Source: Takakia lepidozioides (Eukaryota; Plantae; Bryophyta). Taken from it: DNA of 64,000 nucleotides. A program made the position numbers and the translations under genes. Every line of letters begins with the position of its first letter. Position 1 is the stretch's first letter. Below the pieces are notes generated by a model. That model had not been told where the DNA came from, made no database searches, and saw only the letters and a list, made by a program, of their open reading frames with translations. The stretch spans positions 35,650,001 through 35,714,000 of the forward strand of contig CM060732.1 in NCBI GenBank assembly GCA_030704615.1. The letters run 5' to 3'. This document shows positions 1 through 64,000 of the stretch, one piece after another.

Positions 1-18
1 CAAATGACTTCATTTGTC

Positions 19-103
19 TGTCGTGCGCATACATATCGCTACACAACTACATCGCTGTCCAAACCACACCATATATATATGCACAATAAAGTAGTCTGCC
101 ACA
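19..103 (-). repeat. Terminal repeat A, outer copy (85 bp, TG..CA)
   Basis: Direct repeat of 463-547 with 2 mismatches. Confidence 0.95.
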
Positions 104-105
104 AT

Positions 106-460
106 TGATTGAGAAAGCTAAGAACACACACTCTCAACACAAGAAATATGAAATCCATCGCTATCACTCTTTGAAATAGTAGTCGAGCCAGGGGCACCCC
201 AAGCTATGGGGACTCCACCCCACAACAACCTACACTCCCATCATGAGTACACTCAGATCTAAACGCATGCAGGAGCTCGGTCGCGCAGGCTCAACTCGAG
301 AGAGATGAGCCACGCGACTGCCGCTCTCGTGAAGATAAGGCCGTTTAGGTGTCAAACTAAACTTGACACCTGATTTAACACTTGACCTAAATCCAAGTGT
401 TAAATACAAATAACTAGCTTTATTCTAGTTGTTTTCACACTGTGCTTATTTAACTTGACA
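106..460 (-). repeat. Terminal repeat B, 3' copy (355 bp, TG..CA)
   Basis: Direct repeat of 18950-19304. Confidence 0.95.
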
Positions 461-462
461 AC

Positions 463-547
463 TGTCGTGCGCATACATATCGCTACACAACTACATCGTT
501 GTCCAAACCACACCACATATATATGCACAATAAAGTAGTCTGCCACA
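463..547 (-). repeat. Terminal repeat A, inner copy adjacent to the PPT
   Basis: Direct repeat of 19-103. Confidence 0.95.
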
Positions 548-549
548 AT

Positions 550-560
550 CGCCCCCCTAG
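550..560 (-). promoter_or_regulatory. Polypurine tract
   Basis: Minus strand reads CTAGGGGGGCG-AT-TG into repeat A. The equivalent tract lies at about 51413-51423 in the relative. Confidence 0.8.
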
Positions 561-806
561 CTGGTGGGTAGGTCCCTCTACCTCCAGATAGCTACAAGAC
601 GTAATAGCCATAGCCGTACTAAGTCCTCTATCACTGTCCCTATCGTACTCAAACTCTATAGACCAAGAGGCCGGGTACAAGAGTAGCCCCATCGTTAGTC
701 GCCGTCTTGCAATCTGTGAACTTGAGCCAGGACTTCGTGTATTCAAGGTATCCTGTAGCTGGGCCTTGCGTTGCTTGTTAGCCTTCCATGGTTGTATCCA
801 CTCCCA

Positions 807-2270
807 CTATCCAATGCATTGTGGACATAACTAATCCCCATCCGGAACCATCTCAAGAGGTGGAGTCAAGCATCCCATATGCCAACCTCTAGAGCATCGA
901 TCACACACCAGCATTGTGGCTGCCCCTTTAGCAGACCCACACAACATGCACCTCAAACCTGTAGATACCACTGCCAGGTTTGGGTCAATCTTGCCATCGA
1001 CATTCGGAAGGTGACATGGCGCACAATTACGCACATGGTCCTTCCAAGTTATGCCATCCTGACCCTCCAAGACCAAGACGCCTGAGGGCAAGACCTCTCG
1101 AACCCTCAAAATAACACGTCCTGCAGTCACATCCAGGGTCGTAGCAGCAGTCTGCTGCAGATAGACATAGTCACCAGGGTTGAATCTCCGAACCCCAGGA
1201 CGATAGCCCCCACCACGTATGGTAGCATACCTCAACGTATCACGGTGTTGTGCAATGGCAAGGTTCTCGAAAGCCATGGGCATGACTCTCTTGAACAACT
1301 CTACACGCTGCTCACATGCATGTGCCCACACGTCCGGATCGTCAAGGTTAAGAACTGTAGCAGCTTCTCTGCGAATGGATGTAGGCAAATCCGGCTCTCG
1401 GCCAAAGAGAAGAAATTATGGTGAGAAGGAGGCAAGTGATGCTTGCTTGCTGAACCTGTAGCCCATGGCTAACCAGAGTAACTGAAGGTCCCAATCTCCT
1501 AGGTGTCCCTTCTGCAAGCCATACTTGCGCAAACCCCTCTTTACTGTCTGAACAACTCTCTCTGCCAAGCCATCGGCTTCAGGATGATCCCGAGAAGTGG
1601 TGCGGTGGTCTATCAAGGCCTTGTCACACAAAGCCTGAAACTCCCCCAAGAACTCTCTCCCTTGGTCCGTGAGTACCTCAGCTGGGGCACCGAATCGGCT
1701 AAGCACACAATCCAAGAATGCATACGCAGCTCCCTCACTAGCCTTATCAGGCAATGGAACCAATTCAATCCACTTGGAGAAGTGCTCCACCATCACCAAC
1801 ACGTACTTGTTGTGGCGCATGGTCAGTGGCAACGGCCCTGCGAAGTCAAGACTCCACCTGTAGCCCAATCCCATGATCGGAAGAGGGTGCAATTGTGGAG
1901 TAGGGGCGTTGAATGAAGCACGCACCCTGTCACACACCATGCACCTAACCACAAATTGTTGCACCTCTGTGTGCATACCACGCCACCAATACTGCCCCTG
2001 CAGTAGACTATGAGTGCGTCGCACCCCAAAATGCCTCAACTCCTCATGGGCATGCCGCACTAACCGTGCCCGCTATGTTGGGTGAGGCACAATCCTCACT
2101 CGACCATCCTCCCACACTCGGAGCAGGTGTGTCCCCTCCCACTTGAACCTCTTGGCTCGTTGTAGGATCCGATCCCTCTCCTTGGTAGTCACAGTGGCTG
2201 TAGTGTCTCCAGTGCGGAGGTAGTCCAACACAACTGAATCCTCATGTATATCTTTGGCGCCACCTTGCTC
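807..2270 (-). pseudogene. Integrase (H2C2 Zn finger, rve DDE core) with C-terminal PHD finger
   Basis: HEELRHFG..CMVC, WSLDFAGP, VLTDQGREF, DGLAER; then CMLC..VCDRCSRGWHMGCLTPPL..(W>stop)LCPQC. Stops at 2073, 1416 and 831. Confidence 0.93.
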
Positions 2271-3946
2271 ATTGCTGGCCTCAGGGTCCTCAGATACTTG
2301 ATCTACAGTCATCCCTGTTGCAGGTCCAACCTGGCCTTCCGCTGCCAAGATACACAGAAATGCAGATGCATGCCATCCGGGCACCATCTCCTCGTCTGTC
2401 TCACCATGCCACCGAGCTCCAGTGTCATCCTGCTGGCTCGTGCATGGATTGCGACTCAACCCATCTGCATTGCGATTGACCAAACCCGGTCGATGCACCA
2501 CCTGAAAGTCATACTCTTGAAGGATGAGTGCCCACCGTGCAAGCTTCCCCGTAAGCTTGTCTGACTCCATCAACCACTTGAGTGGTTGGTGATCCGTGAC
2601 AAGGGTGAAGAGATTGCCGTATAGATAGCACCGGAAGTGTGCCACGGCCCACACTACAGCTAAGCATTCTCCCTCATATGAGCTATACTTAGACTCTGCA
2701 GCATTGTTTGAGCGGCTAGCATAAGCCACTACGAACTCTCTTCCCTCATCATCCACCTGTGTGAGCACCGCTCCAAGCCCCAGCATGCTCCAATCGTATG
2801 CAGCTGAAAAGGACGCCCCCTGATAGGTCATCTCAAGATGGGCACCGAGGTCAACCTCGCCTTGAGCTCTTGAAAAGCTTGTTCTTGCTCATCTTCCCAC
2901 TGCCACTCCTGGTCCACCTTGGTCAGCTTGGTTAGAACCTTTGCAATGGCACTAAATCCCTTAACAAACCGTCTGTAATAGTTTGCTAACCCCATGAAAG
3001 CTCGAACTCGGCTCACATCCGTGGGGCGTGGAACCTGTGCAATGGACTCTACCTTAGTCTGCTGTACCCCCAATCCTCCAGGATATATCATGTGACCCAG
3101 ATACTCAATCTGGTTGTGGAAAAACTTGCACTTGCCCGGATGTAACTTCAATCCGTGCGTCCTCAAGCGCTCAAATACCCCCTGAAGGTGTCTCTCATGC
3201 TCCTCCACCGTAGCACTAAAGATGATGATGTCATCTATGTAGCACCGAGCAAACTCCACCCCTGCTAGAATCCTGTCCATGACTCTTTGAAACTCAGCGG
3301 GAGCGTTTTTAAGCCCAAATGGTAAGAACCGCCACTGGTATAGGCAATCCTTCCCGTGCTCATTGATCCCCCAGAATGCCGTCTTTTGCTTATCCGCCTC
3401 CTTGATCGGCAACTGGTGATATCCGGATCATAAATCCAACGTGCTAAAGACCTTGGAATGCCCAATGGCATCAAAGATCTCCTCTGGTGTCGGCATGGCA
3501 TACCTATCGGACTTGGTCTGACGATTTACAGGCCGGTAATCACCACACATACGTCTCTCCGTCCAATTGCCATAGATATCTTTCTTGGCTGGCATCACTG
3601 TGGCTGAAGCATACTCTCCACCAGAGAGCTCCACCAAACCTGCCTCCCAGAGATCTTGAGTCCTCATCTGAATCAAAGACCTCTCCATGTCACTGTATAT
3701 ATAGGGTCTCCGAAAGATTGGCGTGTCAGTGGCCAACTCAATACGGATCTCTTGACCCTTCAGTGCTCCCAAGTCCTTCAAACTGAAGGCAAAGCAATTC
3801 CTGTAAGCCCTCAGGAACCGCCGTATACGTCGTCTCTCTCCTCCGGTGACAATGGGTCCAATGTCAGGCTCCCAATTGTCCTCCGTAACTGCAACCTTAA
3901 GTCCAGTGGGCTGTAGAGGACGTGTCCCGTAGTTGCTATGCTGCAA
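2271..3946 (-). pseudogene. Reverse transcriptase and RNase H of the Gypsy pol
   Basis: RMCGDYRPVN, STLDL*SGYHQ, LPFGLKNAP, CYIDDIII, VAYASR, ECLAVVWAV, LVTDHQPL, ADGLSR; contains internal stops and frameshifts. Confidence 0.95.
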
Positions 3947-4102
3947 CCTCTTGAGCAGTACTTCCTTCCTGCTCAGTCAATGACAAGGCCTCATCCTGCC
4001 CCATCATCTCATCATTGAGAACCTCCTATCCCGAGAAGAATCCCCAACCTCATCCATCACAGCTGCCTTGGCTGCCAACTCCCTCTGAACCTCGAGCACC
4101 TC

Positions 4103-5334
4103 TCATGTGTGCCATGGATGTCTACACCCCGTGGTCCTCACCGGTTTGCCCCCACTCGCTGCCTGTACCGTCTCGGTAGGCAAAGAGACTGTCAAGGGAA
4201 GTGCACTCCGCACTCTACGTTGCTCAGCCATAGCCAAGCTGATAATCCAGGTCAAGCAATTGAGATCCATTGCTTGCCCCAACACCTGACGACGTGATGC
4301 CTCAGAAAGAGAAAGCACCGCCGTGGTCCCAGTGGAAAATCCCATAGCCCGCTCTCGCTCGTCGCATTAGGCTCCACAAACTGTTGCAACTGAGCATCCC
4401 ACAGGAGGCCAGGTCCACCATCCCAAAAAGCATGGGATCCTGGGAAGCTGAGCAGTGTAGGTAATGCTGCTTGTGGTTGACCCACCCTGTTGACCACTGC
4501 CAAAGGCGAATGGTCATCGTGTCTCACACGTTGAGACTGCCTCCCTGTGTCCAAAATGCCATCCATGGTGAGGTGTGCTGACCGTTGCACCCCATCAAAT
4601 GCACGCTTGAGCAGTGCGGGGGGCATCAAGTTAGTCCACCAAAGCCGTGGACGATGAGCCCGTGACCCCACTGCAGCTGCATCCAGCAACGCTGCTGACC
4701 CAAGCCACGACCGGACTTGATGCACACTGGCCATCACCCTGGCCCGAGAATCACCCATCAGTGGCACATTCTCCAAGATGTATGCTGGAGATACAGCTTG
4801 ATGAAGCTGCAAGTGGCGCAAAACCCGCACCATCTCCCAAAACAGACCCGTCCTCAAGTCTCGCAATCCATTGCCATGCCCGGCTGATGAATGCCCTTGG
4901 CAGGGCCAACCTGCCACTACCAGATCAATGGAGCCAACCTGCTCTAAATCCGGCGCCCCCAGCAACGAAATGTCTGCTGGCAAGGCTTGTTGGTATCCAC
5001 GAACTGTAGACACTGGCAACAAAGCAGGGTACTGCTGTACCAATTGAGCAACATGGCGCAGTGAGACGCGTCGTGCAGTCTCATCCCTCTCCACATACAG
5101 GTAACGCCTTACTTGCACACCTGCCTGTAGCACAGCAGCCAATCCGGTGCTGATCCCGCCAAACAAGTCCAGAAGGCAAATGCCTTCATTTGGATACTGC
5201 CACACAATAGGTGTGGTATCCAATGGTGACAACTGAGGTGGTCCTGGTGCAATACCCGCACTCTCCTCCTCTACTGACGGTACAAAAGCCTCTACCCAGG
5301 CTTGTTGCACCCGTTGATCAGCAACCTGCTGCAA
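4103..5334 (-). pseudogene. C5 cytosine DNA methyltransferase domain (Dnmt3-like) within the retrotransposon polyprotein
   Basis: Motif I LDLFGGIS, II YVE, IV DLVVAGWPCQ (Cys codon 4900-4902), VI YILENV, VIII AHRPRLWWTNL; after a 1-nt frameshift at about 4364, IX ERERAMGF and X RRQVLGQAM. Confidence 0.93.
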
Positions 5335-6126
5335 ATCCTTGGGGGGTTGCTATTCCATGAGCTCATGAGCTCATGAGCGGGCATGGCTCACCCATGAGCC
5401 GCAAAGTAACACACTTCGAATTTCGGCAAATTTTTTCGGGCCCAAAACTATAAAATAATCGAAAATCAAAGATTTCCGCGCTCATGCTGGAAGCACTCCG
5501 CTCATGAGTACCAGTGTACGCTCATGACTTGGAGCCCAGGCTCATGGACCGCCAGGCCAGGTCATAGAAAAACTGAATTCTGGGCAATAACGGCACCGAA
5601 ATTATCCCAGAGGCAGAGACGCAAGCGGAATTAGGATCCGGGTTTGCAGACTCCGAAAACACAATGGCGACCTATAACCGTGGATAGTACTGTTGCAGAA
5701 GTGCAGGATGGTTGGGTATAACGACGCCGTAATTGGGCACAGGAAAAGAAATAGCCGACTGAAGGCTCAGGAGTGAAGCCAACAACGGTGAAAGTAATTG
5801 GGCTCCACCAACCAAATACCCGGCTGCATCCTCCGGAATGCAGGCGATAACGGCGCCAAAATGGGCCCCGAAAACCAAATACTTGGCTGAAGCTACCGGA
5901 GTGCAGCCGATAACGGCGCCGAAATTGGGTCCGGAAACCAAATACCCAGCTGAAGGCTGGGGATTGCAACCAATAACGGTGCCGAAATTGACCTGCGGAA
6001 ACAAAATTCTCGGCTGAAGCTTCCGTACTCCATCCAATAACGGCGCCGAAATTGGGCTCCGGAGAGCAAATACCCGCCTTACGGTAAGGGAGGCCTTGCT
6101 CTCATTTTGCTCTTCACTCTTCTCTG

Positions 6127-6726
6127 TTGTGCCCATCTCCTCCCTGCTTTGAGTTCGTGCTATGTCGTGAGGCCATGTCGTGCCCGAATCACATCTATCG
6201 ACGCCAGACGGGAGTTATTTTCCCGAAAGCAGACGACATCATTGTTTTCCTGGATGTTTACAGGGACGATCCTCGACTTGTCCAGCTGAGAGCAATGGAG
6301 TTTCTTCCAGGATTGCACGATTCTCCTGGACCCCGGCTGGGGAGCAGGTGGTTCCTACGCATCATGGACCTGGACTTTCCGCATGAGTGGGAGCCGAACA
6401 GATCACGCACAGCGTTGCTGTATCGCTGGAATTGTTGCGAGTGGACGTATAATGAGTGCATAGGTGAAAACTTTACGCGTGGACGGACTGGCTCGGAAAG
6501 TGGGGACATTCTCTTCAGTTATGAGGATGAGGAGGAGGGGAACACAGGGCCCACTGTGAAAATGTCCTTCTACCAAGGAGGCGCTATCGATAAACACGAC
6601 ATCCTCGTTAATTTCAACCGGGCGACAGAAACCACTGACATTTTGTTCAAATATAGGCACCCGGTCATTGAGGAGGTCCTTGAGAGGCCAGTTAGAGTTC
6701 CTTCTTCTTGGGCGAGGGGACCATAG
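6127..6726 (+). CDS. Hypothetical protein carried by the MULE-like element
   Basis: 199-aa open frame with protein-like composition; no recognised motif. Confidence 0.4.
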   Translation: MCPSPPCFEFVLCREAMSCPNHIYRRQTGVIFPKADDIIVFLDVYRDDPRLVQLRAMEFLPGLHDSPGPRLGSRWFLRIMDLDFPHEWEPNRSRTALLYRWNCCEWTYNECIGENFTRGRTGSESGDILFSYEDEEEGNTGPTVKMSFYQGGAIDKHDILVNFNRATETTDILFKYRHPVIEEVLERPVRVPSSWARGP

Positions 6727-7408
6727 GTCTTGCATGCTAGAGTAGACATGTTTCGACTCGCCGACACTCATGGCACATACATTTTCATTCAGAAATCAAG
6801 CAGCTTCCCTGTGCCATATGGGAATATACATGCTTGGATAATCTTCTGTTAAGGTTTTTTGCAATTCACTGCCAGTATGCTGGGACGTGTCCTTTGTCGT
6901 ATGGATTGCTGTTTGCACAAGGTGCAGTATGCAAATGCTGGAATGTGCAGTAGGACCCTTCCCACTGGGACACAGAACTAGCAATCTTGTAAAGGCATCA
7001 CATTTGCAGAACAGTAACAATGTATTTGTAGCAAATTGGAGTCTTGTCATAAAGGTGGACGAAAACGCCAGGATGGGCTGCGAAATCACTACAAATTGAA
7101 TGAAGAGCAGTAACAAGGAAGCACTATGCAGTACACAGACCATAAACGGTGCTGAAATAGGTCTCAATGCCCGTTAATCTCCACACAATGTATGCTTTAC
7201 TCGGATCCATTTGTAGACAACCAAAATAAAAAAAGCATGCGCATGCCATTCATGGCCAAAAACCACATTCTCATGTATTGCGGCACCGAAATTCACATGT
7301 AGCCATGGCGATGCGGCACCACCAAGTGTATAATTCCTCACAAAAAAATAGGGTGCAAGAAGATGAATGTAATATAATTGCCACTTTCTCCTTCCCGAAT
7401 GTGGAATG

Positions 7409-7828
7409 TCAAGCAGTCCGACCAGTATCCTGCCGTAGGGCCTTGTACAGCTCGTTGAAACTCAGTGTTGGAGCATGGATGAAGACGTCCACTGCGGATA
7501 TGCAACTCATGCGCTTCAGAAAAATGTAATAAAGGTGTTTGCAGGGGACGTATGCTGCATTCTTCGATTCCATAACAAGGAAGTCCTCACAGTTGCAAGC
7601 TGGGTACTGTGAAACCGTGATTGTATACACGACACTGCGCGCAGCAGACCCGGCTGTTGACAACTGAAATATGCGCCCCATCCCGGGGTGAGGAACATCC
7701 CTGCAACCTTGCACTATGCAGGGCATTGCAATAGCGTTGGCCATCCTGGTGTCGTTCGCCTTTGTTGGTGGCCGCCGTCTTTTCAGTTTCCCCCACAGAT
7801 GGGTGGGCCAAGCTGCGGGGTCACCCAC
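7409..7828 (-). CDS. SWIM zinc-finger protein fragment
   Basis: YTITVSQYPACNCEDF..PCKHLYYIF fits CxC-n-CxH. Probably continues upstream (7821-8060) across a frameshift. Confidence 0.75.
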   Translation of the reverse strand: MGDPAAWPTHLWGKLKRRRPPTKANDTRMANAIAMPCIVQGCRDVPHPGMGRIFQLSTAGSAARSVVYTITVSQYPACNCEDFLVMESKNAAYVPCKHLYYIFLKRMSCISAVDVFIHAPTLSFNELYKALRQDTGRTA

Positions 7829-8149
7829 CGGTATGCGGGGCGAAGAGCTTCTCGTGGGAGGAGGATGACGACTGGGAATTGGATTTCGTGGAACGTATTT
7901 TAGCTTTCAGAGAATCAGGATGGAAGTTGACGTTTACCCAAACACGGGAGTCCATGTTGAAGACGGGACCTCTCGGTACGCTCCGCAGCGAAGTCCTGCA
8001 GTGAGAAGAGTGTGTCCTACCTAATAACACAAATGATTTTCTGGAGGATTCTGTATCCAACAGGATGGGTGATCAGTGCACGTAAAGATGAAGGTGTGTA
8101 ACGTACGTTACAAAAACGGACGACAACATCAAGTTCACATCGGATATTT

Positions 8150-8601
8150 GGTGCCTGAATTGTAATGTACAACCACTTGGGCTACAATAAATCAGGCCTT
8201 CCCATGAATTTCGGCACCGAAATCTGGATGAACATCTCTGTCATGTAACAACTTTGGAAGCCAGGGGATGAATTCCGGCGACAGAAATCGTAATTTGTTC
8301 ACCTCATGAAACTGACCAAGCACCCAACGGATGGATTTCGGTGCCGAAATTCGGATGAACATCTTCTTCATCAAATTGTTTCTGCACATGAGGGTTGAAT
8401 TTGGATGCCAAAATACGGATGAATGTGTTCCTGATTACAGTCGTGATTCACCACATGTCCGGATATTGGTGCCAACATCCAAATGACAGTAATCCTGAAT
8501 CGGCAGAATGGATGTATTTCGGCGCCGAAATTCATTCTTCTCTTTTTCCGACCCTAATTCTGCTGCCCTGTGGATGGATTTCAGTGCCGAAATTCATCTG
8601 A

Positions 8602-8645
<44 letters not shown>

Positions 8646-9840
8646 CTTTGCAACAGATGAACTTCGGCGCCGAATCTCATCCAAGTACTCCCTTCTAATT
8701 TTCCTTTTTCTTCGCGAGCAATGAATTTCGGCACCGAAATTCATCCGAAGTCCTCCAAAAAAAAAAAAATTCTTCGCGAGCAATGAATTTCAACGCCTAA
8801 ATTCATCCGAAGTCCTCCCCAAATTTATTTTTTCTTCGCGAGCAATGAATTTCGGCGCTGAAATTCATCCGAAGTCCTCCCGAAATTTTTTTTTTCTTCA
8901 CGAGCTATGAATTTCGGCGCCGAAATTTAACCGATTCCATCCCTCCAAATTTTTTTCAGGGTTTGAGCGCCGGATTTCGGCGCCGAAATTCATCCAATGC
9001 CCTCCCTCCAATATTTATTTTTCTTTGAAAGGGATGAATTTCGGCGCCGAAATTCGTCCAAACCCGACACTTATTTTTTGCTTCTGGATGATATAATTTT
9101 CCGTAAATCGTTGGAAATACCCCGTTCCGACGAAGATAACAGGAATATTCTGCATTTAATGGAGAAATCGGCATATTGAACCCCTTCTGTCAAAATTAAT
9201 TGCATTTTAGCCGTTTTTTTCATTTGAAACTGACAGTATCCATTAAGTGGTCTTTTTCGCACGGGACGTTGCCGCACATAAAGTATAATTTCGGCGCCGA
9301 AATTATAGTTAAATGTCCACAAATGGCAAGTCCAACAGGCATGGACAGCATCCGTCAGGGGCAATGATGGCGGCAAAGCATAGCATGGTGCCGATTTAGT
9401 CTTCGCTCTAGATGAATTTCGGCGCCAAAATATGGATGATTTCACCTCGTCTACGCGCGGATGGAGATATTCGTAATGAATTTCGGCGCCGAAATATGGA
9501 TGAAATGTGCCCAAGTGCAGCCGTTTCCACTGTCTCGGAATTAATTCCGGCTCCAATATCCCACTGACAGGTTTGCTCATGACGGATGAGGACTTGGGAA
9601 GCGATGAATTGCGGCGCCGAAATTCGTAAGTTTGTGTATGAAAGCACTTGAATAAGATGAATTTCGGCACCGAAATTCATCCATCCGCTGATGAAACGTA
9701 CCGACCTGACTGTTGAATGTCATAGGCAGGGGATTTTCATGGCGGTTGGGTTTCATGATGTGCGGATATTTCATTCAATGCCGGCTGCTCCGAGAACAGC
9801 ATCCGATGAACGGAAGGTATTTCGGTGCCGCAATTCGGAT
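8150..9840. repeat. Dense array of the palindrome (G)AATTTCGGCGCCGAAATT(C)
   Basis: Many irregularly spaced copies, e.g. 9036-9055 and 9657-9682; further copies at 5590-6060 and 12245-12525. Confidence 0.9.
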
Positions 9841-10347
9841 AAACTGTCTTGTACTGGTGGCTGGAACTGGCACGCGTCGTGTTCCAGTCGACTTCATCCG
9901 TGCGAACGTGTCAGGGGTCACAATCTCTTCATCACCCATACGGCAAAAAATGTTGGACGGTGGCAACGCTTCGGGAGACGTGACTGCTTACGCATCTGCT
10001 CGTGCATAGTGGTTGCATGTTCCACCGCTTCGCTCTCTCGCTCCTTGCCCTTCTGCAGTGACGTTCTCCTGCGTTTCCTCTCCTTATGCGGCATAGTGGT
10101 AGCATAGAGTTTGTAGAAGGTCAGGCGACTCCGGCAAAGAGAAAGAGGACGTGGGATTTTGGGAAGCCGCCGACGACACGACTTAAGCTCCGTTTCATGC
10201 ATGAAATGCAGACCTCGTTATCCGGAGACTCGGATCGCCCACCAGTGAGAGATTCGTGCTTTGCGGATGTGAAGCACTCCATACGCAATATTCCTTTTAC
10301 ACCTTTTTTTTTGCGTGCAGTGTCTCATGTTTTCCTGTTTGTTTGAC

Positions 10348-11998
10348 ATGGAAGCTGGGGAGGGATCGCAGGGGGGCGAGGCAACACAGTCAACTTTGGA
10401 TACTCCTGCCCGGGTGCTGCGCTCGAAAGGTGGAAGTGCATCGAGGCAGGCGAGTCCTCATTCAACACCTCAGATATCGCCTCAGAAAAGCCCACCTAGA
10501 GTTCGGAAGCCGAGGAAGCAGAAGGAGCCCATGGCTTCGCCAGTAAAACCCCTAGGGCGACTGGAAGCGGAGATATTGGGTTTGCAGTCAATTTCAGAAA
10601 CGGATGCGGTGGAGGCCGCTGGAGATGTGGGAGTTGGATCTGCAGAAGGGCGGCCCATTGAGCTGACAGAAGGAGAGGACGACAACGTGGTACGACTTGG
10701 CGACGATCAGAACCTGCTGGAGCTTGCGGAGGAGCAAAACCTCCAGGACATTTCCTTCTCTACAGACTCGTATCTTTCAGGCATTTTGCTTTGTGAAGGA
10801 ACATTCGAAATTCATATTACGTGAAGCAGGAAGACTTGTTGATTCCACAGTTGATCCACTAGAGTATAACGTCCTGTTCAACCATGTGGGAGAGAAGGAC
10901 ATTCTTTGTGATTTGTCGGGCAAGCCATGGAGGTATGGCAGGACCAGGAGTCCTGCATTCATCCAGACGCTCATGGAAACATGTACAGATGTTGAAGGCA
11001 GGGTCCGCGACGTCATTGCAAATACAGGTGAGAACGTTAATTGAATGCGGCACCGAAATTGACACCATTTCCGTTTGTGTATGTTTGCTTGTGCGAGGAA
11101 GCGACTCATTCTTGAGTTTGGCTGTGGTTGTGTCGTATGAATTCGCAGGTGCCTGTATGTGGGCGGGAAGGATGTCGAACCGATTTGTGTTCTCATTTGA
11201 GGGGGATACGGCCTTGTACGATTACAATTTGGCGGGCCTTCAGCGTCTGCCTCCGACCGAGGATCCCAAAAACGTAGAAGATGACGTGGAAGGGGAGGAG
11301 GAAGATGAAGAGGAGGAAGTCCAGGAAATTCGTTCGATGCAGGGGCGCCCGAAGCCGCTTCCCCCAATGCCTGTCTTCGAGTGAGTTGCACCATAGTAAG
11401 TGTATTGGTTTCGGTTGTAGGGACCATGCAACCTGCCGATGATTCCCTGTTTGAATTCTCTAATGTACTTCATTCTATGTTTGTGCGTACACTCAGCCTT
11501 GCAGAGTCGTCCGACGAGGAGAAGCTGGGAGACTTGCCCGAATCGGACCCTGTTGCAGAGGAGGAGACAGAATCGCATCGGCCATTCTTTGCCAGAAAAT
11601 CGTTTCTCGCGAGTCCCCAGAAGCCCTTTTTTCTACCAGCCTATGCAGACACGGCTGCCAAAGAAGCCATCAGGAGGGAGGATAGGCCTACTCGGTTAGA
11701 GCAATTGACATACGGGAATGAGAAGAGAATTATAATGAGGCGTGAGGCCAAACATAGAATTGTGAAAGGCAGAGTAGGGAAGTTCGTAATAGAATCCGTG
11801 TCCGAGAGCGAGGGGAATGTTGAGGACACCTCCGCACCCAGGTGGACAGTTCCGGTTGGTGAGGATGGTATTTTTGAGGGGAGGGCTTCTCAGAGTAACA
11901 GCGGTAGCGGCAGTGCAGGTTCGGAGGCAGGTGGAAGGCAGCCATCCTTGCATGAGGCCGGGGATGCATCGGACAGTGATAGCGGATCCTCACCATAG
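10348..11998 (+). CDS. Probable spliced or degenerate acidic low-complexity gene within the MULE-like element
   Basis: Consecutive coding-like frames separated by short GT-AG segments (about 11028-11148 and 11381-11420); one apparent frameshift near 10760. Confidence 0.4.
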
Positions 11999-12690
11999 CG
12001 AAGTCTCATTTGGATCCTTTTGTTGTACAGTTCTGAAACACTTAATGAAAATATTGACGATTTGAAAAATCATTGTGTTCAGACTGCTTGTCCGATTCCC
12101 TACATTTCTTCCGCCAACCAAAATGTATAATAAAAGCAGAAGAGACGCAAACTTCAGTGAAGAACCCTACAAGTAATTTATGCACACCATCGAGCCGAGA
12201 ACTTGAAGCCATGAAAACCCTGCCGTTTCTAACATTCCTATTGGGAAATTTGGCGCCGAAATAGCCCAGTGCGCGCCTTCGTTATATGGGCCTCAAAAAT
12301 TCCACGGATGAATTACTGTACCAAAATATCGCGATGGAAGCCTTTAGCACAAGGCACTTCAGCACATTCCACTTGGGTATTTTGGCGCCCAAATAGCCCG
12401 TTCTGCGCCATTAAATACCGCACTATATCACATTTTAAGAGGTAATTTCGGTGCAGAAATACCCCGGTGGATGTCTTCAAAACACCATTTTAGCATACTT
12501 CTCTTGGGAATAACGGCGCCGAAATACCTCATTCCGCATCCTGGACCAGGAGAAACAGACCCTATTACCGAGGTAAGAGGACATAACACCGTCAATAAAG
12601 GCAGGAAAATTCCAATTCCGCAGATGCCCGCTCATGAGCTAATAGGCTCATAGGCTCATGGGCTCATGCGCTCATGAAATAGTAAACCTC

Positions 12691-13600
12691 AAATCCTTGC
12701 TCGTACCCCACAATGGAGTGTGAGCAACCAGGGCAGGCAACTCCGCCATACCATGCATGTCATCCTGTTCTGCTGGAGGTGGCACATCTTCTGCATGGGC
12801 ATTGCCTTCCAGCAACTCTCCAGGCCAACTAATTGCAGCTGTAAAGGCGGCTAGTGTTGGCATGTTGCCTCGCTGGGCAGCCGCAATACCCCCAATGAAT
12901 GTCACAGGGAGCTGTGCACGACGACCATCCCCTGACTGCCATCCAGGCCTATAGAATGCTGACTCCTCCCAAAAGTCCAGGGTGAAGCCCATGGGGTATA
13001 ACATTGCCTTACCAACGAGGACATCGTAAGAAACCGCGTCTGTCACAATGGCCTTGGCTCGCATTACTGAGCAATCGATAGGATGATCCGGCTACAGTCT
13101 AATGGCCAACTGATGCCGTGTCATGCCCCGAGCCTGCTCTGATCCTCCCAGAGATGTCTGTATCTGGAAAGGACAAGGCTCCATATCCGCCTCGATAAGG
13201 CCCAAACCTGCAATAGCAGCTCTGCCCAACATCAGTGGCTGAGCTCCCGAGTCCAACAAGACCCGCAGTGGCCGATACTTCTTGCCTGCCGGTCCACTCA
13301 AAGAGAAAATATCATCCTGGTTGTCTAACAAGACAACTCCAGGTGTCACCATGGCGCGCTCAAAGGCTGGCCTAGCTGGCAGCTCCGTCAACCTGGCAGC
13401 TGCAGCTTGCCAGGGCCCAGCCGTGGCAGTCTTGACCCTCAAATCCAAGGATCCCTCTGCCACTACACCTTCTACTAACTCCGCAGAAGATGAAGTGACC
13501 TCCCCACTCTCACAGAGTGTTGCTGCTAGTCTGAACACTGCAGCTGGTCTTACCCCGGCGTCGCAATCATGGTTGCCGAGAACAGTGGGGCTTGACACAC
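12691..13600 (-). pseudogene. Aspartic protease and linker of the polyprotein
   Basis: VLLDSGAQPLMLG ... YDVLVGK; stop at 13092. Confidence 0.85.
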
Positions 13601-13635
13601 AGAGGTGGCTGCCCCCAATAACACACCAACTACAC

Positions 13636-15492
13636 TAGCCTTGGTAGCAGGTGTCAGTGCTGCACGTGTAGCTCTCCCCAATGGCATAGTACCCTCCGCC
13701 TCGGTAACAGTCGGGCGAGAACTAAGTGCCATGGATGGCGTTGACATTGTCTCCGCCAAGGTGAATGACTGAGGCAGCCTTGCCTGACGGCTTGCCTCCC
13801 CACGTTGTGGATCCAACTCCACCTCTGCACCTCGTGGCTCAGGAACTCGTGCTGCTCCTCGAGTCACGGCTGCAGCAGACTCCACCTGCTCTAGTGGTAG
13901 TGCTGCTCCGCACATGAATCCCATGCCTCCCATATCTCCTCCCTCAGGAGTAGGAGGTGGACCATCCGCCTGGGAGCCGGTACCGCCTGAGCTATAGCCA
14001 TGGCAGCGAGCCTCTGCTCTAGTTGCTGAAGCCGATTGGCCATGCCTTGGTCAACACCCTGACCTCCGCGTCCTTGGCCATGTGGAGCTTGCCCTTGGCC
14101 TGCACCTCGTGCCCGACCACCTCGTCGTCTTTGGGCTGGTCCACCTCGCCCCCGGCCACCGTTATTCCCTTGGAACTGGCCTGGGCGCAACTCAGGATGC
14201 AAGTCATAACACTGGGCATCTCCATGCCCATACTTGCCGCAATGCCCACACTGCAACTATGCAGGCTGTGCTTGTGCCGGCCTTTTGCCACTCTCTGGGC
14301 AATCTCTCTTGACATGGGGTCCTCCACATGTCCAACATATCACCCCTGGTTGCTGTTGGCCTGCAAAAGATGCCACGGGCCTTTGCACCTGAGGTCCCTT
14401 GTAAGCTCCATGGAACTTGGGCTGGGCAACCTTGCCCCCCTGACCACGCTGTTGGGCAGTCCTTTGTGCCTGTGGGCTGACAGCTGTGCCCCGTGCAGGC
14501 ATGTCCTGGCCAAATCCAATTGTAACAACTCGCTCCTCCACCATGTTGAGCTCAATCCGCTCAGCCAGCAGAAACACATTTGCTAATGTGGGTTGGGCTA
14601 CTTGTAACAGGGTTGCATCTCGCACCCTTCTCTTGAGCTCCTTGTCCAGAATTCCATACCAAAACTGGATTGCCTGAGCTTCAGTAACCCCTTGGGTCAC
14701 ACTTATCAAGCGCCTCATATGAGTGTACGCCTCTCGCAGACTCTCACTAGGTTTGCGCTGGAAGTCTTGCAAACTTCGCAGTTTCTCTGTCCGTATACCT
14801 TGGTAGTTCCTCCGCAACTCCTGGAAGAACTCCACCACCGGGTTGAATCTAGGCACATGTGTTGTAGTCGTGGGAGGAGGAGTAGTAGCACTTTTTGAAC
14901 TGGTACCACCTACAGAAGTACCAACACTACTTGCTCCACTACTAGTGCTGGCAGTGTGAGCTATTGGTACTAATGCAGCTACTGGTCGCGTCGTGCCTCG
15001 AGTAATGGAGACGTAGTCAGGTGAACAATACATCCTCCACTCCTCAATCTCTGCTTCATGTCCTTGCCTGAACTCGTGGTAATCGTCCATAGGCGGGCCT
15101 TCCAAATGCTGGAACAGTCCCTTCCACGCCATGAATGGGGTGAATAGCTGTGGATTGCGCATCTGCTACAAATCACACCAGCTGTCGAACTCCTGGATAA
15201 AGTCATCCAACTCGATTGTGCCCACAGCTCCAGAGTACCTACAAGGCCCCTTGGTAGCTCCATACATCTCCTCCATGTCGTCCCACAACAATGGCGAATG
15301 AAAGTGCATACCTGTTGATGAAGCCTCCGAGTCTGTGTCTGACTCTACAGTAATTGAGGGTGGCGGTGAAGGCGGTCTGAACCGAATACCTCGTCTTGTG
15401 AACCCACTCTCACTGTTACTGCCTGTAGCCGTACTCCCCTCAAAACCCTTGGGTAACTCCGTAATGACACTCACAATGTGCACCTCCTCCAC
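13636..15492 (-). pseudogene. gag with two zinc knuckles
   Basis: Retrotrans_gag-like LQDFQRKPSESLREAY; CWTCGGPHVKRDC and CGHCGKYGHGDAQC; stops at 15166 and 14257. Confidence 0.85.
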
Positions 15493-16011
15493 GTGACACT
15501 ATAAGGCTCTAGTACTAATCTAATAGTGACACGGGTGGGCACCTGTTGCAGTTTAAGGGTCATATCCCAATGGCCCAAGGCACCTGCACTTGCATCCACC
15601 GCAAGAACTCCTATGGTTGGCTGGTCATCAACCCAGCCTCACCATAGAAGAAACACTGGTGGTCTTACTGGTCATCACTCCAGCCTCACCACCGACAGCA
15701 TACTCTAGGATTGACCGGTGATCAAATCCGGCCTAATCCCTATGAAAGCAAGCACCCACACAAAACCAACATGGCGCACAGTCAAGCATGCAGGTGTTGG
15801 GGGGGATCCAAACACAAGAAATCAAAACATCAACACCCCCACACCAAAATCCAGCTGCAATGCTGATCCTGCAGAATATCCCAGCCCAAAACCCCGGACT
15901 GACTGGCCTCCACCAAGAGAGGCTTTGGCAACTACGAGTACAAGGTAATGAAAATAGTACAGAGATGGAGGGGAAGAATAGAAGCCCGCCCAAGCAAGAT
16001 CTAATCCTGAT

Positions 16012-16761
16012 CTATGCTATCAACTTCCAGACTTCTCTCAAAGTGCCTCGCTCTGCTTGATGATAAGGTGTAGGAGGTATATCTATGTCCAGAAACCTGC
16101 CACTAACCTTGTCCCAAGCTACAGTAGCTTGCTCTAACCAACCCTCCTCCTCTTTCTGCCAGGTAGAGACAAAGCAACACTCTGCTATCTCCCGCTCACT
16201 GAACACTAAAGAAAACAAAGGTAGGGTTTGATAGTCTCTCAACTCGAAAACTTTGAGATGGTTGCGGGTGTCCTCATTGCGAATGACTGCATCTCCTTCA
16301 AACAGAACAAACTTGTCCTCGCTAATGAACCCCCGCTCGTGGTTGCCTTGTGCAGAGCGTGTCCGGCTGCAACGTTGTCTGATTGCACAAACTTGTGTAG
16401 CTTCTGCTCCTCTGCTCCAGTACACCACAACCTTGTGGCTGAACACCTTGGTCCCCGGGGCTGTCTTTGGCTGTGTTCCAAGCCTAGCTTTCACCCACTT
16501 TGGTATTTCACCTACAGCTGCAGAACTGCTAGCTCCAACAGAGTTCTGACTGTCCAAGGCGTTATTGAGGCCCTCAATGCCAACTACAGCAGTATGTTGT
16601 CTACTGCTAATGCCTGACTCCCAGTATGCAATCAACTCGTCCAACTGTTCTCCACTCAAATCAGTCTGAGTTCCTTGGGAAACATAAATCCTGTCCCCTT
16701 GTGTGCACAGGCTAAGAGAAGAGACCTGCCCTTCAATTACGTCCTCATTTCCCCCAGCCAT
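16012..16761 (-). CDS. Additional intact ORF (249 aa, unknown function) upstream of gag
   Basis: Uninterrupted ATG-initiated ORF in element sense orientation. Confidence 0.6.
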   Translation of the reverse strand: MAGGNEDVIEGQVSSLSLCTQGDRIYVSQGTQTDLSGEQLDELIAYWESGISSRQHTAVVGIEGLNNALDSQNSVGASSSAAVGEIPKWVKARLGTQPKTAPGTKVFSHKVVVYWSRGAEATQVCAIRQRCSRTRSAQGNHERGFISEDKFVLFEGDAVIRNEDTRNHLKVFELRDYQTLPLFSLVFSEREIAECCFVSTWQKEEEGWLEQATVAWDKVSGRFLDIDIPPTPYHQAERGTLREVWKLIA

Positions 16762-18128
16762 GCAAGGAGGACATCCACAGATTTGTCTCTCAAATAGACC
16801 AGAACAGGTTCTAGAAACAAAATTGTGGATCTTTCACGGCACACTCACACTCTAAAAATTCCATAGATTTTTAGCAGAGTCCCAAAAACAAAAACCAGGT
16901 CTAGCTAGGTAGATATCCCCTTTCTGCAGCTATCCCCCCAAAAATTGAGTCAATTTGACAAAGTTATGACCAACCAGGCTCTAAATCATTTAAATTAGAT
17001 CAAAGTTTTTATTTTTATAACACCAAAACGTTCCCGCCATTAAGAACCGTTCCCAAGTTTCATTTGTGGTTACGGGTGCACCACAGGCTCGCTCTCTTAG
17101 TGAGCTGCTTTGCTCCAGCGACGACTCTCGAGCTCGGGTGTATGGTTGTGGCGATGGCGATGGCCTGTGCAGCGTCAGGCATCTGTTTCCCGTGATGCAA
17201 GTACTCGAGCCATCCCTAATGTAGGGACAAGCCCTGATGATACTCTGTCAGAACCTGGTGGGCAGCTGCCATCTGCACTTGCTCTCTCTTCAGACAATCT
17301 TCGGACCTAGTGTCAAATGTGGAAGTGGTGAAGGAGTTTATTGACAAAGGCAACTGTGTTGGACTATCCAGAGAGTAGAGAGTAACCAGATCAGCTTCGT
17401 CATTTTGTTGAAGCTTGGAGCATAGATCTGCATACTTCGATAGGGCAAGGCACTATCTCAATTCAGGTAGCGATCATGTTCAATGTAGGAGCATACCCGA
17501 TAGCGGTATACTGATCCACCGCAACATCCCCGTTGGACTTGTCTGCAATGTTCCCTGCAGCTTTGCAAGCTCGTGTACCGAGTGTCTGGCCAAGTTGGGC
17601 AGCAACAACGTTCAAACTGGCCACAAAATTCAAGGTTGGATAACCACTCACTCCATATCTCGGTGACAGTCTCCTTCATTCATCTGTGATTTGGGAAAGA
17701 AAAGCGGCTGCAGATCTCCTAACAGCTCGTTGCTGGAAACCATTATGTCCCCCAAATGGATGCAAAGGTCACAGGTCTCCTCTGTCTCTGAGCTATGTTG
17801 GGTGGACTTGCTGGAGGGAAAGGTTGCTGGTCATTCCAACTGACACCAAGCATTTCAGTTCAGCCTTCTACCCGGCCGGCGCTGCTGTTGCTGTCCTCCC
17901 AGCCAATGTCCCCAACCCCGTGCTTGCAACCCTACGCCACCACGCTACCTCCCTGCAGCTCCAACACATGATTAGAATCCCAGTTCTTCACATACACCGC
18001 CATCCTCCGAATTCAGATGAATACCAGCATACTGGCTCGCACATTGCACATATTGCGTCTTCCACCGAAGATAGAATAATTATTGGTGAAGGTGAGTATC
18101 AATCGTATTCCCTGTCTCTTGGCTTCAG

Positions 18129-18735
18129 CTACCACAAAGCCGAGTGCATCCCTTCCATTTCACCATGTTTGCTTGAGCGTGGAGCGGGAGCTTGAGCGTG
18201 GAGCTTGTAGAGCGGGAAAGCTTGAGCTGAGCAGATGAGGTGTTTCCTCACTTCCTTGGTCATAACTGTCATATAATGAACACTCCATTGGCCGTGTTGA
18301 AGAAGCTTAATCCATGCAGCTTCAGCAGCACTCAGGTAGATAATCCGCATGTTGGGTTGAATGTTTTCAACACTGTAAGCGGGCTTTTTGCATCGTTACT
18401 CTTCTTCGATTCTTTCGAGATAACCCGTGATGCGGAGCGCGATGTTGTGCCATGGCTGCCAGAGCTCCCTTTCCCGTACACTCTCCACTGCTCCTCACCT
18501 TCTTTCTACAAATCGCTTCTCTGTCTATATTGCTTTAACAAGGTCTGGATTTGTCACCATTGGACTGACCAGGTACAGCAAAGGCTATAGAGCAATCTGC
18601 CTCTTGCGGTGCTCCTGTACAGTTGCAGTTATAGCGACGCACCGAGTGCCCAACTTGCAACAGCTTTGCAACCGCAAGCGTTTGTTCCCTTGTCACAACC
18701 ACACTCTTGCATGCATGTTGCATACAGTCTTCCAC
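18129..18735 (-). pseudogene. Possible decayed second extra ORF in the element leader
   Basis: Coding-like frame broken by TAG/TGA/TAA codons, each reachable by a single C>T change. Confidence 0.3.
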
Positions 18736-18935
18736 CTCCGGAGAAGAAGTCCAGGGACAGAGTTACGGTTGTCAGCAGCTACCAACAGACACAGTCTTCC
18801 TTACATTTGCGCATCATCTTGCTGCTCCACCAGCCTTGTCACAAACATAATCTACCATAATTTTCTTCTGTCACTTCCAAAACAAAAAACCACAAGTGCT
18901 AAACTAAACTCACCTCTGGCACTCACAGATGCAAG

Positions 18936-18950
18936 TCATCTCTCTCGAGT
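18936..18950 (-). promoter_or_regulatory. Candidate self-priming primer-binding site
   Basis: Perfect 15-nt reverse complement of 19138-19152 within repeat B; no TGG-type tRNA PBS here. Confidence 0.75.
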
Positions 18951-19304
18951 GATTGAGAAAGCTAAGAACACACACTCTCAACACAAGAAATATGAAATCC
19001 ATCGCTATCACTATTTGAATTAGTAGTCGAGCCAGGGGCACCCCAAGCTATGGGGACTCCACCCCACAACAACCTACACTCCCATCATGAGTACACTCAG
19101 ATCTAAACGCATGCAGGAGCTCGGTCGCGCAGGCTCAACTCGAGAGAGATGAGCCACGCGACTGCCGCTCTCGTGAAGATAAGGCCGTTCAGGTGTCAAA
19201 CTAAACTTGACACCTGATTTAACACTTGACCTAAATCCAAGTGTTAAATACAAATAACTAGCTTTATTCTAGTTGTTTTCACACTGTGCTTATTTAACTT
19301 GACA
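18950..19304 (-). repeat. Terminal repeat B, 5' copy
   Basis: Direct repeat of 106-460; not accompanied by an A copy. Confidence 0.95.
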
Positions 19305-19501
19305 TGTCCACTGGCTGTTCCTCTTGTAAAAGTTATTCACTCCAGGAAAAACAACTATGTATTTGCTGACAGGTGCAGAAATTCAATGAAAGAATCAGGT
19401 AATCTTAAGTGGACTGCTATGTTCATGGTTTTCCACAACTGAAGTAGCTACTGCTCAGTGATGGCTCCCCAAATACTACAGACTTGACGTAAGAATCTTA
19501 C

Positions 19502-20510
19502 ATCAACATTGTAAACAACCCCTATGTCAATCTTGTGAGCGCACTTGTCCCTTATGGCCACCTCCATCCCAACAGCATTGTGGAAGGACAAGTAACGCAC
19601 ATAGACGTCATGCTCCAAGGTGAACGAGAACTCCCTCCTCCCGAAAAAGGAGGGGTTGCACCCTGCATGCTTTCCATCTGTAGACCCCACACATGCAAAA
19701 TTGCAGCCCCTTCTCTCCTGAGGACAAGCCATCTCAAATCATTGCTTCAAGTGTAAACGGCTGCTAAAAGTCACAACTCATAGTTAGAGCAACAAAGAAG
19801 TGAAAGTGCGACTTGTAACAGCTACAGTTCCCTTACTAAAGTCATCCACTCCACTTCAAATTCCTACAGGTCTCCGTATATGCTAAAAAAAAACCTTTTC
19901 TAAGTCCAAGGAAAGCTCAAAGAACTTAAATGCAAAAGAAAGCAGGGTACAAGACAGAATGTTGAACAAGGAGTCCAAACGCAGCTACTCTAAGGTGGTA
20001 AACAAACAAAGAGAGATGACGAACTCCCGAGTCATTGACAAAGACCACATTGTTTGGGAATTTACCTTGTCCATATGACAACCACTTGTGCATCTCTGCG
20101 TAAGGAAACAACCTTCCTGGTAGCACATCAAACATGTGAGCTCAATGTACGGGCCTGGAATGCAAATGTACGAAAACAGGCGATTCGCATCAACATCAAC
20201 AATAACGTCTGAATGAGATGGCAAAGAGACCTAGCAGCTCAAAATGGCAGACCGGGCAGATCAGACGCATTGTGCGTGTACACGTGCTGAATTCATGTGG
20301 AGTCGACCGATGAGATTATGACCAGACATAAACTCGGTCCTGCAATTCACACCGTCAGACCATCCAAGACTTACCATAATAAAGCCGCAAATAGTCAGGG
20401 CTAAATCCTTCACACAGCTGGCGGGTTTCTGCAGTGTCTTTATTCGCATCATCGTTCTCGTCAAACTTCGCGCGGTCCTCATCCATGGGCTCCGGGGGTT
20501 GTTCTCCCAT
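19502..20510 (-). CDS. PRIM1: DNA primase small (catalytic) subunit, exons 1-3 (20510-20375, 20116-20066, 19677-19502); remainder expected left of the window
   Basis: YLRLYYGRLFPY..KWLSYG; FFGRREFSFTLEHDVYVRYLSF..KIDIG; GT-AG junctions in phase. Confidence 0.9.
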
Positions 20511-20605
20511 GGTCCTCGATTCAAGTGAATACAAATGACTCTAGAGATAAGGAAAATGAAGGTACATTTCAGCTACCGTCCAGTCCCTCACAGACTGGTG
20601 AACAA

Positions 20606-20933
20606 TGTTGTGTATTCTGCGGCTACATTCACAGCAAACAACAGACTAGATTTACAGAGACATTCTCAATATCCTCCTCGGAGCTCCAGTGTAACACGCA
20701 ATGGACCCCTTTCTCACAAGCGGACCAAGAAAAAAGGAAGAGTGCAAAGAGAGGATGAAAAAATTGGGAAATGATTGCTGGCTGGAGAGGCTTCCTTAGG
20801 GATGAGCTCACTCTATCATCCGTGGGGACACATCCATTCAGTTTTCATCCCCGTGAATCATCTATCTCCTCGGAGTCCATGGGAGTCTCAATGGATGTAT
20901 GAACCCAAGAACTTGGATGTATAATAAAGTTTT
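20606..20933 (+). repeat. About 330-bp direct repeat; second copy at 27969-28294
   Basis: Alignable by eye; the two copies bracket the Crinkler-like gene. Confidence 0.85.
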
Positions 20934-21533
20934 TCCACGTAGTAGATGAATGTATCTAGATTGGGGTGCCTCGTGAGGGTTCAGCTGATTCACGGTGCTC
21001 GGCCAGCTCCTGTGACATGGCCCAACTGCGATGCCATTTGCGGTTTTGCCACTCTTTTGCCAATTTGCATGCTGCACTGTCTTGCAAAAATCTTAGGCTA
21101 AAGCAGAGCGGTTAGCTTAAATTAAACATGGCGCTTGGGGCTGGCTAAACCTATCGTGGAGACTCATATTGCATCCGCGCTACTGCCTTTTGTGAACACT
21201 ACGGGCAAGAGATGTGGATATGGAAGCGATGTTTTATAGAGTTCTGGATTAGCAACAACCGGTGCATGACCAAGAGAATAAGTGGAGCGTGTCAGTGGAC
21301 TCGAAGAAGACAGAGAGACGCCATGGCCATATAGACTGATTTCTAGCTTAGTAACAAAAAAGAGAATTATGTGGTGTAGATTGTAATAGCAGTGTGACTG
21401 GCCTTTGATTGAATGGACTAAGAGCAGAGACGAGCGAACGTGGAAATGGTGGAAGCGCGTGGCAACTGAGAGCTTTACAACCTCAGTGCTACTTGCTTTC
21501 TGGTTGATAAGTATTTTGTTACTATACCCCTGC

Positions 21534-24500
21534 ATGGAGGCCATGATGGCTAAGCGTGAGCGTGTTCGAAAGCTTTTGGAGACAAAGCTACCACCGGAGG
21601 AGTTTGAGGAAATTAGCGACCAAGATTTGGATATACTTGTGAACAATGGGCTTACATCTTCAAGTGTACTTGCACTTGCAGCTGCTGACAGAGGTTCTTT
21701 GCCCGATGTTCTTCCTGGCCGACGTGGTGTGGCGCTATCGCTCATCAGAGCATTTAGTGAGCCCCAGCATTCGGTAGGTATGTAAACCCTAAACCCTGAA
21801 CTTCCTTGTGGTGGTCTGAGTTTCTCAGGGCTCTGCGGCCTGAGTTTGATGATAGTGAGGTTCAAGTACTTAGAGTTTGTCGTCACCATATCATTTGCTC
21901 CTTTTGAAGAGGAAATGATAATATTAGTTATGACTTCGGAATCCTTGGTTGATTATGATCTCAAATGCCAATGAGCAGCATATTATTTGTATGTGGAATT
22001 CTGGTTGCCGACACACTCGTTTTGGAGTAAGGGTTTTCGCAAGGATCATATGCATTGCACTGCTTCTTGGAAATGTCTGGCCGTGAACCTTTGTGGGCAC
22101 TTTTCGTGCGAGGCAAGCCCTTCTGAATCTCTTGAAGCGCAGTGGTCGGTCAGATTGCGGCAGATGATGGCAGGTTTAAAGTGTTGTGTGGCCTGAAACC
22201 CTAACTCTAAGCTGTCATTTTGGTAGTTGGTTTAGGGTGTCAGATAGTGCATCAAGGAGGGAGTCTGGTGAGTGTAAGTTTGTAGGGTTTGCTACCAATG
22301 TGTGAAGAATGAGTTTCTGTTCTCTCTTCAGTACTTTGATGCATGTGACCTGCGAATCAGTAGTGTTGTTCAAACCTTTACGATTTCTTGAGTACCATCT
22401 TCAGAGGATAGAAAGCTCTAGCTATATTGTGCGCATGTTTTGAGCTGTTAATTGGTCGATGACAGATTGTGGTTGTTGGTGACTTATGTGAGTTAACCAA
22501 AACCGCCTTGGCTGCAGAACCTTCTGTGACAGTGTTCACCCATTAGCTAGGGTGTCAGATAGTGCGTCATGGAGAGAGTCTGGTGAATGTCGGTGTATCA
22601 CGCAGTTTATTCATTCGATAGATCCATGTTAACAAGTAAAATGTGAGGAGGGTCCTTTGAAAGACACGGTTGTTTGTTATTTATCTGTGGAATTCTGGTT
22701 GTGCACTACATGATAGATGCAACTCAACAACATGGGTTGGCTGTTGTGGGGATACTTCTCAAAGCTTTTGTAGCACCTACAGCAGGCAGCAGGGTTTTTT
22801 CTTCCTGCTTTTGTTGCTTTTCTTTGTTTTTCTGTCTTAAGTTCGAGTAGTTTAAGCAGTCAATGAACACAAGGTCAGGTGCTTAAGGTTTGCAAATAAT
22901 TTATTTATTCCGTAGGATGGAATCTGCTCAGATTCAAGATTGGATTGGATTGTAAGGAATCTCTGCATTTCAGTATGGTCTGTGATTGACCCTCATGCTT
23001 TTCTATACCTTCTCTCTTGCTTTTGTTGCTTTTCTTTGTTTTTCTGTCTTGAGTTCGAGTAGTGCAAGCAGTCAATGAACAGAAGGTCAAGTGCTTAGGG
23101 TTTGCAAATAATTTATTTATTCCATAGGATGGAATCTGCTCAGATTCAAGATAGAACAACAATAGAACAATAGTGGAAAGAAAAGGGACAATTCTTCATG
23201 ATTAGTTTGTTTCTTAGCTATGGCTAGTGTTAGGGTAGTGACGTGCGGTTAACGATCTCCCTTTGAAGGTGGGGTTACTTTATTTTCATACTTGCCCTCT
23301 AGACACCCGATGACAATGCAAATCAATAATTCTATTGCTGTCGCAAGTGTGCACCGCAGCACTATAGTTCATTACTGCATGTTAGCCTCACCTTACCGTG
23401 GGCCCAGGTTATGTAGATTCTTGGCACCTTGACTTCAGAATCTTTGCTTGATTATGACCTGTTGTTCTACGAGCCCACATACTCATGCAGGTATGCTTTA
23501 GGACCGCGTAGGCGAGATTCTTCCGGAGCTGTTAGGGTTTCGTGCTAAAATGTGTTTTGCTAGCTCTTTGAATGTCCAAGTTTTCCAGACTTAAAAGGAC
23601 TATTATTTTCTTAAGGTCGGTCAGATTGCGGCAGATGAGGGCAGGTTTAAAGTGTTCTGCGTTCTTGTCTTCTTTTCTCTTCGGTGTGTTACGTTTTCCC
23701 AGTCTATATACATTGTCTATCACTGTTGTGGTTCTTGCCAAGATCCAGGTAGGGTACATGTATTGGTTGTGCAATTGTTGGTGTTATGATGATTGGCTGT
23801 AAGGCCAACCAGAATCTTTTGTCATTACGGCCATGGTGGGTTAAGTTTATGTCACTGTACAACTTCTCCCAGTAAAGCCTCTTCTGATCCCTTACAAGCT
23901 GATTGACCTCTTTACGCAGTTGGTAGTATCTAGACCAGAGCATTTTTTCATCTTTGATATTACAGCAGTCCTTATAGAGGGCCTGCCTCTCAGCAATCTT
24001 GAGCTTGATCTCATGGGTCCACCAATTTACTGCTCTACCACAGATAATTAGTTTCCTTCCATGACTCGGGTTAGGGTTTCAAATCTTCATCAGATTTTTG
24101 TTACGTCTCTTGCTTCTTGGTGAACGGTGTTGTGTCTGTCTTCGCAGCCTACTTTCTGTGTGGGATTGTTGGTTATGGAAACCAGGTGTTAGATAGTGCG
24201 TCATGGAGAGAGTCTGGTGAATGTCTATGGGTTGCCTAGGGCAGTCTGAGCCCGTTTGTTTTTATGTCTGCAATTCTGATGATGGGCAGGCACATTTGAA
24301 TTCTTGCAAGACAATTGGGCAGTTGATTGTTGAAACCGCTGCAGTTGCTGATTTGTTCAATGCATAGCTTGGAGTCAAGTGTTTGCAATTTTTTTGGTTT
24401 CTTGGCTGCGTTGTGCACTCAGGGTTTCAACAGCTTCTCCCAATCCCGTGTGTGATCCTGTGTACGGTTGATACACGCAGTTTATTCATTCGATAGATCC

Positions 24501-27500
24501 ATGTTAACAAGTAATATATGAGGAGGGTCCTTTGAAAGACACGGTTGTTTGTTATTTATATGTGGAATTCTGGTTGTGCACTACATGATAGATGCAACGC
24601 AACAACATGGGTTGGCTGTTGTGGGGATACTTCTCAAGCTTTTGTAGCACCTACAGCAGGTAGCAGGGTTTTGCTTTTCTTCCTGCTTTTGTTGTTTTTC
24701 TTTGTTTTTCTGTCTTAAGTTCGAGTAGTTTAAGCAGTCAATGAAAGGTGCTTAAGGTTTGCAAATAATTTATTTATTCCGTAGGATGGAATCTTCTCAG
24801 ATTCAAGATTGGATTGGATTGTAAGGAATCTCTGCATTTCAGTATGGTCTGTGATTGATCATGCTTTTCTATACCTTCTCTCTTGCTTTTGTTGCTTTTC
24901 TTTGTTTTTCTGTCTTGAGTTCGAGTAGTGTAAGCAGTGGAAGGACAGAAGGTCAAGTGCTTAGGGTTTGCAAATAATTTATTTATTCCATAGGATGGAA
25001 TCTGCTCAGATTCAAGATAGAACAACAATAGAACAATAGTGGAAAGAAAAGGGACGATTCTTCATGATTAGTTTGTTTCTTAGCTTTGGCTAGTGTTAGG
25101 GAAGTGACGTGCGGTTAACGCCTTTGAAGGTGGGGTAACTTTATTTTCATACTTGCCCTGATCTAGACACCCAATGACAATGCAAATCAATAATTCTATT
25201 GCCGTCGCAAGTGTGCACCGCAGCACTATAGTTCATTACTGCATGTTAGCCACACCTTACCGTGGGCCCAGGTTATGTAGATTCTTGGCACCTTGACTTC
25301 AGAATCTTTGCTTGACTATGACCTGTTGTTCTACGAGCCCACATACTCATGCAGGTATGCTTTAGGACCGTGTAGGCGAGATTCTTCCGGAGCTGTTAGG
25401 GTTTCGTGCTAAAATGTGTTTTGCTAGCTCTTTGAATGTCCAAGTTTTCCAGACTTAGAGGACTATTATTTTCTTAAGGTCGGTCAGATTGCGGCAGATG
25501 AGGGCAGGTTTAAAGTGTTCTGCGTTCTTGTCTTCTTTTCTCTTCGGTGTGTTACGTTTTCCCAGTCTATATACATTGGCTGTCACTGTTGTGGTTCTTG
25601 CCAAGATCCAGGTAGGGTACATGTATTGGTTGTGCAATTGTTGGTGTTATGATGATTGGCTGTAAGGCCAACCAGAATCTTTTGTCAATATGACCATGGT
25701 GGGTTAAGTTTATGTCACCGTACAACTTCTCCCAGTAAAGCCTCTTCTGATCCCTTACAAGCTGATTGACCTCTTTACGCAGTTGGTAGTATCTAGACCA
25801 GAGCATTTTTTCATCTTTGATATTACAGCAGTCCTTATAGAGCGCCTGCCTCTCAGCAATCTTGAGCTTGATCTCATGGGTCCACCAATTTACTGCTCTA
25901 CCACAGATAATTAGTTTCCTTCCATGACTCTATCAGCAGCAGAAGTGGCAACGCTCTCCCAAGAATCTACAGCACCTTCTACCTCCCTCCTTGTATCACC
26001 ATGGGCAAGAGGAGAGATCTTGAAGTGACTGTGTAAAGTGTGGGAGGGTAAAAAGTGGACTAGAAAGTGTTAGCAATTCTTGTTCCTGGGTGAGTCCTTG
26101 GCAGACACGGTTGCTTGTTATTTAGATGTGGAATTCTGGATGTGCACTCAGGGTTGCGCTCTCTTGGCAACTAGGTGTGGTGTAAGTTTCTTCGCTGTGT
26201 TCACCCATCAAGGTGTCAAGCTAGTGCATCACGTGATGCAACTGTCGCATGTTGATGTCCAATCCAGCACCTTGGACATTTTATTTTGTCATTTCAGTGC
26301 ATGTTCCACTATGTTGAAATCTTGTTTTGTTTTTACAAGCACCTGATCCTTGTGGTGGTCTGAGTTTCTCAGGGCTCTGCGGCCTGAGTTTGCTGATAGT
26401 GAGGTTCACGTACTTCGAGTATGTCATCACCAGATCATTTGCTCCTTTTGAAGAGGAAATGATAATATTAGTTCTCAAATGCCAATGAGCAGCTTGTCTT
26501 CTAACCCATTCCTTCGTCAGGTACCCCCAGAGTTGACAATACTTTATCCATTCGGAAGGACATAGTTGAGCAGCGTGTGCAACTTTGTGAAGTGGATGAG
26601 CTGCGGGGATTGTTGGAAATGGAATTGAAGGATGGCTTACGATTTCCCGTTTCTTTGAATATGTGGAACTCTTTGCCGACGAACAGGGACAAGTTGTTCA
26701 AACTAGCTGGACCTGATGAAGAGTGTTATAAGATTGTTCCACTTGTGAATGCTATTGTGGACCCTCCAATGCCTGCACCCACTGCTGATACAGAAGATTC
26801 TTTTCACTACCTTTGGGACACTGTTATTGATGAATCACTTAAGTTTTTCTTTGATGGCCCTTGGCTGGCAGAGCGAAACAAGTCTGGTGAAGGGAGTAAT
26901 AGTGGAACAAGGCCCCACAAGGTCGTTAGGTTTGGTTTCCGGTTCTATGCTTTGTGGAGAGGGGAAGAGAAAGGCCCTACAACTGCTGGTGATCCAAGAA
27001 AGGAATTGATTTCGAAATTGGACTGGACGTATAAATATCTCCCCTTTCTCATGGCGTACTATGCGAGGGCAGCCCTAGTGACATTCTGTGTGCTATATGT
27101 GGTTGTGGATCCACATGGAGGATCCATGAACATGTGCCGTGATCTCATTCAATTCAATATATCAAATGCAAAGGAACGACTTAAGCTTGTACTGGCCTGC
27201 ATAACTATGGCGAAGTTGCTGAAAACAATGGAAGAGGTTTGCGAAGGAAAGGATGAAGTGTCGGATATGCCTCTCATACGGAGGAACAGTGGAAAAGTTA
27301 TTCGTCCATGTGGGAGGAAGGTAGAGAAGTCCTATCCAAATGAGGCTTTCTACAGGGAAGTTGTAGCCATCTATGAGGCGACGACATCTTGTCCAAATGT
27401 GGAACTTTTTTTGCATAGAAGGGATTCAGACCGAACTATTGTGGTGCAGAGGGCTGTGGTTACAAAACCAAAGAACCATGACGAACTGATGACCTGTCTC

Positions 27501-27863
27501 CGATGTTTGTGTGAAGCACTGCAGTGGTTGCACAGAAAAGGACTCGCGCACAGAGACATCAGGTGGGAAAATGTTCTTCGCGACAGGAATAATGCTGAGA
27601 AATGGGTACTAGTGGATCTTGATGAGGCAATAAAGACCGATCAGTGCTTCAAGCTCCACCGTCTAGATTCCAATTCACATGCTCCAGAGATGACAGTTGG
27701 GCCTCATGATACCATGGTTGACATCTGGGGCATTGGGTACCTTTTGTCTACTTCAAATATTATTCTGGATGCGAAGCTTCTGGGTTTGATGGAGAAATGC
27801 AAGCATCAGGTGCCAGACCAAAGGCCAACTGCAGCAGAGTGTCTGGAGTTGCTTGATGCATGA
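21534..27863 (+). CDS. Crinkler-like protein: helical/SAM-like header, REase-fold domain, protein kinase (exons 21534-21777 and 26521-27863, about 528 aa)
   Basis: In-phase GT-AG intron; TEDSFHYLWD..RPH..WRGEEK..LPFLMAY; HRDIRWENV, LVDLD, HAPE, DIWGIG. Confidence 0.8.
22599..25930 (+). repeat. Near-tandem duplication of about 1.47 kb (22599-24067 and 24474-25930) in the intron, including LINE linker fragments on the minus strand
   Basis: High nucleotide identity; duplicated ORFs 22905/24774 and 23704/25567. Confidence 0.9.
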
Positions 27864-28291
27864 TATGTAGTCTAGTAAAAGATGCAGAACTTCGGGAAGC
27901 TTGGCGGTTTATTAGGGAGCTGAAGTCTTGTTTAGACTCAAACCTTCTGGGTGGTCTTTTTGGTTCTTTGTTGTGTCCTCTGTGGCTACATTCACAGCAA
28001 ACAGCAGACTGATATAGAGACATTCTCAAAATCCTCCTCGGAGCTCCAGTGTAACACGCAATGGACCCTTTCTCACAAGCGGACTAGGAAGAAATGAAGA
28101 GCGCAAAGAGAGGATGAAAAAAGTGGGAAAGGATTATACTGGCTGCACAGGCTTCGTTAGGAACGAACTCACTTTATCATCCGTAGGGACACATCCATTC
28201 AATTTTCATCCCTGTGATTCGGTGGACGTCATCTATCTCCTCGTAGTCTCAATGGATGTATGAACCCCAAGTACTTGGATGTATAATAAAG

Positions 28292-28312
28292 TTTAGGGTT
28301 TAGGGTTTAGGG
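28292..28312 (+). repeat. (TTTAGGG)3 interstitial telomeric repeat
   Basis: Read directly from the sequence. Confidence 0.9.
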
Positions 28313-29499
28313 GTCCATGTCGGGTTTCAAATCTTCATCTGATTTTTGTTACGTCTCTTGCTTCTTGGTTGAACAGTGTTGTGTTTGTCTTCGCATCCTA
28401 CTTTCTTTGTGGGATTGTTGGTTATGGAAACCATGGTTGATGGTTTAGGGTGTCAGATAGTGCGTCAAGGAGGGAGTCTGGTGAGTGTAAGTTTGTAGGG
28501 TTTGCTACCAATGTGAAGAATGAGTTTTTGTTCTCTCTTCAGTACTTTGATGCATGTGACCTGCGAATCAGTAGTGTTGTTCAAACCTTTACGATTTCTT
28601 GAGTACCATCTTTAGAGGATATAAAGCTCTCGCCGAAATTGTGCGCATGTTTTGAGCTGTTAACAGTTTTATGTAGAATCTCAGGGGATTGCAGCCCAGC
28701 TCCCCCGATCAACATAGCGCATTATAAGGCCTCCTTCTGTTAAATGTTATGGTTTTGATACTCTATAAAAAAATACACTACCATGTCAAGAGTGTTAAAT
28801 GGTTATTTGTTATGACATCCTACTCTTCATAGTGTTAATGCACCTCCATAGTAGTTAGATTCCATAAAGACATACCCTCAAAATAGAGCATCCATTATGC
28901 CTTTCCTTGTTCCCCTGAAGTTACGAATTGGAAAGCGACGGCTCTCGTTAAGGGGCCGCAACGCCGCAATGGTGAGTTATGAGATATAACATAGAAGAAC
29001 ACTGATTGGTTATTCTATAGGTAAAGAGCACCATCATCGGCTTTTGAGCATGTAGATGGTAATCAGCATGTCAGCCACCATGTGCAGCCATTTTCAGTTG
29101 CAGAAAATTAGCTGCGATTACAACAGCCCATCAATAACGTGCCTTCAAGTTGTTATTTTAAATTGAGGTGCAAGCACCGAAGCCACTCATTCATAGCACA
29201 CTGATCTGTTTGTGATGACTTCTTCTATGATATGCAAATACTACGAGCTTATGTCTCTTGAGGAGAGGGCACACTCATGCTTTCATTGTTATTGCAGGGA
29301 CTGTTTTGTGTTGAGATGGATTGATAATCCGCATAAGTGTAAATTACAGTTGAGATCTAGCATAGGCTTAGATTTTGCAGTAAGGACCAGAAGATTGAGG
29401 TGCATGTGCTACAAGAAGTACATAATTTTTCCTGTCTGGTCATGCAGCTGCAAATTTAAGCTCGAGATTATCGAGGTGGAGTCAAGTTCTCGATTGCTG

Positions 29500-31018
29500 G
29501 TGAGTGTGTGGGCTTCCCAGAGGTTTAACTGTGTAGTTTCTGAGATGACCATCAGTAGAATCTTGAAAAGAAAATACGAGTACCTTGGTCCAGTTAAGTC
29601 CCAGTCCAAGAGAGCAAGAAAGGCTCTGTGTCCACGTGTAGAAGAAGCCACGTTCGCCTGGTTCTGTCTCATGCAAGACCGTAGTGCCACAATTACAGAT
29701 GATCTCATATGTATAGCTGCAAAGCGATTTTATGAGAGAGAACCTAGAATAGACGGCGAGAGAACTCTCAATTTGTCTCATGGATGGGTACATGGATTCA
29801 AAAAGAGATTTGACATTAGAGGCTACACACGACATGGTGAGGAAGCTTCTGCAAGTGATTCCCCGGAGGCTGAATCTCAAAATGGCAGCAATACGTCAAC
29901 AAGTCTCCACGTACGCCCTGGCTGATGTGTTCAACATGGATGAGACAGAGCTCTTTTACAGGCTCGAGCCCAACAAGACTTTGGCAACTATGAGGCTAAG
30001 TGGGAAGAAACAACATAACGAATAAGTGTGGCCTTGACTGCAAATGCCGATGGTAGTATGAAGTTGCCACCTGTGACTATCAACAAATCATTACGGCCCC
30101 ACACACGCAGGAATATCACACGTCCATTCAACTTGGGGATTCAGTGGTTTGCTAACAATAAGGCTTGGATGACGATATTGCTATTTGAGAAGTTCCTGTT
30201 GGATTTTGAAAGACGGATGCGCATTGCAGGGAAGGAAAATGTACTTCTACTCTTAGACAATTTCTCTGGTCATAAGGTGGTTAATCTTGCCGCAGACCAA
30301 TTACGTATCACCACCATTGTCATGCTTCTTCCCAATACAACAAGCAAATGGCAACCTATGGACGCTGGGATCATCAAGGCTTTTAAGGCGCATTACAAAA
30401 AATTATTTATCAGTCATCAGATTGATTGTTTGATGAAAAACAAGAACCCTGAGATTGATGTATATCAAGCTGTACTTATGGTTGAAAAAGTATGGCGTGC
30501 TCACATCAGTTCTGATGTCATTAGACATTGCTATCGATACTGTGGTCTTTACAGCTTGCCAAATCTAGATGGTAGCAACGTCTCGTAGGGGCTGGACGCT
30601 CACGACGAACTTTCAGGAAATGGATATACTGCTACAGCAATTTGCAGAGCTCTCCATCATTCATAATAGTGAGGTTCCAACCATGGATGCATTGGAGTTT
30701 GTTGAATTCGAAACACAATTCGATCTTAACACGCTTTTTGAGCATACTAATGACGAGATTTGGGACATAGTGACCCCTGCAGAGGAGATCGTTGAAGAAC
30801 AAGACGACGAAGAAACAATTTTGCCACAACAACCCGTAGTATCTTTTTGTGAGGTTCAAGCTGCCATTGACACTTTGCATTTATATCTTGCGCATCAAAA
30901 CTCCGATATTAGTGCTTGTCTCGTGAAGTATTTATCAATCCAGAAGGAAGTGATTTTAGCTAGGTATTCTACTTCTCGACAAACCGACATTCTTTCATAT
31001 TTTCAACCTACTCAATGA
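29500..31018 (+). pseudogene. pogo/Tigger-like transposase (CENP-B HTH and DDE_1), frameshifted
   Basis: TISRILK, SHGWVHGFKKRF, VFNMDET, NADGS, LLLDNFSGH, PNTTSKWQPMDAGII. Confidence 0.9.
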
Positions 31019-31579
31019 TTAAATGTTATATTTCATGGTTTACTGTGCCTTTTGTGACTGTTAATTTATGAAAAATCTCCCTGCTTTCCGGTTATATGTG
31101 ATACCTGGCTATCTGTTAGAAATTTCATACTCTAGAGGCCTAACATTAAAGCAGGGCCGACCAACGCTTTTTTTTTAGGCGAAATGGAGCCTAAAAGCGA
31201 TAAAAAACAAAGGGCTGCGACAGCCCTATGTAAAATCTTGGGAAAAAAAACAAAAAATGGGCCAGAAAATAGGTGCGCACACACGGGCTGGTACCACAAA
31301 GCTCCAAGGGAACATGCGAGTTGCGCCAGAAATACACGTTCCCCACAGCCCTACATCTAGCTGCTGTCACCCCCATCGCGCGATCAACGGTAGAGATCTC
31401 GCCATGCAGCACGACCTGGATCGTTGGATCGCCAAGGTTTTGGCCACCGCAAGGGCAGGCCGTCGCCACTGCGCGCAGCCCTACGGAGCTTCACCATCGC
31501 CATCTCTCCTCGCAGCTTGCTTTCAAAATTTCGCCTAAGATCTTTATACTGTAGTTTTTTTTAGTACCATATTGCTCTT

Positions 31580-32200
31580 TCACATTGGGCTATGGTGTTA
31601 CCTTGCTATTTGAAATTGAGGTCGTGATGTTTGCTGGCCCATTGTAGGACTTCTTTGATTAATTAGTTTCAGATTTCAGATTGTGAATGGGCTGTCCTGC
31701 CTCACTTGATATCAATTTGTTCCTTCACCATCCTCAATGGTGCCACCTTGCTACTTGAAATTGAGGCTATGGTTTTTGCTGGCCATCTTTGGACTTCTTT
31801 GATTAATTATTTTAGATTTCAGATTGTGAGTGGGCTATCATGCCTACATTGGTACGAGTTTGCTCCTTCAAATTGGACTATGGTGTCACTTTGTTATTTG
31901 ATATTGAGGCGATGCTTACTGCCCCGGATTAAGACTTGACCAATTAATTTAAGATTTCAGATTTTAAATAGAGTTGATTAATTATTTTAGATTTCATATT
32001 GTGAGTGGGCTGCCATGGTACGAGTTTGCTCCTTCAAATTGGACTATGGTGTCACTTTGTTATTTGATATTGAGGCCATGATGCTTGCTGGCCCAGTTTA
32101 AGACTTTGATCAACAAATTTCAGATTTCAGATTTTAAATAGACTGTTATGCCTACATTGCTTCTTGACATTAGGCAATGGTGCCACTTTGCTATTTGAGA
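31580..32200. repeat. Degenerate tandem repeats of roughly 100-140 bp, probably within a non-autonomous DNA transposon
   Basis: Recurring ATTGAGG..GCTGGCCC..AGATTTCAGATT units. Confidence 0.6.
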
Positions 32201-32944
32201 TTAGGCTGTAGTGCCAACAAATGCACTTCGACTATGGCATTGTAGCCACAATGTAACAATATGTGGCCTCTTGTAGCCACTACTTTATGCCTCAATTTTT
32301 ATTTGTATCGCCTATCCAATGCATACACAAAATACTCAAATCGCCATATTGCATGCAAATGAAATAGCCTGTAGCCAGTTGATTTTTAGCTAAGCATCTA
32401 TGTCATCGCCACCTTTGCACTTGTAGCCATCTAGGCTTCTAAGCCCAAATGAAAAAAAAAAGCCCTGGGGCGACTGTAGTAGCACAAAAATGATTGAAGC
32501 AAATATTTACGAGAAAAGCTTAAAATAGAGAAAACACGGCGCATTTCTACAGGCCGAGAAGATGTGAAAGAGGATTTAGGATGAATGTGGTTTAGGAATA
32601 TCATTCATCTACCAAGCACGTCCATCCCTATTTCCTTTGGGGCTCATCCCGCTCTTTTGCTGCGAGGACGAGGCCGAGGGGCAGAGCGATGGTGGCAAGC
32701 ACACTAAGTTAGTGGGTACCTCAGCACCTGTCCTGCACAACTAGGGCCTCCATTGCTTTTCACTGCTCTTGTGAGGAGCTGTGCCGTCCGATAGCTAACG
32801 AGGGCACAAGCCAGCTATGGCACTGAGCATCAAAGCGAATGCACATGATAAAGGTGAGAGGCAGCGAGTTTAGTTGCACGAGCCATGTAATGGGCTTGGG
32901 CAAGGGGGTGTGAGTGAGGAGAGGAGGACTTGAGGGAGAGAGGG

Positions 32945-35900
32945 ATGCTAGGGGACAGTGGTGAGAGCTATGATGATATTTATGCGGAGGTTTCTGAGAG
33001 CGAGGTCGTCGAAGAGGCAGAGAAAGTTGAACAGGAGCATGCCATGCGGAAGAGCCAGAGGATTCCCCCATACTTCGCTTCTTCTTATGCGATTATGCCG
33101 AATCCCACATGCGTCCCGACAATCGACACACAAGCCTCAACATTGCAGCCTTCCTGTGTCTCAAATAGCTACCTTCCTGCAGTTTCGAGTTTTAGAAATT
33201 CACCAGGCAATTCCTTCTACTCACAGTCCAATCAGATATCAATCGGCACAAATGTTCCAATTACTGGTGAGAACGCGATGTCTCTTTCACTTGGCAATGG
33301 TTTGCGGCCTCCTGCTGTCCCGGTGGGCCACCTTCCCCTTCAACCCATGAACCATCAGAAACCTCCACCGCCATTAGAGGTGAAGGAGTGTCAGAGTCGT
33401 CAGCAAAGGAAGGGTGATGTGCACAGCTCACTTGGCGCCACCCAGAGTGTGGGGGTGCAGGGTCCTGGACCTCTGTGCTGGCCGAGTAACGGTACAGGGG
33501 CTTCGAGTAACGGGGTATCGAATACTGGAGCAGTCTCCCCAAGAGGAAGGGGAGCTGATGTCACCCTTCCAGCGATGCCCGGTGAAGATATCTCAAATTT
33601 AAAGGGGTTGCTGGCGGAGAAGGATGGGGCAATCTCAATTCTCCGCTCTCGACTTTTGCAAGTAAAGCATATTCTTTGTTTTGGACTTGAGTGGTTGTCG
33701 CATCTCTGCTATAAAACCCACTCGCTTCTTTCTTATTGACGATTGTGTGTGACCTTTGTCCATATTGACCTGCTTGGTATACTTGCGAACACACCACATC
33801 CACAATATGCTGTTCAAGAAAGAGAATTGGATCGGAGATGCGTTACAGTCCTTAAGAAAAGGGCAGGGGGAAATTCTTCAGAAATTTGGAGAGAGGATTC
33901 AATGACTAGGATTCACTGATTGGCATTGAAGACAGAATGGTCTCAGAGCTCGTTTTTGAATACTCTCAACATAGTAGTAACAAGGTCAGTTTTATGGGCG
34001 GACATAAATCAGGCAAACATTATTTTAAGTAGTTTTGTTCAGGCCAAGAAGGAACCTTTGTATCGGGAGGATAATTGTTCTAATCGTGTTGTCTCTAATA
34101 TATGATTCAGAATGACTCGGATCTGCATGAACTTAGGAAAGTGGTGGGAACCCACAGTACTTCTCTGAAAGTGCCACAGCCGCAGGTGTGTCCCTCAATG
34201 TCTTTTGAAATCGAGAACAGCCACAGGGTTGTAATAGTAGAACAGCTGTACTATCACAAGTTGAGTCACGAGTTATTGAAGGCTTTAGGAAGGGACCAAC
34301 GTCAGGCAGATAACCAATTGAGTACTTTCTGTGGGGCTCTAACTTCTTTGCTCACTGATTCTCATCACTTCTGTCTTGTGTAAACATGTAGCAAAGAGAG
34401 CTGGAGCGCCTCGCCTCAGAGCTATCTTTCAAGGTGTGCACCCTTCCTGCCACCCCACCCGTGTAAGGAGTGTATTATTGACTACACTACAAAGATGTTT
34501 GCTAGCATAAACCTTTTGTGCCAGAGATATTTACTCAGGGCAGGGGACAGGGGACAGGAGGAGAGCAGAATGGGGGCTTATAGTGTGCCAGAAGGATTTG
34601 GGAATATATCAGTATGTCAAGTAGGTGCTTGATTTGTTAGAAGCTCTCATGTCTAGGATCAGAGTGATGTGACTACTGATGCACAATTTGCTTTGGCCCA
34701 AAGCACGTTGAAAAGTTTGGGGGAGGCAGAGAGCAAGCGAATGTACTCATGCCATTCCCTGCGAACATCGTCTTGCCATAGCCTTACAGCCATTTGATCC
34801 CACAGGAAACCAAGCCTGGGGAGCCTTTATGGGGTTTGTGCCCATGAGGGTTTAGCTTATCCCCGCAGCACTTATTTTCTGACAACTGCCATTAAGGCGC
34901 TCATAGAGGCACTTGACCGCATGCAAACTCAACAACCTGGTTGCAGGGTTACTGATTTTGATTCTATAGCCCTGCATTTACCACAGAAATGACATGCCTG
35001 GGGAAGGCAAGTAAGGATCTGTCTGTACATGGTTAGCCCAGATTTTCTTAGACAATAGAGCCTTCAAAGAATGCACCATCACTGACCCTCTAGTTTCACG
35101 CGCAGGACAGAGGTGGTTGGGGTACGAAAATTCAGGTTTTTCTCTATTTCCTCTAACAAAGGAAATGAACAGATTCTGAACAACCAAGGGGGGGGAGAGA
35201 ATGTACTCATAAGATGTTGTTTGCCGTAGCCAAAAGGGCCTGGGCTTTTTGCTCAGCCTCGAGACTTTCAAAGTTGGTAAACAGAGGTACAGGCACAATT
35301 CCCTTGATAGATTTGAGGAGAGCATCTCTCCGGTGAGGAGAGTGTCTCTCTGGGGGGGGGGAAGAGAGAGAGATTGTACTCATAAGACGTTGTTTGCCGT
35401 AGCCTTGTGGCCATTGACCCCGCGCCCAGTTTGAGCGGGAACAAAAGGGACAGAACCTACCTCTGTCAGGGGCTGACGTTGGTAGTAAGACTTACCTTGA
35501 CATATAGAATTAATCCGGGTTTTCCAGATATCCTCTAGAAATCCCTTCACACAAGCATCAATCTGCTGTGTCCAGAAGAGAGAAAGAGATTGTACTCATA
35601 AGACGTTGTTTGCCGTAGCCTTGTGGCCATTGACCCCGCGCCCAGTTTGAGCGGGAACAAAAGGGACAGAACCTACCTATGTCAGGGGCTGACGTTGGTA
35701 GTAAGACTTACCTCCATATAAAGAATTAATCCGGGTTTTCCAGATATCCTCTAGAAATCCCTTCACACAAGCATCAATCTGCTGTGTGTGATTTGCCCAA
35801 AAACTAGGCCTCAGGAGGGCCTGGGCTTTTGGCTCAGCCTCGAGACTTTCAAAGTTGGTAAACAGGGGTACAGGCACAATTCCCTTAATAGATTTGAAGA

Positions 35901-38835
35901 GAGCGTCTCTTTGGTGAGAGAACCCCGGACAGTGTATCAGAAAATGAATACTGTCTTCAGATTGCCCACACAACGGGCAATTGCACTCTCCCGTTCCTCT
36001 CTGCTTCTGTTTGCTGTTCAAAGGTAGGCTTCCTGCCCTGAGTTTAAATTTCAGTCTAGTGCCGAGAGTGGGTAGACCCTTGAGGTCATCCAAGATGTCC
36101 TCCCCCATGTCACAGACTGGAAACAAGTTCAGGGAAGTTTTCTGCCTAACTTCATTTTCATCAGACAATCTCATGGCAACAGACATGGCTGAGGACACTA
36201 CAGCCTCTAAGTCAGATTTATCCAGCAGGGTCAAGACTTGCGGATCCAGGTCCAGGTCCTTGAGGATCTCTTCTACTCTCTTCTGCCAGGACTTAGCCTG
36301 TTTGACAGGGCAGTCCTGTTTCCAAGATATAGAGTCGATTAACTTAGGATATCTGGTGTTGGGCATATGTTGCAGCTGACCCCACCATCTGACCTTGAAT
36401 TCATCTCGTCGGGAGCTTAAGGACGGAATGCCAAACTCACCCCGAACAGCCACATTGGCTGTTTTGGAGCATGCTGACAGACACTCCTTAAGCACCCCCA
36501 CTTGAATGGATTCTAGAGACTTAGCCTGGTTGGAGTTATCAACCCATATAGCAGATCCGTACTCCAAGGCAGGTCTAATAACGCGACAAAGCATGGTTTT
36601 CTTAACCTCAGAGTTGACCCCTCTGCAGTGGAAAAATTTAGTGAGCCCCAGAGCTTTGCCCTTGCCAGTTTGAACAACTTTCTGGATATGTGCATCCCAA
36701 TTACAATTGGAGGAGAACTCAACGCCCAGGTAAGTGTAGGAAGGGAGGACCGGGATCTCTTGGCTACCCCACTGCCACTTAAGATCACTTCCTCCCTCTC
36801 CTCTGTCGTTGAATGCTACCACTGCACATTTGCTGACATTAGCCTCTAGCCCCCAAAGATCAAAGTATCTCTTCGCGCAATCAATCAACTCCTGGAGATT
36901 GGTTGGAGTCTCCCCTATGCCTGCGAAGTCATCCGCAAACATAAGGGCTGGTATGGTGGTATCACCCACCCAAATCCCTCACTTTCCACATCCTCGAGGA
37001 GTTGATTGATGAAAACATTGAAGAGCAGAGGGGAGAGAGTACATCCTTGAGCTACACCTTGGTCTATGTCGAAGAAGTTGGACTTCTGTCCGTTAACAGT
37101 GACACAGCTTTTGGTGTGAGCATACAAGTTGTGGACAACTCTCCACATCTTTCCCTTGATCCCACAAGACCAGAGGCGGAACCATAGGCCATCTCTCCAC
37201 ACTGTGTCATAAGCCTTTTTGACATCCAGGAAAAAGACATAAGTGGGTTTCCCTTCTTTTTTCCTTCCCTGGATAATCTGGCTTAGAGTGAAGATATGGT
37301 CCACACAGCCCCTGTTTCGCCGAAAGCCAGCTTGGCCTTCGTGGAAACAACCTCTAGACTCCAGATCAACCTCGAGACGAGTACTTATAACTCTGCAGAA
37401 TGTCTTGCCAACAGCATTGAGGAGCGTGATGCCACGGTAGTTCCCCGGTTCTTCTCTGTCACCCTTCTTGTATAGATTGACAATGACCCCCTGTCGCCAG
37501 CGAAAGGGGATCATTTCAGTCTTCCAGATAAGGTTAAAGAGGAGAACTAGGGCCTCTATCATGGGATCACCACCGTGCTTGATAAGCTCGTTGACAATTC
37601 CATCAGGTCCACCAGCTTTATATCCATTTAAATGTTCAATTGCTTCCACAATCTCAGAAGAACTAATGGGAGCATTATAAGCCATTGAAATTGAATCCAG
37701 TTCATCAGGGCTGTTTTGAATCATAGGAACAGTTTTTCCAACTGTGTCCCTCCATTCAGCAGAAGACCCCTCACTGTTAGACCTAGAAGTTCTGCCAAGG
37801 TTACCCCATGTGTAGATTTTGCTCGTCTTGTGTAAACTTTGAGAATTGGTAAACCATTCAGGGTACCAAATCTTTCAGTTACACGACGCACAGGCTCCGC
37901 ACACATAGGGGCAGATTGTCCGTCAGACTGCTTGGGGACAATTACCCCGTGTATAGATTTTGCTCGTCTTGTGTAGACTTTGAGGATTGGTAAACCATTT
38001 AGAGTACCAAATCCTTCAGTTACACGACGTTCAGGCTCTGCACACTTAGGGACAGATTGTCCATCTGACGGCTTGGGGACAATTACCCCGTGTATAGAAT
38101 TTGTTCGTCTTGTGTAAACCTTGAGGATTGGTAAACCATTCAGAGTACCAAATCCTTCAGATTCAAGACGTTCAGGTTCCGTACACTTAGGGGCATCTTG
38201 TCCTTCTGGCTGTTTGGATTCAACCTCATCCAGAGCATCAAACCGATTAGAAACTCTCAAGATGAAGTTGTTGCCCTTGGCTGTCTTCCTAGAGCGCCCC
38301 ATTGAATCACCAATGTCTAAGACCGCTCTCCAGCCAGTCAAGGGACCAACCTGAGCCAACAGGAACCAACCCGAGCCCAAGTGCCAAGTATGCTAGACAG
38401 AGCATACGACTGCCCAATTTGGGCGGAGGGGCTGCCCCCAAGCGGTAGGAGTCCGCTTGTTACCATTCAGAGATCACACTCCAGGGAGTTGCAGGGAATG
38501 GCCCGTGTAGGCATATTCTAAAGAGGGAAAGGCCCCAAGCTTTCCAACTAAATCCAATGCACTACCTTACCTGAAGCAAAGCGCTTCAGGTCAAAACAAA
38601 CAAGGACACGAGGTCACAAGGCCGGCATTTAGTCACAGAGACATTAATGTACTCCCGTTTCAAGTCCACCCAATGTCAATAGGCTTCCTAGAGGACAGGG
38701 AGAAAAGAGAGAGAGAGAGAGAGATTGTACTCATAAGACGTTGTTTGCCGTAGCCTTGTGGCCATTGACCCCGCGCCCAGTTTGAGCGGGAACAAAAGGG
38801 ACAGAACCTACCTCTGTCAGGGGCTGACGTTGGTA

Positions 38836-38874
<39 letters not shown>

Positions 38875-40708
38875 TACTCATAAGACGTTGTTTGCGGTAG
38901 CCTTGTGGCCATTGACCCCGCGTCCAGTTTGGATGGATCATAAAGGGACAGAACCTACCTCAGTCAGGGCTGACGTCGGTAGTAAGACTTACCCTCATAA
39001 AGGACGTTGATTCGGGTTTTCCAGATATCCTCTAGAAATCCTTTCACACAAGCATCAATCTGCTGTGTGTGGTTTGTCCAGTAACTAGGCCTCAGAAGGG
39101 CCTGGGCTTTTGGCTCAGCCTCGAGACTTTCAAAGTTGGTAAACATAGGTACAGGCACAATTCTCTAGATTGGAGGAGAGCTTCTCTCTGTTGAGAGTAC
39201 CCCGGACAGTGAATCAGAAAATGAATATTGTCTTCGGGTTGCCCACACAACGGGCAATTGCACTCTCCCGTTCCTCTCTGCTTCTGTTTACTGTTCAAAG
39301 GTAGGCTTCCTGCCCTGAGTTTAAATTTCAGTCTGGTGCCGAGAGTGGGTAGACCCTTGAGGTCATCCATGATATCCCCTCCCATGTCACGGACTGGAAA
39401 CAAGTTCAGGGAAGTTTTCTGCCTAACTTCATTTTCATCGGACAATTTTCTGGTAACAGGCATGGCTTTGGACACTACAGTCTCTAAGTCGGATTTATCC
39501 AGCAAGGTCAAGACTTGCGGGTCCAGATTCAGATCCTTGAGAGTCTCTTCTACTCTCTTCTGCCAGGACTTAGCCTGTTTGACAGGGTGGTCCTGTTTCC
39601 AAGATATAGAGTCGATTAACATAGGATATCTGGTGTTGGACTTGTGTTGCAACTGACCCCACCATCTGACCTTGAATTCATCTCGTCGGGAGCTTAAGGG
39701 ATGCCAAACTCACCCCGAACAGCCACATTGGCTGTTTTGGAGCATGCTGACATGCACTCCCTAAGCACCCCCACTTTAATGGATTCTAGAGACTTAGCCT
39801 GGTTGGAGTTATCAACCCATATAGCAGATCCGTACTCCAAGGCAGGTCTGATAACGCGGCAAAGCAAGGTTTTCTTGACCTCAGAGTAAATCCCTCTGCA
39901 GTGGAAAAATTTAGTGTGACTCAGCGCTTTGCCCTTGCCAGTCTGAACAACTTTCTGGATATGTGCATCCCAGTTACAGTTGGAGGAAAACTCAACGTCC
40001 AGGTATGTGTAGGGAGAGAGGACTGGAATCTCTTGGCTACCCCACTGCCACACTTAAGATCACTTCCTCCCTCTCCTCTGTCGTTGAATGCCACCACTGC
40101 ACATATACTGACATTAGCCTCTAGCCCCCAAAGATCAACGTATCTCTTCGCGCAATCAATCAATTCCTGGAGGTTGGAAGGAGTCTCCCCTATGCCTGCG
40201 AAGTCATCCGCAAACATAAGGGCTGGAATGGTGGCATCACCCACCCTTAACCCAAATCCCTCACGTTCCACATCCTCGAGGAGTTGATTGATGAAAACAT
40301 TGAAGAGCAGAGGGGAGAGGGTACATCCTTGAGCTACACCTTGGTCTATGTCAAAGAAGTTAGACTTCTGTCCATTAACAGTGACACAGCTTTTGGTGTG
40401 AGCATACAAGTTATGGACAACTCTCCACAGTTTTCCCCCGCAAGACCAAAGGCGGAGCCATAGACCATCTCTCCACACTGTGTCATAAGCCTTTTTGACA
40501 TCCAAGAAGAAAACATAAGTGGGTTTCCCTTCTTTTTTCCTTCCCTGGATAATCTGGCTTAGAGTGAAGATATGGTCCACACAGCCCCTGTTTCGCCGAA
40601 AGCCAGCTTGGCCTTCGTGAAAACAACCTCTAGATTCCAGATCAACCTCGAGACGAGTACTTATAACTCTGCAAAATATCTTGCCAACAGCATTGAGAAG
40701 CGTGATGC

Positions 40709-40745
<37 letters not shown>

Positions 40746-43700
40746 TGTTGGGTCCCTAAAACCCTCACCTAAAACCCTAGGCTATGGGGATGATGAAGCT
40801 AGCTGTTTGGAAATACAGGATCTGGAGGTGGAGGAAGCAAATCGCGTGAGAAAGATGAACGCCTCAAGGAGGCCCTAGATACAGCTTCAGCTCTCAGAGA
40901 AGAGCTTGAAAGTCTCAAGAAACTAAGGTCTGATTGATTTCTAGCATGTCTCCCAATGTAAATATGGTTGGCCTTGACACACTTGCGTGTACATTCCAGT
41001 TGATCCAAACTTATAGAGTTACTGAACTTTGAAAGATGACAACCTTCTTCAGGAAAATTGAAGCAGTAGGAGGCAAGCGTCGGCGAGAGGATGGAGCGGA
41101 AGCCGAAGTAGATAATGTTGGCAGTCTATTCCAGCCCACCGATATGGGCAGGGAAGCTTATGGAGAATGCAGCAATGTTGGCCACAAGTCATTGCTAGTG
41201 AAGACAAGGAGCCCTACAAAACAAATGCAGCCAGGTAAAGACCCCTGGTCCCTGCCATGGGACGCGGGAAGACCTCTGCCACTGGACACACATGGGACAG
41301 CAAGCGGCCCTGGGCCTTCCCAGAAACACACTTTAGAGTCCCACCAGAACAAGGCCTTGTTTCAAGGAGAGTCTTCTGGTGCTGTGCCCTTTGAGACCGT
41401 GCTTAGAGCTCGGACACTCAATGATGGTGCGTACACTCTTCTTGCTCTCCTTATTCTGTGTCTGACAGTTTTTGTCGTCTGTGGTCTGACAGTGATGTCT
41501 CTGATTTTGCCTTCTGCACACTTAGTTTTGCACTGTTCCCTGCATGATTAACTGGTATACATATAGACAAACCTACTTTTTTATGACAGAAGGGCAATAA
41601 CTTCTTATTGTGGTTGGCTGAATTGGAGGGCCTGAATCCTCCAGTCAATTACCAGCTCAAAGCTTTGCTTTGTGGATCACATAGCTCAATACAGTTCTAG
41701 TTTGGACTCTGCAGGTTGTGTGAATTCAATTCCAATAGAGAGGACAAGATCCGAGTCATATCAGGTAAGCACCCATGTTTTTTACCAAGTTTGTAACTTC
41801 CTTGTTTCCAAACACTTCGGATTGAATATGTGGAATTCGAAATTTCTCCTTTACTCACCAAAAATTCATCCTTTGTGTGTTTTAGCCTATGTTCAGGGGT
41901 TGTCTTTACCGACGTGCATGTTGAGGTCTTTTCCAGATGTGTCAGTACATGTCAACAAATCTCCCAGCTTTTCCTTTGCTGAATGACAGATTCCCGAGGT
42001 GCCTAGCGAAGAACCCACAACAACTGCCAATGGATGTGCTGATGTGGGGATAGAGACAGGAAGGCCGGCTGCTCATGGGAGAGGTCCGGGGATGAAAAAC
42101 GCTTTGGGTATGGGTGAACTTACTCACAGGCTCCAACAAATTTGGGGTACTGGGGGTGCAAGAGATGATGGTGTTGCCCTCCTGCCTGAGATGTTTGCAG
42201 TGTGCCGCGAAGAGTTGTACCTTTTGTTAACAAATGAGGCCTATGCGGATGATAGTAGGAAAGGAAGACTGTCAGCTCCAGAAGGTTCAAAATGTTTGAA
42301 GCGAAGGGAAAGTCTTACCAGCCAGTTGACCCCTGACAAGAGAGATTCAGTTGCATTGAAGTTACATAACACTTTGGCAAACGTAAGCCATGTCTGCTAC
42401 CCCTCAGGGTTGGGAAGGGTCGTGTCAGGTGTACGAGCAAGTAGCCTTTGTTAGGTCACCACCTGTTGCATGGGTCTGTCTATCTGTTCAATTTTGTCTT
42501 TCTCTGGCCTCTCTTGGTCTGTGTTGCCTACAATGAGACCCAAGATTGAAATTGGCCATTAGCAGAGAATCATGTATCGAGAAGTGATCCAAGAACCTCT
42601 CTTCATTTTGGCCCTTACGGAACTGAACGGGCAGTGAAATAAGACCAGACATGTTTTATACTGAATTTTTACTCCTTTTCTTTCTGCCATGAATGCAGGT
42701 GGCCAATAAGCTGGCGTCTGCAGCAACTCTCATTGGTCCCTTGCTCGAGTATTGCCACTTTGTGAATGTATGTGGAGAGAGCTGTCAACATTTGTCTGTG
42801 TTCTCTTGTTGTTATCAAAGGCTTGTTCAAATGTGCCATAGCATGTTGTTTTTTGTGTTATTATGTCAATCAGTAAGTTTCTGCAAATGTAATTCATGTC
42901 AGTAATGTTTCTGTCGCATACTCTACAAGTCATCTTGCTGCCGAAACCTATGGCTGGCGGTCTCTGAACCAAATCTGGTCAGGTTGCACTTCAACTCGAA
43001 TGAAATGGAAGGAAGTATCTGACTTTGTGATGATCCCCCTCAGATGCACATTGTACAAAGTGCTCTTCATGTGTTGCACTGCATACTCCACCACAACTCT
43101 GGCTGCAGGGAGAGGGTGCTTGGAAGGTTTGTGACTTCGCTCTTTCGTCTTGTTGGCCCAAAGTTTTGGCTCTTTTCATTGTGTGATTTATATTTTTTTG
43201 GAATGTCTGTGTCTTACAATAATGCATAGTCTTTTGCTGGACGTCTCTATGTGCATGTTTTATCACCAATGTTGATTCTATGTCATCACCATGCATGCCC
43301 AATGTGATGGATCCTTCTACCGCACCTCTTTACTGGTGGAATGAAAGTGATGAAGTCAGTGGGGTTGAGCTGAGCAAAGGGTCAATTGCAGGATTAATAA
43401 CTTTTTAACATGCTCTACGTTGTTTCTCTACCAGCACTGGCTCCATAAACTCCAGCATTGATGCTCAACCCGGAGAAGCAGGTGTCTCGGTAAGCTTGAA
43501 AAAATTGAATGTGAGATATGAAGGAAAAGGATGGTTCATTGCCTATGGCAGCCCTGAAGCAACTAACAAAAGGCCCAACTCACTTCCGGTGACTGAGGAC
43601 AGGGGCACTCTCCCTCGTTTCTCTTCACCAAGGATTATCTGCTGGCCGCTTGGGTCAGCCAGCAATCCAGTGGCCAAAATCTTGGACTCCACAAGGACCT

Positions 43701-46179
43701 TGCCAGATGGAACCATGGGCAAGGTCACCAGAATTCCTGCTCCTAAGCTGCAAGATGCCAGTGGAGCTGAAAGGGAGGTGCCACATGGGAGTGATGAAAC
43801 CAAGGTGGAGGAAGGGCACAGAGATCTACCTCCATTTGTCCAGTGGTTATTGGACTTGGCCTTGCAGTCTCTGAGCTCTGGTGTGAGATTTGAGGCAACA
43901 GCTATAATCTGCATACTGGTGGTGCACAGTGAACCATTAGTAGAAAGGGCAAAGTAAGTCTCCATATTGATAATGCTCTTATGCTCTCTCAAAGAGGAGA
44001 GCCAACTACAAATGGTTGTCGTTTATATGTTTGAACATTCCGCCAGTAACTCAGTCCTTCACAATCCATTTGGTGGTTCAATTGCATAACGAGTTTGTCC
44101 TGACCGACTCACTTGATGTGCAGATTTGGGCCTCTGTTTTGGGAAGGTGGCCTGGAATCACTGCTGAAGGAAAGTGTGGGTGTAGATGTACAATTGCAGG
44201 CTGTCCGGCTGGTGCACCTTCTCTTACATTGTAGGTCTGCACCCGATCTCTTCTCCACTCAATTGTTAGAATCTTTTCCCTACCACATAGCTTTTCATGA
44301 TGGATCTGTAACACAGGAGAAGCTCTAATGTATACATCATTTCCACTTTGTTGCAAATGCATAGTGGTAGCCATGTCACCCTGTCGGATTCTGTGTTTGC
44401 TAGAGCTGAATTCCATGTAAGTTGTGTATTTTGATACTAATACCAGAGCGCAAGCCTATCGAGCATTAGCAGATGTACCTGTAAGCAAAGAAAATGTTCT
44501 TGTAACCCCATTGCAGGACCTGCTTGTGAATGAGACCGGTTTGTCATTTCCTGCAAATTTCAATGTTATATAGTGTTAGTGCAAAGTAACTTAAGTCCCC
44601 TCCTGTTATGATTCAGGTCCTGTTCTTTTCCAACGTTTTTGCACTACTGAGGAATCCATCCAGAGGGGTGATGCCTCAGAGACTGGAAGAAATCACAACT
44701 GCAGGCCAAATCAAACTGACAAATTCACCATGGAGGAATCAAATGTTGACAGCCAAGTGGAGCGGAAAGAATCGGGAACAGACATGCACCGTAGGTCCAG
44801 GTTGGGTGTAGTCAGGTCTTCCAAGCAAGGGTTGGATGGAAAGGGCAGAAAATGGGAGGGGTTGGGAGCATTGGCTGCTTGTTTGAGATACACTGGCAAC
44901 AGTCTCCAGGTAATTCCTCTCTTCAGTGTGGAGTTTGTTCAGGGGGAGTTCACATCTGTATGTCTGGACATTTTGCGAAAAGCACAGAAAAGATTGATTG
45001 TTTGACTCCCTCCCATGAGGGAGGGAATCAAACATTTGGGGTCCTTTGATGTGTTCTCTTTGGTTATCTTGTAATCCCACTGCGTCCCTTTGGTTTTCTA
45101 CTTATTTCTTCTCTTCTCAGGCATTCTTTGTCCCATGCTCTTTGGGCTTCATGGGGACATTGTGAAGTTCCTTTCTTCCTCTTGGTATGTCCATGTAGTG
45201 CAAACTTATGAACAAATCGAAACTTGGAAATCTCAACTGGATTTCAATGGCACATTGGATTTCTGGGACCAACTGTGAAATATTCTATACAAGTGCACTT
45301 TGAATCTTCTGTGCAGGAATACTCCTTGAGAAGGAATGTAGTACGTGTGCTGGCATTCCTCACTACATCTGGAGATTGTGGTACTGCAATCCTTGTTGAA
45401 ATGCCTTTGAAGCAAAATGGTTGTGGACCAATAGGAGGCCCTACAGATGACCGGCAGCGAGGGGAAGGAGTCATAGGCGTCCAGAGTGACAGTTTGCAAC
45501 AACCAGAGGTGGAAGGAGAGGCTTCAGGTGGCCTCCATGCAATGCCGGGGAACAGTAATATACCGGTGACTGGTTCATCAATTGGGGATGGAGTAGACAG
45601 GGCCTCAACGGAGCATGCTAGGCAAGGTGTAGTTCTAGATGAGGCAGAGAATGGGCAAAGTATTCCAAGGCATCTGGTAGCACTTTTGGGTATGGAGCTC
45701 GATGCAGAGGACAACGATGAAAAGACAAGTAATGCTACAGGCCCAGCAGAAGAGAGGTAAATGTACAGAAGGGGCTCATAACAGTCAGTCCTTGCACGAC
45801 TTGACAGCATTGGACAGCGAGTTTAGAATATTTCAATTGTGGGAAGGGAGGGGCATATCTGGCGTATGTAGGCACTTGAAATGACAAGTTTTGAGCCATG
45901 TGCAGGGCATGCTTGATTCGGGAGGCTCTGACATTGCTTTGCCAACTCTCATCGCACAGAGTTCATTCTTCAACGGTTTTGGCATTGCTTACGATCGACA
46001 AAGAAACCACTAGAGTAACTCTTAGTGCCTTGAATCACTTGATTATTTGGGGCTCCCGGGGTGAGATGTCCAGTTCTGTCCAGAAAATGGCAGGCAACTT
46101 CAGAGACATGGTGGAGCTAGCAAGAGGCCTGCGAAGACAGGTTATGTCAGGGTTGACGGAATTTCAGGATAGTCTCTAG
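32945..46179 (+). CDS. SUV2: ATR-interacting protein (SUV2/ATRIP), 14 predicted exons: 32945-33661, 34111-34185, 34392-34433, 40819(or 40803)-40927, 41053-41426, 41715-41764, 41990-42382, 42699-42767, 43044-43126, 43435-43953, 44124-44230, 44617-44909, 45317-45756, 45906-46179
   Basis: Coiled coil EKDGAISILRSRL..ELSFK; C-terminal helical blocks (VRFEATAIICILV, QAVRLVHLLLHC, LIREALTLLCQL, DMVELARGLRRQV) resemble plant SUV2. Splice phases are consistent except in exon 4. Confidence 0.82.
35190..35579 (-). mobile_element. Rearranged duplicates of the LINE 3' end
   Basis: Partial copies of 35590-35900. Confidence 0.8.
35580..37724 (-). mobile_element. Non-LTR retrotransposon (LINE) RT and C-terminal CCHC, copy 1
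   Basis: GPDGI, NYRGITLL, QAGFR, FLDVKKAYD, GVAQGCTLSP, FADD, CPLC..HFLIHC; frameshift near 36970. Confidence 0.92.
37721..38380 (-). CDS. ORF1-like frame with three 141-bp (47-aa) tandem repeats upstream of the LINE RT
   Basis: VSNRFDAL motif; repeat starts at 37801, 37942 and 38083. Confidence 0.5.
   Translation of the reverse strand: MGSGWFLLAQVGPLTGWRAVLDIGDSMGRSRKTAKGNNFILRVSNRFDALDEVESKQPEGQDAPKCTEPERLESEGFGTLNGLPILKVYTRRTNSIHGVIVPKPSDGQSVPKCAEPERRVTEGFGTLNGLPILKVYTRRAKSIHGVIVPKQSDGQSAPMCAEPVRRVTERFGTLNGLPILKVYTRRAKSTHGVTLAELLGLTVRGLLLNGGTQLEKLFL
38700..40741 (-). mobile_element. LINE copy 2 (5'-truncated, degenerate) with an extra 3'-end duplicate, bounded by (GA)n tracts
   Basis: Collinear with copy 1; (GA)n at about 38707, 38839-38872 and 40712-40741. 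Confidence 0.9.
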
Positions 46180-49100
46180 GCAAGAAGGTTTGGTCATAAT
46201 TTAGGAGGAGCAATATTTTCCCTGGATGTGTCATGGGGATAGCAAACCAGTAAGAGGTCCTTGCTGTAATCCATTTGTCCTCTACCCCTTCTTGCATGAT
46301 TTGTCATATCCATGGCATTTCAAATTGGTCTAGTGGACTCATCTTCCATCTTCTCGATTCAGGCTTTCTCTTTTGCACAAAGTGCATATCAAATAGACAG
46401 GAGGTCACTGCATCATTGTCCTACAAAAGAGTTCGCATGCAGCTCCTATGAAAGAGTTGTTGGAGTACTATCAGCTAGGAGATGCGCCTGTTTTCCATGA
46501 AAGCAAACTTAATGCTGTGCTTCAATTTTTCGCTAGTCCGGAAATGTGTGTAGCTTGTTAAGTTTGCTGCAGTTTTTTGGGGTTCTGGTCTGCTTTGCAG
46601 CTGAAAAGAACAGCTTGACTGCCAGCTCACCGGATTCATAGAATGGTACACACTACACACGATTCTTTTGTCAGTACACACGATACTAGTACACGACATG
46701 GTTTCAATTTTCAGTCGTTGATGCCAGAGATATCGGAGATGGAGTCATCTTATTTTCCGACCTCGTGGTCTTTACACCATAGAGTATCATCAATACATTG
46801 TCTCAACGTTAGTGTAACCCTACAGCTAAGAAAAGATAAAGGTAAAGTTTGTTTAGCTTCTACAGCTGAGAAAAGAGAAAGATACAATGTTGTAACTGAA
46901 ACATCAAGCACTTGTTTGGTCACTGCTCACTGCACTCAAGTCATATCCAAGGTATGTGATAGATTTAGGTGGTGTAAAGAGGCAAAAAAACATTCAGATG
47001 GTACAGTTACACAGTTTTTTCTTCAAAAAGTTATGTGAAAGTTCAGGCAGTTTGAAAAAATGACGATGATGTGGCACTTAGGGACCCTCCTCGTGCTCTA
47101 GTCTAAACACTAATGTGCGACTGTTGGTCGTCACTCGAATTGAGAAGAAAATCAAGGCACCTTCCTTCGTTAATATGATTTAGCTTGGTCATCTTTTTTG
47201 CCATATCTTTGCAAATTCTTTGATTTTTGGAAATGAACCGTTGCATTATGTTTCTCACTACGTCTTCTACTACAGGTTAATGGACGATGAGGCCAATTAT
47301 GTAGGTTTTGCTGGTGGATTATACAATTATACCACGGAATAAGTGTCTAATTGGCCCAGCAGATTCTGCCTATGCACCGACAATGAATACACAAAAATAT
47401 TATGTATGGAGGTACGTATATACATAATAATCCTCATCATCAATCCTTTAGTAACGCGAGGGAATGCCCCTCCGTCCATCGGACTGTTTACACATTCCCT
47501 GGTACATACTATTTTCACAGCATTTCACCGTATGGATTGCAAGATCGAATTTGTAACTTGGAATTCGACCTTTTATGAGACCCTAAACTTAACCCCTAAT
47601 GGACGAGCCAGTTTTTGGTGCACCCACTCTAAAACGAAACATACCCTCATGGATGAGGGTATATTTCTCATTTGACAAACATCCACACGGATGAACCGTA
47701 TGAAGGACACCCTACCTACTTCATCCACTTGCTGTGAAAATTTCAGGTCATTTGGTTGTGTCATTAGAAAGACTATAACAAATTTCCAAGTTGAGAGTAT
47801 TGTATACTCGAATTTGAGAGTGAAAAAATGGTTTGACCAAGCATTTGACCTACCAAAATCAAATTTCATTGATATAGGCCACCCACATTCTGATTATGAG
47901 GCACCTAAAGCATGTTGGCCTAAAATTTCAGAGCCCAAATCCAAAATCTCAGCAGGGTTGCGTTGTATGGGAAAATAGGGGGGTAAATAAGACCATAAGG
48001 TAGATGTGCAGATTAGTGCCCCCCCCCCCCCCCCACAAAAGCAGCAAGCATCACCCCAAAAAACACAAACCGCAAGCATAAGTTGCACTAACCCCTCGTC
48101 CCAAAAATGTGAAAACACAACACCAAAACGCAGACCTCACACCCACGTCACCCACAACCCGATGACCATCATACACAGACGACCCCTAAGTAGCAATATC
48201 CACCACAGAACAGAGAGAACCACACCCCATGCAACACGCACATATGCACTCCACATTGGTGACCACTAGACCTGCCAATACAAGCCAACACCCTGGTGAA
48301 CACTGACACATACAAACAATGCACACGGGCAGAAAAAGACCCACAAAACTGAATTTAGTCACCTCGATCCATGGCGGTGTGCCTCATTTCGGCACACACC
48401 AAGGCACAAGTGGTTGCCGTCACATCCAAGGCAATAATAGTGAGTGCGGATATGACATACAACAACCTATGTGTTGTGTGAAGGCACTGATGCAAATGTG
48501 CAAGAGATATTCTCGGTGTTGTCCATGTTGTTAGTGTAGGTTTATGTTGTCAAGGCATCTGTCAATGCCAGATTGAACTCTAAATGGCTCATGGCCTGCG
48601 CCCCATTTTGGTGACATGGGCTGAATGCAAGATATATGCATTCACTATCGTTGTATCCATAAGAAAAAACAGCCGACGCCACCACGTCTTTATGCACAAT
48701 TGCAAGTTGTACACACCCCAAAGCTGGTATTATAGTACATCTACCCATCGCATATACGTTTGATATTGCACATGTGCAAGCACAGATGACACCGACATTC
48801 TTTGGTGTCCCATAAAATGTCTCACAGTCACAAGAGAGGAGGGCTGCAAGCTGGCCTAGCTGCAGATGTCAGTAAAAAGACTATTTTCTTGTCCTACCAC
48901 AACACTGCAGCTATCTCTCTAGAAGCATGCATCCTGTACCATGACTGGCCTTGCTTTGGCAGTCTTTGATTTTGTCATGGATAACAAAAAGGAAGGAACG
49001 GCCTCTTTCTGTTTAGTCTAACTATAATATCAGTGGTCCAAGTGCCAAGTTTGGCCAAGTCATACAGAAGCTGGAGTGAGGTGAAGTAATTGTGAGTATG

Positions 49101-49329
49101 GTCCAAACCATGGGGTCCTGTGGCAAACCTAGTGACAACATCACAACCTTCTCCCTTACCACTTTTCTGCCTCTAGCCCTCAGGCCTCCCTGGATTCTTG
49201 CCATAGTAAACTCAGAAATTATAGACTGTTAATGGCCATTGGAGCCAAAATGTCGCATTCCTCATGTTTTCTTTTTTGAGGCCCCGTTTTGTTCACGCGA
49301 TGTCCACCTCCACTTGAAATGGTGGGAGT

Positions 49330-50737
49330 TGTCACGGACATAGCCAATAAGAACTTACCGAGAGTAACTTCGGAAGTTACCGAGTTACCGGGAGTATACC
49401 AAATTACCGAGAGTAACTTGGGAAACTGCTCATGAAGCTTCCTTTGGAGGAAACTTCTCCATCAAGATACTCCTTTATTTAAGGAAACTTCTCCATCAAG
49501 AAACCTCCATTGGGGAAGCTTCTTAGAAAACTTCCTAGTAGCTAGTATATATAGAAGGCTCGTAAGAAAGAAATTTAACGCTCGTAAGAAAGAAATTCTC
49601 GACCCCTGTTGAAGTCATCGATGGACGACTGTTAGCATCATGAAACATTGACCGTGAAACTCGACCCCTTGAAGTGAAGCTTAAAAATCAAGCATCACAG
49701 ATTGTTTTCAACGTCATCCACTCTCCAACGAATCTTGTGATCCTTGGACTTCCCTGGTTTGTACTTCATAATACTGACATCGACTGGCGATCACAAAAAA
49801 TTTCGGCAAGACAAAAATGCAAAAGTACCAAGGATATTCAACCCCTGTTTCTTGGAGCTATAGCCTTCATGAGAGCTACAAAGAAAGACACGACATTTGC
49901 ACTTTATGCGACTCCGATCAAGACCATAACAGACCAATGTACTTCGACATTACCCACTCAATATCAAAATTTCAATGATGTCTTCGAGAGGAAAAATGCA
50001 GACATGTTGCCAGAACATCGACCTTATGATTGTGCAATTGAGTTGCAAGAAGGAGCCCAACCACCATTCGGCCCAATCTACAATTTATCTAAGACGGAGT
50101 TGGCTACTTTTAGCGAATACATTGATGAAAATTTGTCGAGGAATTTCATTCGACATTCGAAATCACCCACGGGAGCACCTATCATATTTGTGAAGAAGAA
50201 AGACGGATCGTTACGCATGTGTGTGGACTATCGTGGGCTCAACAAAGTCACTATAAAAAATCGTTACCCACTACCGCTGATTTCCGGACTCCTCGAACAA
50301 CTTGGACGAACAATTTTTTTTCACAAAGATTGACTTGAGCGGAGCCTACAACCTGGTACGAATAAAAGAATGAGACGAATGGAAGACTGTTTTTTGCACA
50401 AGGTACGGACATTTCAAATACAGTGTTATGTCTTTCGGTCTTATAAATGTTCCAGCAAATTTCCAACACATGATGAATGATATCTTTCGAGAATTTTTAG
50501 ATGACTTTGTAGTCATCTATTTGGACGACATTTTGATATTTTCACAGAACGAAGAAGAACATGGTCGTCATGTACGCCTTGTCCTTGATAAATAGAGGAA
50601 AATAGGACTAAATGTCAAGTTGGAAAAATGTCTTTTCCATCAATCTGAAGTCGAAATTTTGGGCTACATCATTTCCGACAAATGAGTCTTTATGGATCAA
50701 AAGAAAATACAAACCATCATCGAGTGGATTAAATCAA
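49330..50737 (+). mobile_element. Degenerate Gypsy (Tf2/Tcn1-like): LTR remnant and PR-RT fragment
   Basis: TGTCACGG start; [46 protein letters not shown]. Confidence 0.85.
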
Positions 50738-53700
50738 TGTCGTGCGCATACATGTCGCTACACAACTACATCGCTGTCCAAAACCACACAACACATGTGC
50801 ACACCACACACTAGTATACCACTAGTCCACCACTAATCCAGCCACTAGGCTACAACTAGTCAGTTACTAGGCTGCCACTATGCTACCCACTATGGCAGTC
50901 ACTAGTCCACACAATGATAAAGAAGAAGAATACAAGCACGAGCTCACAAATCTGAAGCATAAACTCATGCATATATAACCTCATCATTCAAATACAAGTC
51001 AAGCTAAGTGCACCCCACGCCATGGGGAATCCACACTACGGCGCCATAGCTAGGCGCCGTGAGGCTCAACTCGAGAAAGATGAGCCTCCCGCGCTTGCCG
51101 TGAAGATAACCACTCCAGGGCCTAAATCTGCATTGACCCCTGGATTGACACTTGGGCCAATCCCAAATGTCAATATGTAAAAGCTAGCTATTTCCTAGCT
51201 AGTTTCACACTAGTGGTAAAATAACTTGACAGCTGTCGTGCGCATACATATCGCTACACAACTACATCGCTGTCCAAAACCACACAATACATGTGCACAC
51301 CACACATTAGTATACCACTAGTCCAACCACTAGCCCAACCACTAGGCTACAACTAGTCAGTCACTAGGCTGCCACTATGCTGCCCACTATGGCAGTCACT
51401 AGTCCACACAATCACCCCCCTAGCTGGTGCTTAGGCCCCTCTAAGTCCAGGTAGCCACAAGATGTGATAGTGACCATAGCCTCACTAAGTTCTCCACCAC
51501 TATCCCTACTACACTCAAACTCGATAGATCAAGAGGCCGGGTGCAAGAGTTGCCCCATCGTTAGTCGCCGTATTGCAACCTATGAACTTGAGTTTGGGAT
51601 CTCATGTATTGACTCATATGAGCTTGGCCTCCCAAGTCTTGTTAGCTGCCTCCAGTCATGTCCACTGCCACTATCCCAAGCAGTGTGGACACAACCAATC
51701 TCCGTCAGGAACCTTCTCAGAGGTGGTGTCAAGCATCCCATATACCAACCCCTTGAGCATCGATCACACACCAGTATGGTGGCTGCCCCTTTGGCAGATC
51801 CACAGAGCATGCACCTCAAACCTGCAGGTACCACTGCCAAGTTTGGATCAACTCTGCCATCAACATTGGGAAGGTGACATGGCGCACAATTACGCACATG
51901 GTCCTTCCAAGTCATGCCATCCCGACCCTCCAAGATCAGGACCCCTGAGGGCAACACCTCTCGAACCCTCAGAATAACACGCCCTGCAGTAACATCCAGA
52001 GTCGTAGGAGCAGTCTGATGCAAATAAACGTAGTCACCAGGGCTAAACCTCCGAACCCCAGGACGATATACTCCACCACGTATAGTGGCATACCTCAATG
52101 TATCACGGTGTTGTGCAATGGCAAGGTTCTCAAAAGCCATGGGCATGACTTTCTTGAACAACTCTGCACGCTGATCACATGCACGTACCCACACGTCCGG
52201 ATTGTCAAGGTTAAGGACTTGAGCAGTGTCCCTACGAATGGCTGCAGACAAATCCGGCTCTCGGCCAAAGAGAATGAAATATGGTGAGAAGGAGGCAAGT
52301 GATGCTTGTTTGTTGAACCTGTAGCCCATGGCTAACCAAGGAACCTGAAGATCCCAATCTCCTAGGTGTCCCTTCTGCAATCCATACTTGCGCAAACCCC
52401 TCTTCACCGTCTGAACAACTCTCTCTGTTAAGCCATCGGCCTCAGGATGATCCCGAGAAGTGGTGCGGTGGTCTATCAAGGCTTTATCACACAAAGCCTG
52501 AAACTCCCCCAAGAACTCTCTCCCTTGGTCCGTGAGTACCTCAGCTGGAGCACCAAATCGGCTAAGCACACGATCCAAGAATGCATACGCAGCCCCCTCA
52601 CTAGCCTTGTCAGGCAATGGAACCAACTTAATCCACTTGGAGAAGTGCTCCACCATCACCAACACATATTTGTGGTGGCGCATAGTCAGTGGCAACGGTC
52701 TTGCGAAGTCAAGACTCCACCTGTAGCCCAATCCCATGATTGGTAAAGGATGCAATTGTGGTGTAGGGGTGTTGAATGAAGCACGCACCCTGTCACACAC
52801 CATGCACCTAGCCACGAACTGTTGCACCTCTGTATGCATACCACGCCACCAGTACTGCCCTTGCAGTAAACTGTGAGTGCGTCGCACTCCAAAATGCCCC
52901 AACTCCTCATGGGCATGCCGTACTAACCGTGCACGCTGTGTGGGGTGAGGCACAATCCTCACCCGACCATCCTCCCACACTCGAAGTAGGTGTATCCCCT
53001 CCCACTTGAACCTCTTGGCTCGTTGCAGGATCCGATCCCTCTCCCTGGCAGTCACAGTGGCTGCCGTGTCTCCCGTGCGGAGGTAGTTCAACACAGCCGA
53101 ATCCTCATGTATATCTCTGGCACCACTTGACTCATCACTAGCCTCAGGGTCCTCAGACACTCCGTCTACAGTCATCCCTGTTGTAGGTCCAACCTGACCT
53201 CCCGATGCCAAGATACACAAAAATGCAGATACGTGTCATCCCGGCACCATCTCCTCGTCCGTCTCACCATGCCACCGAGCTCCAGTGTCATCCTGCTAGC
53301 TCATGCATGGATTGCGACTCAATCCATCCGCATCCCGATTGACCAAACCCGGTCGATGCACAACCTGAAAGTCATACTCCTGGAGTATGAGTGCCCACCG
53401 TGCAAGCTTCCCCGTAAGCTTGTCTGACTCCATCAACCACTTGAGTGGCTGGTGATCCGTGACAAGGGTGAAAAGATTGTCGTATAGATAGCACCTGAAG
53501 TGTGCCACAGCCCACACTGCAGCTAAGCACTCTCCCTCATATGAGTTGTACTTAGCATCTGCAGCGTTGTTCGAGCGGCTAGCATAAGCCACTACGAACT
53601 TTCTTCCCTCATCATCCACTTGTGTGAGCACCGCTCCAAGCCCCAGCATGCTCCAATCCGTATGTAGCTGAAAAGGGACGCCCCCTGATAGGTCGTCTCA

Positions 53701-54417
53701 GGATAGGCGCCGAGGTCAACCTCGCCTTGAGCTCTTGAAAAGCTCGTTCCTGCTCATCTTCCCACTGCCACTCCTGGTCCACCTTGGTCAGCTTGGTTAG
53801 AGCCTTTGCAATGGTACTAAATCCCTTGACAAACCGTCTATAATAGTTTGCCAACCCCATGAAAGCTCGAACTCGGCTCACATCCGTGGGGCGTGGAATT
53901 TGTGCAATGGCCTCTACCTTAGTCTGCTGTACCCCCAAACCTCCAGGATATATCATGTGACCCAGATACTCAATCTGGTTGTGGAAAAACTTGCACTTCC
54001 CCGGATGCAACTTCAATCCATGCGCTCTCAAGCGCTCCAATACCACCTAAAGGTATCTCTCATGCTCGTCCATCGTAACACTAAAGATGATGATGTCATC
54101 TATGTAGCACCGAGCAAAGTCCACCCCTGTTAGAATCCTATCCATGACTCTCTGAAACTCTACAGGAGCATTCTTAAGCCCAAATGGTAAGAACCGCCAC
54201 TGATATAGGCAATCCTTGCCGTGCTCATTGATCCCCCAGAATGTCGTCTTCTGCTTGTTCGCCTCCTTGATTGGCAACTGGTGATATCCGGATCGTAAAT
54301 CCAAAGTGCTAAAGACCTTAGCATGCCCGATGGTATCAAAGATCTCCTCTGGTGTTGGCATGGCATACTTATCGGACTTGGTCTGATGATTTACAGGCCG
54401 GTAATCACCGCACATAC
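50738..54417 (-). mobile_element. Second, diverged member of the split-repeat PHD Gypsy family (3' part only: RT-RH-INT-PHD, then A'-B'-A')
   Basis: A' at 50738-50913 and 51234-51410, B' at 50915-51231; pol is collinear with 807-3550. Confidence 0.92.
51580..54415 (-). pseudogene. pol fragment RT-RH-INT-PHD of the second element
   Basis: ORFs 54047, 53612, 53296 and 51580 carry the same motifs as element 1. Confidence 0.92.
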
Positions 54418-55295
54418 TGTCGCGCGGCTTTTACTCACCCATCCCTTCGCTATTCGAGGCGGAAACTCCAAGATTGAAGAGTTGGAAATCTCTAAGTACT
54501 CAGCAATCAGTCATGACCTACAGCTAGTGTATCATGGGGGTGTTTCCTATTTGTTTCCCTTTTGGTATTCATGTTAACTATCTTACCATTGATAATTAAG
54601 TATCAGTTTGCTTTATCAATCTATTGGATTCCATCAACTCATCCATTCATTCCACAGCTTCACTCAGATCTCTCTACACAGTGTGATTGTATCGTAAAAG
54701 TATCCGATTATGATTTATCAGGTATCAGGGCGAAGCCATTGTGTCTCTAATCTACTCTACAATATCATTACAGCCTTGCATATATCAAGCATCTACTCAT
54801 CATCTCTCTATCTTCACTTCCGTTCTTCATCTCTGCCCGATCCCCTCTCCTCTATCCCAAGAAGTCCTCCTCCGAATGATGATCTCTCAATTCCCCGTTT
54901 CTCCCTTTATCTTCCTATCCGCGGTTCTAACCGTTTCCCTCACTAACCGTCGTCTGTGAACTAACAGGTTCCCTTCGCAGGTGTTGTTCCCCACAGTCGT
55001 TCCCTGTCCTACTCTTCGTTCCCTATGATCGTGACAGCTGTGTCAAGCTGTGACTGGCTGTGTGGCTGTGCCGGGCTGTGTCGGTTGTGTCGGTTGTGTC
55101 TGCTGTGACGACTGTAACGGGCTGTGTTGGCTGTGTTGGCTGTGTCGGCTGTGACGACTGTGACGGGCTGTGTAACCCCCCTCTACAGTGCGCTGCTGTC
55201 ACCCCTAAGGCTCCTGTTGGTCTCAGTCTGTGCAAAAATTAAGGGTACCCTACAGATCCCGTATAAGTGTCTAAGTCCCCGACAGTCCTCTAACA
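54418..55295 (-). mobile_element. 3' LTR (878 bp) of an unrelated LTR element inserted in the RT of element 2
   Basis: TG..CA ends, abrupt break in RT, strong PPT at about 55298-55312; 9-mer repeats at 55030-55170. Confidence 0.75.
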
Positions 55296-55334
55296 TTACC
55301 CCTTCCCCCCCTCAAAAAGCCGTGTCCTCACGGT

Positions 55335-57089
55335 TTACTGATTTCGACTAGCAAACCTTTGTGAGTGAGCACCTTCTTGACGTTGAGAGTTTCGTGGCGG
55401 ACTGTGTGTACGAGCCCGAGGTCTGTCTCTGGTTGACGTAGATGGTTGATCACTACCTGGATAAGTGAGGCCCTCTAGAGGCTGATATCGAGGTAACCTT
55501 TCCGGCATAGGAGACCCCCGTCGCTTCTTCTCTGCCATCTGAATTGCATAGTCTTCTCCCATGTCAAAAGAATTCTGTGAAGAAACAGTTGTATCAGAAT
55601 CCTCATCGCCTCTCAGGTGTTTTAATTTTCGAACTTTTTGTGGAATCATCTGGGGCATACAATGCTGTCCTACCATGTCTGGAAGTTTGTATTTTACAAC
55701 TTGGTGTAACCGCTGAACAGCAAAATTGGTGTAGACACTGAGCTCCTTGTCTGTCCAGGTGAGTGGGGTACCAATTACTGGTGCAGCGTGCAAGTATTTC
55801 CATGCCACATGTCCCTTATAGAAAATGTCATCAATGCCGAATTTCTGTGTTGACAAATGGTTGCAGGCTGCTTGAAACCATGAACGAATTTGAGAATCCT
55901 TTTGCATCATAACTTTTGGGTCATATAGGTACATATGAGGTGGCACCGAAGGTAATACCCAATGATCTCCACTGGAATAACTCAGAAAGCGTGTTTGCAT
56001 CTTTTGTTGCTCAATGTGGTAACGTACCAGAAAACAAGCAGCGTAGTATAACCCGCACCCCATGACAATACTTGCTATCTCCTTGGTCTTGGTATAAATG
56101 AGTCCATGTACAACCTGGAAAGCAATCAATTCCCTCAACATGGTACCTGCTTCGTGCCAGTATTGTGCAAAGTGATGATCTTCAATATGTCGATTGTTCG
56201 GAAGAACTTTAGTCCTAGTTGCCACTGGCAGCCATATACGCATGATTTGGTAGTAATGTGCGAATGACTGCGGAGGACTAAATTCTTTCCAAGCCAAATC
56301 CAACATGATGGGAATTTGGTTGAAGGGCATAATCATAGCCCTACTGTACTCCCTGGCAGCTGGAGTTTTAGGTGGGTTAAAAGCGGCATTGCCCCATACC
56401 TCCGGCTGTGGTGGCTGTGGTGTGGTTGTAGTAACCACAGGTTCAGCTACTGGTACAGTGACTTGTTGTGGTGGTGGTGGTACTGGCTCTTGTATCATTG
56501 GCATCTCCTGCACCTCCTGTGAAGACTGAAAAGCCAAAGTTCTGGCTTGTAAATAAGAAGCCATTAGCTGTTCCTGAGGGATATAGACTCTTTTGTCGAT
56601 GTTTGAAGTGAGGTCTTCCACTTGAGTCTGCAGTCCGTCTACATCCTCTTGTAACTCTGCTATCCTACTATAGACATTGTCTATAGTAGTTGTGGCAATG
56701 TTCTGCACCTGCAGCCTGAGCTCATTCATCTCGCTTTGGGTGAGCTTTCGTGGTGCTTTGCCCTCTACTGGCCCTTGTGCTAACCAGACCTGCATAAGGC
56801 TGTTATCCACCAAGTTGCTTGTGGTTCCCCTGAGAGTTTGCTCCTCTCTTAGCTTGTACAATTCCAACTGCTGTTGTAAAGCCTCCATGCGCTTCGCCTG
56901 AGGTTCAACCAATTGCGCATAAGCAACAAGTAGATTATTGGCTTCCTTCCAAGCCTTGTTATTGACTGCGATTTCATTTCTATTGGCCATGATGGTTTGT
57001 TGCAACTCCACAATGTGCTTCTCTTTATCAGCTTCAATCTGCCTGTATTGCTTGAAAGTATCTTCATTGCGACAGATTGTATTCTTCAT
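55335..57089 (-). CDS. 584-aa accessory ORF (coiled coil, Pro-rich linker, globular region) just upstream of the PPT
   Basis: Uninterrupted ORF in element sense orientation; no gag/pol motifs recognised. Confidence 0.7.
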   Translation of the reverse strand: MKNTICRNEDTFKQYRQIEADKEKHIVELQQTIMANRNEIAVNNKAWKEANNLLVAYAQLVEPQAKRMEALQQQLELYKLREEQTLRGTTSNLVDNSLMQVWLAQGPVEGKAPRKLTQSEMNELRLQVQNIATTTIDNVYSRIAELQEDVDGLQTQVEDLTSNIDKRVYIPQEQLMASYLQARTLAFQSSQEVQEMPMIQEPVPPPPQQVTVPVAEPVVTTTTPQPPQPEVWGNAAFNPPKTPAAREYSRAMIMPFNQIPIMLDLAWKEFSPPQSFAHYYQIMRIWLPVATRTKVLPNNRHIEDHHFAQYWHEAGTMLRELIAFQVVHGLIYTKTKEIASIVMGCGLYYAACFLVRYHIEQQKMQTRFLSYSSGDHWVLPSVPPHMYLYDPKVMMQKDSQIRSWFQAACNHLSTQKFGIDDIFYKGHVAWKYLHAAPVIGTPLTWTDKELSVYTNFAVQRLHQVVKYKLPDMVGQHCMPQMIPQKVRKLKHLRGDEDSDTTVSSQNSFDMGEDYAIQMAEKKRRGSPMPERLPRYQPLEGLTYPGSDQPSTSTRDRPRARTHSPPRNSQRQEGAHSQRFASRNQ

Positions 57090-57349
57090 ATCGACAATGG
57101 TTGTAGGGTATGTCTTCTTGTACTTACTGGAGCTGTTTGTCCCGTAGGTTATGTTTACTCCCGCAAGGTCCCCTAAATCCCCAACGTCCCGATCTTATCA
57201 GATGAACCATCACGAATCTTATGTGTCTTATATGTTAATTAATTACTTCATTGATATGATAATTACTACCATTGTGCATTTCCTTGCTTCTTGTTGCTCT
57301 GTTCTGGTCTGCCTTGCTATGCTTCACTGAATTGTTATTTGTGTCCACC

Positions 57350-58736
57350 AGAATTGATTGAAAATTCTGGAGTATGGTTCAATTCTATGCTGCGGCCTCA
57401 GCCTATCAAGCTCCCACAAAACTCTTGTGAGCTAACAGCATCATTGTTTCGTACGGATCACGGAAAGCTTCCTGTGTCCAAAATTACCTACTTGAGAGTC
57501 CAACACGAGTTGCCCCCTCAGGCATTGGACTTGATCATGGAGGCAAATGATTCAGCGCTCCCTCTGAGGCTATCAAATTTGTTGATTGCCGATGTTGAAA
57601 CTCCAGTATCAAAGAAGGACGTATCCATATTTGTGGGTTATTGTTTTAAGACGGTATTCTCTTTGTATGACCGGTACTGCCAGCCTGCTTTGAATGCCAA
57701 GCTTTTGCTCAATACTTCTGAAAAGAAGACAGGTACTTCTAACACCGAAACTATTGGAAAACAGCTGAGGCATGACATGCTTGGAATTGCCGGTGGATGC
57801 ACTTTTCTGGTTGGTGAGGACAAGCTGGCCGGCTTAGCTGCTGCTGAAGAGGATATTTTGAGAAAGATGAGGCCACTTAGTGCGACATTTATGGGGACAT
57901 TCAATTCATTCTCGCCTATACCGCAGCAGGCACAGACTTCCAATGGGTTTATATCAACAAGGATGGAAAGACGGCAGCTTGAATCAAGCCATGTCTTAAT
58001 GTCACGAAGCTTTATGACCGCCTCTTGTTGTTAGTCAGCCTTGGCAATGCCTATGAGATCATGAAGAAGATGGTGGAGTCAATCCCGGAAGTACCAGGCC
58101 GGCGGGCAATGTTTTCTGAAGAAGCATGTGGGGATAGGACGATATACTTTCTGCCGAGCAGTGTTCGGAAGGCAATAAGGAACTTCCCAAGGTATTGTAT
58201 TGAGAAAAGGCCCTGTTGAACTGATTCGGCAGGCCTACAATGTTGCACGAGGGGTCTATTCTCTTCCGCAGGTAATTTCAGATCCTGAAATGGATCGTAG
58301 AGGTACTTATAATATTGAGATCAGTCCGCTGGGCTACTCCCCGATGTTGAGGTCGGAGAACGATATGAAGTTGTTGGCTCGGGACGTGTTAAAGGCTTTG
58401 TCTGTCCTGCATGCGGTAAACCTCGTCCAAAGGGATATCCGGTTGCCCAATATTGTGCAGGTTTCAGCGGAGGGGTTCATGCTCATAGACCTTGAAACGG
58501 TAGCTGAATCTCCATTCAAATTGCCAGAAACATTTGAGCCTTTTGCTGATTGGAGCAAGGCCATGTTGGAGGACGGCCACTACACTCCCCAGTCAGATTT
58601 GTATCAGCTGGGAGTACTTCTGCAATCCCGACATAGCGGTACTGCTCAGAGGTTTATTAGCAGTCTTATGTCTAAGCAGTGGACTGCAGTGGAGGCATTG
58701 AAAGATGCTTGGTTATCTCCTGTACAAATTACATGA
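57350..58736 (+). pseudogene. Second Crinkler-like REase-kinase gene, frameshifted
   Basis: LRHD..FLVGEDK..FYGDIQFILAY (frame change), VQRDIRLPNIV, LIDLE, SDLYQLG. Confidence 0.7.
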
Positions 58737-60809
58737 AACTGTAGAGGCTGACTCCATTGGCTACACCTGAAGTTATTTGGTAAAATGCGGGAGGCTAAAA
58801 GAAAGCCTTTCTTATACAGGGAGAGTCCCTTGATCTGGCAGCTCGCTGGTTATCTCATTTCCCCCCTGAATTCTGTATTGTAAGTCCTAGTACTCGATAA
58901 ATACTTTGATAAATGTAGCCGAGCCCTCGGGAGTTGTCAATTTGCATTAGTATCCAACTTTTGAAAAGTGGTGGTGAAGCTGTATATATTATAAAACTTT
59001 TGATCCAGACAAAATTGGTGTAGAGAGATTTTGGGTTTTCTCGTCGCATCACCAGCAGTGAAGATGGCAAGAGAGAGCGTGCACAGCTGAAAGCCGTGTT
59101 GGGACAGTTTTCTGGTTTTCCTTGGTCCCGTTTTAATGGAGACAAAACCGGCCAGCTTTCTGACAGGGGGGCAATGAGGCACTCTAGAAAGGCGCACTCT
59201 GATTGAGTCATGTCTAGTCTGCTGAGTATTGCTACAAAGAACTGAGCTGTATGATCCGCGATGGTCTTGTATAGGTAGGATTTTATTTCTGGTAATTGCA
59301 TACACTGATACATTCGTATTTGGTAAACTGTACGGTGACAGTTCAGTACGTGTAAGAGATATACACAAAGATCTTTAACCCTTGAGTGCCCTGAGCTGTT
59401 TTGGAGAAACCGAAGTTTCTCAGAGCCACTTTGGGTAGAGTCACTTTAGGTTGAGCAGTTTCTGTGGAAAAATTGACTATTATTAGGATTAGACTAACCA
59501 GGAAGCTAGCATTGACTACAGTATTGTATGTTTGTAACAGATTCCCCTTTCCCTGTTTCAGTCAATTGTACACAACTAGGATGTCACTGGCTACTTTCTG
59601 ACTACCAAGCTCCTACTTGGAGTCGTCATATTTAGAGTAGAATATCATCTCCGCCAACTCCTGCAGACACGAACAAGAGAACTGTATCTGTTTGCCAGAA
59701 ATTATGGGTGGCTCTCCTGCTTCCACTGCATGCTTTTCCAGCTCCTCAAACCCGACTTTCCCATCCTGCAAAGCAAACCAGATCAATATGAGAATATGTT
59801 TATCACGATCGCCCCTACAGCCCTTGCGTATAGGAGGCCATCTACTCCTGGGTTAGGAGGCACGGAAATAGGGTCATGTGAAGTTGGAATGTGGCACGAG
59901 TGGACTCGTCATAGCAATGAAATGCAACATTTTATTGCAAATTTTGTGGCAAGCCACATCTATACAAGTTTGTCTTAACTGTCATAGCCGGAATGGGCAC
60001 TACTCTCCCACACCCTCCGAGGAACTTGCCCCACCTTCCTCCTCATCCCCCCCATCCTCCGAGCTATGAGATGCATCAGTTCCACTATGCCTCTCAAAAA
60101 TTCCGTCATCTCCTTGGGGGACTGTCCACCTCACCTCCTAGGAATCTTCTGCCTCTTCTCCCCCACTTTCCTCAGCAGAATCCAAGACAAATCTACGAGC
60201 CTGACGGGCTCTAATAGCTGTTGCCTCCTCCCTCATCTTCATTTTCTTGAGGCTTGCCTCATCTAAAATCTGCTGTACACGACTAGGTTCGGAAGACCTC
60301 CTAATGGACATCGAAGCAAGTCGGGCAACATAAGTAGGAAGGATGTAGTCCCTTTCTGGACTAGGCATGAAATCCCCCCTGGCAAAAAAAGGCACGTTCC
60401 TCCTGCCCATGAACTGCGGTGTAGACGTCCCTCCTGCAGTACTTGGCATCTTGCAGTAAGAACAAATCCACTTTAAGAATGTCAATACCAGCAGAAGCAA
60501 AAAAAGGTCTTTCAATAAAATAAGAGAGCGAAGGGAGGTGCCTCACGAAATCAGGAGGCAACTTACAATGCGACCACTCACTCGTAAACCGGGGGCTCCT
60601 CGGCCTCGATCCCAACTTGTACCTCCCCCTGCTCCTTCTCGGATTCTTCCTCATCCTCCGAGGATGCCTCGTCCTCTTTCGGCAGACGTTCAGCCGCTGC
60701 AAGTTCGGAGTTGTGGAGGGCAGTATGCCCCCCGTACCTATCGCTGCCACTGCCCCCACCACAGGGGCAGCCCCTCCTGCGTCCCGACCCTCTGCCCTCA
60801 AGGCAAAGG

Positions 60810-61160
60810 GCCGCGACAAAGAGCACCTGGAGCACCTAAAAAGGGTGTTCCAGAAATTGCGGGAAGGGAAGCTGTATGCCAAAGCTTCAAAGTGCGAATT
60901 TGGGGTCACAAAAGTAGAGTTCCTAGGGCATGTGATTACACAGGATGGGATCAAAATGGATGACAGAAAGGTGAGGGCAATCTTGGACTGGGAGCCTCCG
61001 ACTTCGGTCCTGGGAGTGAGATCCTTCCTAGAGCTCGCCTCCTATTACCGAAAGTATGTGAGAAATTTTGCCAAGATCGCGGGGCCGCTGTCGGATCTTC
61101 TGTGTAAATCCAAGGTATGGGTATGGAACACCTTTTGTGGCCAAGCTTTTGTCTAGTAGT
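60810..61160 (+). mobile_element. Gypsy RT C-terminal fragment
   Basis: EHLEHLKRVFQKLRE..KCEF..FLGHVI..VRSFL..SYYRKYV. Confidence 0.85.
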
Positions 61161-61280
61161 GCCCAAGGCACTCATAGAGGCGGAGACGATCACTAGGTGG
61201 AGCCCCGCACACCGGGTTGCGGTGGGGGTGGCTCCACAAAGGGTGGTGGTAGCTTAGCAGGACTTAGTGGGGGTGGCATA

Positions 61281-61770
61281 TGACTCACCATGGGGCGGAG
61301 ACCTTGTGGTGGGAGTCGTGGGGAGTCTTGGGACTCATCACGGTCCAATGGGACCGTGGTGGGTGGGCCAAGACTCACCGCGACTCATCACCGGGAATCG
61401 AGGGTCTTCGTGGTGGTTCGCCATAAAATGGCGTGGTTGTTTGTGAAACCCCTGCGGATAGTCACAGAAGTATATATAGGGAGTAGTAACCCCGAGAACG
61501 GTGCAAGCCTGTTGGTGACCAAAAACTAGTGAGTAAGCGTGCGAGCCGGAAAGCGACCAAGAAGTGGGGAGCTATTCCGGACTGCCATCTACCAAAGGGA
61601 ATTTCCCAAATTGGTGGAGGGTCTTTTGGAAGAGTAAAGGGGGACCTTTATGTCCCGGTGAGCAGCCGAAACTCCGAGTTGGCCCGGCGGCCAGGTTGGG
61701 AGTTAGGCGCGCGTATCAAAGCGAGTAACTATGACTTGAAGGGGAACTTACTGAAGTGAGGTGCGCGACA
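61281..61770 (+). mobile_element. LTR (left boundary approximate)
   Basis: Ends GCGACA two bases before a PBS; TATATA near 61471; G-rich tract upstream. Confidence 0.6.
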
Positions 61771-61772
61771 CT

Positions 61773-61785
61773 TGGTATCAGAGCC
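61773..61785 (+). promoter_or_regulatory. tRNA-iMet primer binding site
   Basis: TGGTATCAGAGCC. Confidence 0.9.
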
Positions 61786-61825
61786 TACAGTTCAGTACGC
61801 GATCGTCCTTAGGATCGGCCTCATC

Positions 61826-62472
61826 ATGGGGTCGGGCAAGCCAAAGCGAAAGCGGAACGGCCCGAAAGATGATGATCTTAGTGAGCCCGATGGGGGCGAC
61901 GTGTCACCGAAGCGGCCATTTGAGGAAGCGATGCATGCTTTTGAAAACGAGGCCGCTCAAGAACGGGAGGAATCTGAGGAGTCAGAGCCCGAGGAATTCT
62001 AGAGAGCTCCGACAGACCAACAGATGCCTCCCACGCCAGCAGCATTTTGGGAAGGGTTGTTGGCGCAGTTTGGCGGGACGTTGAAAGACATGTTGAAGGC
62101 GGCTAATGCCACTTCCACTAAAGCAAAGTTAAAGGTGAAGCCTAAAGAACCCGACACCTTCGAGGGCGTCTGAAATCAGAAGGCACTCAACACCTGACTC
62201 TTGGAGCTAGAGCAGTACTTCCGGGCGGCCAAGTTGAGTGACAAGGATCGGGTGGAAGTGGCTCCCACCTATTTGAGGGGCTACGATCAACAATGGTGGC
62301 AGAAACGCCTTCACGACCGAGGTCCAAACCCGGAAACCTTGAACTGGAGTGGGTTCAAGGAACTAATGAAGAGACATTTTGTGCCCCTCAATGCGTCCTG
62401 GCTCGCTCGGGACAAGATGAGGAATCTGAAGCAAACGGATGACATTCGGGGATATGTTCAAGCTTTCAATGC
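61826..62472 (+). pseudogene. Gypsy gag, truncated with stops
   Basis: PKEPDTFEG, LEQYF, QWW, WSGFKELMKRHF, ARDKMRNLKQ..IRGYVQAF. Confidence 0.85.
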
Positions 62473-64000
62473 GGGATCCTTTGTTTTCTTGCATGATTGC
62501 TTCACCCATGCCTTTCAGACATGCCAAAGGCAGAGGAAAATGGGTACTCCTTCAAAAACAATTCTGCACAACACACATGGTACACATTAGAGTCTTGGGA
62601 TCGGACTGCAATGGTGGACTGTCGGAGTGGACGGTAACAGCGACCTGTATCAGCGGGCAGAGCCACTGGACTCGCCCAGTGGACAGTACAATGTGCTGGA
62701 ATAACCCCATTGGATTACCCATTGGACTTCCCCTAGCTAGGACTGGGGCAGCGGACTGCATCAACGGACTGCCCCATTGGACTGCCACAGCGGACTGCCG
62801 AACGGACTTGCCAGGGACTGCCGAGTGGACTTGGCAGCGGACGGCCGACCCCAGGGACTGCTGAGTGGACTTGCTAGCGGACTTGACAGCGGACTGCCGA
62901 GCGGACTTGCCGGGAACTGCCAGCAGACTTGCCAGGGGACTGATGAGCGGACTTGACAGCGGACTACCAGTGGATTTGCCCAACGAACTGCCATCGGGTT
63001 TCGCCACAGAAGTCTGCCAGTGGACTGTAGCAATGGACTGATGTAGTGGACCTCGACAATGGACCGGTGCTGTGGACCAACAGACTTACCGAATAGCGTT
63101 GATTTCTGCTTCGGCATCGTCCACAATGAAGGCATTGGGTCGCCAGCTCGGCAAATCTGCGAGGAGTGAATTCTGCAAGGCTCTCATCCACGGAACCAGG
63201 TCTATTGTCCGATTCCTCGCGGATAGGATATAGGCAACTGGTATACCGTTCAACCACTCGTCGAAGACCATCAACGTGTACAATGGGAACTGCAGGAATG
63301 CACAATATAAGATGGTCAGAGCATGCAAATTCTGCTCAATTCTGCACAAGAAAACTTCATAAGAGTAATAAGGTCTGCAGCGGTTCACAATGGGTCCGCC
63401 CCTCGGTCTTCCGCAACGTATACATGAAAACATACAGAAAAGGTCAGCATACCAAATTTTATGTTAATGTTGCATGGTACTATGCTATCATTCTCGTACA
63501 AGTCCATGGAATCGTTCGAATAGTACCTTGTCATGATTTGTCCCAAAGGTTGCATCACATGCAACGATACGGTCATGTCCTAGTTCCAACATTCGTCGTT
63601 TCTGCCACGGAGTCTGTATGCCAATAGTGAATGTCAAATCTCCATCAAAATGCTTGAATGTTGGCTCTAATTTCTCCTGTTGATAGAAAAAAACAGACAC
63701 AGGATTCTGGTCTCTCCACATGCGCACACTCTCCGCATCATCAGCGTGCTTTTTGAAGGTTTGCCACGCACGTTTCTCGGCAAGGTTGCGAACATTTTGC
63801 TCCAACAAGAAATCATCGCGGGTCCATGTATCGCCCAAGCCGGTGTTGTTCATCACGTGCTCTTTATGCTCCATCATGATTTGGGCAACCGACAGGCCTC
63901 GGCACAAACACTCGACGACCCAGGCTTTCAATTCCTCGCTAATGTGTGGTGCATAGGCGTGGCGGGTGTTCCTGAATTCTGCGGACTTCCCATGCGAGGG
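62470..64000 (-). pseudogene. Intron-containing MULE-type transposase (exons >64000-63527, 63289-63090, 62563-62470), truncated
   Basis: FTIGIQTPWQ..CDATFGTN..K|FPLYTLMVFD..GIPVAYI..FIVDD..EINAIR|..CLWHV*KAW. Confidence 0.85.
62610..63075. repeat. GGACT-core minisatellite in the transposase intron
   Basis: Repeated GCGGACTGCC/GTGGACTT units. Confidence 0.8.

Follow-up and report, generated by a model that had tools for sequence, protein, structure and literature searches.

Positions 19 to 19304 of the window, which is the whole stretch of 64,000 nucleotides analysed, contain a retroelement on the minus strand that reads 5' to 3' from 19304 to 19. As determined by sequence comparison, its 5' terminus is the TGTC that starts a 355-nt repeat, B (18950-19304), and adjoining this 5' B is the PBS (18936-18949), which is an exact 14-nt complement of positions 19139-19152 of B and is predicted to be self-priming. 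At the other end, the PPT (558-550) and a dinucleotide AT (549-548; 548-558 together) are followed by the inner copy of a second repeat, A (463-547), a 2-nt spacer (462-461), the 355-nt 3' B (106-460), an AT (104-105) that is the same dinucleotide as the one after the PPT, and the 85-nt outer A (19-103), whose terminal GACA is the 3' terminus of the element; all these features are on the minus strand. By the PPT and PBS definition, the LTR consists of A, the spacer and B (547-106, minus strand), and within it lies the unstranded palindrome GACA-AC-TGTC (457-466), an internal att-att sequence. This B...A-B-A structure and its TGTC flanks had been described in the initial annotation, and they are borne out base for base by the window sequence at every coordinate. 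The copies of A differ at 2 of 85 nt and those of B at 3 of 355 nt, which is compatible with a single age (Fisher p 0.25). We infer that the AT at 104-105 marks the join of both cDNA ends.

TGTC is found on the plus strand beside the outer A (15-18) and beside the 5' B (19305-19308). The plus-strand sequence of A itself begins with TGTC, and the possibility that the flanking TGTC is a remnant of A is ruled out by six contigs of run X1 and three of run X5, in which window positions 1-14 run straight into the sequence from 19305 and TGTC is present once. TGTC is therefore a true 4-bp target-site duplication (TSD), and the contigs represent either empty alleles or paralogues of the repeat hosting the element. 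Depth summed over contigs, which is not copy number, is in the hundreds of thousands but drops to about 1,700 where the element ends, indicating that family elements are highly repeated in the host. Runs X7 and X10 give no cover at the 5' end of the element. Where contigs are aligned to 1-1200, depth is low and indels are numerous at 106-119, and the alignment does not sort the ends into classes.

The enzymes encoded are of Gypsy type: gag-protease, C5 methyltransferase, reverse transcriptase (RT), RNase H and a DDE integrase with a PHD finger, all on the minus strand. The gag-protease-like region (12687-15276) contains a zinc knuckle and an LLDSGA motif and is homologous to Marchantia polyproteins, and the C5 cytosine methyltransferase domain of the polyprotein (4255-5334) has both PCQ and ENV motifs. 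RT and RNase H (2076-3976) are fragmented. The integrase (834-2072), interrupted by stops, comprises an H2C2 zinc domain, an rve core and the C-terminal PHD finger, with Pfam matches to PF00665 and PF17921; the predicted structure of its C-terminal half is poor (pLDDT 50.9). The distance from D to E in its core is one residue short of the 36 of HIV integrase, and it is 35 in 71 of the 74 homologues matched (46 of 120 are unmatched). The domain order is protease-RT-RNase H-integrase, in which the protease is recognized by its motif, without a Pfam match. Gypsy domains explain the coding region apart from an unassigned ORF at 16015-16833, and no tyrosine recombinase family was matched in a Pfam scan of 116 frame segments, most of them within the element. 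A nested insertion (5342-12689, unstranded), overlooked in the initial annotation, makes up about 7.3 kb of the 19.3 kb; it has a 10-bp duplication and inverted termini, interrupts the polyprotein and is foreign to the element.

A second, diverged copy of the family is represented by its 3' end at 50738-51421, also on the minus strand, where outer A' (50738-50913), a T at the B/A junction (50914), B' (50915-51231), a GC spacer (51232-51233) and inner A' (51234-51410, then AT and the PPT) are found beside a pol region (51407-54417) that is 90% identical to 544-3552. This copy is broken off at 54418, and its 5' end is not seen in the window. The A-B-A layout of the 3' end is common to both window copies, and each of them contains one GACA-NN-TGTC, the only two occurrences of this pattern in the window. 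The TG..CA ends initially ascribed to A and B are found in both window copies but not throughout the family, as the start of A adjoining the PPT lacks the terminal TG in related subfamilies.

End structures and duplications in the family

Copy classes rest on the loci retrieved, which were the best 80 of at least 503 and came from few assemblies. Among the 59 related insertion sites in these loci, the 3' end is A-B-A in 18 and A alone in 18, so that B..ABA and B..A, both predicted in the initial annotation, are the normal forms; ordinary AB..AB copies, predicted to be scarce, were not seen at all. Every visible 5' end in this set (9/9) reads flank-B-PBS, with A before B in none; the two complete terminal LTRs of a canonical Ty3/Gypsy element are thus not observed. 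The BAB..A form, which had been thought possible, is likewise seen in 0/9 of these ends, including those of all four A-only elements with a visible 5' end. The tabulated outer 3' ends stop at GACA (31) or AACA (3) in 34 of 34 cases, and none runs on into B, which substantiates the earlier reading of the element ends as the palindrome minus 2 nt. TSDs of 4 bp surround the permuted ends in all seven testable elements, which answers the proposed check for duplications at the outer A and the 5' B; five are exact (the window copy, L003, L006, L024/L038 and L025) and two have one mismatch (L013 and L062). L017, L019 and L046 contain the palindrome, but the sequence at hand (673, 1169 and 1835 nt, respectively) shows no second A; they are therefore unclassified and may have ordinary AB ends.

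The element shares its layout with relatives from moss-like plants, as a trait of the family. The part of the PBS that is exactly complementary to B is 14 nt long in L062, as in the window copy, and measures 11 nt in L003 and L013, 9 in L006 and 7 in L064, and no self-complement of at least 6 nt occurs in L024 or L025. At L010/L011, the end reads A-B-PBS-inverted B(179 to 1)-GACA and then flank. Flank comparison revealed no site at which samples differ between A-B-A and A alone, and the flanks yielded no clear solo element. No match to the A terminus was obtained in an exact search of metagenome contigs, and no integrase relative was found in viral contigs; the 108 viral-contig loci that match the 14-base junction pattern are chance matches, as none is similar to A or B. 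L026 contains a B-A piece, and its flank resembles that of L032.

Palindrome conservation and the proposed route of integration

The palindrome and the B/A junction behave differently. The spacer of the palindrome, AC in the 19..19304 copy and most commonly GC in the family, is 2 nt long in 29/29 junction rows (26 distinct sites), across subfamilies with LTRs that are otherwise barely alignable. In all five copies compared, contiguous terminal matches number 4-5 at the palindrome versus 0-2 at the RT-defined ends, which have lost terminal symmetry. At B/A junctions, either the two sides share 0-1 nt or 1-3 A/T have been added. At the 10 sites of one subfamily, they are direct (3) or carry an additional AT (3), T (1) or ATA (1), and the remaining two have lost the start of A and most of B, respectively. 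In the same subfamily, 52 minority states are common to the inner and outer A of one element, the A-A distance is 0.081 within elements versus 0.112 between them, and no difference between inner and outer A is fixed. In a smaller subfamily (5 sites), this test is uninformative, since the distances within (0.064) and between (0.067) elements are about equal. The B/A junction thus looks newly made in each cycle, and its variation between copies, with GACA-NN-TGTC conserved, is as end-joining would give.

From the anatomy, duplications, conservation pattern and class counts observed directly, we propose with moderate confidence that the family inserts by ends located at the palindrome GACA-GC-TGTC inside the LTR, with 4-bp TSDs, and not, like retroviruses, by the ends of the DNA copy, and that integrase likely cuts this palindrome in cDNA whose RT-defined ends have likely been joined as a 2-LTR circle. 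The RNA would start within the 5' B and self-prime on the adjoining PBS, and ordinary reverse transcription would yield AT-A-GC-B...A-GC-B. The B end would then be joined imprecisely to the AT-A end, as the variable B/A junctions suggest, and integrase would nick each strand of one palindrome after CA, as the element termini suggest, leaving 2-nt 5' overhangs like processed retroviral ends; strand transfer would produce B..ABA with loss of the spacer. Circle junctions of the CA-NN-TG type are reported to be cleaved by retroviral integrases (PMC1905944, PMC1180852, PMC4372172). The circle model of the initial annotation agrees with the ends, the TSDs, the classes and a junction remade in each cycle, but not in its assumption that either site is opened equally: given the absence of BAB..A (0/9), symmetric opening of a closed circle with two equal sites is disfavoured about 119:1 by a simple likelihood that ignores assembly bias, and a site preference must therefore be assumed. 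Speculatively, the 5'-LTR site may be preferred, as its palindrome would become double-stranded long before the 3' site when the RNA is reverse-transcribed; this would account for the missing BAB..A. Copies of the B..A form may derive from 1-LTR circles, which dominate in a fly LTR retrotransposon (10.1101/2022.09.25.509424), or from cutting at both palindromes. They could also arise by later A-by-A recombination, against which an age test is weak (p 0.68 and 0.083).

A circle may be dispensable if one palindrome is opened by integrase while the AB..AB cDNA is still linear and the two half-sites are inserted, after which host repair seals the RT-defined ends. Cutting at the 5' site with end-joining would give B..ABA, and cutting at the 3' site with annealing across the 300-355-nt B repeats would collapse to B..A, which accounts for the 18:18 split and the missing BAB..A without site preference and fits the junction heterogeneity equally well. 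The inverted-B end of L010/L011 also implies that an end can form at the att half-site of an aberrant molecule. We nevertheless regard this route as rather unlikely, as each insertion would presumably leave a chromosome break beside an arm of 85-180 bp, while most junctions differ by just 0-3 nt.

Less probable still, the B/A junction may be made by RT rather than by host ligation, with the plus strand jumping from the U5 end to the other cDNA end and copying on before integrase cuts the palindrome. Template jumps and untemplated additions give short shared or extra nucleotides at junctions, as observed here (0-1 nt shared or 1-3 extra A/T), and L010/L011 shows a plus strand that copied the self-primer and switched template. 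Such jumping on its own would not account for the absence of BAB..A, and by sequence alone it is inseparable from end-joining. A PAT/Ngaro-like cycle, in which read-through to the outer A passes the B/A junction on via RNA and the circle is rebuilt from the internal A/B, would suit a repeat order like that of split-direct-repeat elements, as described in excerpts of PMC4157794 and PMC5890265. We consider it very improbable given the TSDs, a PBS and PPT placed as the ordinary LTR cycle requires, the lack of a tyrosine recombinase match in the frame segments scanned, B/A junctions that differ between close copies and an outer A that tracks the inner A. A single chance rearrangement, a nest of solo repeats or an artefact of assembly, compatible with nothing beyond the first single observation, is refuted by the second window copy, 18 independent A-B-A sites, the TSDs and the empty site.

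Comparison with known elements

In domain order, PPT and 4-bp TSD, the element resembles canonical Ty3/Gypsy elements, and in its predicted self-priming PBS it resembles Tcn1/Tf1-sushi (excerpts of PMC6317226). It differs from the former in having its termini inside the LTR and RT-defined ends that are joined and not conserved, and from the Tcn1/Tf1-sushi chromoviruses in an integrase with a PHD finger and without a chromodomain. The repeat order X-internal-Y-X-Y is shared with PAT, TOC1, Ngaro and VIPER, which, in the portion of PMC4157794 cited, use a tyrosine recombinase, unlike this element with its DDE integrase, PBS, PPT and TSDs. The DDE integrases of HIV-1 and foamy virus produce CA-3' ends by cleaving a palindromic att-att junction, as we infer here, but that junction consists of ligated cDNA ends and belongs to a side route, with a colinear provirus (parts of PMC1905944, PMC1180852, PMC4372172). 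The palindrome of the present element is instead fixed, internal, transmitted through RNA and apparently the sole site used, and the copies are permuted. In IS3/IS911 and IS30, a DDE enzyme opens abutted ends with a 2-3-bp spacer in a circle, in a DNA-only cycle where the junction is remade from flanking DNA every round; here it is inherited within the LTR.

If the proposed route is correct, this family would be a natural, long-lived case of circular cDNA as a regular substrate of a DDE integrase, a route treated as marginal in retroviruses; it would illustrate a way for split direct repeats to originate where no tyrosine recombinase is involved, and it offers a defined 10-bp site and an enzyme for testing. 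LTR finders used for REXdb demand a pair of terminal LTRs with TG..CA plus a TSD (excerpt of PMC6317226) and are therefore expected to miss or mis-bound such elements. No published mechanism was found in titles or abstract starts, a search mostly outside subscription journals and Repbase Reports, where a description is possible. The initial view that split repeats typify tyrosine-recombinase elements rather than Gypsy overlooked KnitGypsy-Dnmt3 of Klebsormidium nitens, whose repeat structure is called DIRS element-like in a figure legend (Fig. 4c; de Mendoza et al. 2018, PMC5890265). Like the present element, KnitGypsy-Dnmt3 combines Gypsy domains with a methyltransferase of the C5 type in Pol and a DIRS-like repeat order, and its description in the excerpted text gives no TSD, att palindrome, B..A class or integration mechanism (PMC5890265). 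K. nitens is not named among the methyltransferase matches. Identity with the KnitGypsy-Dnmt3 family is not established, the likeness being drawn from that description and from integrase matches, in which two K. nitens relatives (P0033 and P0054) are 53-54% identical to the integrase of the element.

Anatomy and coding content of the element

On the minus strand, the window element runs from 5' B (19304-18950) through the PBS, the internal region, the PPT and the dinucleotide AT into inner A (547-463), a 2-nt spacer between positions 463 and 460, 3' B (460-106), AT again and outer A (103-19), where A and B are the two parts of the terminal repeat; TGTC flanks the element on both outer sides. 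The initial annotation had described this B...A-B-A layout with TGTC outside it, and its coordinates proved exact on re-checking the window sequence. The A and B copies mismatch at 5 of 440 positions. Since the PPT and PBS set the limits of the working LTR as A, spacer and B (442 nt), the inserted copy is an ordinary AB..AB element in circularly permuted form: it is opened at the A/B junction, where the spacer is lost.

Pfam domains in the element are RT, RNase H, H2C2 and rve integrase, a PHD finger and a C5 methyltransferase, and the copy is disrupted by stop codons. Marchantia polyproteins align over its gag-protease and methyltransferase and reveal, between 5334 and 12687, a nested insertion of 7.35 kb, so that the element proper is about 11.9 kb. 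Inverted termini mark this insertion (5342-12689), which also carries arrays of a short palindromic repeat; from the length of its duplication, 10 bp, we take it to be Mutator-like, and no transposase family was found in it. Up to cDNA synthesis the family has the same workings as Gypsy retrotransposons, from which it differs in that its termini are not formed by two complete LTRs. It is not a member of the tyrosine-recombinase elements, and the 116 frame segments scanned gave no match to any tyrosine recombinase family. Named integrase relatives come from Calypogeia, Riccia, Marchantia, Sphagnum, Klebsormidium, Haematococcus and Volvox. The PBS is an exact 14-nt complement of a site within B and is predicted to be self-priming, as is described for Tcn1/Tf1 elements (PMC6317226).

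The methyltransferase (4255-5334) lies between protease and RT, whereas in the protein relatives P0146 and P0149 it lies between RNase H and integrase, and the domain was therefore relocated or acquired twice. Of 74 matched homologues of the integrase core (1419-2072), 71 have a D-to-E spacing of 35, one residue short of the usual, possibly as a clade marker or in connection with internal cleavage. A 273-aa frame upstream of gag (16015-16833) has no Pfam family, and the 5' region, about 3.6 kb, is longer than at the metagenome loci L003 and L024.

End structures and target-site duplications

The B...A-B-A layout is real and family-wide. A metagenome scan with the integrase alignment gave at least 503 confirmed stretches, the best 80 of which (the best-80 set) were analysed and fell into 61 clusters and then 59 insertion sites (one split, L029; three merges by shared flank), with moss as the inferred host from the named protein relatives. 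In this set the 3' end is PPT-A-B-A-flank at 18 of 59 sites and PPT-A-flank at another 18; at 11 the contig stops too early to be classed, 4 are interrupted ahead of any repeat, and the remaining 8 are incomplete or fit no class (L010/L011, L017, L019, L023, L026/L027, L046, L050 and L063). L063 is probably A-only and was left out of the A-only count; ordinary AB ends may be present at L017, L019 and L046. All nine visible 5' ends, from the window copy and best-80 loci (L003, L006/L007, L013, L024/L038, L025, L062, L064/L072 and the second element in L047), are flank-B-PBS. Both ends are visible in seven elements of the best-80 set and window, with a 4-bp duplication that is exact in five and has one mismatch in two.

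The TGTC around the window element, noted initially as a flanking repeat, is a real duplication: six contigs from the public sequencing run X1, which may itself be the source of the window, and three from X5, a different study, join window 1-14 directly to 19305 with a single TGTC. These empty-site contigs rule out the right-hand TGTC as a remnant of A, which begins with TGTC on the plus strand. A further 18 X1 contigs diverge after 19304 with low agreement (0.48), representing the internal junction (spacer GC) mixed with other sequence, and five (four X1, one X5) diverge at 19304-19307 into long stretches of unrelated sequence, as would be expected if further copies end at the same site.

Junction conservation and the proposed integration route

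All 29 rows compared at the A/B junction keep a spacer of 2 nt, the palindrome departs from GACA-GC-TGTC mainly by C-to-T or G-to-A changes, and the outer 3' ends tabulated stop at GACA or AACA in 34 of 34. Normal integrase would act at the PPT- and PBS-adjacent ends, which show little terminal symmetry. The B/A junction, putatively the join of cDNA ends, differs among 10 sites of one subfamily by 0-3 extra bases or a deletion, with the B end taken from one 5' copy (L062), and its bases match the PPT-adjacent start of the respective subfamily. In the 10-site subfamily, where comparison of inner and outer A is informative, the two share private states within the same element and no fixed difference between them was found; in the other subfamily (5 sites) the comparison gives no signal either way. 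Taken together, the variable B/A junction, the sharing between inner and outer A and the constant palindrome indicate that each cycle makes a new outer A and a new B/A junction from cDNA, with the palindrome passed on by inheritance.

We favour, as more probable than not, a route in which integrase opens the internal palindrome of end-joined cDNA. Staggered nicks after CA would leave 2-nt 5' overhangs resembling processed retroviral ends, which would explain both the spacer loss and the 4-bp duplications. Cleavage of CA-NN-TG-type circle junctions is described for the integrases of HIV-1 and foamy virus (PMC1905944, PMC1180852, PMC4372172). B..A copies would be the expected product of a 1-LTR circle, the form described as predominant for a fly LTR element (10.1101/2022.09.25.509424). 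Alternatively, A-only copies may arise mainly by later recombination; against this, though weakly, integrase divergence does not make them older than the A-B-A copies (p 0.68 and 0.083).

The BAB..A form, allowed for in the initial annotation under its circle model, occurs at none of the nine visible 5' ends (window copy and best-80 loci), a result against a simple circle model. Symmetric circle opening is disfavoured by about 119:1, although assembly trouble at B-A-B ends could hide some copies. One way to account for this is a preference for the 5'-LTR palindrome, which, speculatively, would be double-stranded first; the other, which seems to us unlikely, is that the ends are joined after strand transfer, with BAB collapsing by annealing. 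L010 and L011, a single site seen in two assemblies, share an aberrant 3' end that lies 335-852 nt past the integrase match and reads A-B-PBS-inverted B (179 to 1)-GACA-flank; it suggests that the plus strand copied the self-primer and folded back, with the end again made at an att half-site.

The anatomy has been noted once before, in the Fig. 4c legend of PMC5890265, where KnitGypsy-Dnmt3 is described as combining Gypsy domains with the repeat arrangement of a DIRS element. No integration mechanism for it is given in the main-text or peer-review passages of that paper, whose supplement may say more, and the literature searched, judged by titles and abstract openings, yielded no published mechanism for such a layout; the one proposed here, not found in print, is directly testable.

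A second copy and neighbouring elements

The window contains a second copy, 90% identical to the first in pol and 75-85% in the LTR, whose 3' end, the one within view, is likewise A'-B'-A', with an A of 177 nt and the perfect palindrome GACA-GC-TGTC. This copy sits in what, read by eye, is apparently the RT gene of another LTR retrotransposon (49644-50737), and is itself interrupted at 54418-57194 by an element one end of which starts with TGTCGCG; that element also has a purine tract near 55300 and a frame of 619 aa to which no Pfam family could be assigned. Elsewhere in the window are remains of a Tc5/pogo-like DDE transposase (29197-30585), a kinase-like frame (26505-27860) and duplicated RT-bearing segments (35680-40781).

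Follow-up and report, generated by a model that had tools for sequence, protein, structure and literature searches.

The window, a 64,000-nucleotide stretch of Takakia lepidozioides DNA, raises the question of whether a land-plant retrotransposon carries a DNA methyltransferase of its own and, if so, what the element would use it for. The copy found here is a Ty3/Gypsy element on the minus strand with a Dnmt3-like C5-methyltransferase (MTase) between protease (PR) and reverse transcriptase (RT) (Table 1). When two intact relatives were aligned to it by tblastn, the coding region from gag and protease through MTase to pol proved to be interrupted by several stops and shifts of frame, and small indels separate this copy from others at three slips, near 4363, 4027 and 3912. 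Because of these stops and frame changes, and because motifs IX and X of the MTase lie in a different frame, we call the copy dead. It is a dead copy of an old green-plant and algal family that carries its own DNA-methylating domain, and that domain is almost certainly a conserved, Dnmt3-like part of the family, related to the one in a Klebsormidium element.

Two of the assignments in Table 1 are accompanied by observations in relatives. The region equivalent to the window protease matches Asp_protease_2 below cut-off in relatives P0257 and P0208, and G runs precede repeat B1 also in the elements L011, L018 and L030. The second family copy in the window lacks gag, protease and MTase, its truncation falling inside RT; a family-less open frame of 619 codons (55335-57194, minus) adjoins its break. 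Between repeat A1 and gag of the main element (16015-18949, minus) lie decayed GH5 endo-beta-mannanase-like pieces, of which 18016-18159 matches a plant endo-beta-mannanase at E 4e-5, and an open frame of 273 codons (16015-16833, minus) without a Pfam match.

Table 1. Features of the MTase-bearing element, from its 5' to its 3' end, and of the second family copy in the window
Feature	Coordinates	Strand	Evidence or remark
4-bp target-site duplication, 5' side	19305-19308		bases identical to 15-18
Repeat A1, element 5' end, begins TG	18950-19304	minus	99.2% identical to A2 over 355 bp
gag, two zinc-knuckle-like stretches; stops and frame slip	13894-15405	minus	Retrotrans_gag E 0.0014 (below Pfam cut-off); tblastn of P0397
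Aspartic protease (DSG near 13259-13236) and linker; one stop	12690-13634	minus	tblastn of P0397
Nested insertion	5341-12689		inverted ends, 9-bp duplication
Dnmt3-like C5 cytosine MTase, motifs I-X; frame break near 4363	4226-5196	minus	Pfam, motifs
Conserved in-frame TAG (3938-3936) and CARYYA hexamer (3935-3930)	3930-3938	minus	predicted readthrough site closing the Gag-PR-MTase frame
RT and RNase H; stops, frame slip	2076-3919	minus	RVT_1 E 1.6e-26; RT_RNaseH E 1.7e-34
Integrase, zinc-binding domain and DDE core	1419-2072	minus	rve E 1.2e-14; Integrase_H2C2 E 7.7e-14
PHD finger behind integrase; broken by stop	849-950	minus	PHD E 9.5e-08
G-rich tract immediately before B1	550-562	minus	polypurine-tract-like (inferred)
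Repeat B1; ends CA, then 2-nt spacer, then TG of A2	463-549	minus	97.7% identical to B2
Repeat A2	106-460	minus	
Repeat B2, element 3' end, ends CA	19-105	minus	
4-bp target-site duplication, 3' side	15-18		
Second family copy, 5'-truncated, RT part to PHD	50738-54417	minus	90% identical; own B-A-B end

The MTase was recognized in the minus-strand frame 5349-4252, which matches Pfam DNA_methylase at E 5.8e-12. The first-pass annotation, made from the sequence alone, had reported C5-MTase motifs in canonical order, and this was confirmed throughout: motif I maps to 5166-5143, II to 5097-5080, IV (WPCQ) within 4929-4897, VI (ENV) to 4782-4765, VIII to 4668-4636, IX to 4360-4337 and X to 4294-4253, all on the minus strand. 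Motifs I, II, IV, VI and VIII share one frame, while IX and X occupy the neighbouring frame past the break near 4363. The domain is intronless, non-permuted and Dnmt3-related, with the catalytic residues present.

To what type does this enzyme belong? The best solved-structure match of the window MTase is DNMT3A (E 8e-9). A profile built from 22 sequences ranked DNMT3A first (2e-24), followed by a DRM-type entry (4e-17), M.HhaI (1.5e-10) and DNMT2 (about 5e-6), and none of its 57 matches was a DNMT1 or CMT entry. Membership in the DRM, MET1 or CMT classes is thus rejected, since the motif order is canonical, DRM ranks below DNMT3 and DNMT1/CMT are unmatched; the Dnmt3 likeness proposed earlier over these classes holds. 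The AlphaFold model of an uninterrupted relative, P0034 (68% identical), has a pLDDT of 93.7 and returned DNMT3A, B or C at every listed rank, with TM scores by target of 0.79-0.84 in the best ten. The predicted fold of this intact relative is that of a complete DNMT3-type domain.

Conservation of individual residues was assessed in 159 near-complete domains, a set gathered by similarity so that the sampling favours conservation. The catalytic cysteine is kept in 157 of them, as is the glutamate of ENV (157), and the two arginines of motif VIII are kept in 156 and 157. The proline of motif IV is replaced by glutamate (W-E-C-Q rather than W-P-C-Q) in 71 of the 159, with the catalytic cysteine retained.

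In the window the protease and the MTase are parted by a nested insertion of 7.35 kb with short imperfect inverted ends, flanked by a 9-bp duplication (5332-5340 and 12690-12698). It had been placed at 5342-12690; the insertion is real, and its limits are corrected to 5341-12689. The claim that the MTase continues in frame from the protease linker holds in part. Residues 576-882 of the intact relative P0397 match one side of the insertion and residues 881-1218 the other, and contigs from three of the four runs join 5331 directly to 12690, so that the insertion-free form exists as DNA; motifs IX and X, on the other hand, are out of frame in this copy. The insertion is likely Mutator-like. It contains a SWIM-like Cys/His motif near 7597, and its frames gave no Pfam match. 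Its CpG observed/expected ratio is 0.92 against about 0.5 in the surroundings, and internal tandem repeats of 62-65 bp occur at 5730-6056 and 8633-9074.

The ends of the element are split repeats in the layout A-coding-B-A-B. This layout is complete in L011, L018 and L030 as well, and B-x-B ends are found in L012, L014, L016 and the second copy of the window. Among the four complete elements a target duplication is clear in the window and L018, has one mismatch in L030 and is absent in L011. By inspection, no TGG start of a tRNA primer site follows A1 in the window, L011, L018 or L030. With the repeats split and no TGG start behind A1, canonical LTR retrotransposon ends are rejected. Membership in DIRS, Ngaro or PAT is likewise rejected, given the DDE integrase and the 4-bp duplication in the window and L018; no tyrosine recombinase was matched among the open frames scanned. 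The combination of DIRS-type repeats with Gypsy domains is described for KnitGypsy-Dnmt3 of Klebsormidium nitens (PMC5890265, Figure 4 legend). New here is the conservation of such split ends together with a target duplication. In the three loci of the chlorophyte type that contain RT (L020, L021, L023), split repeats are not evident. As a separate observation, CA and TG flank two bases at the internal B-A junction, which is near-palindromic (461-462 and 51231-51233 in the window; also L002, L011, L012 and L018) and resembles two integrase ends joined head to head.

The family is widespread. A total of 185 clusters of a representative protein library match at E 1e-30 or better. Named MTase relatives come from Marchantia, Calypogeia and Sphagnum, 57-68% identical in the best matches, and additionally from Closterium, Klebsormidium (GAQ93235.1, KFL_009030040), Mesostigma, Tetraselmis, Scenedesmus, Haematococcus and Tetrabaena; a Riccia relative was recognized through RNase H only. 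A domain census of 253 homologs, made with purpose-built profiles, found the MTase together with other retroelement domains in one protein in 137 cases, MTase-only fragments in 115 and a protease match only in one. Absence of the domain from other copies had been named beforehand as a sign against the first-pass interpretation; it is present in them. Two internal-deletion derivatives were also observed: L005 keeps gag-PR-MTase and the PHD finger without RT, RNase H or integrase, and L012 has the MTase immediately before RNase H in an MTase-RH-IN-PHD arrangement without RT.

The relatives show two domain orders, PR-MTase-RT and RT-RH-MTase-IN-PHD, and the named members of the second are chlorophytes. 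The MTase and RT trees part the two orders alike. In the rooted tree the RH-MTase-IN type nests inside the PR-MTase-RT type, and an AU test did not reject a PR-MTase-RT clade (p 0.187). A streptophyte-only distribution of the PR-MTase-RT order is rejected because Tetraselmis has that order. The spread over streptophytes and chlorophytes with two domain positions is new here.

In a tree of 55 rows, all 43 retroelement MTases clustered together (100/100), apart from 12 enzymes of prokaryotes or phages, with a backbone that lacked resolution; two Tetrabaena rows had been dropped for low coverage. Closest to the window MTase are Calypogeia, Marchantia and three proteins without a name (100/99), and the 43-row clade includes both K. 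nitens proteins as well as Closterium, Mesostigma and chlorophyte members. These nearest named relatives point to a bryophyte-grade land plant as the likely host. Nesting within host DNMT genes as a one-off capture, named by the first-pass annotation as a refuting result, was not observed: the nearest relatives are retroelement domains. The trees, containing no host DNMT3, address such nesting indirectly. The K. nitens element domains were placed apart from the host Dnmt3 of the alga, of bryophytes and of animals in PMC5890265. Judged by these sequence relationships, the window element is best placed as a member of the KnitGypsy-Dnmt3 lineage rather than as a separate land-plant invention. No close viral donor of the MTase was found in viral contigs, where the best matches reached 34-41% over short stretches at E 4e-21 or weaker. 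Seven prokaryote/phage-type MTases with DNMT3-like wording of motifs VIII-X (L031:135-1034, L032:860-1816, L036:3099-4139, L038, L039, L080 and L081) adjoin the retroelement clade with modest support.

Comparison between lineages reveals constraint on the domain. Against five peatland-metagenome copies (L001-L005) the window MTase has pN of 0.21-0.23 and pS of 0.73-0.77, and omega is 0.08-0.09 in the three of five pairs where it could be measured. In a second subfamily, omega is 0.20-0.52 for the MTase (36 pairs), 0.19-0.68 for RT (15 pairs) and 0.32-0.68 for integrase (10 pairs). The MTase is under purifying selection between lineages, and neutral evolution, a further adverse outcome foreseen, did not occur. 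Among the close copies L001-L005 themselves omega is 0.50-1.36 (10 pairs), which we read as post-insertion decay because most of these copies carry stops; such values fit decaying copies and are not by themselves evidence of constraint.

The MTase had been described as lying directly upstream of RT. It does lie between protease and RT, but a family-wide stop breaks the continuity. In the window this TAG stands about 115 codons past motif X and is followed by CAACTA, and it is in frame with both MTase and RT, by arithmetic, once the indels of other copies are applied. Across 3932-3940 no variant reached 3% in any of four runs (the largest with 1,320 contigs), whereas variation is seen nearby at 3923, 3928, 3931, 3941 and 3942; the change at 3931 preserves CARYYA. 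In L002, L003, L004 and L007 the stop sits directly in a shared MTase-RT frame, and in L006 it sits in the RT frame. The 3' context is CAACCC in L002, L003, L004 and L006, which is one base off the consensus (five of six bases), and CAGTTA in L007, which like the window family matches CARYYA in full. As a chance background, CARYYA follows 5 of 2,583 stop triplets on the window minus strand. Sixteen loci were examined for the stop; eight (the L009 group) lack it, and three are too short or deleted at that place. Similarly, the Klebsormidium protein P0332 and the Closterium and Tetraselmis polyproteins run through without this stop.

Protein databases show the same boundary. Of the close relatives that are unfused and include motif X, 20 of 23 terminate 71-131 residues past it, and RT-RH-IN-PHD frames of about 1,040 residues begin just behind the stop. 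Of ten full-length RT-IN-PHD proteins inspected in one cluster, nine begin 92-93 residues before RT. (P0402, a family RT-IN-PHD protein in the cluster of P0286, is labelled as an uncultured cyanobacterium in NCBI and is likely plant DNA in a metagenome bin.) In intact relatives gag, protease and MTase form one uninterrupted frame, so no candidate site for recoding was seen other than the stop behind the MTase. The env stop of the retroelement SIRE1 is a type I-like readthrough case. Tobamoviruses and other viruses use UAG-CARYYA as their type I readthrough signal (PMC5382211, PMC3542737). In those descriptions the polymerase of tobamoviruses, benyviruses and pomoviruses lies in frame behind the signal, as RT does here; the window site differs in being a predicted one that follows the protease and MTase of a retroelement rather than marking a gag-pol or replicase boundary. 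A stop conserved in this branch with a readthrough context is new here.

From its context and frame, this stop is quite likely to be read through. A real stop with RT-integrase made by reinitiation, from an internal start or by splicing seems improbable to us, and it would still leave the MTase on the Gag-side product. An ATG does stand two codons past the stop in L002-L004, whose context is CAACCC, but the first methionine past the stop in the window falls well within the conserved pre-RT segment, and five of the ten second-frame proteins start without methionine. The frame of RT agrees with that of the stop in L002, L003, L004 and L007, which speaks for readthrough, and the downstream RNA does not: folding 3' of the stop gave no shared structure, with one of four folds at z below -2. 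Splicing would find support in five database gene models in which MTase and RT are joined. Two of these could be measured: relative to the DNA spacing they are 38 and 60 residues short, and they skip the stop-bearing stretch; the stretches skipped by the gene models differ, however.

The first-pass annotation had called the MTase an integral pol domain rather than a passenger. Integral and conserved it is, but in this branch it probably fits better as the last domain of a Gag-PR-MTase frame than as a part of pol. On balance, we think that the MTase is probably made in bulk with Gag, would be packaged and probably methylates the element's own new DNA copy. Most ribosomes would stop at the TAG and yield Gag-PR-MTase, and the few that read through would add RT-RNase H-integrase-PHD. 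The protease would then free the MTase within the particle, where it could methylate cytosines of the cDNA (5mC) no later than integration, and the new copy would arrive marked; a premarked copy might be protected, or quiet enough for the host to tolerate. DNMT3 enzymes need an oligomer. Crowded MTase could supply it, which might explain the negative yeast test of the isolated Klebsormidium domain. Because the stop is not universal, bulk MTase synthesis is not needed in every branch. CpG observed/expected is 0.47-0.53 in the element and 0.47-0.61 in the rest of the window, and since the element equals its surroundings, CpG content cannot reveal self-methylation.

An active MTase might instead work on chromatin after or around integration, guided by the PHD finger and acting on the insertion, its flanks or other copies in trans rather than on particle cDNA. 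The PHD finger behind integrase in the window and most complete relatives would suit such a role, as would the chlorophyte order, with the MTase immediately before integrase, and the derivatives L005 and L012, which keep Gag-PR-MTase and MTase-RH-IN-PHD, respectively, without RT. In the present branch, however, most products would end at the stop with the MTase and lack integrase-PHD, and a domain placed last in the Gag-PR frame would suit packaging; we regard action on chromatin as unlikely.

The domain might also be kept for a non-catalytic or non-DNA role: it could bind nucleic acids, methylate RNA, contribute to the structure of the particle or act as a decoy for host silencing factors. 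Bulk synthesis would fit a structural role, and the motif IV proline-to-glutamate change in 71 of 159 domains points the same way, but the catalytic cysteine, the ENV glutamate and both motif VIII arginines are kept in 156-157 of 159, and the predicted fold is complete. In yeast, de novo methylation by the Klebsormidium domain was not observed, a result called inconclusive in PMC5890265, where human DNMT3B was negative in the same assay. Such a role is distinctly unlikely. Finally, a single capture of a host DNMT3 travelling as a neutral passenger is extremely improbable: decay is seen in the window copy and in most of the DNA copies retrieved, and one window fragment, albeit truncated inside RT, lacks the domain, but the same domain occupies the same place from liverworts to Mesostigma, has no introns, is colinear with intact relatives and has saturated synonymous sites at 60-68% protein identity, and the idea is contradicted by family-wide presence, purifying selection and a single clade of retroelement MTases.

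Returning to the packaged MTase, a broader scenario is at best tentative. A green-plant Gypsy lineage may have captured a Dnmt3-type enzyme once and moved it within the polyprotein, and a bryophyte branch may have put a translational switch behind it, giving capsid-level loading of MTase and pre-methylated cDNA. The CA-NN-TG junction would then reflect DIRS-like copying without a tRNA primer, completed by a DDE integrase, and self-methylation might determine which junction is cut. Retroviral dUTPase, an accessory nucleotide-modifying enzyme, is found beside gag-protease in some lineages and between RNase H and integrase in others. The two polyprotein positions across lineages are similar to those of the MTase; the enzyme is unrelated and the likeness is an analogy only.

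How does the element compare with known ones? Retroelement-borne Dnmt3 is itself already known, as the first-pass annotation stated for dinoflagellates and a charophyte: PMC5890265 describes SymbioDIRS-Dnmt3 of Symbiodinium and KnitGypsy-Dnmt3 of Klebsormidium. The window element shares with KnitGypsy-Dnmt3, as described there, the Gypsy complement of gag, PR, RT, RNase H and an IN of the DDE type, an intronless non-permuted Dnmt3-like domain, DIRS-type split repeats and purifying selection. The K. nitens protein KFL_009030040 (P0332), which we infer to be that element, has the order PR-MTase-RT-RH-IN, with an identity of 42% over the MTase and 44% over the RNase H region. The host differs, being a land plant here and an alga there; the PHD finger is C-terminal in the window family and none was detected in the partial P0332; and the domain lies in the Pol ORF according to PMC5890265, P0332 running through, whereas the window branch has its stop between MTase and RT. 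KnitGypsy-Dnmt3 in the strict sense, with MTase and RT in one uninterrupted ORF, is rejected for the window because a conserved in-frame stop intervenes. Thus, the window element is a variant of the KnitGypsy-Dnmt3 lineage and not the same element family. PMC5890265 reads the capture as an event of the K. nitens lineage, while the relatives found here span streptophytes and chlorophytes.

SymbioDIRS-Dnmt3, compared by its description in PMC5890265, also encodes a Dnmt3-type domain within its retroelement polyprotein, has A-B-A-B repeats and two domain orders, and methylates CG de novo in yeast; it differs in having a tyrosine recombinase and DIRS RT, where the window has Gypsy RT and a DDE integrase. 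Phygy and Selgy, again compared by description, are likewise non-chromovirus Gypsy elements of early-diverging land plants (PMC6317226). The main text of that plant LTR survey mentions no methyltransferase or methylase, nor does the main text of a liverwort genome paper mention a methyltransferase. A 2025 paper restates such elements as reported in streptophytes and dinoflagellates (PMC12344493). In the open-licence literature (PubMed Central, bioRxiv), neither the stop nor an MTase-Gypsy family of land plants or chlorophytes was found described, and the first-pass annotation had likewise been aware of no characterized land-plant family; trees in supplementary figures may include bryophyte members.

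The role of retroelement MTases is left open in PMC5890265, where the sole Gypsy example is algal and inactive in yeast. Intact Gag-PR-MTase frames occur in Marchantia polymorpha, a genetic model (for example Mp4g09160), so that the question can be addressed experimentally in a land plant, and the conserved stop predicts MTase at Gag-like abundance inside particles. The spread over the green lineage suggests, in place of a capture specific to one lineage, an old family whose members are annotated as hypothetical proteins or host DNMTs. Split ends combined with a DDE integrase are a replication puzzle in their own right.

Elsewhere in the window, kinase-like frames lie at 26505-27863 and 58179-58736 (both plus); the first matches Pkinase and Pkinase_fungal and has what we take to be a Crinkler-like appearance. 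A remnant of a DDE_1 (pogo-like) transposase occupies 29197-30588 (plus), and two tandem LINE-like RT fragments are found at 35577-40712.
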